The translations under genes and the position numbers were made by a program. This document shows, in pieces, positions 1-64,000 of a stretch of DNA of 64,000 bases. The notes beneath the pieces are model-generated. The model made no database searches. It was not told the origin of the DNA and was given only the letters and a program-made list of their open reading frames with translations. The DNA comes from Mobula hypostoma (lineage: Eukaryota), in NCBI RefSeq assembly GCF_963921235.1, contig NC_086108.1, positions 47,804,001 to 47,868,000 on the forward strand, given 5' to 3'. The number at the start of each line of letters is the position of its first letter. The first letter of the stretch is position 1.

Positions 1-610
1 TAAAAGTGGCATCACAGGTAGATTGGAATGTTATGATGAGGTTGTATAAGGCATTGGTGAGGCCGAATCTGGAGTATTGTGTTCAGTTTTGGTCACCAAA
101 TTACAGGAAGGATATTAATAAGGTTGAAAGAGTGCAGAGAAGGTTTACAAGGATGTTGCCGGGACTTGAGAAACTCAGTTACAGAGAAATGTTGAATAGG
201 TTAAGTCTTTATTTCCTGGAGCATAGAAAAATGAGGGGAGATTTGATAGAGGTATATAAAATTATGATGGGTATAGATAGAGTGAATGCAAGCAGGCTTT
301 TTCCAGAGGCAAGGGGAGAAAAAAACCAGAGGACATGGGTTAAGGGTGAGGGGGGAAAAGTTTAAAGGGATCATTAGTGGGGGGGCTTCTTCACACAGAG
401 AGTGGTGGGAATGTGGAATGAGCTGCCAGTTGAGGTGGTAAATGCGGGTTCTTTTTTAACATTTAAGAATAAATTGGACAGATACATGGATGGGAGGTGT
501 ATGGAGGGATATGGTCCGTGTGCAGGTCAGTGGGACTAGGCAGAAAATGGTTCAGCACAGCCAAGGGCCAAAAGGCCTGTTTCTGTGCTGTAGTTTTTCT
601 ATGGTTTCTA
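1..610 (+). mobile_element. CR1 LINE 3' end (RT C-terminus and tail), truncated by the window edge
   Basis: LYKALVRPNLEYCVQFWSP...RVQRRFTRMLPG...RGDLIEVYKI; ends in a tttctatggtttcta tail. Confidence 0.93.
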
Positions 611-3421
611 ATTTGGTAATGATCACAGATCAGCTGATTGATCAAATTGATTCTTGTATCTGCGACATTGTCATAGTGCCTTCAAAGTGCAATGGCCACA
701 GTGAATGGTTCCTTAGGGCATTTTAAAGCTTTTTGGAGGCAGTTGCATATAAAAACCCCACTCAACAACTTTCTAACCATGGTTCTCCTGTCTTTCAAAT
801 ACAGAAATGTCACTGGGGTTTCCAGCACATTTTAACTGGTGTAATGGAAGATTGACACTTTCAGGTCAACCAATGTCTCTCAGCATCATATTCCATATGC
901 TTTATATTCAACATACCAAACCCTTTGTACTTGGATGATTCCACCTTTCCAACACACACCCCAGCCCCAATACAATTAGACAGTTCTATGTCTGACATCA
1001 CCTCTTTTGAGCTGATGTTGAAATGAGGCTGCAAGTTTTGGTCACTATTTTTTGTGTATTGTAACACCACAAACCTTGCTCCTTTATGTGACAGCAGTCC
1101 CCAGCTGGAAGACAACCTTACATTTACCCTTCAACTTTAACAAAGCCTAAGTCAGGTTAACTGGCAGGTCTGGCACATTTACACCATCGCTGAATGCAAA
1201 CATTGATGGAATTTGACACACATCTTACAATAGCAACTGTACATGTTGTCTCTTGTGTTTTACTGAGTATATGCTAGTAAACATTGGGTAGTTTAAAAAA
1301 ATTCTAATGAAAATGCCAGAGTAAACTGTGGTATTAGCTTTGTTAGTAGATGAGGCTCCCCAATATAAACTAATGCTCAATGTTCTGATCGGTCTTTCCA
1401 TATTTAAAAGTGTTGTATTTTACTACAAGGTGGTTCTTGTGTACTATTTCTTAACAGCTTCTGGCTGTATTGTTTTCAAACCATGTTGGTTCCGTAGAAC
1501 TTCATTCAGCTAACCATAACCTTATTAGATTGCTAAGGATATCCTTCGCCGTAGTGTTTTTAAACAGGAATGCAAATGCAAAGCAGAACATATAAAAACA
1601 ACTAAGGGTTTCAATTTGAAGATTAGTGCCTTTGGTTAAGTAAGTAGGTTGATTTTTACTGTCATGTTAAGCCACACTGGTGGCATGGACATGTTTGCAG
1701 GACTTGTACACAGGGAGCAAAAACCATGTCTGTAACACTATCAACACACCATATGTATTCATTGTCTATGTTGTCTAACATTCCACTGGTTCAAATTTCC
1801 CACAATCTCTGGAGAAATCAGTCAAAAACATTTTCCCATTGTCCTTACAGTGCTTTTTGCACAACTTACTTTCCAAGTCTGCTTAAGCATGAGATAAATG
1901 CAGAGATTTGCCAGATTTCAGAAATAAAATGAAAATGATTCAAAAAAAATGAGCAATGTCTGTGAGAACCTGTGTTATCAGACCAACATTCCTTCCCATG
2001 GTGCTCTGGCTTTTGCAGCATTCTTCCATTGCATCAAAACTATTTATATAATAGTTCATTTTATAACACCAACTATTTAAGAAATATGGTTTTGGGAGGA
2101 TAGAGGGATTTGAATGGCATGATTTTGAATAATTTCCATCTTCAATAGAGCATCATGGCTGGCTAGTAAGAAAAGTTGATTTTTCCTAAAATGTTGATTC
2201 TTTTGGAGCTATAGAAGCAATCAACATTTGTATTCAATACCTGGCAGCTTTGAGCACTATAAGCAACTTTACTGGTTGCAAGGAGATAACATGTTCTTGT
2301 TGGGAGCTACGATTAAAAAATGAATACAAACATACTAGAAAGGTATAGCTGGCATTTCACAAGGAATTGAATACTCTTCCTAAAAGAATTATGTCATTAA
2401 CCAATTTTAAAACTACTGCAAATATTGTGGAGAAGTTATGTTATGGTAGTCTCCAGATGGATCAAATTGCAGATCTTGTAATTGTTGGGCACCGGCTCTT
2501 GCCAAACCAGATTTAAAAACTGACCAGTTAAAAGATAAGCCTGCAAGACTATCAGTTATACTAGAGTGGATTCATTCTCCCCATTCTTTCTATGGCAGAA
2601 ATTCAAACTCAGTTCTCAGGTAATTTCAGTTCACTTTTACACTGCAGCTTATAGTGCTGGAATACTTTGCACAAGGCTCAATTTATATACCAGTTTATTG
2701 AGAAATAATTCCATTGTTAGCCTGTTTTCCGTGATAGAACATTTAAAACAGATGTATATTTAAAATAATGGGATTAAAAATAGAACAAGTTGTGAGCTTA
2801 AGTATTATAACCCATCCTTGCTTCTCAACTGCTGAGGTTAAAAATGTACATTTTTTTGGTTTAGCTGAACAAACAGCAAAATAATGGTGATTTGTGTTAT
2901 TATTTTTGCAAATGTATTATTTATTTGGATCTTTCTAAAATGGTTAAAATTCACTAGATCGTTGAATCCTAGCTTAAAGTTTGATAGTAAAGACTGAATG
3001 AACTAAAAACAAGTTTCAAAATACACTTCAAAATAACTATGGGGATGTTTATTTGTCTTAAACTGATCTAACTTAATGGCTTGGATTTTTACTTTTAAAA
3101 CTTTTTCTCCAGTATTGTTTCTGCCAAATATACTTTGATAAAATATTGTGCAACTAGCATAAACTGAATAAATGTCATATTTCCAGGTTAAATAAAAAGA
3201 TTATACTAAGAACTGTGGAATGAAATAACACTATAATTGTCATACTAAATGCTTCATTATTTAAGAGCTAAACTTATTCCAATATGAACTTATGGGAAGT
3301 TTATAATTGTTTGAATAAACCAAACTCTTTGTTTCCTTTGGCAATTGCATCCAAATGTTAATGATTAAAAGCATTTGGCCACTTAGGTTTTAACAAGACA
3401 ATGCCAAGTAGTCACATTCAG

Positions 3422-3576
3422 AAAAATTGCTGGTGAACACAGCATCCGGGCCTCGGGTCTCAGCCCGAAACGTCGACTGTACCTCTTCCGATAGATGCTG
3501 CCTGGCCTGCTGCATTCACCAGCAATTTTTGTGTGTGTTGCTTGAAATTCCAGCGTCTGCAGATTTCCTCGTGTTT
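3422..3576. mobile_element. Penelope-like element (PLE) derived short repeat with an inverted 5' segment
   Basis: aaaattgctggtgaa ... ttcaccagcaatttt inverted arms; gggtctcagcccgaaacgtcgactg hammerhead 3' half; imperfect flanking duplication tagtca(ca)cattcag. Confidence 0.7.
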
Positions 3577-3794
3577 TAGTCACACATTCAGTTTCACTTA
3601 ATCAAGATAGATTAACAAGGATTTCCACCCTAGCCCTTTCTTCACCTCTTTACACATTTGTAAGCCTCTGTCATGTTTTTGGTGCAATACAGAATCGATC
3701 ATCTATTCACTCCCTAATGAAATTTTTGAAAATTCTTGTCTCTCTCCCCCTCCCCTATGCAACACGGCAACCTGTTGATGCAGAAGTATAAACC

Positions 3795-4260
3795 AGGCTT
3801 AACAAACCTTCCTGCTAAGATATTAGTCCCCCTCCAGTTCAGATGCAAACCATCCCTTCTGTACAAGTCCCACCTTTGCTGGAAGGGAGCCCAATAATCC
3901 AAATATCTGAAGCCCTCCTTCTTGCACCAGCTGATTAACCACATTAAATAGTATGATCTTCCTATTTCTGGCCTCACTAGCACGTGGCATGTGCAGCAAT
4001 CCTAAGATCATGACTCTGGCAGTCTTGTCCTTTAACTTAGCCCTAGCTCCCTTAACTCACTTTGCTGGACCACTTCCTCTGGCTGCTCACTGTTCCACTT
4101 AAGAATGTTGTAGACTTGATCCGAGATGTCCTTGACGCTGGCATCTGGGAGGCAACATCCCATCCAGGAATCTTGTTTTTGTCCACTGAACTTCCTGTTC
4201 CCCTAACCAATGAATCCCCTATCACTACAGCTCACCTCTTTCTTCCCTTCTGAGCCACAG
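3795..4260 (-). mobile_element. CR1 ORF1 (SGNH esterase) fragment
   Basis: RWDLYRRDGLHLNWRGTNILAGRF; homologous to ORF1 at 40666-41406. Confidence 0.8.
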
Positions 4261-4362
4261 CTCTGACTGCAGTGGCTTTCCTCTGCTATATCATTTCCCT
4301 CCCAACCCCCACCCCCCCACCACCACCCACTTCCCGAAAGCTGGATGCAGTTTTTGCAGTTA

Positions 4363-5838
4363 CAGTGGCATGCAAAAGGCTGGGCACCCCGGTCAAAATT
4401 TCTGTTACTGTGAATAGTTGAGTAGAAGATGAACTGATCTTCAAAAGTCATAAAGTTAAAGATGAAACATTCTTTTCAACATTTTAAGATTAGAAATTTG
4501 AGCTGTTATTTAACTTTTACAAAGGTCTCAGACCTTAATTAACTTGTTAGGGCTATGGCTTGTTCAGTCATCATTAAGAAAGGACAGGTAATACAAATTT
4601 CAAAGCTTTATAAATACCGACTCCTCAAACCTTGTCCCAACAATCAGCAGCCTAGCACTCTGAAAATTAAAACAAACAGATGCCCACAAAGCAGAAGGCT
4701 ATAAGAAGATAGCAAAGCGTTTCCTCAGTTCGTAATGTAATTAAGAAATGACAGTTAACAGGAACGGTGGAAGTCAAGTTGAGGTCTGGAAGACCAAGAA
4801 AACTTTCCAAGAGAACTGCTCGTAGGATTGCTAGAAAGGCAAATCAAAACCCTCGTTTGACTGTAAAAGACCTTTAGGAAGATTTAGCAGACTCTGGAGT
4901 GGTGGTGCACTGTTCTACTGTGCAGTGACACCTGCACAAATATGACCTTCATGGAAGAGTCATCAGAAGAAAACCTTTCCTGCATCCTCACCACAAAATT
5001 CAGTATCAGAAGTTTGCAAAGGAACATCTAAACAAGCCTGATGCATTTTGGAAACAAGTCCTGTGGACTGATGAAGTTAAAATTTAACTTTTTGGCCACA
5101 ATGAGCAAAGGTATGTTTGGAGAAAAAGGGGTACATAATTTCATGAAAAGAACACCTCTCCAACTGTTAAGCACAGGGGTGGATCGATCATGCTTTGGGC
5201 TTGTGTTACAGCCAGTGGTACGGGAAACATTTCACTGGTAGGGGCAAGAATGAATTCAACTACCAGCAAATTCTGGAAGCAAATGTAACACCATCTGTAA
5301 AAAAGCTGAAGATGAAAAGAGGATGGCTTCTACAACAGGATAATAACCCTAAACACACCTCAAAATCCACAATGCACTACCTCAAGAGGTGCAAGCTGAA
5401 GGTTTTGCCATGGCCCTCACAGTCCCCTGACCTAAACATCATTGAAAATCTGTGGATAGACCTCAGAAGTGCATGCAAGATGGCCCAAGAATCTCAGAAC
5501 TAGAAGCCTTTTGCAAGGAAGAATGGGCGAAAATCCCCCAAACAAGAATTGAAAGACTCTTAGCTGGCTACAGAAAGCATTTACAAGCTGTGATTCTTGC
5601 CAAAGGGGGTGTTACTAACCATGCAGGGTGCCCAAACTTTTGCTTCAGGCCCTTTTCCTTTTTTGTTACTTTGAAACTGTAAAAGATGGAAATAAAAAAG
5701 TAACCTTGCTTAAAATATTAAAGAAATGTGTCATCTTTAACTTTATGCCTCTTGGAAATCAGGTCATCTTTTACTCGCTTAGCTATTCACAGTAACAGAA
5801 ATTTTGACCAGGGGTGCCCAAACTTTTGCATGCCACTC
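4363..5838 (+). mobile_element. Tc1-family DNA transposon, IR/DR type, decayed transposase
   Basis: TA-CAGTGGCATGCAAAAG ... CTTTTGCATGCCACTC-TA termini; catalytic motifs [16 protein letters not shown] and [15 protein letters not shown], broken by stops and frameshifts. Confidence 0.93.
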
Positions 5839-5989
5839 TATAGTAACCAGGACATTGGATGTATGATTTGTTCATGTTCAAAATCCCTTTATAAGCATCC
5901 ACAGCACTGCAACTTGATCAGCTCATTTACTTGCAGATTCTTTGCACCAAATAATCCAAACATAGTAAAGAAACAAATCAAGAGAATCA

Positions 5990-6203
5990 GAGAAAATATG
6001 TTTACAATATTACTTATTTTTTCCTTTATCACATGCTCAATTTGTTGTCTTTTGCACAATGGTTGTTTATCTATCTTTGTTGCAAGCAGTTTTCTTTACT
6101 GATTCTATTATGTTCCTTCATTTATTTATATTGAACACTCAAGAAAATTAACCTCATGGTAGCATATGGCGATGCATGTGCATTGATAATAAATTTACTT
6201 TTA
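5990..6203 (+). repeat. LINE 3' UTR tail fragment (Rex1/Babar-like)
   Basis: Ends gataataaatttacttt; the same tail follows the RT remnant at 62275-62825. Confidence 0.55.
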
Positions 6204-7244
6204 TATTGGGAAATACTGTAGAACCAGTGGATTATGGCTTCTGTGCCACAAACTTCTGCAGAATTAATGAACTGAAAATTTCTAACTAAATGGTTCTTAT
6301 AATTTGATTAAGGAACTTAAAGAAACACAAATTCCACAAAGTCAAGAGTTCAAATATTTAATTGCCTATGTCATCTATTGTTTTAGGATTGTTAGCTACA
6401 TAGTTTGGAACATTTGATTCTCACAAAGGTGCTCCTTAATCCTTCACTAATCCATCCTAATACAAGTACACATTTGAAAACCCTTGTCAAGTTCGAGCAT
6501 TTAGAGTAGTACAATAAGTTATAGCAGAGGCAAACATTGAAAAGCTCTTTCTAGAATTGTGTATGTCCCACTCTGGCACTTCAAATTCTAACTGTAAGCT
6601 TTTAGTTTAATGCTTCCAAACAATCGTTTTCTTCTACTTTATATTCATCCAAGTATAAAAATTGTTTATAAAAGATGATAAAACATTGAACCCAAAACAA
6701 ACAAAAAAATGCTCTAATTGCAGGCTGGTCAGCTTATCCATGACTTGTTTAAACCCCAAGGAAGGATTTAAAAACAAATGGGAAGATAGGAAATATGATC
6801 CTGCTCTCCATTCCTGTCACACCCCTTCCCCTACAAACCCCAAGATTACCATTGTATTTCTTCAAACCAGAGAACCTCATGATGAGATAATGTGCAAACG
6901 ATGCAAAACAAGATTCTGGGGAAGCTCCATTGAATAAACACTTTTTCCTATTTTCCAAATTTTGAAACAAAAATCTGCTGCATATCAGGTTTGCAGTTAA
7001 CCAAAATACCCACTAGGAATACACAAACATACCTACATCTTGGGATAATAGTATATACAGCTCAAATTAATTATAAGCAAACACAAAGAAGTTTTATGTT
7101 ACTATAAAAATCCAGACTTCATGCTTCAAGTTGTTCTAGAAACCTACATCCAACCATAAACAGTCTCTCTTCCCATTACAACCCCTGCAAAAAAAAAGTA
7201 TAACACAAATCACTAAACTCAAGCTGCTGAGAAAATGCAAAATA

Positions 7245-7504
7245 TTATAAACTGGGCATATTTGTTTTGGTGCATGGGCTCCATTCATTGGTTTCTGGAT
7301 CATATGCTTCCAGGTTGTTCAGAAACTCATTGCCATCGAAGCCTCCCACAGCATAAAGGAGTCCATTTACTACAGCAACTCCAGCATTACTCCTTGCTGA
7401 TGTCATACTTCCCATCATCTTCCACTCATTTTTGGTAGGATCATACATCTCAACACAACAGAGTGCATGGGTTCCATCGAAACCCCCAACAGCAAACACT
7501 TTTC
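7245..7504 (-). CDS. IVNS1ABP: IVNS1ABP coding exon 13 (last Kelch repeats and stop codon)
   Basis: [41 protein letters not shown]...[13 protein letters not shown], 260 nt; cag acceptor. Confidence 0.97.
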
Positions 7505-8294
7505 CTGCAAAAATAAGGGTTACATTATAAATGAAGTTGAGGGAGGGGAAAAAAAAACCCTGGCAAAGCTAGGGAAACAAATACAATGTGCATTCAGCCC
7601 CAAGCTCAGGCTATTTGTATTTCTACTTTGACTGCCAAGCCCAGCAATAATATAAGGTCAAATACACCAGATTCTGACCTCTAGCTTGTTTATGATTTGC
7701 ATGTACAAATGTTCAGATGTGGAAGTTAAGAAAAAGCTGAACCACATATAACACCGTCAACATTTCCTGATGAAAACAGGAAAGACCACCAGAATCCATC
7801 CCATGAAATAAAAGTTGAGGCTGGAATAAAGCCAAAGGAAAACAGACAAAAAGGACAGCTCCAATCATCTCTTATTCACACATGCATTCTGGGTCCAAAC
7901 AGCAGCCTCCTGTTAAGAGTTGTTCCACTACTATTTCATTACTTTAGTTCAAGCTCAGCTTTGATGGTGCACAGAAGCTGAATTGTTCAAAGCAACAGGA
8001 ATCAGGTATTAGTCTCACAGAATCTACAGCAAATGGTAATAGTTGATTTTCTATGCTGATCCCACATCCCTCTTCCTTGAAAGTGAGAGTGCACGAGAGA
8101 CACACAATTCCATCAAGATCCATAAGCATTTTATGAAAGATCTTAACTATGTTCAAGCCCAATTTGCTCAAATCCCTCCTCAAAAATAAACTTGAGTGCA
8201 TAACTAAATGAATCAATTCAGCATTTGTTCCTTGACTTTAGCCCAAGTCAATAAATTGATAAAAATCCAGACACAAGAATACATTTATTCTCAC

Positions 8295-8468
8295 CATTGT
8301 GAACAGCCACTCCCGCTCCACGGCGAGCCATATTCATGGGTGAAACCAGAGTCCAAGTGTTGTTCTCAGGGTTGTAACGTTCCACAGTATTCAGGCAATT
8401 CCAAGATTCTGCACCTCCAACCACATATAGGTAACCATCCAGTTCACATACAGCAGCCTGATGTCTAC
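8295..8468 (-). CDS. IVNS1ABP: IVNS1ABP coding exon 12 (Kelch)
   Basis: [39 protein letters not shown]...[11 protein letters not shown], 174 nt; tag acceptor, gtgag donor. Confidence 0.97.
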
Positions 8469-8632
8469 CTAATATTTCAATGATGTTTGGGAATACATGT
8501 TATAAAATGGTGCTAGAAAGTGAAAGTAGCCATTTAGCACGGGAAGATTTTAAAATATTCTGATTAAGTCCCTACATACTTAAAATGTGAAAGTACTACA
8601 AGTCTGTTAGTTTAATGTACAATCATACATAC

Positions 8633-8764
8633 GTGTATTCAGAGGAGCACAATTTGTCCAGGTTTTTGAGACTGGATCAAAAGCATCGCAATTCTTTAAT
8701 CCTTTCTGTCCATATGGATCTGAACCACCAACAATATATAGTTTTCCGTTCAGTGAACATACAC
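8633..8764 (-). CDS. IVNS1ABP: IVNS1ABP coding exon 11 (Kelch)
   Basis: [43 protein letters not shown], 132 nt; cag acceptor, gtatgt donor. Confidence 0.97.
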
Positions 8765-8829
8765 CTGTCAACCAACCAAAAATCAGTTACTAAACAAATC
8801 AGGAAATCAATTATTCTATCAACGATGCT

Positions 8830-9585
8830 TAGGATATTAATGGCGCCTAACGGCGACAACTTTGCTTGCATCTTCAGAAACAGCTCTATTTCAATCCTTA
8901 ATCTCTATTTTTCTCTTTCAGGGTTCTTCTGAAGACCCTGACCTGCAGTTACATGCTGTCTACGGTTCATTGGAGGAATGGGACCCACTCTTGGAGTTCC
9001 ATAACTGGCTGTTGTTCGGCATACCAAAGGCTCGGTCCAAGAGTCTGGGTCAAATTCCAAAGCCTAGGATCTTGGGGCTCTGGAGACAAGAGGATCAAGG
9101 GTCGGTGTCACGCCAGGAGACCCGGGATCTTCGCGATCTTCAGGCACAGAGCTCAAAAAAAGTGATGTAACAGACTTTTAACATTGTCAACCAGTGAGTT
9201 GTTTGTTATGTCTCCTCACTCGCTGTGAAAATAGAGACTTCTTCCTCCCTTATTAGGGGAAGAGAGAACCTGCTGTATGTTGAATACCAGGTGAAATGCA
9301 AAGTCCTTGGGGGTAACTGCAAGCGTGTCTTTGCTATTGCTTTGCTCACGCTTGAGTGCTCAGTGGTGGTGCTGATGCTTTTTTTTTTGCTGGTGGGGGG
9401 GATTGTTGCTTGCTGCCACTTACGCATGGAAGGGAGAAGCGGGGGGGTGGACTTTGGGGTTCTAACATTTAACTGTTGTTCATTCTTTGGGGCACTCCTG
9501 TTTTTGTGGATGGTCACGAAGAAAAAGCATTTCAGGATGTATGTTGTATACATTTGACATTAAATTGTACCTTTGAACCTTTGAC
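8830..9585 (+). repeat. Unclassified intronic retroposon-like insertion
   Basis: Starts near aatggcgcc and ends cattaaattgtacctttgaacctttga, a tandem tail typical of non-LTR 3' ends. Confidence 0.5.
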
Positions 9586-9603
9586 TATATCATGAATACT
9601 TAC

Positions 9604-9730
9604 CTGAATTACAACGATTAGTACGAAGCTCAGGCACCGGAGTCCAATCACAAGTATTTGGATTATAAGTTTCACCACAGCAAAGCTCATCTGAGTGGCC
9701 ATTAGATCCTCCGGCTACATACAGCCGACC
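9604..9730 (-). CDS. IVNS1ABP: IVNS1ABP coding exon 10 (Kelch)
   Basis: [24 protein letters not shown]...[11 protein letters not shown], 127 nt; tag acceptor, gtaagt donor. Confidence 0.96.
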
Positions 9731-9982
9731 CTACAACAGAAGAATGCATTGTAGATTTTAAGCCTTTTTAAAGATGAATTAATTTATATGAAGTTTATTT
9801 ATATTCATGGCTGAAATATTGTCAAGGGAACAGTGTGTAATGGTGAAAGGGTGGAAAAAAGAATTGGGGAATTTATTCAGCTACTCTTATTGAAAAGTGG
9901 ATCAAGCTAGAGGCAACTCCTTTAGCTTGACCAACTCCTGCTCCTACTTCATACTGTCTTGAAAAAATTTCTAATCACTCAC

Positions 9983-10104
9983 CATTAAAACTGCCATCTG
10001 AAACCGTGCCCGTGGTGTCCTCATTGGAGCAATAAAAGTCCATCCATCTGTTGCTGGATCATAACACTCGACTGTTCGCAAGCATTCCTCACGGTTATAG
10101 CCAC
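9983..10104 (-). CDS. IVNS1ABP: IVNS1ABP coding exon 9 (Kelch)
   Basis: [16 protein letters not shown]...[16 protein letters not shown], 122 nt; tag acceptor, gtgagt donor. Confidence 0.97.
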
Positions 10105-10619
10105 CTAATAATCAGTCAATTTAACAACTTATATCTTTAGCCTGAAAATACCAATGGAAACAAGATTCTACACCACAGAACACAGCTTCAAAGTACAATT
10201 TTCAAACTGAAGACAGGGCAAGTTCTCTGCACGTCTAAAGAATAGACAAATACAGGTTTAAAGTATAATGTTAAAAGATCAAGTTAGAAATACTTGTGTT
10301 AAGATAGCTCAGCAATGAAACCATTGGCTCTTTAGCTTTCTCTCCAGCACAAATAATAGTAGGTAGTTATCACTGTTGATACAGGGAGCAATTTGAATTT
10401 ACAGGAACATTTTGTGGAAACATAGTATGTGCAACTATTTCAAGGAAATAAGCTGCTGATAAACAGAATACTGTAATCATATGGGTTTTCATATGGAGTT
10501 GCTGAATGCATTCATAATAGGATTACTGCAAAGGAAAGACAGGAAATCCAGTGGAATACTGGCTTCTCAAATTTAATCACGACAAGTCCAAGGTGATGGA
10601 CTTTCTAAAGTCAATTAGG

Positions 10620-11430
10620 GAAAGGATATATACAGAAAATGGTTTAGTATTAAGAAATGTTGAGGAACAGAGTATTGTTTCTTTTTGTTTAAGTTAAACC
10701 AGGGCAGGACTAACATAGTACATGGCGGGTGCCTGGAGAGTGTTGTAGGGGTACAAACACAGTTCTCCAAAAGTGGCAACACAGATAAGATGGTGAAGCA
10801 GCATATGGTACACTTGCCTTCATATGTCAGAGAATCGAACGAAGTTGGGATGTTATGTTGCAACTTCGAAAAACACTGGTTAACCCACAAGCAGGAGTGA
10901 TGAGTGCTGTCTGCCCACCACACTTTAGGAAGGATAGATAGGTTGGAAGGTGTCAAGATTCACCAGGATGTTGCCACCAACCCTCCCATGATAGGGGTAT
11001 ATTAAAAAGGCAAATGTTTATTTAAAGTGGGAGGAAGGAGTTTAAAAGGGGGACAAGGGGAATGTTTTCATTCCTGACACAGCAAATGGAACCCACACAA
11101 CCCTAATCGCTGCCTCGGTAATAGCACTCACTTGACCATTTTACTCTACAGCACTTGTTTTAATTATGTTCTTTTCTACAGTTCTGCACAACTTTTCTTG
11201 TGAATTTTATGTTTCTATCTAATGCATGTACTTGAGATGCTGCTTTTCATTGCACCTGTGAATATGACGAACTTGACTATGTGTTGGAACCTGCTGCCAG
11301 AGGTGGGAGTAGATATAATCACTGCATTTTAAAGCCTTTTAGACAGGCAACTGGAGTGGAAAGACTACAGCACAGAAATAAGCACTTGACCAGCCCATCT
11401 GTGCTGATTTTTGTGCCCATCTGGACTTGC
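10620..11430 (+). mobile_element. Highly degraded CR1 3' fragments, interrupted by another LINE tail
   Basis: Patchy similarity to the 1-610 type sequence (gattcaccaggatgttgcc, gaacctgctgccagagg). Confidence 0.55.
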
Positions 11431-11681
11431 TGTTTGATAGTGGAGCTATATTTCCATGTTTTAGACTCCTTTATTACACAACCCTCCCCCCCCAAAAAAA
11501 AACCCGTGGATAAAGACCAAGCAATTAACAAACAACCCAGTTATACAAAACTAGTAGGTGATGTTGTACTAGATTTCCATTGTCTTCTGAGAAACCACCT
11601 AAAAATAGAAATAGTTTCTACCATCCCCGTATCACCCTTCCTCTAAAAACAGCAATTCCTTTCTGGAATGTTCACACTCAC

Positions 11682-11900
11682 CAGCAACAATTAGTTTGCC
11701 ATTCAGCTCTGCTGTTCCTAGACCAGAGCGAGCGTACTGCATGGGAGACAGGAGTTTATCATCTTCAGCCTGAATCTCTAAACTTATACTCTTTATTAGA
11801 CAAGGAGTGGTGGCAGGTGAACTGTGCGGACTGTTGCGGCCATGAAGAAAGATGACACACAGCACACCATTTAGAACAGCCAAGCATAGATAAGTAGTGC
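11682..11900 (-). CDS. IVNS1ABP: IVNS1ABP coding exon 8 (linker and start of Kelch 1)
   Basis: [24 protein letters not shown]...[22 protein letters not shown], 219 nt; tag acceptor, gtgagt donor. Confidence 0.96.
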
Positions 11901-12139
11901 CTATAAAGCAAAATAATTGCCAATGAGTACGTGGCAATACTTGTATTAAAACACAACTACTTTATTGTAATAACACAAATGTTGCAAAAGGGTGGGCAGG
12001 CAGGGAGGCCTAATTTGCCTTTCTCCCAGTTTAAACTACAGCCCTCTCTGTTGGCAACATTAGGCAGAACAGAGTGTTCTCTTCACTAGTTGTATAAACA
12101 TTTCATTCCAAATCAGAATCACTGGAATTATAAACTTAC

Positions 12140-12260
12140 TTGACGTTTTCTCTGAGGCAATGATTTTCCACTCATGTTTGTTTGTTTGCACTTGAGTAGA
12201 CAGATTTCCAGAAGTGCTGCTGTATATGTGCCGGTGATTGCTCTCCCGCGGAGATTTCTT
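12140..12260 (-). CDS. IVNS1ABP: IVNS1ABP coding exon 7 (linker)
   Basis: KKSPRESNHRHIYSS...KHEWKIIASEKTS, 121 nt; cag acceptor, gtaag donor. Confidence 0.95.
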
Positions 12261-12974
12261 CTGCAAAATCAAATGAGTAGCTAGAAAACCTAGCTAAGCT
12301 GCACTTGTACTCAGCTACTATCTTCACCATATTCTTACTGATGCACCAGTTACTGCATCATAGACAAGAAATTTGTCCAACAGATTCTAATTCACCTCCT
12401 CAAACCCATCTGTTGTAAAGAAGTTGCAAACTCTGCAAAAAACTTTTTTGTTAACAGATGTGTTCTGTGCTAAAATGTCAGATAAATCAGAATTAAACCC
12501 CTGGTCTCAGAGAATGAGAGAAAGTGATGGACAAACACAGGCCAGAAAATGCCAGCGACTAGGTGACAAACATAATGCACAGTTTATGCATTTTCAATCT
12601 GCACTGGACCTCAATAGTTCCATCTAATATCAGAGAATACTAATGATGGGCTGCCAACACAAGGTCTGATATTTCTACAGGTTAAGGAATTATCCCATAA
12701 TCTTTCCTTAAAATTCCATAAGCAACATCAAGACTGCCAACACCAGTCAACATTCCACAGGTTACTTGCTGTCCCATTTTCACAATCACAAAGGGATCCA
12801 TGGCCTGGTTGAGCATACACTTTTGTAGAACCTCAGGTGAACCACCAAATCCTATGTTTTATTCCTTAATGTATACTCAGGTTATTCTACTAAAGTTCTG
12901 TGCTAGACCAATTTGATAATTGAATGTACCATCCTGACATTTAGTGTCTATGTACACCCATTAATATTCAGTAC

Positions 12975-13082
12975 CTGTACAAACTGAATGTGGTCATCAT
13001 CAATGCCAAACACTTCAGCCTGTCCATCTAGTACGCTCCCATCAAGCAGTTTGTGATCAGCAGAGTAGTACAAGGTTTGAAC
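12975..13082 (-). CDS. IVNS1ABP: IVNS1ABP coding exon 6
   Basis: [36 protein letters not shown], 108 nt; cag acceptor, gtac donor. Confidence 0.97.
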
Positions 13083-16072
13083 CTGCAAAACAGCAATAAA
13101 AACCCATGTGGCTACTGTTTCCATAGCAACAAGTTATGTTATGCAAGCTCCTGTTTGCATTTAGCTTCTCAGCGCTGGAAGCTTTCTCCTTTCCTGAGGA
13201 GGTCTGCCGTTGTCTGATAGAAAATTAAGAGACATTTGCACAGTGGTGGCCGTCCACTCTAAATAATGGGATGACTGGTCCATTGTCCACTTGATTGCTT
13301 TGGAAACCTGAGGCACAAGAAATTCACTCCAACAAATGAAGCAAGGTGTTTTCTTTTACGTTGCAGAGCTCACACTCGATGTTGCTAGGAAGAAATTTTG
13401 CAAGAAACAGGAAATGCAAGAAATGCAGAAAAACTAATGATATTAAGATCTCTTCCTTGTGCACAGAGAATTGATTGGGAGAGGATGTTTATGAGGGTGG
13501 TGAATGAACAAAGTATTCTTTGAAAAGTTATTCTTCAACCCACCCATAAATAGTGACTGAATTTATGGCCTATAATTAGATGCTGATGAAATGTAAAGCA
13601 CAAATTAAAGGCATTTTCTTCAAGCCTTCTAAGGCATCATTTGCTACCGCTCCAATATACACAAAGCCAAACATAAGGAGCAAAATTAATTGTATTACAG
13701 ATCTATGTAGTCATGAGCCATGTAATACTGTAAAGCAAAAAGAACCTACATTTTGTCATTAATTAGAAATGCATTTGGAAATGTTGGTCAGCCGAGAAGC
13801 TTACAAAGAACAGGTTCTTGATTGCAACTAAGACGTCGAGAATGTTCACCCATGGTTAGATCTTACAAGCAGCCAGAACTACAGCAACCAAAATGGTTCA
13901 GGTCCATTACATTTCCTCACTGAATTATTCTGATGGATTGTCACTTTTATCTGGCTTGGGGAGCTTGGAGCAAACTTTTATCTTTCCCTTTGCCATGTAC
14001 TTACTGTAGTATCTAAAGACATCAATGACCTTGCCCAGGGCTTATTATAGCGAGGCTGCCTGCAAGTAACAAGTACTGCTGCTGCTCAGTACCAGGACTG
14101 GGGACTCAGGATTCAGTGAGTCTGAGCCATTGTTGGCAACTGGTGTGGGCCGTGTTGCTGAACTACTTGAATGCTACGGTTTCCCTCTCACTTTGTGTGG
14201 TACATGCATGCTGCCATTTTCCTTAATTTCCTGGAGATTTCTCAAATGGTAATATGCTCAATTACAGCAAGCATCCAATGATCTACGTAGTGTTTCAACA
14301 GAAGCAGTGTAGTCAATCGTAAGCAATGGACCCCACCTGCTATTCTGACCAGGGTGATGCTGATCTGCATGTCAGTGCTAAGCAGTCACACTAGTTCCAT
14401 CAACATGCTCGACACCAGCAGCAGATGCAGCCTTTACACAGTGAAATGTGGGAGATTCACAGCTGGGAATCCTCCCCTGGATGGCAGGGGGTTTGCACAA
14501 GGTTCCTAGCAGTTCTTTTAAAAAACACAGGACGGGGACAGTACTTGCATGAAAAAAGTGTAAATGGAGAAGGAGTGCTATAATAAATCAGCATGTTGTG
14601 CAGGTATATTGTATGTACAGTTCTCTTCAACTAAGTACATTTAGATCAGCACTGCATCTTGCACATTAAACATGGTTATATATTCAAAAACAGCTTTGTG
14701 TACGTGTTCTCATTTTAGGCTATATTAGTGCCAAAAATTCCAAAATCTGAAGTCAAAACATTTTCAGAATTGAGTGCAACATTAAGCAGATTTCCTACCC
14801 GTTTTTCCTGTACCCAAGAACAAAAGTTTCTGTACCAAATTAGGTTAGGGATTAGCATCAACTGGAACTAATAATTTTCCTGTTGAAAACAAAATACTAA
14901 AATGGGGTATGATTATGGAGCAGCAAAGACAAGTAGGCCGCGTATGTAAATCTATTTGGATCCAGGACTAAATCTGTAACAAGATACAGGTAGTTTGTTT
15001 TGAATAATAAATCTTCTACAACTATCATTTCCCAAATCTTGAATATGCCAAAACCAGATTATGGCTTTAATCTCCAAAAGAACCTTTGGAAGCACATGTG
15101 CTGCAAGTAGCTCAAATCTGAACTGAGTTGAGAACTAGATTTGAAGAGTAGAGCAGTGAAGTACCCTGTAAGCAGCAGCCAAACTAGTACAAAGGTGAAA
15201 TTTATCTGACAGTATCAAATAAGGTTTCAGGAAGCCCACGAAGCATAGATACAATTGACTAAATATCCATTTCTGTGTCATAAAATTCTACTGATCTGAC
15301 AACAGCCAACCAGACGTTCATATTGCTAATACAAACAAATCCATGGATTTGTACATTCAATTGTTTGAAAGTTCACAGCTTTTGCAGATAGAGTATAATT
15401 CAGTCTTGCGAAAGTCAAAAGTTCTCTGCTTAGTTTACTGTGTCCTTCTTCCGCCCCCTCCAAGCATCTATTTCTTAACATTACCAAAAAAAATTACCAA
15501 TATATTAAGCAATTTTAGTCAGATTGTCATAACATTAATTTAAGTAACCTTATTAATCCTGCAAAGGAGCAAACACAATTAAATCAACTCTTGCCCAAAG
15601 CAAAATTCTGCAGACTTTAGGGAAAGGTCGCTGCTTCGTTATGAGCCACTACCCTCGCAGTATCTTCCATTTTCTTCAGGCTTGTAGTATCCTAGTTTTG
15701 TTAGATTAAACCTAAGGAAATAAAAATCAATTGGGAAGGAGAGAAATTAGAATATTGTACTTACTCATATGGATTAGCTGTGGAAGAAAGCAATTAAAAC
15801 ATAGGAAAAAAAGTACCTTTTCTCCCTTTCTCTAAAGCTTTTCCTACACTGTAAAACAAAGTGCTTTATAAAAAAAAATCATAAATAAGGTAGCAGAGAG
15901 CAGGAAAAAAGACTAAATTATACTGCTCACCTTCACACCCCCACTTTCTCAGCTTAGGGGCACCTACAGCAAAATTTAAATTCTTTAGGATCAGTTCTTT
16001 TATATATTAAAAAATCACACTGTCATAGGTATAAGCCTCCATATAAACATAAATAACTGTTGTGATACTAAC

Positions 16073-16198
16073 CTCTTCCATCAGATCTTCCAGGTTCTTT
16101 CCATTCTCCCAGACACTACGCTGCACCCAGTTGATTACCTTTGTGTAAACTTTACCATTACTTGGCAAGCATACATTTTCTTCTAATATCACCTCCAA
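16073..16198 (-). CDS. IVNS1ABP: IVNS1ABP coding exon 5 (BACK)
   Basis: [42 protein letters not shown], 126 nt; cag acceptor, gttagt donor. Confidence 0.97.
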
Positions 16199-16418
16199 CT
16201 GAGAAAAGATACATTCAATTAAACTGGTTTGTCAAGTTTTAAAGAAATGACATGAATACTGAATGCAGTTAACACAAGGTGAAAAAAAATGAAAATGGAG
16301 AGAAGATCGTTTTATATAAAAACCAAGAAGCAACTCAAACTATACATCAAAATTGTGCCATGGCTTGAAAAACAAAACAAAAATCAGACAAATTAATTTA
16401 ACACATCTCAAACTTCAC

Positions 16419-16592
16419 CTTTAATCGTGGAAGTTTTAAAAATTCTTCCTGTTCAGACATCTCCAACAAGTTCTCTTGAATACAACTGTCAATTTGACTC
16501 AACAACCGGGAATCTCCCATCTGACTGGCAAAATTTCGATAAGAAATACAGTTCTGGACATCCATCCTGGATAGTATATAATCACCACAGAC
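16419..16592 (-). CDS. IVNS1ABP: IVNS1ABP coding exon 4 (BACK)
   Basis: [11 protein letters not shown]...FLKLPRLK, 174 nt; tag acceptor, gtgaag donor. Confidence 0.96.
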
Positions 16593-17865
16593 CTAAAAAG
16601 CAGGGCAAGATGATACTTATTGAGAGAAAGAGAGAGAGAGAGAGTGAGAGTGAGGGTACGTACACACTAGGACTCGTACTGTGATCTGAAATTCTACATC
16701 AAGTTATTTGAACATTGAGTATTTCTTCAGTTCATCCACAACTTTTCAGACACAGGAATTTAGGAGCGGGCATTGTGTGTTTGAACACATGCACGGGGGG
16801 GAGGAGGGGGTTAAATTGGCTGGGAGTGGCTGGCACAGGACAGGAAAAGGGCAATGCTTCAGTACAATCTAATGCGCATACAGGTAATCCTCAATTTATG
16901 GATTCGGCTTTGTATCAATGACTCAATTTTCTCATGTCCTTAAGAATCTATTCTTCGTTTAGCAATTAGCACACCCACTATCTCATAACAGAAATACCCA
17001 CCTTACACTTCACCAACCCTGTGATCAATTTCCAGAAAATTAAACACCTTCTGGGAATAGATTCTCTTCACTCAAGATAAAGATCAATTGCACTGAAGTT
17101 ACACTAATACGTGCACAATGTAATACATCCAAAATATTAAGTTCTAAGTTAAAGTCTTGTTCCATAACACAAATGTTGGGAATGGAAACATTGGAACATG
17201 GCTAGCATTGTCTGGAACCAACCCAAGCATCACACCAGATGATTATTATTACCTTCAAATTCTTCATAGTTCACCTGAAGTAGTGAAATTGTTTCACTTG
17301 CACTCCCGGCTGCTTCTGGCATCTCCAAGACTGAATGCTTGAAACCACAGTGAGCAAAATAGTTCTGGATTGTCTTACTACTTCTTTTGCTCGCCAACTA
17401 TCAGTGATAAAAATCACTGCTTTTTGAAAACAAACATGTAATTGACACTACTTAGAAACTTCGGCAAGTCTCCTGTCGCAATTAAGCAGCATAGTGTCCC
17501 AAATAACAAAGGGAGTCCTGGCTATTTTCCTTGATTAGTCTTTGCTCTTTAAAAACTGTCCTAAATAAAGCAGATGCCTCTACTAACCGATGTGCCAATT
17601 AATCAGAATCCACCGTATGTGCAAAGTCATAGTAGAATGCTCAAACTTCACAGTATGTTTGAGGGTGACTTGCAGAATTTATTTACTCACTTGACAAATT
17701 GATGGTTAATGCTGACCTAGTCCAACTATGAACATGAAGTGATTAGTTTTTAAAATATGAAATAAAATAATTTATTCAAAACAAGTGTGAGCTAGATAAT
17801 CCCACTGCCAAAAGGTAAAGCATTTTGCCCAAAATCTCAGAGCAGCTATACAAACACAAACATAC

Positions 17866-17941
17866 CTGTCTCACCCGGTCCATCTTCAATTTTTTGGCAG
17901 CCGAATATACATCCTTTACAAGTTCTTTGTCTGCTTTTAGT
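17866..17941 (-). CDS. IVNS1ABP: IVNS1ABP coding exon 3 (BTB)
   Basis: [25 protein letters not shown], 76 nt; cag acceptor, gtatg donor. Confidence 0.97.
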
Positions 17942-18535
17942 CTGCAAAGTAATAAATACATGTTTCCATTTCAGAATTTAAACCCACAAGTCAGGTGAAG
18001 TCCCTGAATACCAGTTCAATCTACATGCCGATTAAACAGTGTAACTAGTTAGCAGTAGAAAACTGTCAATACATTGATTACTGCAGCAAGTACATTCACA
18101 GATTAAATGTTATTACAAATCAATGACTGCTTCAATTTTTTGTCACGTCAAATTGCTTTTATTAAAGAAGGAATCTCAGGTTTCCGATCACAGAATGAGC
18201 CAATTTTTCACTGCTCTGATCAGCCTAGACATGGGTTCTGCGCAACTCATTCCTATGAAGTTTAAAAACCAAAATCAGACAGTAAGGCAGTTAAACACCA
18301 AAGAGTTAAGTAGTCTCAATCAAGCTGTCCAATGCAATCTCAGGAATCTACCATTGAAATATTAGGGGTTTGCAATGCCCTAACAGGAAAATAAGGCAGA
18401 ATATTGCCCCAAAAAAACTAAGGTAAATAAATCTTAGAATTGATGGCTTCCAAATGTTATTGTTTTAACAATTTTAAGTTTGCAATTATAGCTACTTTGA
18501 AATATAATTTAAGAACTTTACATAGACATACTTAC

Positions 18536-18705
18536 TGTGCAGTGTAGGCATAATTCATTAACACCTCAACTGCAGCCGGATTGAGGTCATCAAATTTCAC
18601 ATGAGAAAATCCATGGGGATCACTATCATTGTTGAAAATTTCAAACAAATACGGGCTACAGCAAGCAAGGACAGCTCTATGAGCCAGCATCTCATGTCCA
18701 CAGAC
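18536..18705 (-). CDS. IVNS1ABP: IVNS1ABP coding exon 2 (BTB)
   Basis: [24 protein letters not shown]...LMNYAYTA, 170 nt; tag acceptor, gtaag donor. Confidence 0.97.
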
Positions 18706-20952
18706 CTAAAAATGAGAAACACCTGCATTAATAACTTCTGCATTAATTTTATGATGAAAATTTATATTGAGGAATTTGTAATCTTTTGCCACAGCTACAT
18801 GCTTCATTTTATCTTTCAGTGCATTTAATTTCCTAATTCATAATAAATAAGTAACTTGCAGTTAGGGCAAATTCAATGTAACCACTGACAAGATTGAAAC
18901 TAGCCACTGAATTCAAACATACTCACTTAATACCAAAGACTATCAAGTGCTGCTATTATGACTTGGACAATAGGAGCATTTTCTTTAACTTGTGGGTTTT
19001 TAAACTCTCCCTTCAATTTAGGGAAGCAATTTGGCACATCAGAATAGTGCATTTTCAGACAGGAATCAGTTATTCCACAACTCTCTCTTCCCCCACTCCC
19101 TGAAACTTAAAAAGGGTGCTAGGGAATGATGTCAATATCCACAAAGCCAAGGACCTGAGATAGTGTGCCAGACAATGAACATGCAAAGTTATTCATGTGT
19201 GACTTAACTTTTTAAAAAAAAAACGTGGATTGGGTTGCAGACTAAACAATTCACCAATCAATTCTTTCTGGAGGAGTAACAGGAGGAAAAAAAAAGTGAA
19301 GCTGAAGAATGTGGGTGCACTGGGGAGAGTGCAAAGGACTTGTCCCACACTGTTGTCTACACTGGATGATTATTCTATAGTTCTTACAGTTATAGTTTTT
19401 CTGAAGCATGTAAAGGGGGTGACATGAAAATAGTACTTGGATGAGTGTCAAAAGGTTGGCATGATGGATGAGGCAGCCTCTTATGCCACAACAGGCATAA
19501 TTGGCAAAAATCCAGTTTAAAAACAAGTTATCTTTACTAACTTCAAAAGATATCATTCAATACCCCTACAAAGATCACATGCTAATGGCTAATATCACTC
19601 AGCCTTGCACTTGTATCCATCTTCAGATTTACCCCTCGTATCCACAGGGAATACAATTTCAATTGTAGCTTTCTAGCTATAGATATATTCAAAGGTTCTG
19701 CTTACTTAAGAGTCCATGAAACCCTTTGCTAGAACTGTTAATTTTACAAGTGTTGTCCTTTGCATTTCTGATTTGGTCTGGAATATGAAGTTAAGACACT
19801 TTCCAACAATTGCATTATTGGTAAGTGTGACCCTGCCCCCTCCTACACTGAGGAGTAGTGTACGTCCATGCTCCCATTGAGTCCCAGGCCCAAGAGACAT
19901 GCTAAGTACTGCAGAGATCAACAATACAGACCTATGTTTATTTATAACCAGAGAAGCAAAGGTCTCAATGTAGGAACAGCACTATAAATAATCACTATAG
20001 TATGGGTCAAATTAAGGCAATAGTGGATGCTGACACAGCTCCCATGCCCTGCAGCAGAATACTGAAGTCAAAAGTAGATTAGAGGAAGCAAGATGGAAGA
20101 AAAATTTACGTGCAAATTGCCTAAAGAAACCAGGCATTTTTAAAAAACAAAAAAAAGTTATGCCACTGAAGATTATTAGGAGCCCCTGAAAAATAACTGG
20201 GAATGAATCTAAACTGAAAATACCACTCAATTCCTGCTTTAAAGACAGTTGAAATGGAGGTTAAAGTTAGACCAGTCCATCTGGTATCTATTTTCAACTT
20301 TTTATAAGGGGATATTAATGACGTAGAAATGGAACAAACCAAGTCATCACATAGGATGAGGGCACTTGAGAAAGTTACACAAGAGAACTGGTCAGCCAAT
20401 GCTGATAGCTACAGGAATAAAATCCAATTAATATCAGCTATTTGATTAAGAGCCTAGACTAATAAAATGAGTACAAGTCTGCAAGGATCTGTCCTTCATT
20501 TGGAAATAAATGAGCAGAATTTTATGTGGATTAAAATAGTGGGAAGCAAATTACTAAGCTTTCACCCCAAAACTTAAATTTCCTTCATCTTTCCCCCCCG
20601 CCCCCAAATAAACAGTAATTTGAAAACTTGTACAAATTCTACTTTTAGTAGAACTCAGCCAGCAAAACCCATCTACCCACATTCTGAAACTGGTCTTGTC
20701 CAGCCATTTACCAGCTACAGGAATGAGGTGTCAGCAAACTGAACTTGGGTTGGATATGGTGCAAAAGCAAGCCCATTCTTTGTGAGAAGGACCAACTGTG
20801 CTGAAGGAACATGAAAAGCCTTATGGTCATCTTTAAATTTCAAATTCTGAACACATTAGGGGCATAGTGCTAAATACAAACTTGATTAAACTAGCTGCAT
20901 AATATCAACTAATAAACACTCAAATTATTCATTCACTCAGTATTATGAATAC

Positions 20953-21063
20953 CTGCAGTCTCACATCACAGAACTGTCCACTTTTTCTTAGAGCATTGAG
21001 TTTGGCCACAGATGATTCAATGAAATTCTCATCTTCAAAAACTAAATACCCATTAGGGATCAT
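20953..21063 (-). CDS. IVNS1ABP: IVNS1ABP coding exon 1 (start codon, BTB N-terminus); the exon begins at 21089 with 26 nt of UTR
   Basis: [37 protein letters not shown], 111 nt; acceptor ttttaacag, donor CAG/gtatt. Confidence 0.97.
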
Positions 21064-21945
21064 TTTCTTTTCTTTGTGGGCAGGGAAACCTGTTAAAACA
21101 AGACATTTAGCTGAATTTCTATCCCTCCAAGTTTATGGAACTTTCCATGCAAATCAAAGTTTGACTACTGTAATTGTGGCAAGTCAGTGTCTAGATATTA
21201 ATAATTACTGCTTCAGTACAGGTGATGTAAAGAAATCAGACACTGAAAAAAATAACATGTAGGATATTTCTATTACAGAATAATGTTTATTTCAAGATGA
21301 CTGAATTTTTATTACACACACAAACCAGGGTGTGGAGGTGGGATGAACAGTCTGTACAGAGAAAAAATTCTTTATTTCAAACTTTTAAGGTGCACAGTAG
21401 GAAAGTCAGTTATTCTCTCTCTCCCCCCCCCCCCCCGGTGGAAACACTATTCTGATGCTCAATTCAAATTTTTAAGCACAAACCATTAACACAACTATTT
21501 TACATGGTGTAATAAAACCTGCAAGCAAAATTTGAACATTGCCAAGTTTCAACTAGCATTTTCATTAGTAACCCATTACCAGTGCTAATTACATGCAATT
21601 TATTGAACCACAATTGTACAATACATCTCAGGTTAGCATTGTTAATTCTTTAAGACTATGTAGGAAAAGCAATTGCTAGTCTACCCATAGATACGATTCT
21701 GGAAGATGCCATCTACAAAGTGGAAAAATAAACTTTAATTTTGCACCAGTTTGTTGCACACAAAAGCCCTTGCATTATATACTATTGCTGTTTCCTAAAA
21801 CACATTAGAAGTACCTCTAAACATCAAAGAAACCAAACATCAAACCAATACAATTTTCTAAACAAGGATAAAGTTACTTTGCACTATTTTAAAATTATTT
21901 CCACCATCTCTCTAGGGAGAACATTTAGAAAACATCAAGACTTAC

Positions 21946-22208
21946 TTAATACTGCTGTTTCTGAAATTAAGGAATAGATTCTCAAAAAGCGAAGGCACTT
22001 TTATTTTTCAGGAACTCTGGATCCAGCTTTAAGAAAATTCTGCAAAGTAACTTATGTAACAATGTAGGCAGATAATGACGAATCCAGCAAGGGCAAGTCT
22101 TGAATGGTGTTGACTAAAATTAGGCCTGCAGCTGGTGAAAGGAGGAGTCCCAAAAGTACACCAAGGCTATAGACACATGCTTCTATTGCCTTGGTCTTGC
22201 ATATTATC
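21946..22208 (-). other. IVNS1ABP: Candidate 5' UTR exon 2 of IVNS1ABP (263 nt)
   Basis: Strong acceptor tttttctttttgttctgtttag ending at 22209 and donor AA/gtaagt starting at 21945; non-repetitive; lies between the promoter and the first coding exon. Confidence 0.6.
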
Positions 22209-22696
22209 CTAAACAGAACAAAAAGAAAAAACACATTAATGTGCTATTATTCATCATTTCATACCTCTAATTCTTTTTAAAACCCTTGTTTACCATCCAA
22301 TTGAGCCTTTATTTTAAAACTAATGAACATGCAGTAAAACATTTTAACTATTTGAGCACATTTTAATCTCATGTAGACATTCTTGTGACGTTACTAAGAT
22401 AGTACAGCTACAGAGATTACAGATACTGAAACCCAGTGCAACAGAGGTACCGTAGGAACTTATGATAAGTAGTATTTACAGAGGAAAATGTTGACTGCCC
22501 AGCTTCATCCACAGATGCTGCTTGGCCTGCTAAATTCTTCCAGCATCTTGTCTTGCTCCATCTGTAGATCTGGGTGGCTCAGGTGGTGATAGGGGATACA
22601 AGCAGCATCACTTGACATCAAGAAGCACTATAATTACTACCAGCAAACAATCCATTCAGTCTTTCTCCATAATGTACCCATCTGGGGAAGGAACAA

Positions 22697-22762
22697 TAGA
22701 AAACCATAGAAAAACTACAGCACAGAAACAGGCCTTTTGGCCCTTCTTGGCTGTGCCGAACC
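22697..22762 (-). mobile_element. Very short 3' tail of the young CR1 subfamily
   Basis: Reverse complement of 49230-49298 and 548-610. Confidence 0.85.
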
Positions 22763-23907
22763 AACACTAACGCTTAACAATAAATTAAGGTAACTGCACA
22801 AGATAACTGCAAAGAGAATACATTATGAAAACAGTGTTTTTGAGTGTGTTATTTTAATCTGGAACAAAAATCTGGCCAGTTATTTTTATATATTGCAATA
22901 TCCAAGTTTGCAGAATATGGAACTGAATTGGGCATTACAACCCTCTAAAAATGAAATTCCATGTGCTTAACAAATCAGATAGCAACATTCGAAGCTATCA
23001 CACATGTCCAGATCAGCTATACAAGTGACCAGAAGTCTTATAATTAGATCTGCATAGCTCCATTAGTTCAGCAAAAGATTCCAATAGATTACATGCCACT
23101 TCTCTCCAATGTTGTCTTTCAGGTAGTGAATTTTGAAGTTTGCTGTACTCAATGAGCCACCACTGTTCAAAACATTAACTGCAACAATTTTCACAGATGG
23201 CATGAATTGCAAACCATTATACATGAATTAGCCTTGGCAAGTACCGTTTCACAATAATTTTTATTTTCCTTGTGAGTCCTCAAACCAAGTTGTGTTATCC
23301 TTTTCTTTCAAATATGAAGCACAAGCTTAACTGAGCAAAAACAATTCAGCTGACAAAACTGAATCAAGTCTCAAGTTTGGTAGAAGCCCACCTAGTTTAT
23401 GCTGATTATCAAATACATCTATACAAACCCAGACATCCTTGAACTTAAATAAGCAAAGCATTATGATATGAAAATCAAGTACCTATCTAGATGCCACAGG
23501 TGTTATGGCAGCCGGAACAGTAACCTCTACTGGCAGCATTCCAGATACACAATTTGCCCCTCAATCCCCTTTAATCCTCCACCCTCTTACCTTAAATCTA
23601 CACCTAGTATTGGACACAACCATCATGGGAAAATGTTCATCTATACTTCAAATGCTCCATCATGTCACATCAGTTTCTGCTCCAGGGAAAACAGACCCAG
23701 TTAATCAATCTCATCTTCCAATTGAAGCTGTCCATTCCAGGGAGGATTCTGAACACCTATAGCTCAACTGCATCTTTCCTGCAGTTGGATGACTGGAACA
23801 GCACAATACTGTTGTATAAACCAACTACGCAACTAAAAGTTCAAACAATTATTAAAGAATCTGTAGCACATTGGAATCAGTACCATGTTTAACATTACCG
23901 GCATGTC

Positions 23908-26900
23908 AGAACACAAGAAATAGGAGCAGGAGTAGGCCATCTGGTCCGCCCAGCCTGCTCCGCAATTCAGTAAGATCATGGCTGATATGGCCATGAACTC
24001 ATCTCCACCTACCTGCCTTCTTCCCCCCCCCCCCACATATATCCAACCTTGTCTTAAATATATTTACTGAGATAGCCTCCACTTCTCCACTAGGTGGAGA
24101 ATTCCAGATTCACCATTCTCTGGGAAAAGCAGTTCCTCCTCACCTCCGTCCCAAATCTACTCCCCTGAATCTTGAGACTATGTTCCCTAGTGCTAGTCTC
24201 ACCTACCAGTGGAAACAACTTTCCTGCATCAACCTGGTGAACATCCTCTGCACCACCTCAAGTTAGTATATCCTTCAAGTAAGGAGACCAGAACCACATG
24301 CAGCACTCTAGGTACAGCCTCACAAGTACCCTGAACAGTTGCAGAATAACCTCCCTGCTCTTTAAATGCAATCCCTCTAGTAATGAAGGTCAACATTCCA
24401 TTTGACTTCCTGATAGCCTGCCGCACCTGTAAGCCAACCTTGTGATTCATGCACAAGCACTCCCAAGTCCCTCTGCACAGCAGCAGGCTGCTATTTTTTT
24501 TTTTTAAAACCATTTAAGTAATTTGCCCTCTCATTTTTCCCTTCCAAAGTGGATGACCTTACATTTACCAACATTGTACCACATCTGCCAGACCCTTGCC
24601 CACCCACCTAACTTATCCATATATCTCTGCAGACCATCTTCAGCAGTTTGCTTTTCCACTCAATTTAGTATCAGCAAGCTTAGATACACTACTCAGTCAC
24701 CTCTTCCAGATAGTGAAATGTACATCACAAATAGATGTGTGCCGACCCCTGCAGCACACTGCTCACCACTGATTGCCAACCTGAGTAACACTTATGTATC
24801 CAACTCAATGTTCTATTAGTTAACTAATCCCCTATCCATGCAATACATCACCCCCAGCTGTATGCATCCTATCTTACGGATGTCTATTATGTGGTATCTT
24901 ATCAAACACCTCTGGAAATCCAAGTAAATAATGTCTATCTGTTGACCTCTACTTACGGCATTCATTACATCCTCAAAAAACTCCAGTAAGTTTGTCAAAA
25001 TAGGACCTGCCTTTGCCAAATTCCTCCTACATGTACCTGATGGATCCATTTATCCCCCCACAAGATGCCTTGCTATTTCTTTAATTACAGCTTCAAGCAT
25101 TCCCCCCCCACCACCCAACTACAGATGTTAAAATAACTGGCCTATTGTTACTTGCCTTTTGCCTACTTCCTTTTCTGAACAGTGGCGTGACATTTGCCAT
25201 CTTCCAACCTGCTGGGACCTGCCCAGAGTCCAGAGAATTTTGATAAATCAAAGCCTCTATAGTAACTTCTGCCATTTCTTTCAGTACCCTGGGATGCATT
25301 CCATCAGAACCAAGAGATTTAGCTTCAGGCTCACAATTTTGCTCAGCACTACCTCTTTAGTGATAACTAATGTATCGAGGTCCTCACCTCCCATTGCATC
25401 CATAACATCTCTTTGGCATGTTAGACATTTCCTCCACCATGAAGACAGACAAAATAGTCATTCAAAACCCCAGCCATTTTCTCGCTAGCCAATATTAATT
25501 CCCCCCTTCATCTTCCAAGGGACCTACATTCACTTTAGTCACACTTTTCCGCGGAATACAAAAACATCTATCCATTTTTATACTTTTGCGCTAGTTTATT
25601 CTCATAACCTAGCTTCCCTTTTTTTATTGCTTGCTTAGTGGTACTTTGTTGCTTTAAGTTTCCCCAATCTTCCAGTTTCCCACTAGTCTTAGCAACTTTG
25701 TACACACGTGTTTAGTTTGATGCCTTCTTTTATTTCCTTAGTTATCCAAGGCTAGCGCTCCCCACCCTTACCATCCTTACTTTTAACTGGAATATACTTT
25801 TCTTGAGCACTGAAAAAGCTCTGAATGTCTTCCACTGTTCTACCATATAGCCTGTGTTCTCAGTCTACACTAGCCAAATCCTCCCTCATCCCATCATGGT
25901 CTCCATTGTTTAGGCATAATACACTGGTTTTAGATTGAACTATTACACCCTCCATTTGTATAAGAAATTCAATCATATTGTAATCACCTTTTCCAAGAAG
26001 ATCCCAACAAGATAATTAGTTTTACCTGTCTCATTGCACAGGACCAGATCTAAGATAGCACGTTCCCTTGTAGGTTCAGTAACATGTTGTTCAAGAAAGC
26101 CATCACAGATGCATTCCATTAAGACCTCCTCAAGACTACCCTGACCAACTTGATTCACCCAATCTTTGTGCAAGTTAATGCCCCCCTTGATAACTGCTGT
26201 TCCATTCTTACATACTTCCGAAATTTAACTGTGCCACTGATGTTATTATTCAGTGGCCTATAGACAACCCCCAGTGATTTTCTCCCCCCCACTTCCCATT
26301 CCCAATCTCTACCCAGATGTATTCAGCATTCTGTTCCTTAGATCTTATATTGTCCCTCACTATCACCCCGATCTCATCTTTGAGCACTACCCCACCTCCC
26401 TTACCTTTCTTTCTATCCTTCCATATTACCTGATACACTTGTATATTCAATTCTCAATCCTCTCCATCCTGCAACCACATCTCTCTGTAATGGCTACTAA
26501 AGCATACCCCAGTACTGATTTGAGCCCAAGTTCACTGAACTCATTTCTAATACTACAGGCATTCAAATAAAGTGCTCTTACACTCCGTGCTTTTAAAATG
26601 ATGTAATCTTGTAATCTTTTACTCTTCTGCACTTGACTTTTCTTCACACCACTTTCACTCCTTGTCATCTTGTTTTTCATCCATACTTCTCCAACCTGTT
26701 GAACTCACCCCCTTGTGATTTGCTAGGATCCAGGTCCCATTACCGTTCAGAAGCCCGTCCCATTGGTACAGCTCCCCAATACTGCTATCAATTTCTCACA
26801 AATCCAAATCCACTTCTCCCACACTAATCCTTGAGCTATGCATTTAACTCTAATCTTCTTGACCATATGCCAATTTGCACATGGCTCAGGTAGTAATCCA

Positions 26901-27130
26901 GATATTACCACCTTTTTGGTTCTGCTTTTTAATTTAGACCCTAACTGCTCAAATTCCCTCAGCAGAACCTCTTTCCTCATTCTACCTATGCTGTTGGTAC
27001 CCACAAGGACCACAACATCTGGATCTTTCCCCTCCCACTGCAAGTTCCTCTGCAAGTCAGATAAAATGTCCCGAACAAAGGCATCAGGCAAGCAACACAG
27101 CCTTCAGGATGCCCTTTCTTTGTGACAGAA
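23908..27130 (-). mobile_element. Older, decayed CR1 LINE (ORF1 esterase, APE and RT remnants) in the first intron
   Basis: PDVVVLVGTNSIG; LYLNACSIRN..AITE; HPRVLKEMA..WKMANVTPLFRKG; LTNLLEFFEDV..YLDFQ; 3' tail at 23908. Confidence 0.9.
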
Positions 27131-27169
27131 TTGTCTATACTACCCCAATTAAAGATATAAATCTATAAT

Positions 27170-27375
27170 AGTAGTTGTGCTGTCAAGTCATTGTCAACTC
27201 ATGGCAACCCCATAAATAGTGTAGTTGTCCATAGGGTTTTCATGGAAAGATACAGAAGGAGATTGCCAGATCTTTCTTCCGTGCAGATACTGCTGCCACC
27301 ACCCAGGTTGGGATCTGGCCAGATTCGAACACAGAACTATCTGCCTCGAAGTCCCTTGCTGAGGCCACTATGCAT
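27170..27375 (-). mobile_element. tRNA-derived SINE with an RTE-like 3' tail
   Basis: The minus strand has tagtggc (A-box-like) and gttcgaatc (B-box), and ends gggttgccatgagttgacaatgacttgacagcac. Confidence 0.6.
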
Positions 27376-27439
27376 TGTAATATAAAGTAGCACAAGAACA
27401 GCAAACATTAGGAGCTAGTGTTCTTGGGTTTATTCCCAT

Positions 27440-28035
27440 ACAGAAATTGGATGGCGGAAGGGAAGAAACTGTTCCTAAAAATGTTGAGTACACATTCAGG
27501 CTCCTGAACCTGCTTCTTGACGGCTGAAGTGAGAGAAGGCATGACCTGGGTAATGGAGCTGCATGCTGTCTTTTTTGAGGCATCACCTTTTGAAGGCGTC
27601 CTTGGTGCTGGAGGGACTAGTGACCATCATGGAGCTTTCTGAGTTCACAACTTTCTGCAGCCTTTACCATCTTATGCAGTAGCTCCTCCATACCAGACAG
27701 GGATGCAACCAGTTAGAACACTCTCCACAATATACATGTAGAACCTTGCAACAGTTTTTTGTGACAGAGCAGGTCTTCTCAAAATCTAATGAAGTACAGC
27801 TGTTAACATGTCTTCTCTGCATTTGGATCAATACATTGCACCCAGGATAGATACTCAAAGATGACACTCAGGAACGTGAAACTGCACACCATTTTTCACT
27901 TCTGATTCCTTGGTTGTTTACCCCTCAAATCCATAATCAATTCCTCAGCCTTACCGATGTTAAGTGAAACAATGTCATTGCAACACCACTCAACAGCTGA
28001 TCCCTCACTCCCGTACACCTGATCACCATCTGAAA
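27440..28035 (-). mobile_element. Rex1/Babar-like LINE RT 3' fragment, decayed
   Basis: Similar to 54000-55040, 58325-59110 and, in reverse, 62275-62825. Confidence 0.6.
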
Positions 28036-28221
28036 AGGTGAAGGGCCACCTCCAAAAAAGAGAAAATAGTCACTAGCACAAGATTGACTACACAAATTTA
28101 TGAAATGAAGCATCACTGCAAAACTTGTGAATATTGTACATTAGAAAATGAAGTGGCTTCTCCAAATCATACCCTCACAAGTCTGAGCCCTAATACTACG
28201 CAAAATAATGAGCGTTGCAAG

Positions 28222-29030
28222 TACAGACAGTTGCAAGTTTGCAAACATTTTGCAATTACTTGGTTTCTGCAATAGTTACTCAAAATGTGGTGTGATCATC
28301 CAAGTCACAATAACAGACAAAGAATCTGCCTAAACTAGTAACAAACAATTGTACTTCTCATGTCTTAATTGAACTTGTTGTTTATTTACAGACCAGGCTG
28401 GAAAAAGTATGCAAACCCTTAAAAGTTAATAACTGGTAGGACCTCCTTTAGCAGCAATAACCTCCACCAAGCGCTTCCTGTAGCTGTTGATCAGACTTGC
28501 ACAATGGCAAGGAAAAATTCAGACCATTCCTCAATACAAAACTGTTCCACTTCAATATTTCTAGGATACCTTCCCCTCTTCAGGTCATGCCACAGCATCT
28601 CAATGCTGTTAAGGTCTGGACTCTGATGTGGCCATTTCAAAACAAATTTTCTTTTTAAACCATTCTGTTGATTTACTCTTGGTTTTGGAACATTGTCTTG
28701 TTGCAACATCCAGCTTCTGTAAGTTTCAGGTGACTGGCAACTAACCTGACATTCTCCTGCAAAATGTCTTAATACAATTTGGAGTTCATCACCCCCTTAA
28801 CAATTGCAAGCTGTCCAGGCTCTGAGGCAGCAAAGCAGCCTCAAACCTGATGCAACACACATAAAAGTTGCTGGTGAACGCAGCAGGCCAGGCAGCATCT
28901 CTAGGAAGAGGTGCAGTCGACATTTCAGGCCGAGGCAGCAGCAACTTTTGTGTGTTGCTTGAATTTCCAGCATCTGCAGAATTCCTGTTGTTTGCGTTTG
29001 CGTTTTCAAACCTGATGCTCTGCCACTGCA
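28222..29030 (-). mobile_element. Second Tc1 transposon remnant (3' part)
   Basis: LQQDNVPKP...KWPHQSPDLNSIEMLWHDLKR...FCIEEWS. Confidence 0.85.
28854..29005. mobile_element. PLE-derived repeat inserted into the Tc1 remnant
   Basis: 13-bp direct repeat tcaaacctgatgc at 28841-28853 and 29006-29018; inverted arms; same family as 3422-3576 and 33852-33953. Confidence 0.8.
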
Positions 29031-29101
29031 CATGGCACTTTCAATGTTCTCTCTTGGACCACACAGGTTTCTGCCAAGTTCTAGTATCCTATTAGTAGGG
29101 C

Positions 29102-29455
29102 AGGTGGGACTTGCTAGCCATGGTTGACAGCTCATCTAGAAGGAAAACTCTGATCTCAAACCTCCACTGCTTTGCAGCTATACCCACTCGGGGAAGACTG
29201 GAGTAAACCCAGAGGGGGGAAAAATTCAGAGTTGGATTCCCCAAGGCAATCCTACATTGAGTTCATGTTGACTGCCAACTCCTGCGATGCCACTGGTACC
29301 AAACTGTGTTGGTTGCTGCTGTTCCTTTGGGTTCATCAGATGTGTGGGGGGGAAGCTTGCTACAAGGGTACAAGCTTACTCTCCATATTGTACTGCCCAG
29401 GCTTGCATATCTAGACAGCTAGGAGACCATATCCAACTAACCAGTGGAGACCCTC
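29102..29455 (+). mobile_element. Short retroposon resembling an RTE-type 5' region
   Basis: Flanked by the direct repeat attagtagggc (29091-29101, 29456-29466); contains ctagaaggaaaactctgatctcaaacc. The family call is from memory and tentative. Confidence 0.5.
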
Positions 29456-30525
29456 ATTAGTAGGGCTAACCAATGACATTACCCCTTTCAGCTTTTTAAA
29501 AAGATCCAATTACACATTTAAAAAAAATCAACTGCCATGATTTCCTGATCCTAATTTGTACCAAGTAATTCAAAGGGTATGTTTAAAAACACCCAGGTCA
29601 ATGCCTGACATGTCAAGCCAAGACCCTTGTCCCAAAACATTAATTGTACTCACCTCACCCCCCCAATAGATGCTACCTGGCCCACCAAGTTCCCCCAGCA
29701 TTTGGATTTCCACCATCTGCAGATTTTCTGTTTGTGATTAGTTTACACAAGTTTGATTAGTGTCATTCCCAATTGTAATTTCCCGTCAAATGCAGTTTAA
29801 AGGCAACAAGTACATTTAGCTCTTTTCCTCTTCTGAGGTTGAAACATGCACATTACACGAGCTTGAACAGAACAAAGAAACAGTTGCTGCTGAGTGCAAC
29901 TGTGATGGCAGGGTTGATGGAAAGTTTTAGTTGGAAGGGTGACACCAAGATCAAGCACCAATTTACTTATTACTCCAGCAATGTGTTGTTTTACAAGGAA
30001 GTATTTATTTTAATATGGATGGAATAGTGGCATTCAGAAAGTATTTACTATTCTGTAAATGGCAAAGAGTACTCTGATGGTTAAAAATGAACCCTTGGGG
30101 AGAACAAAAAAAAAGTTAATAGAAATTTGTAAATGATACAAACAGTAAATGCTGGTTTTTCTTCAAGCCTCAACATAATGGGCACAACCTTGGATCCAAT
30201 TTGAATCACCACCTGCATGTACACTGCCATCTTGCCTTCAAGTATGCAATTCACAATTTTTCCAAAATAATTTTAACAAGAGACTACCGCAAATTTATGC
30301 AGGGGATAGAAGACCAAAAATTGTTATTTGGCAGGATCATGCTGTATTAAAGTTAGTATTACACTTTAACACATGGCTAATTCATGTTTGGAACAAGTTT
30401 CTATAACAGTAAAGAAACCAATCACAATGGGCAATCACTTGTCCACCCCCCCCCCTGTTTAAAGCGGCCCGTCACTAACTCTCCAAACTCTGACCAATAT
30501 ATGGCTTCCTCAACATAAACACTAA

Positions 30526-30596
30526 TGCAAATTTGTGGAACAGCACATCTTCCACCTGGACACAATGCAACCTTCTAGACTCAACGCTGCATTTCA
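30526..30596 (+). mobile_element. Possible PLE GIY-YIG endonuclease C-terminal remnant
   Basis: Translates CKFVEQHIFHLDTMQPSRLNAAF, resembling the E..I..L.T..P.GLN motif that ends PLE ORFs. Confidence 0.45.
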
Positions 30597-31619
30597 AGTA
30601 ACTCACTGTATAAGAACTAGCCACTTCTGCCTTTATTTTGATTCAATGTACACTATTCGACTACTATAGCTTGCTGACCATATCCTAGACTCGTTAAGAA
30701 ATGTGAACTTATTTTGTACGAAAACTGGCATTTTAAAAATTTGTGCATATTCTTAAAGTAGTACAATTTAACCTACAAGTTGTAATACTAAACGCTTGTC
30801 TCCAATATAATCAAGTTACATGCACATGGAGTTAAAATATTATACCCTTATTTTGAAAGTACGCAACAGCGTGAACGAAAACTTTTGGAAATCATTACTG
30901 GCTTGTGATTTGTAATAATACACCAAGACACTAGGTGATGCTCTCTACCCGAAATTGATTTGGTCTAGCATAGCTTCTAGAATTCACCAAAGCGCAATTG
31001 ACGCCATGTGAATTTACTGCTCAATCCTTAGTCCAGAATTCAGCAAAATTTTGCCAGGATTCGGTATTGCCTGTTCTAATACATAGCCTACGTTATCTAT
31101 AGAATGGCGATAACTTGTGGACCTGTGATCCACAGATTGTTCGACTGCAAGATTACATATTTCCTCATGGAAGTACAATACAATACGGGACAAAACACCA
31201 TGTTATAGGAAAGTCTCCGTTTCTGTTTGACGCATTTCCCCCATTAGCCACATTCCCCTCGCAATACCAAAGGTCCGCAGATTCACAACTGGAATCCAAA
31301 AATTTTGCTTTGTTCTTCGTACACCCACCAACCCAACTGTGGCCGCAGATCTTACGTTCGCTTATTCGATGAATTCTGCCCATTCTCTAGAGGCATCTAA
31401 ACTAGCTCACCCATTAAAAAAGAGAAAATAAACCCCCGCACTACAGTTCCCCCAATCTTAACGAGTGATTGGCAGCCTCCGTTTCCCTCCACGCACATAC
31501 CACTAAACAAGTCACCCGCTCAGTCTCAACCTGCCCCACCGCCACCTAATGCAAACGTTAACCGTATCCTAGGCCTTCCATCTAACAAAAGAACCCCTGT
31601 TTGATTTCTTTTGTCACTC

Positions 31620-32720
31620 CCTAGCCCTTAAACGTTTTGTTTCGTAGGGTCTGTGATCCTCCTCTACGACGCGAGGAGAATGGCAGAACCAAACAATGCC
31701 GTGTGCCCTGCCATCGCCCAACCTGAAACCACACCGAGACAGGTAGGAGAGAACGAGGGAGGCGGGTCTGCGCAGCGAGCGGACGTGGCCGTACCGCAGG
31801 CTGGTCGGCCCACGGGCTCTGACACCCCCACCGCCCACGTTCTATTCACGGTCTCCAGCCCGGGACCGCGCCGCGACTGTTGGCGTTTAAAACACAAGTT
31901 AACCCGTTGCGTTCTTCGAGACCCGATTCAACCAAACTCGACAGCTCGCAACACGAGACCACTCACCACCCCCCCCCACAACACCCCCGCCCTCCAAAAT
32001 CTGGCCGATTGGCCACGGGCTTCGCTCACAACGACCACCCGGACGGTCGATCAAGGCGCCATACAGCAGCACAACCGCAAAGTTAGCTTGTCATTGGAAC
32101 CGTGAGGGGGGGGGGAAGATGAATTCCTCACGCCTCAACAAAGAAAAGCAGAAGTATTAGAGACCTTCGACACGAGCCGCATACGCTAACTCGGAAGCGT
32201 CTAAATAAATCGTACCTTTCTGAGGATAAAACGGAGGATACAAATCATATTTGATGAAGTAAACGTTCTATCCTCTGCTGAGCGCCCTCACCGCAGTAAA
32301 TTACCGAGAGGCTCCCCAGCAGCCTACAGCTTCCGACAGACCGCTGCAACTGCTGACTCCCCCGCGCCCAGATAAATAGTGACGTGTAATGAGTTGTGTG
32401 CGCGCAGTGCGCATGCGCCCGGGTTGAGTCCGCTCCTCCCCACCACCAGCCCGAAGTGTTTGCGCGCGGACCCGGGTTCGGGTTCGGCTCGGCTCGGCTC
32501 GGCTCGCGGCGCGGGAGATGGTGGGCCGGTGGTGCTGCATTCAACAGACCGATTACTGGAGCACCGTTCACCGCATTTCTTCGCGCCTACGCCCCCCTCC
32601 CCCCGCTTGCTTATGCTTATTAAAGACGAGGTTTATCCTCCTCGCTCGCGTTTCTTCATCGACACAGCTACGGTTTTTGGCGAAGCTCAACGATGGCCGG
32701 AAGACTGTTTCGCTTGAATG
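31620..32720. promoter_or_regulatory. CpG island / IVNS1ABP promoter
   Basis: The only long GC- and CpG-dense non-repeat stretch in an AT-rich window. Contains TATTTAT (minus, 32372-32378), CRE-like TGACGT (32380-32385) and NRF1-type TGCGCATGCGC (32408-32418). Confidence 0.85.
32216..32350 (-). other. IVNS1ABP: Candidate 5' UTR exon 1 of IVNS1ABP
   Basis: Inside the CpG island, downstream of a TATA-like element; donor AAG/gtacg starting at 32215. The transcription start is approximate. Confidence 0.55.
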
Positions 32721-33204
32721 CTTTATTTTACTCGCCAATGAAAGCAGAAAACAATTGTCGATTACAATTTGGAGGTTATGCGGCATCTATAGTGAGAAAA
32801 CAGATTTAACATGTCAGGGTAATGATATCGGAGGAATGGGATCCATTCCACTTTTGCTATAGCTAAGTCAATAGTGCTAAACTATAAGCGATAGTGCTTT
32901 GCTGCAACCCACTTCAAGAAATCCCTAGAAAGGAAATGATAGCGATGAGGCAGGAAATGTTTTTGTCTTACGTCTTATTCTCCATCAAAACCAATTTTGT
33001 TTCTCCATAGAATTGGCACACGTTGTTCTTCGCGGTCTTGCACGCCGTATCCGCCAGACATGGAATTGTAGACAAATACTGTTCAGTAATTAAACCTTAC
33101 ATATGCTGCAGCTATACAGCCTCAGGCAATGGATCTAACTATACTTCCGCCCAAGTATACTTTTTCCACTTTTACTCATCAGACAACGGCATCAGCATAA
33201 CTTT

Positions 33205-33405
33205 AGCAACGCACAAATGAACTGGAGGAACTCAGCAAGTTGGACAGCATCTATAAAATGAAATGGACAAGGGTCCTTTCGGGTCCCGATGAAGGCTCCC
33301 AATTCGAAACGTCGACTGTCCATTTCTCTCCTTTGATGATAGTTAACTCGCTGACTTCCTCCTTTGTGTATTGCTCCAGATTTTCAGCAGCTGTAATCTG
33401 TTGCG
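33205..33405. mobile_element. Older PLE-derived repeat with a degenerate hammerhead (33281-33318, plus strand)
   Basis: gggtc-ccgatga-aggctcccaattc-gaaacgtc-gactg. Confidence 0.6.
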
Positions 33406-33851
33406 TCAACATAATTTCATATGCACTTATCCTTTAAATTCATACGATCTGTTCATCAAAATAATTTTATAAAGTAGCAGTTCCCCTATTATACTCAATC
33501 TTTGTAATAGAAATATCTCCTTAATTCGTAGTTTACTATATCAATGATTTTCTTTAGTTTTTTTAATCACCTGGAAATATTTTCTCTAAGTTGAACCTAT
33601 GAACCCCTATCAATATACAGTACTAAGGAATTCTGTCAGTATTTTCTACTTTGTCGAGTACTCTCTAAACAATACGGAGACCATAAATGTCCGCTGTACT
33701 GATTTTCTTTCATTTCTCACAGGTCACTATCAAAGTGAGTTTTTAATGCCACATCTCACTGCTCCTGAATGGTGTCTGATTTTAAAGTGGAAGTGTTCCA
33801 ACAGAGGATGCTGGGTGTTTCCTTTTAGTGAGCAGAGCTCATATATTGGGA

Positions 33852-33953
33852 CAACACACACCAAAGTTGCTGGTGAACGCAGCAGGCCAGGCAGCATCTC
33901 TAGGAAGAGGTACAGACGATGTTTCAGGCTGAGACCCTTCGTCAGGACTGAAG
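33852..33953 (-). mobile_element. PLE-derived repeat with a 12-bp target-site duplication
   Basis: catatattggga at 33840-33851 and 33954-33965. Confidence 0.8.
33913..33950 (-). ncRNA. Minimal type I hammerhead ribozyme motif (PLE type; this copy is probably impaired)
   Basis: Minus strand reads CAGTC-CTGACGA-AGG(GTCTCAG)CCT-GAAA-C-ATC-GTCTG: stem I with 1 mismatch, CUGANGA core, stem II, GAAA and an NUH site. Confidence 0.7.
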
Positions 33954-35304
33954 CATATATTGGGAAATGCTTTCAAAAAAACCCTTGGCCAAGTGCAAGA
34001 GTGTATTTTGTTTTTGGTACACACTGCAACCTTGGTGTGCTAATTGGATGTTCAGGGAGATGGATGGGATGAGGGGAAGATAGCTTAGACCCAATGTGTT
34101 AAGATTTCTTGAATTGTTACGGGTCTATTAATTCATGAACATGTTAAGGATTCTATTACTGTCCTCAAGATGGTGAAAAAGTTGTGGGAATTTATGAGGG
34201 GGGAAAATTGTATGGCTGGTCCAGTTAAGATTCTGGCCAGAGTATTGATGGGGAGGGTCTGGGTGATGATTCTGAATGTCTGAATTTCTGAGGGGGGGGA
34301 TGGGAAATGGGAGGAAGTTGTTTATTAAACTCTTGTTGGACGTGGCCATTACCTGTCATTTGCATGACAAACTTACAAGCCATAGCTGAAAGTTATCAAG
34401 ATTTGGCTGCCCATGGGCATGAACAATTTCATTGCTTGAGGATTTGTGAACAGAACTATGCATTGTGAAATCACTGGCAAATATTTGCTTTATGGAACAT
34501 GGAGGATCATTGATGAAGGTGAATAGGCCTAGACACTGATTTCTTGGTACAGGTTCATCCCCAGCAACCACATCCATCTTCATTTCTTGCTGAAAGGACT
34601 CTAACTTTTTGAAAATTCTACTTTATTTCCTAGTTGACCTCAGTGTACCAAGCATGTTTAATGCATTAGTTAATGAACTTTCCCTTTAATGCCAAAGTTC
34701 TTGATATCAACCCGGCTAAAGACTAATTTCTGTGATTGTGAGGAACTCTAGAGGAGTTGAAATTAATCTTCTGCCTTGTCTTTTCCAGTCATGTGCTGGG
34801 TTGCACTATCTTGAAGATGGAGATGTTCATGGATCCTCCTATATTATCTGCCAAATGTATGACTTGTATGTGAAACGATTATAGTGCTTAGTTCAGGCCT
34901 GTCAATTATTAAGTTGCTTTGATTTCCCGATACATAGCCGTGTATTATCAGGTTGACATTTCATTTTTGGATCAATCTGTTGCTGCCCTTGATTTTCTCT
35001 TATATATTTCCCATGGATTAAGTTTAGGTTGTTCTGGATCATTGGTAATGATAAACTGAGGAATATGCTACACATGAGATAGTAATATTAGTGAAATACA
35101 ATTTGCCACTGCAGAAGTTCACATGGATATTTGCAAGTAACTGGATATTTTCTGAATATATCCAAATTAGAAAGCTAATCATGACACACAAGTGGTCCTT
35201 ATTATGAAGAAGGGAATTCATGTTCACAGAATTCTTACCAATCACAGACTCACCAGGCAATAGTTAAGTTAGTGAGGACAAGATGAGATTGGTTACGACC
35301 TGTT

Positions 35305-35530
35305 CAGATTCAGAATCAGGTTTAATATCACTGGCATATGTTGTGAAATTTGTTCTGCTGCAGCAACAGTACTTTGCATAGCATTATAATAAAAACTATA
35401 CATTACAATAAGAAGTCTATAGAAAGAAAGAGAATTAAATAGGAAGTGCAAAAATAAAGGGAAAAATACTGAGGTAGTGTTCATGACCATTCAGAAATCT
35501 AATGGTGGAGAGGAAGAAGCTGTTCCTGAT
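35305..35530 (-). repeat. LINE 3' tail (Rex1/Babar-like)
   Basis: cagattcagaatcagg tandem tail and gaagaagctgttcctga; same family as 58325-58560. Confidence 0.55.
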
Positions 35531-38500
35531 AAGCTGATTTGTTGGATCTCCTTGCCCAATTTTGACAAATGCCAGGTGATTTCTTAGGAATTGATGGTCA
35601 ATTTTGTGGATTCCCAAGGCGATCCACTCATGATTATGTATTATTGCCCCGCTATATAGGTATTTAAACATGATGCACCCAAGTAGGGAAATGATCTGGA
35701 AAGTTTGAGTATGGTTATTCAGAATGTTGCTTTACTTAACACAAGGTCCTTCAATCGATGTATGTTCCAAAAGTTCACATACAGGATTTTGCAACATTAA
35801 CTCGGCTAGCTAGGCCTTTGTAATGAATGTGTCATATGCTTATGGTGATGCCAGGTGTCTTAACTAGTTTTCTAGTTAACTAGTTATTGTATAATGTAAA
35901 TGTTTCTTTTGTAGATACTAACTTCTTACATGACATATATTTACCCAGGTATAACAGTGCTATTTGTTTCTGTGAGGTTTTAGTTATATTGTGTTCAGAA
36001 GTGAGCTTACATAATTGTATATTTTATTACTTGAAAGGACAAGTTAAGTTTAAAACCACATACCTTTCCCTCCACCAACCCCTTCAAGAACGGAATGTGA
36101 TTATTTCCTTTGCCTATCAGCTTCTTCAGCCTCTGAGTATGTTGACTGAGAACTCTGCAACAAGGATAATAGCACTTGGTTGCTTTCATTGTCAAATGAA
36201 CATACAATGTAATATTTGCAAGCATACTGCAAGTACTTCACTCAGTTATAATGATCCACCATGGAGAATAAGAAAACAATTTTCATAGTGAGAGCCTGTG
36301 ATTTTAACTATGTAATTTCATACCATTCTGGATTATTTCTAATGAGAATAGAATCTGCTGCATCTTTGTTACTAAACTGCAGCATAACTTCCTCACTTTA
36401 CATAGAAAATAGGTGCAGGAGTAGGCCATTTGGCCCTTTGAGCCTGCACTGCCATTCAGTATGATCATGGCTGATCATCCAACTCAGAACCCTGTACCTG
36501 CCTTCTCTCCATACCCCCTGATCCCTTTAGCCACAAGGGCCATATCTAACTCCTTCTTAAATATAGCCAATGAACTGGCCTCAACTGTTTCCTGTGATAG
36601 AAAATTCCACAGTTTCACCACTCTCTGTGTGAAGAAGTTTATCCTCACCTCGGTCCTAAAAGGCTTCCCCTTTATCCTCAAACTGTGACCCCTCGTTCTG
36701 GACTTCCCTAACATCGGGAACAATCTTCCTACATCTAGCCTGTCCAATCCCTTTAGAATTTAATATGTTTCAATAAGATCCCCCCCTCAATCTTCTAAAT
36801 TCCAGAGAGTATAAGCCTAGTCGATCCAGTCTTTCATCATATGAAAGTCCTGCCATCCCAGGAATCAATCTGGTGAACCTTCTTTGTACTCCCTCTATGG
36901 CAAGAATGTCTTTCCTCAGATTAGGGGACCGAAACTGCACACAATACTCCAGGTGTGGTCTCACCAGGCCTTGTACAACTGCAGTAGTACCTCCCTGCTC
37001 CTGTACTCGAATCCTCTCGCTATAAATGCCAGCATACCATTCGCCTTTTTCACCGCCTGCTGTACCTGCATGCCCACTTTCAATGACTGGTGTATAATGA
37101 CACCCAGGTCTCGTTGCACCTCCCCTTTTCCTAATCGGCCACCATTCAGATAATCTGTTTTCCTGTTCTTGCCACCAAAGTGGATAACCTCACATTTATC
37201 CATATTAAATTGCATCTGCCATGAATTTGCCCACTCACCTAACCTATCCAAGTCACCCTGCATCCTCTTAGCATCCTCCTCACAGCTAATACTGCCACCC
37301 AGCTTCGTGTCATCCGCAAACTTGGAGACGCTGCATTTAATTCCCTCGTCTAAGTCATTTATATATATTGTAAACAACTGGGGTCCCAACACTGAGCCTT
37401 GCGGTACCCCACTAGTCACTGCCTGCCATTCTGAAAAGGTCCCATTTATTCCCACTCTTTGCTTCCTGTCTGCCAACCAATTCTCTATCCACATCAGTAC
37501 CAAACCCCCAATACCGTGTGCTTTAAGTTTGCACACTAATCTCCTGTGTGGGACCTTGTCAAAAGCCTTTTGAAAATCCAAATATACCACATCCACTGGT
37601 TCTCCCCTATCCACTCTACTAGTTACATCCTCAAAAAATTCTATGAGATACGTCAGACATGATTTCCCTTTCACAAATCCATGCTGACTTTATCCAATGA
37701 TTTCACCGCTTTCCAAATGTGTTGTTATCACATTTTTGGTAACTGACTCCAGTATTTTCCCCACCACCGATGTCAGGCTTACCGGTCTATAATTCCCTGG
37801 TTTCTCTCTCCCTCCTTTTTTAAAAAGCGGGGTTACATTAGCCACCCTCCAATCCTCAGGAACTAATCCAGGATCTAAAGAGTTTTGAAAAATTATCACG
37901 AATGCATCCACTATTTCTTGGGCTACTTCCTTAAGCACTCTAGGATGCAGACCATCTGGCCCTGGGGATTTATCTGCCTTTAATCCCTTCAATTTACCTA
38001 ACACCACTTCCCTACTAAGATGTATTTCCCTCAGTTCCTCCATCTCACTGGACCCTCGTCCCCCACTATTTCCGGAAGATTATTTATATCCTCCTTAGTG
38101 AAGACAGAACCAAAGTAGTTATTTAATTGGTCTGCCATGTCCTTGTTCCCCATGATCAATTCACCTGTTTCTGACTGTAAGGGACCTACATTTGCCTTAA
38201 CCAATCTTTTTCTTTTCACATATCTATAAAAGCTTTTACAGTCAGTTTTTATGTTCCCTGCCAGCTTTCTCTCATAATCTTTTTTCCCTCTCCTAATTAA
38301 GCCCTTTGTCCTCTCTAATAGACTCTGAGTTTCTCCCAGTCCTCAGGTGTACTGCTTTTTCTGGCTAATTTGTATGTTTCTTCTTGGAATTGATATTATC
38401 CCTAAATTCCCTTGTCAGCCACGGGTGCACTACTTTCCCTGGTTTATTCTTTTGCCAAACTGGGATGAAAAATTGTTGTAGTTCATCCATACGATCTTTA

Positions 38501-38750
38501 AATGCTTGCCATTGCATATCCACTGTCAACCCTTTAAGTATCATTAGCTAATTCACGTTTCATACCTTCAAAGTTACCCTTCTTTAAGTTCAGAACCTTT
38601 GTTTCTGTACTAACTATATCACTCTCCATCTTAATGAAGAGTTCCACCATGTTATGGTCACTTTTACCCAAGGGGCCTCGCATGACAAGATTGCTAACTT
38701 ACCCTTCCTCATTACTCAATACCCAGTCTAGAATGGCCTGCTCTGTAGTT

Positions 38751-39960
38751 CAGGGGTCCCCAACCTTTTTCGCACTGCGGACCGGTTTCATATTGACAAT
38801 ATTCTTGCGGACCGGCCGACCGGGGGCGGGGAGGGGGTGGTGGTAGAGTTGCCAACGGACAAGAGTAGCAGTCAAATATGCTGGGTTTACCCGGAGAAAA
38901 ACTACAATGACCATGAAGCCTTGCGCGGGCACCAGTGTGCATGTGTGATTTGGCATGCATGTTCGATTTTTTTCTACAAATCGTTTCTGGCGATTCTGTT
39001 CGGGGGGGAGGAGTGGTGTTAGTCACGACAGAAATATTGGTGATAAGTGGCTAACACACTCAATTTCCTTTCTAAAAGGGTTTATCTAATGAATTTAATA
39101 TTAAACACACAGCGCATATTTTCCTCGCATGAATATAGTGATAAGTCAATTATCAGGGGAGCTTGAAGTAAGTGTTGAACGAACTTCCAGTAGAAGTGGT
39201 AGAGGCAGGTTCGATATTATCATTCAAAGAAAAATTGGATAGGTATGTGGACAGGAAAGAAATGCAGGGTTATGGGCTGAGTGCAGGTCGGTGGGACTAG
39301 GTGAAAGTAGCGTTCGGCACGGACTAGAAGGGGAGAGATGGCCTGTTTCCATACTGTAATTGTTATATGGTTATATAAGCCAATAGCAGCATAACATTTT
39401 AAGTAACGTTTGGATATTAAACACGCAGCACATGTTTTTCCCGTATGAACATATAAAATCATTGCAACACACCAATATCGCTGAATCAGTGGGAGCCCTG
39501 GGCTTGTTTTCCTGCAGCAACACGGTCTTATCGAAGGGTGATGGGAGACAGCGATAGTCCAACGGGGTTCCTTTTGTCCAGTCTGTTCTGCAGTTTCGTT
39601 TCTGTTGCATTCATTGCAGAGATATGTCAGAAATGGAAGCAACGTTTTCAGTGCTTTCGTGGCTAACTCAGTATTTTTAGTCTTGACTTTGATCCAGAAT
39701 GCCGGCAGAGATGTTATGTAAAACATACTTCCCAGCCCGCCGTCATTTGCAAGTTCGAGGAGTTGATCTCCTTCCCGCGCTGACATGGATGACGCGCGGG
39801 TAATGACCTCGCGTGCTTAATGGCTCAACAGTGGGCGTGACAGGGAATGAGGGAAGATGCAGCTGTCTCATATCGCCAAATCATATAGCTTCCTCACGGC
39901 CCAGTAGCACATGCTTTGCGGCCCGGTACCGGTCCACAGCCCTATGGTTGGGGACCGCTG
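38751..39960 (-). mobile_element. Non-autonomous hAT (Charlie-type) DNA transposon nested in the CR1
   Basis: TIRs CAGGGGTCCCCAACC / GGTTGGGGACCGCTG; 8-bp TSD ctgtagtt / ctccagtt; transposase C-terminal remnant SLPAFWIKVK...ATKALKTLLPF. Confidence 0.9.
39155..39374 (+). mobile_element. CR1 3' fragment nested inside the hAT
   Basis: gaacgaacttccagtagaagtggtagaggcagg...ggcctgtttccatactgtaattgttatatggtta; flanked by ataagtcaat / ataagccaat. Confidence 0.8.
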
Positions 39961-41567
39961 CTCCAGTTGGTTCCTCGACATGTTGGTTCAGAAAACTATC
40001 CCCCATACATTCCAAGAAATCCTCTTCCTCAGCACCCTTACCAATTTGGTTCACCCAATCTATATGTAGATTGAAGTCACCCATTATAACTGCTGTTCCT
40101 TTATTGCATGCATTTCTAATTTCCTGTTTAATGCCATCCACAACCTCACTACTGCTGTTAGGTGGCCTGTACACAACTCCCACCAGCGTTTTCTGCCCCT
40201 TAGTGTTATGCAGCTCTACCCATATCGATTCCGCATCCTCCCGGCTAATGTCCTTCCTTTCTATTGCGTTAATCTCCTCTCTAACCAGCAATGACACCCC
40301 ACCTCCTTTTCTTTCATGTCTATCCCTCCTGAATATTGAATATCCCTGAATGTTGAGCTCCCATCCTTGGTCACCCTGGAGCCATGTCTCTGTGATCCCA
40401 ACTATTTCATATTCATTAATAACTATCTGCACATTCAATTCATCCACCTTGTTACGAATGCTCCTTGCATTGACACACAAAGCCTTCAGGCTTGCTTTTA
40501 CAACACTCTTAGCCCTTATACAATTATGTTTAAAAGTGGCCCTTTCTGATTTTTGCCCTGGATTTGCCGGCCTGCCACTTTTACTTTTCACCTTACTACT
40601 TTTTGCTTCTACCTTCATTTTACACCCCTCTGTCTCTCTGCACTTGTTCCCATCCCCCTGCCACATTAGTTTAAATCCTCCTGAACAACAGTAGCAAATG
40701 CTCCCCCTAGGACATTGGTTCCAGTCCAGCCCAGGTGCAGACCGTCCTGTTTGTACCGGTCCCACCTCCTCCAGAACTGGTTCCAATGCCCCAGAAATTT
40801 GAATCCCTCCCCCTTGCACCATTTTACAAGCCACGTATTCATCTGAAATATCCTCCTATTTCTACTCTGACTAGCACGTGGCACTGGTAGTAATCCAGAG
40901 ATTATTACCTTTGTGGTCCTACTTTTTAGTTTATCTCCTAACTCCCTAAATTCACCTTGTAGGATCTCATCCCGTTTTTTACCTATATTGTTGGTACCTA
41001 TGTTCACCACGACCACTGGCTGTTCACCCTCCCACTCCAGAATGTCCTGCAGCCGCTCAGAGACATCCTTGACCCTTGCACCAGGGAGGCAACATACCCT
41101 CCTGGAGTCTCGTTTGCGGCCGCAGAAATGCCTATCTATTCCCCTTACAATCGAATCCCCTATCACTATAGCTCTCCCACTCCTTTTCCTTCCCTCCTGT
41201 GCCACAGAGCCATCCATGGCGCAATGAACTCGGCTGATGCTGCCTTCCCCTGATGAGACATCTCCCCCAGCAGTATCCAAAACAGTATAACTGTTTAGGA
41301 GGGAGATGACCTCAGGGGACTCCTGCACTACCTGCCTACTGCTACACTGTTTAGTGGCCACCCATTCCCTTTCTGCCTGTGTAGCCTTTACCTGCGGTGT
41401 GGCCAATAACTGAACGTGCTATTCAGGACTTTCTCAGCATCGTGGATGCTCCAGTATGAATCCAGTCGCAACTTTGAACTCAATGCTCCTATTTAGAAAG
41501 CCAAGTGTCCCAAATACTTCCTTTAACAGCTTTTAATTGTGCCTTGTCTCTTTCGAAATTTGTAATT

Positions 41568-42339
41568 CAGTGGATTCCAGTTATTTGGGCCATTGATTAA
41601 TTAGAGCAGCCGCTTATTTGGGACACCTCTTAAAGAACAGAAACTGATCGAGAAAATAGCTGGGATTCCCTTTGTTTATCTGGGACACTATGCCACTTAA
41701 TTGAGACAGGAGACTGTCGAACAGTTTCTAAAAAGCATCATCTGTGTGCACTTGTGTGGCCATTAGACACTGCAGCGTTCTTAGAGTGAACAGTTTTTAC
41801 ATAGCATCAATTGCGTGTATTTCTGTTCAAACACAATGATTTTTGTGTTAGTTGGCATTAAGACAATTCAGTACTGTTTTGCTCACTGCGGTTTCAAGCA
41901 TTGAAGCTGGGAGATGCCAGAAACAGCCAGAAGTGAAAATGAAATGATTTCACTACTTCATCAAGTTAGGAACTATGAAGAATTGAGGCAATCAATGGGG
42001 TCTGAGGTGCTTCAATGAAAAATGCTTTAACCTGCTACTTGCAATGGGCTAGCAGGGTGATACTGAACTGAACTAAACTGAATACTACTGGACTCATGTT
42101 TTGATGTTTGATATTCTATGTGTTGTCCGCTAGCTTTTTAGTACTCTAGTAGTATTGGTAGTGTTTGCATTTGTTTCATATTTCATTTAAACACATAATC
42201 GGTTACTCAGTTAAATGGTAGTTTGTCTTTTTTATATCTTTTTATCTTCTTCCATAAATACTTTGGCTAATTGGGGCAGTTGCTTAATTGAGCCAAAATG
42301 TACTGGTGCCGACATTGCCCAATTAAATGGAATCCACAG
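41568..42339. mobile_element. Non-autonomous pogo/Tigger-like DNA element
   Basis: About 23-bp imperfect TIRs, cagtggattccagttatttgggc / gcccaattaaatggaatccacag; no ORF. Confidence 0.65.
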
Positions 42340-44879
42340 AATATAATGCATTGGCCTTGCTCTTGTACTGCATGATAGATTCATTTACTGTATATATTGC
42401 TATTTACTCCATATTACACCAACAAAAAAAGATACTTCATACTCTGTTTGCCTATTTCATCAGCCTGTCAATGATGTCCTGACATCTACCACAGTCCTCA
42501 TTATTTACCATACTGTCTTGATCCTGTGCAGTAAGCGGACAAGACTTCCTGCACTGTGCTTAATGAAGTTTGCTGTTAGGAACAATCTTAATTGCAAAGA
42601 ATGCAAAGGCAGGTTTTATATAATTTGCAAGGAGCATTTCAGATCCCTTAAATCAGAAAATTAAGGTCAGTTTATTAGAAGTCAGATATTTTCTTCACAT
42701 ATTTTTGAAAGATAGCTTTTACGTGTTCCATCAAATTTCATGGATGTTTTTTCTGTTAAAAGTATGAATTGTGGATTGAGCTCTGTGTAATAATATTTAT
42801 ATTTAATATGTTTTAATTGTTTAATCATTTGATAGTGTATGAGTTAATTGTACTAACAAAACACTCAGTTAATTTTTTGTATAAGTTCTCAACATACTAT
42901 TCAAATTGCTGTAATTTTTGGTACAATTTATATTTAGGTTCTTTTCTTGTCATGTCCAATCAAGTCATTAATCTTCTCCATCTAATTCCTTCTCTCACAC
43001 CCAATCAGCTGTGGCCATTCTTGTTTACCCAAACCATTTGATCTTTGTCTTGATTTACTGAGTGCAGTCATTGTTTCTTTGCTTCATCCAGCTATGACTA
43101 CTGTTCCTCCAATTATTTTATTTCGGCTCAGTAACACACAACAATTGGGCCTGTATCTTACAATACAGGTTTCTTCACTTTTAGCTTTCAGATTGGGTGT
43201 TTCTGATGCTATTTGCTTGACTTAAAATTAAACAGTAGCTGAGCAGAGAACAATTCCCAAACCTTGGGCTTGTGCAATTTAAGTGTAAGATTAATGGGGC
43301 AAAAAATAAGTAACAACTTAGGACAGACGTAAAATAAAACATTTCAAATATGCAAATAAAATGTAAATTTGTATTAGGATTTCATACTAGTCAGTAAACC
43401 ATTTGGTTAAGCCAGAGATTATTTGTATTATTCTAGTTGGTGTTTGTTTTGTTATGAAGTCAAGCTTTCAATATAAACAAACTGTCCATTTTTTATTATT
43501 ATCTCTGGTGCCATTCTTTCTGTGAATGGAAGCACTAATTGGAAATATTCTATTCGAGACAGGTGCTCCCAAATATATTCCTGGAAAAGGACCAAGAGAT
43601 ACCTGCTGATATATAAATGCTGCCATGTTTAGTGGTAACATTTGACTTATTTACCTGTCACATCCGGTTTTAAGATACACTTTGCTCATTCCCCTTGCAA
43701 ATTTTATTTTTGTTGGATATGAACGTCAGCAGTTATTGCTATCCCAAACAGGCCTCGAGAATTTTGGTTTGGAATGCTGTTGTTCACTTCAAATGTTTGC
43801 ATGATTTGTATTTTTTTCTTTCTCTTGTGTATCAAGTGTTGGTTTAAAAAATTTTTTTTATTCTCCTATTTCCTCAATTGGGTCCTTTCGGGTTTCTTGC
43901 TTAGTGAGCGAGCAAATCTCAAGTTTGTATAATTTATAATACACTCTTTGATAATAAATGAATCCTGAATCTTGAAAATGCTGGTGAGCGCTTTCTTAAA
44001 TTGTGGTGAAGGTGGTCCCATAAAACTCGGCTAAGGAGTTTCAGGATTTAGATAATAGAATAGTCATATATTTCCAAGTCAGGGTGGTGTGCAACTTGGA
44101 GAGGAACCTGCAGGTAGGGGGTGCTCCCACGTATCTACTATCCTTGCCCTTCTCAGTGTTAGAGGTCACAGATTTGAGAATTGACAGAGTAACATGGGCA
44201 AGAAAGTAGATGCTGTACACTTCAGACTCATTTTCCTTTGTTATCTATGGGAGAGGTGAAGCAAGTGCTAAATTTCCCAGCATTTCCCAAGCTAATGATC
44301 AGTTGGTTAGTTTTTAAAAAAATGCTTCATATAATTCCTCCTGTTTTTTTTCACTTTCATGACTGTACTTGACACTGAAATAGAACTTGACATGAAATTC
44401 CGAAGATGAGCAGATGACATCTGGCAGATCAACAAGAAAGATGTAAAGGTTGTGAACAAGCAAACCCACAAAGCATGTAGAGGTCATTGAAAATGAAAGG
44501 CAGTGAGTCAAAGTTACTCAATCTGAGATGAGTCACTTAATGAAACACTGTCAGTATACGAAATATTTGTATTACTTAGAGACCAAGCAAAAGGATTTGA
44601 TCGTGGTGCAGGATACCACCCAATATGAAAAGTGTATTTGGGGGCAGTGGTAGAGAGTTATGTGGAAGATAGACAAGTAAATGTAGTAAAGATGATTAGA
44701 GCACATTATTTCAGCTTTAAAACTTGAAGATTGTATGAGAAAGCCTTAGCAAATCTCACAGTTCTGAAATCCAAAGGAAAAATATTCTAATGCATGCAAG
44801 AATTGAATTTTAATTTTAACATTGTGAGTACATGATGGTAGGTGCAGTATGTGCAATGGCATTTTTCATATTCATTGAA

Positions 44880-45460
44880 GTTAGATAAGTTCATGTTGAA
44901 GTTGTATAAAACTTTAGCGAGGCCTAATTTTGAGTATTGTGTGAGGTTCAGGTCACCTAGCTACAGGAAATATATCAATAAGATTGAAAGAGTACAGAGG
45001 AAATTTACAATGTTGTTGCCAGGTCCTGAGGATCTGAGTTGTAGGGAAAGGGTGAATAGGTTGGGACATTATTCCCTTGAGTGTAGGAGAATGAGGGGAG
45101 ATTTGGGAGAGATATATAAAATTATAAGGGGTATAGTTAGGGTAAATGAAAGCAGTTTTCTTCCACTGAGGTTAGGTGAGACCTGGAGATGATGGGTTAA
45201 GGATGAAAGGTGAAGTATTTAAGGGGAACATGAGGAGGAACATCTTCCTTCAGAGGGTAGTGAGATTGTGGAATGAGCTGCTAACGGAAGTGGTGGATGC
45301 CGATTTAATTTCAACATTTAAGAGAAGTTTGGATAAGTAGAGTACATGGATGTGGTATGTAAGGCCAGGTACAGGTGGATGCTAATAGGCAGAATAACAG
45401 TTCTGCATGAACTAGATGGGCTGAAGGGCCTGTTTCTGTGCTGTAGTAATCTGTGACTCT
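44880..45460 (+). mobile_element. CR1 3' fragment
   Basis: LYKTLARPNFEYCVRFRSP...RVQRKFTMLLPG, followed by the CR1 tail. Confidence 0.9.
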
Positions 45461-46440
45461 ATTTATAGGTTTTGATTATTACTGGAAAATCCAGCAGTTA
45501 TTATGCATTACAACTAGCCCTTGGGAATGTTTGGTGAACTCGTTGCTTGAACTCCTCTCCTGGTGAAGCGTTGTTGGGCAGTGACCTCTTGGGTTTAGAC
45601 TTAACAGTAGTAAAGGAAAATATATTTCAAGTAAGGTAGTGACATTTGCACAAGTCCTTGCCCTTGTTGGTTACGGTGATAATAGTCTCTGCAGACAATG
45701 TCAGTAGTTTTGGTAGTACATATTTGTAGATGGCCCATACTGCAGCAAAAGTGTAGAAATAGTAGAGGTTGTGAATGTTTAGAATTTTGATGGTGTTCAG
45801 GATCCAGCATTTCTGAATTATGTGAATATTCCAGACACTAACTCAAACATGAACAGTCTTCAGTTCTTAATATAAGTTGCAAGTAGTTTGAAAATAAGAG
45901 GGCAGCTTTGTTAACAAACAGTACTATCTACAGAGCACGGGTTAGCAGCACATAGCAAGAGTTATGGTTTGCGAAGTGAACTGACCATGAGATGTTCTTG
46001 TATGCATCATCTAAATGTTAGACAATGGAGGAACGTTAGTTGGTCTATATCAAACTAGGCAGCTATGGCTAAGTTATTTTGCACCATTGGGACTGAGTTC
46101 AAGGAAGTTTCCAGACCACACTGATACTTTTTTCACTTAGCACATCAAATATTGTCACAAGCATACTTACTCAATCAATTATTGGCATATTTTGTATTCA
46201 CCAAGTCATCTCTCAACATTAATTTTGGCTGGCTGGGTTCTCAGTCCTCAAGCTTTGACACCATCCTTGTGAATTACGTTATTCTAGCAAAGGTGTTTAA
46301 ACATTAAGGTGTGTCCCATTGTAGATATGTAACTCAATAGAAACACTGCCAGGCTCAAAATATTGAAGTAAACAATGCCATTGTAGCTACTGAACTTGTA
46401 TCAAATGGCCTCTGTTACCTTTGTCCTTAAGAGTATAAAA

Positions 46441-46725
46441 GGGCACCACTGTAGCGTAGCAGTTGACGCGACCCTATTACAGCTCAGGGTGTTGGAGTTT
46501 GGAGTTCAACTCTGACATCATCTGTAAGGAGTTTGTTCATTCTCTCCATGACCATGTGGGTTTCCTCAGCATAGTGTGATTTCCTCCCACATTACAAAGA
46601 TGTACCAGTTAGTAGGTTAATTGGTCAATGTCAATTGTCATGTGATTAAGCTAATGTTGCTGGGCAACACAGTTTGTAGGACCAGAAGAGCCTGTTCCAT
46701 GCTGTATCTCTAAGTAAAAATAAAG
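46441..46725 (+). mobile_element. tRNA-derived V-SINE (HE1-like) with a CR1-type tail
   Basis: tRNA-like head, V-domain-like gtgggtttcctc...tttcctcccaca, tail gcctgttccatgctgtatctctaa. Confidence 0.75.
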
Positions 46726-47189
46726 AAACTTGATGTACTTTGAGTCTGGGAGAATCCTTTATGAAGGTCTCCAGGAGAATACCTACTTGTCATGATGAAT
46801 AGATGAATAACGACCATTTATATCAATCAACTTTAGTGTCTCTCTGGTGACTCAGTTCACTGTCACAACAGATAGTGTGCCATTCAACTGAGTGCTCAAA
46901 TGTTGGATAGTTTTTAGAGTTGTACATCCAGGTAGATAGAGCGAACACCCAACACACTTCTGTCTTTTAAATGGTGGAAAGATTGGAGGGGGGGGGGATG
47001 AAATCAATAGGTCTATTATTCACAGAACATTTTTGTGAATAATGTTTTTGTAGTATTTTTATGTAGCTGGTTAATGACGACCTATGTGGTTATCAGAGGT
47101 TGAAGGTTCAACAATGGTAAGGCATTGTAATTGTCATAGAATTCTACCGCACAGAAATTTCTCTTTCAGCCCAACTTCCACAATGCTCC

Positions 47190-48200
47190 AAGATGGCGCT
47201 GATCTGTGACCTTCATTGAGTTGCAGCTCAGAATTAATTGTTTTTAAAATGTTATCTAGGTTCATGAGGATGAGGACACAGGGGAGTTAAGGGTCATGTT
47301 ACGGTTTAGGGACAGGGATGTAGGGGAATTAGAGATCAGGCCAGAGTCCATCTCCACTTTGTATTCAAAGACTAGCAAGATGGACATGGGACATCCGTGG
47401 TCGGATGTCGGATGTCGGATATCAGAATGGCAGAGAGTGGATGACGGTCCTCCCTGGTCAGCAAATTGTCAGCATGTTCCAGAGTCATTGCTTAGCAGGA
47501 GAAATGAGTCCCTGTGACCACCCCAACAAGTCCGGAGTTTGAAGTCAAGTGTTGGGGTACCATCATCGGCAAGTCTGGAGTTCAAGGCCTAGTGTTTGAT
47601 GAATGACATGTGCTGAAATTGATGCTGAGGATCAAGGCCCAAGGGTTGAATGGGAAGTACAGAATTGGAGGCCTGTTGGCTGGAGCCAAGTCTATGAATC
47701 TCTGCGAGTCCACTGGGGAGGTCTAAGCCCAATGTCTGCAGGCCCAAGTCTGTGTTTGTCGGAGGCTGGAGGCCTATCCCAGGGTTAAAGGGCTGTGTAT
47801 GTTCATGGATGGGAGGGAGGAAGGGACTTGTTTTGCTGTTGTTATTCTGTTCTGTGTTGTTCTGCTGAGCATTGTGGGCATGTTATGTTGGAGCCAGAAT
47901 GTGTGGCAACACGTGTGGGCTGCTGGTAGCACACCCTTAGATGTGTTTATAGTTCATGCAAATGACACATTTCACTCTTTGTTTCAATGTACACATGACA
48001 AATAAATTTGAATCTTCAAAGTTCTAAGAAAATTTATTATCAAAGTACATATATCTCACCATATACTACCCTGAGATTCATTTTCTTGCGGGTATTTGTG
48101 GTAAATAGAAAGAAACACAATAGAATCAATGAGAGAATGCCAACTACAGAGACAGACAAACAACAAATGTGCAAAAAACAACAACCTGTGCAAATACAAA
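47190..48200. repeat. Unclassified retroposon (plus strand) abutting an inverted Rex1-like LINE tail
   Basis: aagatggcg start and aataaatttgaatctt end, followed by the reverse complement of the tail seen at 63950-64000. Confidence 0.45.
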
Positions 48201-48239
48201 AACAAAAGAAAGAAAAAAACTCCCAAACTTTGACCATGA

Positions 48240-48590
48240 TGCCTAAACCCATTTGCTGGCTTGAGGCTTATATCCCTTTATCCCCTTCCCATCCATGTAC
48301 CTATCTAAATGCCTCTTAAATGTTGAATTGTATCTGCAGGAAAATGGAGTTGAGAGGGATGGTAAATCAGCCATGATCAAATGTAGCAGACTTAATGGAC
48401 CAACTGCCTCCATCGTCTCCTCTGGCAACTTCTTGCAGATAATCACCTCTCTCTGTGTGATAAGCCCCTCAGATCCCTTTTAAATTTCTCCACTTTCATT
48501 TTAAACCTGTGCTCTCCAGTTCTAGACTCCCCTGCTCTAGGGAAAAATATTCTATCTATCCTATCAATGTCCATGATGATTTTATAAACT
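48240..48590 (-). mobile_element. Degraded CR1 3' fragments
   Basis: TFKRHLDRYMDGKGIKGY. Confidence 0.7.
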
Positions 48591-48975
48591 TTTCTAAGTT
48601 AAGGGTGATGACCAGTCTCTCATTGGAAATTTTCATTATATCTTATCAGCCCCAGCCTGGACATTGTCTAGTTGTATTTAGGCATGTACTGCTTCATTTT
48701 TCGAGAAGATGCAAAAGATTCAATATTGTACCATCTTGAGGAAGGCTGCCATCATCTCCATATTTCCACCACTGAAATTAAAGAGGTAAATTTGGATTAG
48801 ATTGTTGTAAAGGAAAAGCACTAAGAGAAATATTTGTTGAAAGCACCTGTGATTAGTCTTGTAGATCATAGAGGGCGAAATACCAAGCAATAAAAACAAA
48901 AGGATATTATATTCTCCAGGTTTATTGTTTATTATAGATGATAATCTGCTCCTCGCTATTTTAGCCCTCCAGAGA

Positions 48976-49298
48976 GGGCTTTTTCCACTGAGGCAAGGGG
49001 AGAAAAAAACCAGAAGACATGGGTTAAGGGTGAGGGGGGAAAAGTTGAAAGGGAACATTAGGGGGGGCTTCTTCACACAGAGAGCAGTGGGAGTATGGAA
49101 TGAGCTGCCAGACGAGGTGGTAAATGCGGGTTCTTTTTTATCATTTAAGAATAAATTGGACAGATACATGGATGGGAGGTGTATGGAGGGATATGGTCCG
49201 TGTGCAGCTCAGTGGGAATAGGCAGAAAATGGTTCGGCACAGCCAAGAAGGGCCAAAAGGCCTGTTTCTGTGCTGTAGTTTTTCTATGGTTTTCTATG
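48976..49298 (+). mobile_element. Young CR1 3' fragment, near-identical to 295-610
   Basis: Direct alignment by eye; FFTQRAVGVWNELP. Confidence 0.92.
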
Positions 49299-49849
49299 GA
49301 GTGTGCTTCCTTCAATGCAGTCTCCACTGTCACAAACCCATGATGCTGAAGTGTATTACTGTAGATATTTTGAGAATCTGTCAATATGAATGGAATTTAG
49401 GGTATTGAAAGGAAGATTATAAATAGTAATGAGCGTAAAGGTGGAAGGGGAAGGAGGAGTACTGCGGTGCAGTAATGCAGGGTGGGTAATATGATCTGAG
49501 AATATAGATGGAGGCATAAACAAAACCAAAAAGTTTTTTTATATTCTCTTTCCCGTGGGGCTTAATGACCTTTTTGGGCCATTGCAGCCATATTCTTTAC
49601 ACATTGCCTCATGGTTTTATACTATTCTCAACAGCTATAGGCTTTCCTGCTATTTGAAAAAAAGGAGCATGATTCCTACACCCTGAAATCATGGTCTCCT
49701 TGTTGTAGATGCTAGAAACTTTATATCAAGAATGTACTTTTCTGTCTAAAATGGCCTGCAGACGTCATTCTTTTCTTTTGTTCTCTTCCTAGTCTCTTAC
49801 CTCTCAACCTCCTGTAAAGGAGGAAGATGGTGAATAATGCTTGGTTTTG

Positions 49850-50095
49850 AGTCATAGAGCACAGAAGCAGACCTTTCAAGCCAAATGTCCACGCTAGCCC
49901 GGATTCCAATCTGCACTAATCCAATTTGCCTGCATTTGGCCCATATCCCTTTAACTCCTCGGTTAATGGTAAGGTGTCCATGGCATAAAAGAGAGTTGGG
50001 AATCCCTGCTCTAAACTTTTCCTGTCTATGCACCAGTTCAACTAGCTTTTAAATGTTGTTACTGTACAGTACCTGCCTCGTCCACTTGCTCTGGT
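49850..50095 (-). mobile_element. Degraded CR1 3' tail
   Basis: gagtcatagagcacagaagcagaccttt...gtacctgcctcgtccactt. Confidence 0.6.
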
Positions 50096-52389
50096 CAAAG
50101 GGAGAAAATATGTCTCAAGCTGCTGGCTACAGCTCGGTAGTTTTATGGATGTCATATTTTGTTACACATGCATAGCTCCAAAGGGATGCAGGACGATGCT
50201 TAAGGTTTCCTGACACATGCACATGCTCAGAAGGGCTCTTGTTTTTCATGCCAGGAGTCACTCTAGATATCAGCAATTTGCCAGTACATCTGCAGAACTG
50301 ATGAGAATGTATCTTGTTAATCCAGAATGCTTTAGGAGAAACAGTTTGCCCAGGATGTCCTGGCTCATCTGAAAGTCTGTCCTGGAAAAAAAATGGTGCC
50401 TTCCTTTAAGAGTCGCTGATAGTTTTGAAGTGTGGTCACAAAGGTCTGATATTTGGTCAGTTGATTCTCATCCAGGCCTGTACCCAATGGTTAGTGGTAC
50501 AGAAGTGCTGACTACACTCCTAGTTCATGGTAATTATCAGATGGTATAAATATTAGTTGTTGCCTGAATCAACACTAATAGGAGTGTACAGTTTCTGAAC
50601 ATGATCAGATTTCTGGCTCTAAGTGTCACCAAGCAATGTAATCATGGAGAACATTAGATTCCTGTGTATTGGTTTACAGTTGGCATGAGTTGCCTCTAAC
50701 TGGCACTTCCTCTGTTTACAATTATTTGATCCCATTTCCACTTTTAGACGATTGAAAGTAGTGGTTCTAGTTTTGTACACAAGCAAGGTATTTGAATATA
50801 GCACTTTCTCAATGCATCAGTATTTTAAAGTATTACTGTAGTGGCGCTACATGTTATATTTCTGGCTGATTTCCATGCAATTTTTAAAGATCCAAGTGAG
50901 CAATTATTATCATTTAATTTTATGCCTGATAATCCTTAAGTTAATTCTTAAGACTTCTGTGGTAAATTGACTGCCAGAAATCCTCAGTAAATCAAGAAGA
51001 TTTCATAAGAAGAATTACATATCTCAATGACTTCCAAAATGCTTAGTTGAAATAATTTGCCAAAGATCAATTCGAATGATAACTAAAAACAGGTGTTTTT
51101 CTCATCAAAATTTGTTAGCTTATTATCCATGCAAGGGGAATTTCTTTGTGAATTGTCCTCAATAATATACAGCTTCAAAAATAACAGATAAAAAGGTGAT
51201 TGTGTAGTGTTTTTTTTTGTCTCCTCCATATTTCATCCTCCCCTCTGAAGATGCTGGGGGTAAGTGTGAGTCAGTGTTATAGTGAATAGTGAATTGGCAG
51301 CCTGATGTACATTTCTTTAAAACTGATACCTGAGTCACTGACACTGACTATTGCTGTTTATCTCCCGTTTTGAGGAGCTAAAATATTTCAAGTAAAAGGG
51401 GTAAAAAACACATAATGTCCATTTACCAGGATGTATGGATGTATTGTTTTGAAAATGCCATATCTTAAATACTGACTACAAAAACTAATTTCCCTGTAGT
51501 TCCTTTGAAATAATGAAGTGTACACATTTCCATCAATTGAGAGGAATTATGGAGAATCCTTCTCAAATTTGGATAGTTCTCAGAAACTTATAAACTCCTT
51601 GCATTTGTTACATGACACACACGAGCAATGATCCTAACAAATGAGTCCACCAACAACATTTGCCAATATAGACCAGGTTCTAGCAGGCCTATATCATTAT
51701 TTCAACCTTCTTCTCCATCTTCCTTCAGAAACACATTCAGTGCCAGACATGGAGTGGTATTGATCAATAGAACAAGTGACAAACTGTTCTTTCTTTTTGG
51801 TTTTCACTCCAGAACCATGATCACCTCAATATTATTCATCAAGTTACATTATGACGAACCTTGTATACAAGCACAACTGAGCTCAGGCTCCAATTCATCA
51901 TTGACTCATTCACTGAAGCGTTTAAACAATAGATTTGGTAATAAACATACAGAAGGCAAATATACCTTTCCCATTCTTAGCTGTAACATAAACCAGGTGA
52001 GGTACTGATTCAGTTTCTAAGTTTCAGGATCCACCTCTCATAGGGGAAGACATTGATGACAAATTTCATCAATGATCTCAAACTGATGAAAATGATGTTT
52101 GAAAGCAAGAACTTCATACAAGTCACCAAGTTCATTGTTTGTTGAGCAACAAGGATCCCTCCTCCTTGTCAGGAAAACCTATAGTAGTCATGTGAAAACA
52201 CTGGAAAAATATGAACAATATTGTCTCATAAAGATCCCTCTAAATTGTATGGTCAACAGGCAAACCAATGCCATTATCTTCTCAGAGGTCAACATCCTCA
52301 GCATCCTACACCCTGGTCACTAGCAGTCTGTTCTGGTACATTTTCTGTACGTCTGACAGTGAAATGTGCCATCTAATCCCAGCTCTGTC

Positions 52390-52800
52390 ACAGGTAGATA
52401 AAGGGTAGATAAAGGCCTTTATCAGTCAGAGCACTGAATATAGGAGTTAGGAATTTATGTTACAGGTAAGATAAGATGTTGGTGAGGCCACACTTGCTAT
52501 TGTATATAGTTTGTTTACCCTCTTACAGGAAAGAATTTATTAATCTAGAAAGAGTCAGAGGTGAGAGATTTGAAAAAGACATGAAGAGCAGCTTCTTCAC
52601 ACAAAGAGTGGTGCTGCCAGAAATGGTGGTTGAGACAGGCACATTAGCAACATTTAAAAGCTTTCTAGATAAGTACATGGATAGAAGAGGTTTAGAGGGC
52701 TTTGGGTGAAACGCAGTCAGATGGGACTCGCACGCTGGACAACACAGTCGGCATAGATGAATTGGGCCTAGGGGCCTGCTTCCATGCTATATGAATCTAT
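52390..52800 (+). mobile_element. CR1 3' fragment with an internal deletion
   Basis: LVRPHL...LERV fused to FFTQRVV...FKSFLDKYMD. Confidence 0.8.
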
Positions 52801-53624
52801 GAAAATGCTTCCAGGAGGACATTGAGGATGATTCTAGGAACATCCTTAAATCTTGAAAATTGCAACATCCACTCTGAATTGTAAGCCTGTGGTAGTTGGT
52901 AGTTCAGAATGGAAGAGAAGCTTCTGGAAGGCACAAACAGCCATTCACAAACAGAGGATTCAGTACATAAGAAGATCTCAATTTACCCAGCTGTTCACTC
53001 CTCTAAATAGCCAGTGGTCTGCTTCTGTCAGAGTTTGTGAATCTGACTTGGGCTTTTCAGTCACCCTAATAGTTCCTTTTCATCACCAGTTATCCACAAT
53101 TGTGATGAAGAAGAAATATTAAAGTGCAGGATATTTCTGGGCTTATTGGGATGCACAGTATAGAGTTACTTATATGGAAAAGTGACATAATGATTTGGCT
53201 TCATGCCTCCTTTTCGCAGAGGGCAAATCTGCTAGTAAATCGTCATTGATTTTAGGCTTTGCATGAGTTAAGATGGTAACGGGGTTTGGATTTGGACAGA
53301 TTGGGACTGATGGACATTGCTGGTGATGGTGGGAAGATGATGTCAGCCAGTTAGGGTAAACCAATACCAACCCCCTGCCACACCAATCCATTTCCCACTG
53401 CCCTGGGAAAATAGCCAACATAATTAAAGACCACTCTCATCCTGGTCATTCTCCCCTTCTCCTCCCTTTCATTGGACAGAAGATAACAAAATCTTGAAAT
53501 TGCGTACCACCAGGTTCAAGGACAGCTTCCATCCTGCTGTTGCAAGAGTCTTGAACAAATTTCTAACATAATGAAGATGAACTTTTGATCACTCAGTCTA
53601 TGTTATCGTAGTCCTTGCACCATA

Positions 53625-53905
53625 TTGGTAGTGTAGCAGTTAGCACGATACTGTTTGAGCTTGGGATGTCAGAGTTCGGAGTTCAATTCTGATGTTCTCT
53701 GTAAGAAAGTTTGTACAATCTTCCCATGTGCATGAGGGTTTCTTCCAGGTGCTCTGGTATCTTCCCATAGTCCAAAGATGTACCGGTAAGTAGGCTAATT
53801 GGTTGTTGTAAATTGTCCCGTGATTAGGCTAGGGGATTGCTGGCGACATGGTTTGGTGGGCCAGAAGGGCCAGTTTCATGCTGTATCTCTAAATAAATAA
53901 ATAAC
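53625..53905 (+). mobile_element. V-SINE (HE1-like), second copy, inserted in a Rex1-like tail
   Basis: Aligns with 46441-46725; ends in (taaa)n. Confidence 0.72.
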
Positions 53906-53999
53906 TGGATATTTGGTTACTTGCACTATGCTTTCTCTGTAGCTGTCGCTATAGTAGTATATTCTGCCTTCTGGTATTGTTTTTTCCTTTGGACTAAAG

Positions 54000-55040
54000 A
54001 GTTAAGTTGGTTTATTATCATTATATATATCGAGTACAGTGAAATTTTGCCTTGCGTACCTTCCATACCGATCGTTTCATTACAACAGTGCATTGAAGTA
54101 GGTCAAGGGGAAACAATAACAAAATACAGTTAAAGTGATACAGTTACAGAGAAAGTGCAGTGCAGGTGGACAATAAGGTGCAAGGCCAAAATGAGTAGCT
54201 TGTGATGTCAAGAGTCCATCTTATCATACTGGGGAACCACTTAGTAATCTTATAACAGCAAGTTAAAAGATGTCGTTAACCTTGCTAGTATGTGTATTCA
54301 GGCTTTTATGTCCTCTACATGATGAGAGATGGGAGAAGACAGAATGTGTGGGGATGGTAGGGTCTTTGATTATGGTGGCTGCTTTACTGAAGTGGCAAGA
54401 TATGGATGCAGGGTCTCTGTAGGGGAGGCTGGTTCTGTGATGTGTTGAGCTGTATTCACCACTCTCTGCAGTTTCTTGCAGTCATGGACACAGCAGTTGC
54501 CATACCAAACTCTGATGCATCTGAATAAGATGCCATCAAGGGTGCATCAGTAAAAATTGGGAGGGGCAAAGGGGACGTGCCAAATTTCTCTAGTTTCCTG
54601 AGAAAGTATCAGCTCTGATGAGCTTTCTTGGCTGTGGCGATAATGTGGTTGGACTAGGACAGGCTGTTAGAGATGTCCACTCATAGGAACTTGAAACTCT
54701 CAACCCTCTCGACCTCAACAACTTTGATGTAAACAAGAGCATGTGCATCATCCTCCTTCCTGAAGTCAATGACCAAGTCCTTTGTTTTGATGACACTGAG
54801 GGAGAGAGAGGTTGTTGTCATGATCCCATGCCACTAAGCTCATATTTTTCTTTCTGTACTCTGACACATCATTATTTGAAATGTGGCCCATTGCACTGGT
54901 ATCATCTGTACGCTTGTAGGTGGAGTTAGAGAAGAATCTGGCCACACAGTTATTATGTACAGGAAGTAGAGTAGATCTGAGGATGCAGCCTTGTGGAACA
55001 CCAGTGTTGAAGATAATTTGGCAGACGTGTTGCTGCCTAT
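54000..55040 (-). mobile_element. Rex1/Babar-like LINE RT 3' region, decayed
   Basis: Minus-strand remnants including an aatgtcatcaaaacaaaggacttggtcattgacttcaggaag (KTK.LVIDFRK-like) segment. Confidence 0.7.
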
Positions 55041-55334
55041 CAGAAAGTTTGGAATGATTGGTATTTTAGGTATGCAAAACAGTTTTTCACCGTATCTCGT
55101 TACATGTGACAATAATAATTACCAGTTTCGGTGAATGGTCTGAGTTTCTTTTTAATTGTAGAATCACAAGAAGATGGCCCACTGATTTCAGATTCAGAAA
55201 AAAATATTTTCCTTAGCAAACTAAATAGCTTTATATTTTTCCATGTTTGCAATAAGATATGCTGGTACACCAGGCAATCTTGGTGTGTTAGTTAATGAGA
55301 TATGGTAGGCTAGCTTGCATGAACAGCAAGCAAT

Positions 55335-55820
55335 TTGGAAGGAAGTATCTTTGGAACTGTACAGGACTTTGGTGAGAACACTTCTTGGCCTCTATACCAA
55401 AGAAAGGATGGCATGTCAAGGAAAATCACAAGTTTGGTTCTGGGAAGGTTGGGATGATTATGTGAATGTTCAGCAAAATTGGCCACTATTCATTGGAGTC
55501 TAATGAGTTGCGAAACACATAGAAATCCAAAAGGGATTAATTTAAGACCTACACCTACACAGACACCTCAGGCAGTGGAACTAAAGGGCAAAGTCTTAAA
55601 ATAAACTGGAAATTTAGGGCAGAGGGGAGGAGTAGCTTTCTTTCTCAGAGAGTTGTATTATGCAAGATTGAGATTGATAGACTTTTGGACATTAATGTTA
55701 TTAGGGAGACAAAAGGATTGGTCAGGAAAGGTGAAGAAGGTACATAATCAACTGATAGTTATATTGAACTGCAGAGCAAACTCCAATGGGTGACTGGTAT
55801 ACTCCTTTGATTTGTTATGT
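55335..55820 (+). mobile_element. Highly degraded CR1 3' fragment
   Basis: LELYRTLVR; tttctcagagagttgt; tail actcctttgatttgttatgtt. Confidence 0.55.
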
Positions 55821-57785
55821 TTATAAATTCTAAAACTTAGCAAGTGAATATAAAATCCCAAATATTTAATATTTAATTTGTCATTTTGTAAATGCTATCA
55901 CTTTCAGACTTGGCATCAGTAATAGAACAGCTTTTTCACACATAAACAAAATTCTAGTGACACCCAATGTCTGTGCAATTAGAAGATTTCTAACCTACAT
56001 ATATGATAGATGCTATCCCGGCAATAAAAGTGAGTGCTAGCAGCAAGCTGAAGTAACTGATAATGCCTGTCTTTCAAAACATTTTAAATCCCTATCACAA
56101 GCAAATTTATTTTCCTTTTATTACCACATGCCCCCTGAGATAACAAATGATATAAATCTGAGTGACAAAATAAACAGAATTTTATATTTGGTGTGCAGTT
56201 AGCAACATCAATTGGGGAGAAAAAACAGGCACCGTGCAGAGTGACCCTCTACGAATAATGTTTAGAGAGTGCAGTGAAATTAATATGCTAACATATATTT
56301 GGAATAATAGCTGAAAATAGGTTTTAGTCTCTTTATTATTCTTCTATTGGTATGTTAACTTATTTTCCATTAATGGGGAGCATGTTTCTCTATGGCCTTC
56401 AATAATACATTCATTGGCTGCAGGGGCATCTAAAATACAATTTTGACTGTGTCAAATTGCAAAGTGGGTACAGTAATAGAGATTTGGCAACTGGATTTAT
56501 ATTCCTCATCTAAATCTGACCCTGTACCCTTTGATACTGAACACAGATGATCTCCTCTATTATCAAGGAGCTACAAACATTTACATGAAAAACTAAAAGC
56601 ACAACAGTTCAATGCATTTATAATAGCACCTGAAACAAACCATACTGATTCATTAAACAGTTAGAGATGAAACAAAATGGATATCGGTTGTACATGCTCC
56701 ATCACATATTGGTGGGATTTACTGTACCATCAAATGAATAAAGAGATCTGCAAAGAAAATGAGGGGAACAGCAGAACAACAGAAGCAATAATAACAATTA
56801 CCTTATTTTTACTTATTTGTGATAAAATGTAGTTTTAATTAATGTTAATGTTAATACAATATTGAAAAATCAATGAATAATGGATAAAGTTTACAATATA
56901 ATTGGTGTCAGAGAATCTAAAAGTAGAAGTAAAAGCTTTAGGAGAATTTATTTTGTCTTATTTCCTTGTTGCTAATCTTCAGTGTTCTCTCACCATTTAT
57001 ATATTTCCTTATTGCGAGGTCTAGATCTGAGATGCTTTGTTGTTATGATTTCTTTGTCTAAAGCTGTTGTGTTGATGTCAGTGCTTTCACAACCACCGTG
57101 GCTACTGTAATCCTTAGTTTATGAAGACTCGATGCATTCTTTATATGTATTTAAAGTCCTGACAGTGGTTTTAAATTAATTTAATCCACCTTAAGTGCAA
57201 CCTGTATTGTAACCATGCATACAAATTATATATGTATTACAGCAGTTGTTTCCATAACACCTGCTTATGCTGCAACTGATGATTCAGTGCATTGATTTAG
57301 AAGAGACTGACCTTACTTCAGAGGGCAAAGCAAAACTCTGCAATGTCAGTCTCATCATTATTTTCCCTATTAACTCATCATACTTGATTCAACAATCTTA
57401 CATAATGAACAAAACATTTGCTTTTAATGGAAAAATATAGTGCACAATTCAATAATAAATGTTGGAAAATAAATTGGAATGTGCCATCTCACATACACTC
57501 ACGCACGCACACATGCACACCGGATAACCAGAGCATCCCTTAGGGTATCACTGCAGCAGAAGCTCCAAATAGTATTGTTGGTTCAGCCTTCTAAGTTTAA
57601 TTCATCAATCACCTTCCCTGCAACATTAAGCTCCTGCTGACTAGATACAGCATTCTCACCTTCAGTCAGTGTTTGCAGTAGGTACTGTTCACAGGATCCT
57701 CTGCATCAGCTCAAAAATACTACCTCCATGTGATTCTGCCATCCCCATGACCTTTTCCTTGGGAAAGCTAAGAACAGTGAGTAAA

Positions 57786-57815
57786 CTATCTACCTATCTA
57801 TCTATCTATCTATCT
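57786..57815 (+). repeat. (TATC)n microsatellite
   Basis: ctatctacctatctatctatctatctatct. Confidence 0.85.
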
Positions 57816-57980
57816 TCACACTCTAGCCTGAAACAAATATCTATACCCATTTCTTCTTTACTTCTCATGTGGAATTAAATAACTCGGGTCTGGTAGTTAG
57901 ATCACAAAAATATGCTTTGTTCCAGAAGTACTTGCTGAACATTGATTTAACTGAAATTTTGCAATCATTTCCAGACTGAT

Positions 57981-58247
57981 GAGACCTAGCTGGTGGCATA
58001 GTGGCATCTGTGCCGGACTTCAGGACGAAAGGTCCCAAGTTGGAATCCAGCCGGCTCCCCTGCACGCTTTCCGTCTGTGCTGGGTTACGAGCTGGTGATC
58101 TCTTTGGAAACTCACCCGGCAGAAGGCAATGGCAAACTACTGCTGTAACTTGCCTCATATGCGGTTTCCCACTTCGTCAGAGAGGTGTGGAGGGAAATCA
58201 TCTGCCAACCGGAGAAGCTCAGGATGCAACATACCTTTCTTTTCCTT
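57981..58247 (+). mobile_element. tRNA-derived SINE with a 13-bp TSD
   Basis: TSD tttccagactgat at 57968-57980 and 58248-58260; tggcatagtgg A-box and gttggaatcc B-box-like motif. Confidence 0.8.
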
Positions 58248-58324
58248 TTTCCAGACTGATATAATGCCAATCAAGAGTTTTGATCAGGTCCTTCCTATCA
58301 TGAGTTGCTTTTGCGACCATGATA

Positions 58325-59110
58325 CAGAATCAGAATCAAGTCCATTATCACTGTCTAATGTGATATGAAATTTGTTATTTTGTGGCTGTGTTACTGCGCA
58401 AAGACATAAAAATATGATAAATTACAAAAAGAGGGAATAATGAGGGAAAAAAGAGGGAATAATAATAACCCAGTGTTCATCGGTTCATGGATTGTTCCAT
58501 GATGGCGGAAGGGAAGAAGCTGTCTCTGAATCATTGAGTATGAGTCTTCAAGCTCTTGAGCTTCCTCCCTGATGAGTAGTAATGAGAAGAGAGCATGTCC
58601 TTCATGATGAGGATCCTTAATGATGGATGTTGTCTTCTTGAGACACTGCCTCCTGAAGATATCCTTGATAGTGGCAAGGGTTGTGCCCATGATAGACTGG
58701 TTGAGGCTACATTCCTTTGCAACCTCTTGCGATCCTGTGGAAGAGAGCCTCTATTTCAGGCTGTGATGTAACCAGTCAAAATGCTCTCCACCATACATCT
58801 ATAGAACTTTGCAAAAGTCTTTGAGAACATACCAAATCTCCTCCAAATCCAATGATGTAGAGATGCTGGCATGTCTTCTTTGTGATCGTATCAATGTGTT
58901 GGGCCCAGGGCAGATTCTCTGAGATGATGATACCCAGGATATTAAACTGTTCAGATTTTCTACCGCTGACCCCTCATTGAGGATTGGTGCATGTTTTTCT
59001 AAATTTGCCTTCCTGAAGTCCACCATCAGTTGACATCAAATGGAAGGCTGTTGTTGCAACACCACACAACCAACTGACCTATCACACTCCTGCATGCCTC
59101 CATGCTGCCA
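58325..59110 (-). mobile_element. Rex1/Babar-like LINE 3' fragment
   Basis: MVDFRK...; CLKKTTSIIKDPHHEGHALFSLL; cagaatcagaatc tail. Confidence 0.75.
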
Positions 59111-60299
59111 TTTCTTTCCTATTTTAAGAAAAACGCTGTACAATCACTGTAACATGCAAATCAAGTTTGAACATTTACAGCCATCACTTTGTAAACAAGT
59201 GGGAAAAAAGCCAAAGCATTTTTTCATGAGGATAAAGAAAGTTTATTGGAAAGCACTGCCCTCTCGCTAGGGAGGGTGTTGAGCTAACTGCATATGATTC
59301 TCATTGAGAATAATGTAACACAACTGCTGGTTGTAAGCCCATTAGTGTATAGAGAGTTCGAAACTTTGACTGACACAAGCTCTTCACAGTCTATTTGAAA
59401 CTGGGAATCTCACGAAGAACCAATCCTCATAGAAATAATGATTGTGAATTTTTTTTTGTTCTGAGCTTATATTTGTGTTATAATTATGGAAAATGTAGAT
59501 CTATGAAGAAGCACTTTTTCACCCTTCTACCCCTCCTATGTATAATGAAGATCAAAACTGGGGGAAAAGTCAGTAAACTTTGTTTAATGGGAAGCTTGAC
59601 TTTAGACTCTTTCTTGAGCATAATGAAGTAAAAATGTAATTTCAAGATACACTTGTTAGCATAATTTCTGCTATTTCAATATGAAGCTGTTTGTTATATA
59701 TCTGATGTAGCTGTCATTGCTAAGTAGAGTATTTATTTAGCCCCCTAAAATGCCTTTGAGAAAATGTTGGTGATCCTCCTTCATAAACTGTTGTGTATAA
59801 TTTAAATACAGTTTTATCAGAATTTAGAAAAACATCTAATCTCAGCTGTTAATCTCAAAAATTACCAAAATGTCTTTAAAAAAATCTGTATTATTGCTGT
59901 CCACCAGGAGAGGAAATCTAACACCCGTATCTTGTCACTGCCTTCCTAGGGGCAGCATGGAAGAGTGATAAATGTTGACCTGCCAGCAATGTCCAAATGA
60001 AAATTGGGTAAGTTAATGTCCTTATTGCAAAGTTACTATCATGGAGTAGGTATATAATATATGAAAGGAAGGGTCTCATTCACATGTTAAAGTTAAAACA
60101 AATAAATGCACTTTGTGCCACTGAGATATAGAGATCAGAACAGTTTCAGCTTTTATGTGTCGGTGATTTAATCTCTGATGGTGTACTGACGGAAGCCTTT
60201 AGATTAAGCATGCGTACATGCAAAAATGGTGAGTGTTGCAGTGGTGATATTATCACACGGTAGCTAAAGCACCTCAGTTACATATTACTGCTTATTGAT

Positions 60300-60500
60300 T
60301 GTTATTCCTCTCCTCGCCTTGTGGTGCATCGGGAGGCAACTTTGCTGTTTCTTTAGCATTTTGTCTGTTTTTACTTACAAGGCCAAATTGTTAGCTTGAG
60401 TCTTGACCCAGCACGAATGGAAAGCATGTAAGAAGCCAGCTGGATAGGAATCCTGGACCACTCACCTCAAAGTCTGGTGCTGATGCCACTACGCTACAGC
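60300..60500 (-). mobile_element. SINE related to 57981-58247
   Basis: Its reverse complement aligns with the head of the 57981 element. Confidence 0.65.
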
Positions 60501-62274
60501 CCAGCACAGCACTTTGATACTATATGTTATGCTTTTTTGTTTAAAAATGAGGATGACATTGAATGCCTATAAAATTATACCCATGAGTGAGACTTTCTTC
60601 AGGCTGGGAAAAAATGCAAATGATTAACTTTTAATGTAAATTAAATTGATGAGAAGTCATTCAGACTGAGAATTCATGCAAACCAACCAGCTAGCAGGCC
60701 TATGTCAGCATTTCTACATCAGCTCTGCAGAATAGTAGATGAGTCACCATTCTATTTGACTCCCACTTCCTATCATTAAGCTCCTGGGTTCTGCTTTGCT
60801 GACCCTATTGTCTGAGGGCCTATGAATCATCTGCTTTAATATTCATGTTCAAATATTTATGACAAGAATATCTGCAAAAGTTTGCTATTAAGTATTGTAC
60901 AAATGCTGCATTGTTGTCTGTTTGCCTTCTCAGATAGTCAGTAATGATCTGACAACTCCTTTTGAAAAATGACAGGGAACTTTTTCCAAGATCCTATCGT
61001 AATTTATCATTTAACCAATTTCTGAAATGATGATTGTTTATAACTTGTAGTTTGTGTGAGGTTGCTGTGTGCTAATCAGCAACTGATTTTCCCACAGTCA
61101 AACACAGCTACATTCCAAATAAAACTATGTTGTTGCTAATAAAGAGCTTCAGAATATGTATTTATTTCTATAAAATTATAATATATTCATATTACTGCCT
61201 GAAATTATTCAAATTCAGACTTATTTTCCTCAGTCTGAAAACCAAGAAGAATTTAGATTAATTCTGTCATTCAACAGAAAGTAAGTTCCACAAAGACTAA
61301 TAAACTACCAAGAAACCCTAGAAAATAATTTGTGAAAGGAGGAAAGATGATCACATGAAATGTTAATAAAGCGAAATTTGATTTAGGGAAACCTGGATTC
61401 TCAATGGAATGCACCAAAATATTTTCATAATCATTACATCATGATCTGTTTTGACATCTACTGTGGATGATCATGTGATCATAAACAAGTTTCACCTAAT
61501 GCTTTGCTATAAGGAAGGCTAAATTTAATAGGAAGTCAGTGTTCATATGAACTATAATAAGCCTTGTTTTGTGGTTCTAGGATTAGAACATTCAAAGGCA
61601 GTCTCCTGATACAGCTAGTGAATGCATTGAATCAGATGAAAGATAAATAGGATGCTGTACCGGTCAGAACCAGAATACTGGAAAAAAATTGATGGAGCAC
61701 CCAATTGCTAACTGAAATCCTGCAGATAAATTGAGAAAGAACGTGGAGATGGAAAGAATTTCAGAAGCCAGTGATTAATTTTTTCCCCCTGAAACTAGTG
61801 TTAGATGTCAAGCTTTGGATATCCAGAAATCCCACGCAAAATGTTTTAAATATCCAAAAGTGCACCAGCACACTTTTTTGGATGTTGGTTGCAATTCCCT
61901 TGGAAAGGTGAGTGGACCTATTTCATATACATATTACAGCTCACTTTTAATTCTGTATGCAGCCTGCTTCTTCCACTGTTTAGTGAATATTTGGTTCCAT
62001 GTTGTAAATTTACCAGATTGGCTGTTTATTTTCAGGTTCAGATAGTGCCTTGATAGTTTTGTACATTGCTCACTGAATTATGGATGCTTTGTTTTAGTTC
62101 AGTTTGTTTTGTATGTAGCCCTGTTAACACGGCAGTATTGCTTAACAGCACGATAGGGGGTGAAGTTTGATTCATGGCGGAATCATGCACTTGCCCAATC
62201 CCTCACCAAAACTGGCATGGATAGGTGCCTCAATGACAGATAAGTTGGTTAAGATGGGGGCAAAGAGAGGGTTA

Positions 62275-62825
62275 GCAACTTTAAATTATTCGGTGTCATC
62301 ATTTCAGGTTCCTGCACATAAGTGCCTTTACAAAGAAAGCATGACAGTGCCTCTGCATTCTTAGAAGTTTGCACAGATTTGTGATGTCATCTAAAACTTT
62401 GACAACCTTCTTTGAGTGTGCAGTGGAGAGTATATTGACTGGTTGCACCATGGCCTTGTATGGAAACACTAATGCCCTTGAGCAGAAAAGCCTGCAAAAA
62501 GTAGTGGATATAACCTAGTTCATCACGGGTAAAACCCTCCACCACTGAGCACATCTATATGGAGCACTGTTACAGGAAAGTAGCATCCATCATCAAGGAC
62601 CCCCATCATCCAGGGCCTGCTCTCTTCTTGCTGCTGCCATCAAACAAAGCGGTACAGGAGTGTCAGGACCGGAATACCAGGTTTAAGAATAGTTATTAAC
62701 CTTCAGTCATCAGGCTCTTGAACAAAAGTTGAATATTTATTATTATTATTATTACTTTTTTATTTGTATTTACTTTGAATATGGTGACATATACACACTT
62801 TGATAGTAAATTTACTTTGAACTAT
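62275..62825 (+). mobile_element. Rex1/Babar-like LINE 3' fragment
   Basis: ESILTGC..., SIIKDPHHPGPALFLLLPS, RFKNSY..IRLLN motifs followed by the tail. Confidence 0.78.
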
Positions 62826-63749
62826 GAAGTATATGTGTAGATGAAAGATGGCCATATACTAAATTGAGTGGTAGCCTAAACTAAGGGAACAGTTGGATTG
62901 TCAAAGTTGTTTTAAGGATTTAATAAAATGCACAAGAAACCTTCAATAGTTTGCATCACAAGCAAGAAAGTGTAAGTTAACATGACAATGGCTATGTGCA
63001 GGAATGAGTCCCTGTGTTAATCAATGGTTGCCACAGCTCCACCGCAGGTGTCAACATCATAAAGTATCAGAACTACAGATCGCTCTGTTGGTATTTTTCC
63101 ATGCGTTGGTCCTCTCCTTACCTGCCTCAAACTAGTCTGGAAACTGCGTCTTTCTGAATTCAGACATCTCAGTCACTTGTGATGGTTTTATGCCTCATAT
63201 CCTAGAGGGAACCTTGGAACCACCCACACCACCCCCCCCCCACCCTGTGCTGCTTCCAAGCATTGCTCAACTTGGAGGAGATCTGATTCATGATTCATGG
63301 ACTCAGGGAAAACAGTAAGTGATAATCAGCAGGAAGCATCCTTGGCCATATCTGGATATTTGTTTATGAACCTGAATTTTCATGTCATCACCCCCCATAT
63401 TCTCATCTCACATTAGCCGTATGCAGATATAGCCAGCTTCTGTAAGGCAGGCACATGCAGGCTCCTCCCAATATCCACACAGCTAACAGCAGTTATCTGC
63501 CATTCATTTATAACTCATCACCTGCAACCTATTTTAACCCAACTGTCATCTACTATCCTTATAAACCAGCTAACCTCAACCAGTTGCTCCTAGCATTCAG
63601 TTGCCTTGTTGCCTTTTACTATTAAGTATCTGCTTTCTTTCTTGTTTTGTGGCCCGTTGTGGCATGTTATCTGGCAGTTTATTATTAAAGTTATCACTCA
63701 CCACAGAATCATTTCCTCTGCTTGCATTTGGGTCAAGTCTCCTCTACAT

Positions 63750-64000
63750 TACTCAACTTCACTTGCCCCATCACTGAACTGTTCCCACAGCCTATGAACT
63801 CACTTTCAAGGTCTCTTCATCTCATTTTCTTGGTATTTATTGCTTATTTATTTTTTCTTTTGTATTTTCTTTTGTCTTCCACATTTGCTGTTTGCCTGTC
63901 CTGTTGGGTGTCGTCTTTAATTGTTTCTATCATGTTTCTTAGATTTATTGTGTATGCCAGCAAGAAAATGAATCTCAGGGTTGTATATGGTTACTTTGAT
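63750..64000 (+). repeat. Rex1/Babar-like LINE 3' UTR
   Basis: caagaaaatgaatctcagggttgtatatgg; matches the other tails in the window. Confidence 0.6.

What the first reader, a model, noticed from the sequence alone, without database searches (positions are those of the whole stretch)
15549..15963. Tandem cluster of candidate stop-introducing micro-exons just after the BACK-domain exon of IVNS1ABP
Seen on the minus strand, within 400 nt of the phase-0 donor at 16072, are three well-formed units. (a) A 33-nt exon at 15963-15931 (ttttgctgtag / GTGCCCCTAAGCTGA...GAAG / gtgagc) reading VPLS*. (b) A 32-nt purine-rich, frameshifting exon at 15848-15817 (tttgttttacag ... AAAAG / gtact), extendable to 84 nt at a gtaagt donor (15764) with an in-frame TAA. 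(c) An acceptor at 15712 (tttttatttccttag) followed by GTT TAA, giving a 220-aa BTB-BACK protein. The spacers are 109, 82 and 105 nt, which are plausible short introns. Established: mouse Nd1 has a Kelch-less short isoform, Nd1-S (about 221 aa), and NS1-BP acts in splicing with hnRNP K. Inference: this is an ancient splicing switch that yields a Kelch-less isoform or NMD targets, possibly autoregulatory.
Basis: partly seen in the sequence, partly recalled or inferred. Interest (0 to 1): 0.72.

Follow-up and report, generated by a model that had tools for sequence, protein, structure and literature searches.

The report
Ancient poison-exon switch in ray IVNS1ABP
An intron of IVNS1ABP, a splicing-helper gene, in a ray-like fish likely carries the message-destroying "poison" exon already known from humans and mice, plus a 33-base exon-like element that closely matches birds and mammals; whether the fish splices either one is untested.

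Summary
All coordinates are correct, but these are not three equivalent micro-exons. Unit (c) is most likely the start of the known IVNS1ABP poison exon. Its acceptor lies 361 nt after exon 7 (human 388, mouse 407), and it probably opens a 163-nt cassette (human 141, mouse 145). It gives an EEV-stop tail like the EEVY-stop or EEV-stop tails of 28 of 196 stored proteins, including mouse Nd1-S. Unit (a) is the real extra: read-through translations from another batoid, birds and mammals fit it with at most 2-4 mismatches in 51 nt, and more loosely in some teleosts. Its length varies (33-50 nt) and no stored protein ends in its VPLS tail, so it is likely a decoy or minor poison exon. Unit (b) has no support. 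Published human knockdown data show hnRNP K repressing the poison exon and do not support negative autoregulation. No read alignment was obtained, so splicing in the ray is untested. Verdict: an older member of a known switch, with one conserved element I did not find described.

The parts
7245..21063 (-). IVNS1ABP (NS1-BP, KLHL39) coding region: BTB, BACK and Kelch repeats, 13 coding exons
   Evidence: tblastn of shark and ray NS1-BP on the window; Pfam on a shark orthologue
16073..16198 (-). Coding exon for aa 178-219, the end of BACK; orthologue of human exon 7
   Evidence: Exon arithmetic; the human exon-7 RT-PCR primer from PMC8501971 matches 16140-16120 exactly, once
13083..16072 (-). 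Host intron, 2,990 nt (human and mouse about 1,370 nt)
   Evidence: mouse and human coordinates
15938..15994 (-). Conserved block: about 30 nt upstream of the (a) acceptor plus most of (a)
   Evidence: 14 of 67 read-through peptides score 42-68 here; the highest null score is 24.5
15931..15963 (-). Unit (a): 33-nt exon-like element with an in-frame stop, weak acceptor (3.1 bits) and strong donor (10.9 bits); likely a decoy or minor poison exon
   Evidence: Sequence, scores, conservation; splicing untested
15817..15848 (-). Unit (b): 32-nt purine-rich candidate, or 27 nt from a second acceptor at 15843; unsupported
   Evidence: Acceptors 5.0 and 6.1 bits, donor 5.5; no peptide match above null
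15765..15777 (-).
   Evidence: Acceptor 10.5 bits, donor 5.3
15549..15711 (-). Unit (c): likely orthologue of the mammalian poison exon and Nd1-S exon; starts Val-stop; 163 nt if the weak donor at 15548 is used
   Evidence: Acceptor 9.1 bits with branch-point-like motifs; position and tail match published and database forms; the 3' end is inferred
15549..15558 (-). Strongest acceptor in the intron, 10 nt before the presumed donor of (c); may compete with that donor
   Evidence: 13.3 bits against 4.1 for the donor; role inferred

Best explanation
This intron is likely the ray version of the known IVNS1ABP poison-exon switch, and unit (a) is a conserved exon-like element that likely acts as a decoy or minor second poison exon. 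Shown: the exon-7 donor is followed by several acceptors, and joining it to (a) or (c) would place a stop within five codons. Inferred: skipping everything gives full-length NS1-BP. Joining exon 7 to (c) gives Val-stop. If the weak donor of (c) is then used, the mRNA would be destroyed by nonsense-mediated decay. If it is not used, the RNA would stay intron-detained or end early and give a 220-aa BTB-BACK protein like mouse Nd1-S. Unit (a), with a weak acceptor and a donor stronger than exon 7's own, would compete for the spliceosome and tune how often the intron is finished productively. The control would be by other splicing factors (hnRNP K and CCAR1 in mammals), not by simple self-repression. 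Unit (b) is probably incidental.
For: (1) Same intron: the human primer matches the upstream exon, and a poison exon between exons 7 and 8 is reported in human and called known and conserved in mouse cells. (2) Geometry: acceptor 388 nt after the donor in human, 407 in mouse, 361 for (c); exon 141 nt in human, 145 in mouse, 163 predicted here. (3) Tails: 25 of 196 stored proteins end EEVY-stop and 3 end EEV-stop, among them mouse NP_001034600.1, a marsupial, platypus, turtles, lizards, a sparrow, eel and tarpon. Read-through tails from the same groups differ, so these tails are spliced forms or models of them. (4) Unit (a): P0001 and P0053 were found with exon 7 alone as the query and run on into (a). 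In one search, 14 of 67 peptides match only 15994-15935. Two mammal-type frames fit 51 of 55 ray bases, 42 of them forced and identical. A Gln-Val-Ser ending, which forces GT at the donor, is seen in 9 of the 11 peptides examined. Implied lengths are 33 (ray), 35 (bird, mammal) and 35-50 nt (teleosts), so frame is not conserved. (5) Short, deeply conserved cryptic exons in retained introns are the decoy pattern of SF3B1 intron 4 (PMC6097662), and the Ivns1abp event is listed with detained introns. (6) hnRNP K knockdown raised inclusion of the human exon by 20 points (p 0.002).
Against: No junction reads were obtained for the ray. No mammalian or bird DNA was available, so the match of (c) rests on position, length and a one- or two-residue tail, not on an alignment; the ray exon would be about 20 nt longer and lacks the Tyr codon. 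None of 196 stored proteins ends VPLS, although only 15 of 102 members of the mammalian short-isoform cluster were listed. The acceptor AG and the stop of (a) are compatible with the peptides but not forced by them. Ten of the 14 matching peptides (P0174-P0183) were fetched with a profile that contained (a), so they are not independent. Teleost matches to (a) are by eye: the best scored 21.3 against a null of 20.3, and perch-type read-throughs show a different motif. IVNS1ABP was not found in the searchable supplements of the decoy paper (one file not searched). The intron has no AATAAA and one ATTAAA at 15071, which is weak support for a stable short mRNA in the ray.
Confidence: 0.62

Rival explanations
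1. Unit (c) is the poison exon, but (a) is a conserved intronic enhancer or silencer, or an alternative donor that extends exon 7 by 142 nt, and is never used as a cassette.
For: Conservation extends about 30 nt upstream of the (a) acceptor. The acceptor is weak (3.1 bits) while the donor is stronger than exon 7's own (10.9 against 7.6). No VPLS tail in 196 proteins. A Xenopus cDNA protein (AAH71036.1, P0067) reads from exon 7 straight into the intron.
Against: The conserved block sits on an acceptor-like AG with branch-point-like motifs upstream, and the acceptor-like and donor-like ends persist in teleost peptides whose middles have diverged.
Confidence: 0.22
2. One reading: (a), (b) and (c) are three alternative stop-introducing micro-exons through which NS1-BP limits its own level.
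For: All three have GT-AG signals, site density is mildly raised, and NS1-BP regulates about 120 of about 5,500 exons tested.
Against: (c) matches a 141-145-nt exon, not a micro-exon. (b) has no support. After NS1-BP knockdown inclusion rose from 11-34% to 88-93%; skipped-form counts fell from 893-2,073 to 9-89 while included-form counts stayed similar (111-1,047 against 107-706; raw counts). That is the wrong direction for negative feedback and fits siRNA loss of the productive mRNA.
Confidence: 0.08
3. The main product is a functional 220-aa BTB-BACK protein (Nd1-S type) that would dampen full-length NS1-BP, and decay is secondary.
For: The short protein is recorded across bony vertebrates with nearly the same end. 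It keeps the whole BTB domain and 88 of 103 BACK positions. A short mouse isoform is described, and ribosomes translate up to the premature stop in human cells when NMD fails.
Against: Most records are gene models, and any exon starting with an early stop gives the same length. [quoted passage not shown] The ray intron has only one weak poly(A) signal.
Confidence: 0.2
4. All units are chance splice-like motifs in an AT-rich intron.
For: About 4.6 loose acceptor-donor pairs are expected per 540 nt of this gene's introns. This remains the likeliest reading for (b) and the 13-nt unit.
Against: It cannot explain the match of (a) to birds and mammals or the match of (c) to the published exon.
Confidence: 0.03

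Closest known systems
Human IVNS1ABP poison exon between exons 7 and 8 (141 nt, hg19 chr1:185275617-185275757) and mouse MmuEX0024799 (145 nt); PMC11321822, PMC8501971, PMC5000506, PMC10592454, bioRxiv 10.1101/2023.09.18.557780
   Same: Same intron of the same gene, acceptor 360-410 nt after exon 7, early stop, similar predicted length.
   Different: The ray intron is twice as long, the exon would be about 163 nt, and it starts Val-stop, not Val-Tyr-stop. None of the passages or supplement rows I saw mentions an upstream 33-35-nt element or a cartilaginous fish.
Mouse Nd1-S (NP_001034600.1, 221 aa; the Nd1-S name for a short form is from PMC13153415, and tying it to this accession is my inference from length)
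   Same: BTB plus most of BACK, no Kelch repeats, ends one or two residues after exon 7.
   Different: The ray form would be 220 aa; no transcript or 3' end is shown for it.
Decoy exons of SF3B1 intron 4, OGT intron 4 and ARGLU1 (PMC6097662, abstract and passages)
   Same: Short non-coding cassettes of 29-56 nt, conserved to fish, in an intron over 1 kb, with several competing splice sites.
   Different: Promotion of intron retention, U2AF binding and rare junctions are untested for unit (a).

Membership tests
IVNS1ABP exon 7-8 poison exon (unit c) | Lies in the intron after exon 7 of IVNS1ABP | tested here: met
IVNS1ABP exon 7-8 poison exon (unit c) | Acceptor about 390-410 nt after the donor; exon about 141-145 nt | tested here: inconclusive
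   361 nt and a predicted 163 nt; close but not equal, and the ray donor is weak
IVNS1ABP exon 7-8 poison exon (unit c) | In-frame stop right after Val or Val-Tyr | tested here: met
   GTT TAA; database tails. That the database tail comes from the published exon is inferred
IVNS1ABP exon 7-8 poison exon (unit c) | Nucleotide homology to the mammalian exon | not testable with these tools
   No vertebrate locus found in the DNA collections
Poison exon (AS-NMD) | Premature stop more than 55 nt upstream of a later junction | tested here: met
   Seven coding exons follow; holds for (a) and (c)
Poison exon (AS-NMD) | Spliced in on both sides and stabilised when NMD is blocked | not tested
   No read alignment obtained for the ray; human and mouse evidence is from papers
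Decoy exon (unit a) | Short, deeply conserved, non-coding cassette with 3' and 5' splice sites in an intron over 1 kb | tested here: met
Decoy exon (unit a) | Rare junctions to flanking exons and U2AF binding | not testable with these tools
   Needs NMD-blocked RNA-seq and CLIP data
Decoy exon (unit a) | Promotes retention of the host intron through its splice sites | not testable with these tools
   Needs a minigene
Frame-preserving coding microexon | Length a multiple of three and free of stops, kept across species | tested here: not met
   (a) carries a stop and its implied length is 33, 35, 38 or 50 nt; (b) is 32 nt
Autoregulatory poison exon | Inclusion falls when the host protein is depleted | tested here: inconclusive
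   Inclusion rose in the one human row found, confounded by siRNA loss of the skipped form

The most novel reading that the evidence does not exclude
IVNS1ABP intron 7 is a multi-decoy detained-intron switch as old as jawed vertebrates: an undescribed 33-50-nt cryptic exon, kept from rays to mammals, works with the known poison exon and an acceptor that overlaps its donor to hold the RNA in the nucleus until hnRNP K, the partner of NS1-BP, releases it.
Probability: 0.28. Interest if true: 0.58.

Novelty: new member of a known kind. Interest (0 to 1): 0.38.

Why it matters
It would date the IVNS1ABP poison-exon switch to the common ancestor of jawed vertebrates. It also points to a second conserved element, about 120 nt into the mammalian intron, that the papers I found on this event do not mention. 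IVNS1ABP is a splicing co-factor used by influenza virus and is mutated in a progeroid neuropathy, so an element that sets its level would be a simple minigene target and a place to look for intronic variants. The mechanism class is well known, so the surprise is moderate.

Tried and rejected
Sequencing runs: no RNA holder listed among 22 runs, and no read alignment was obtained, so junction use in the ray stays open. Searches for vertebrate copies of the locus found none: 0 of 146 candidates in metagenome contigs, 1 of 33 in prokaryote genomes, a chance 11-residue bacterial match, 0 of 96 in viral contigs, and 0 exact matches to a pattern across the (a) acceptor. RNA structure over 16072-15540 is not unusual (z 0.33). 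Duplication or repeat origin: one match in the own genome. Conservation of (b), the 13-nt unit and (c): no peptide scored above null, but few run far enough, so this is inconclusive (13 of 80 peptides were dropped as too short or canonical). In the splice-score calibration one constitutive acceptor was misplaced (-8.4) and ignored; two real ones scored 0.6 and -3.8, so the recalled matrix is rough. Papers: nine searches and the passages read showed no mention of an upstream small exon or of sharks and rays. PMC7954529, PMC9304896 and PMC12329114 gave nothing usable. Three look-ups by recalled id were not held. The bioRxiv supplements and genome-browser or VastDB annotation could not be seen and may already list (a). 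Earlier scan notes: none on this gene or sequence.

Full report
Setting. The window holds IVNS1ABP on the minus strand, coding from 21063 to 7245, in a 3.48-Gb genome. The exon before the finding is 95% identical to the ray Narcine bancroftii and 88-90% to sharks, so I call the host ray-like. That exon, 16198-16073, ends after codon 219 in phase 0, and the next coding exon starts at 13082. A published human exon-7 primer matches 16140-16120 exactly and only once, so this intron is the human exon 7-8 intron.

Observation. Three further acceptors were missed: before 15843, 15777 and 15558. With a recalled, rough splice-site matrix, the flagged region has about twice the loose acceptor-donor pairs of this gene's other introns (9 against 4.6) and 3 strong ones against 0.41. 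Because the region was chosen after the fact, this alone is weak.

What is known. A poison exon between exons 7 and 8 of human IVNS1ABP rises when CCAR1 is lost (PMC11321822, passages). A preprint calls it known and conserved in mouse cells (10.1101/2023.09.18.557780, one passage). It is 141 nt in human (PMC8501971 supplement). In mouse it is 145 nt, lies 407 nt after the donor, and rises from about 16-33% to 51-70% under ER stress or starvation; the paper groups it with detained introns (PMC5000506 passages and supplement). Ribosomes stop at its premature stop when NMD fails (PMC10592454 passages). In the supplement of PMC6008300 the human acceptor lies 388 nt after the donor. Zebrafish ivns1abpa retains introns numbered 8 and 9 in sfpq mutants (PMC9681851, one legend); I did not map these onto this intron.

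Unit (c). Its acceptor lies 361 nt after the donor, scores 9.1 bits and is followed by GTT TAA. The likeliest donor in range is a weak one at 15548, giving 163 nt; weaker or later ones give 59 or 214 nt. Among 196 stored proteins, 25 end EEVY-stop, 3 end EEV-stop, 62 continue into the next exon, 77 read into the intron, 2 differ and 27 lack the exon end. The EEVY forms include mouse NP_001034600.1, other mammals, a marsupial, platypus, turtles, lizards, a sparrow, eel, tarpon and perch; the EEV forms come from two esociform fish and a loach-type contig. Read-through tails from the same groups start EEVS, so the short tails are spliced forms or models of them. Position, length and tail together make (c) the likely orthologue of the mammalian exon. 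No nucleotide alignment was possible, so this step is inferred.

Unit (a). Gene callers sometimes translate from exon 7 into the intron, which gave an indirect view of other species' DNA. Two such peptides, found with exon 7 alone as the query, run into (a): P0001 (batoid-type exon) and P0053 (sparrow-type exon), the latter 16 of 20 identical to the ray frame. A profile search added mammal-type P0109, P0110 and P0207 and ten more peptides like the bird one; those ten contain no exon 7 and were selected by the profile. In a codon-aware comparison with the first 1,200 nt of the intron, 14 of 67 peptides scored 42-68, all at 15994-15935, with 1-4 unavoidable base changes over 39-60 nt. The other 53 scored 21.3 or less and the highest null was 24.5. 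Two mammal-type frames, possibly from different species, fit 51 of 55 ray bases. The acceptor AG and the stop are allowed but not forced; the donor GT is forced wherever the peptide reads Gln-Val-Ser. Five teleost peptides show similar ends with a diverged middle (P0158, P0163, P0165, P0198, P0204), but this is by eye, and perch-type peptides carry another motif. The implied intron before (a) is 103-148 nt outside teleosts, so (a) is not the 141-145-nt exon. Its implied length of 33-50 nt breaks frame in most species, so it is not a coding microexon. No stored protein ends in its tail.

Unit (b) and the 13-nt unit. Their sites are moderate and nothing matched them. One mammal-type peptide runs about 110 nt past the (a) donor without a match, but it ends near where the acceptor would be, so this is inconclusive.

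Mechanism. The sequence shows that exon 7 can meet several acceptors and that (a) and (c) would each add a stop with seven coding exons downstream. The rest is inferred. Use of (c) with its donor would feed NMD. Use without it would leave the downstream intron detained or give a 220-aa protein with BTB and most of BACK. The strongest acceptor of the intron sits 10 nt before that weak donor and could interfere with it. Unit (a) pairs a weak acceptor with a strong donor, and it resembles the 29-56-nt conserved decoy exons of SF3B1 intron 4 (PMC6097662, abstract and passages). I put this reading at about 0.6; a non-exonic element or alternative donor at (a) is the main rival.

Autoregulation. One row of RASL-seq data covers the human event. 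hnRNP K knockdown raised inclusion from a mean near 27% to 47%. NS1-BP knockdown raised it to about 91%, but the skipped-form counts collapsed while included-form counts held. Negative feedback predicts a fall. The result fits an included RNA that escapes siRNA, as a nuclear or early-ending RNA would.

Novelty and verdict. The switch is published for mammals. What I did not find in nine paper searches is its presence in a cartilaginous fish and the conserved upstream element; browser and VastDB annotation were not available and may list it. New member of a known kind, interest 0.38.

Noticed in passing
Read-through peptides P0121, P0122, P0129, P0137, P0140, P0143, P0144, P0160 (perch-type exon 7): Many share a conserved intronic motif 70-130 nt after the donor that does not match ray unit (a); percomorph fish may have a different conserved element here.
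   Followed up: partly
window 15549-15578, minus strand: The strongest acceptor of the intron lies 10 nt before the presumed donor of (c); a 10-nt exon here would read Asp-stop-stop.
   Followed up: partly
window 13083-16072, minus strand: No AATAAA in about 3 kb of AT-rich intron and a single ATTAAA at 15071.
   Followed up: partly
window about 36500-40900 and 24000-27200, minus strand: Fragments that look like LINE reverse transcriptase and endonuclease reading frames, broken into several pieces; the family assignment is from recall.
   Followed up: no
window about 31600-32700: GC-richer stretch with short GCCGA-type repeats, about 11 kb upstream of the IVNS1ABP start codon; possibly the promoter and first non-coding exon.
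   Followed up: no
window 8468 and 10104, minus strand: Two constitutive IVNS1ABP acceptors have very poor pyrimidine tracts (-3.8 and 0.6 bits).
   Followed up: no
P0092 (painted turtle isoform X3): An 11-residue in-frame insert after the next exon suggests an alternative donor in the following intron of reptiles.
   Followed up: no
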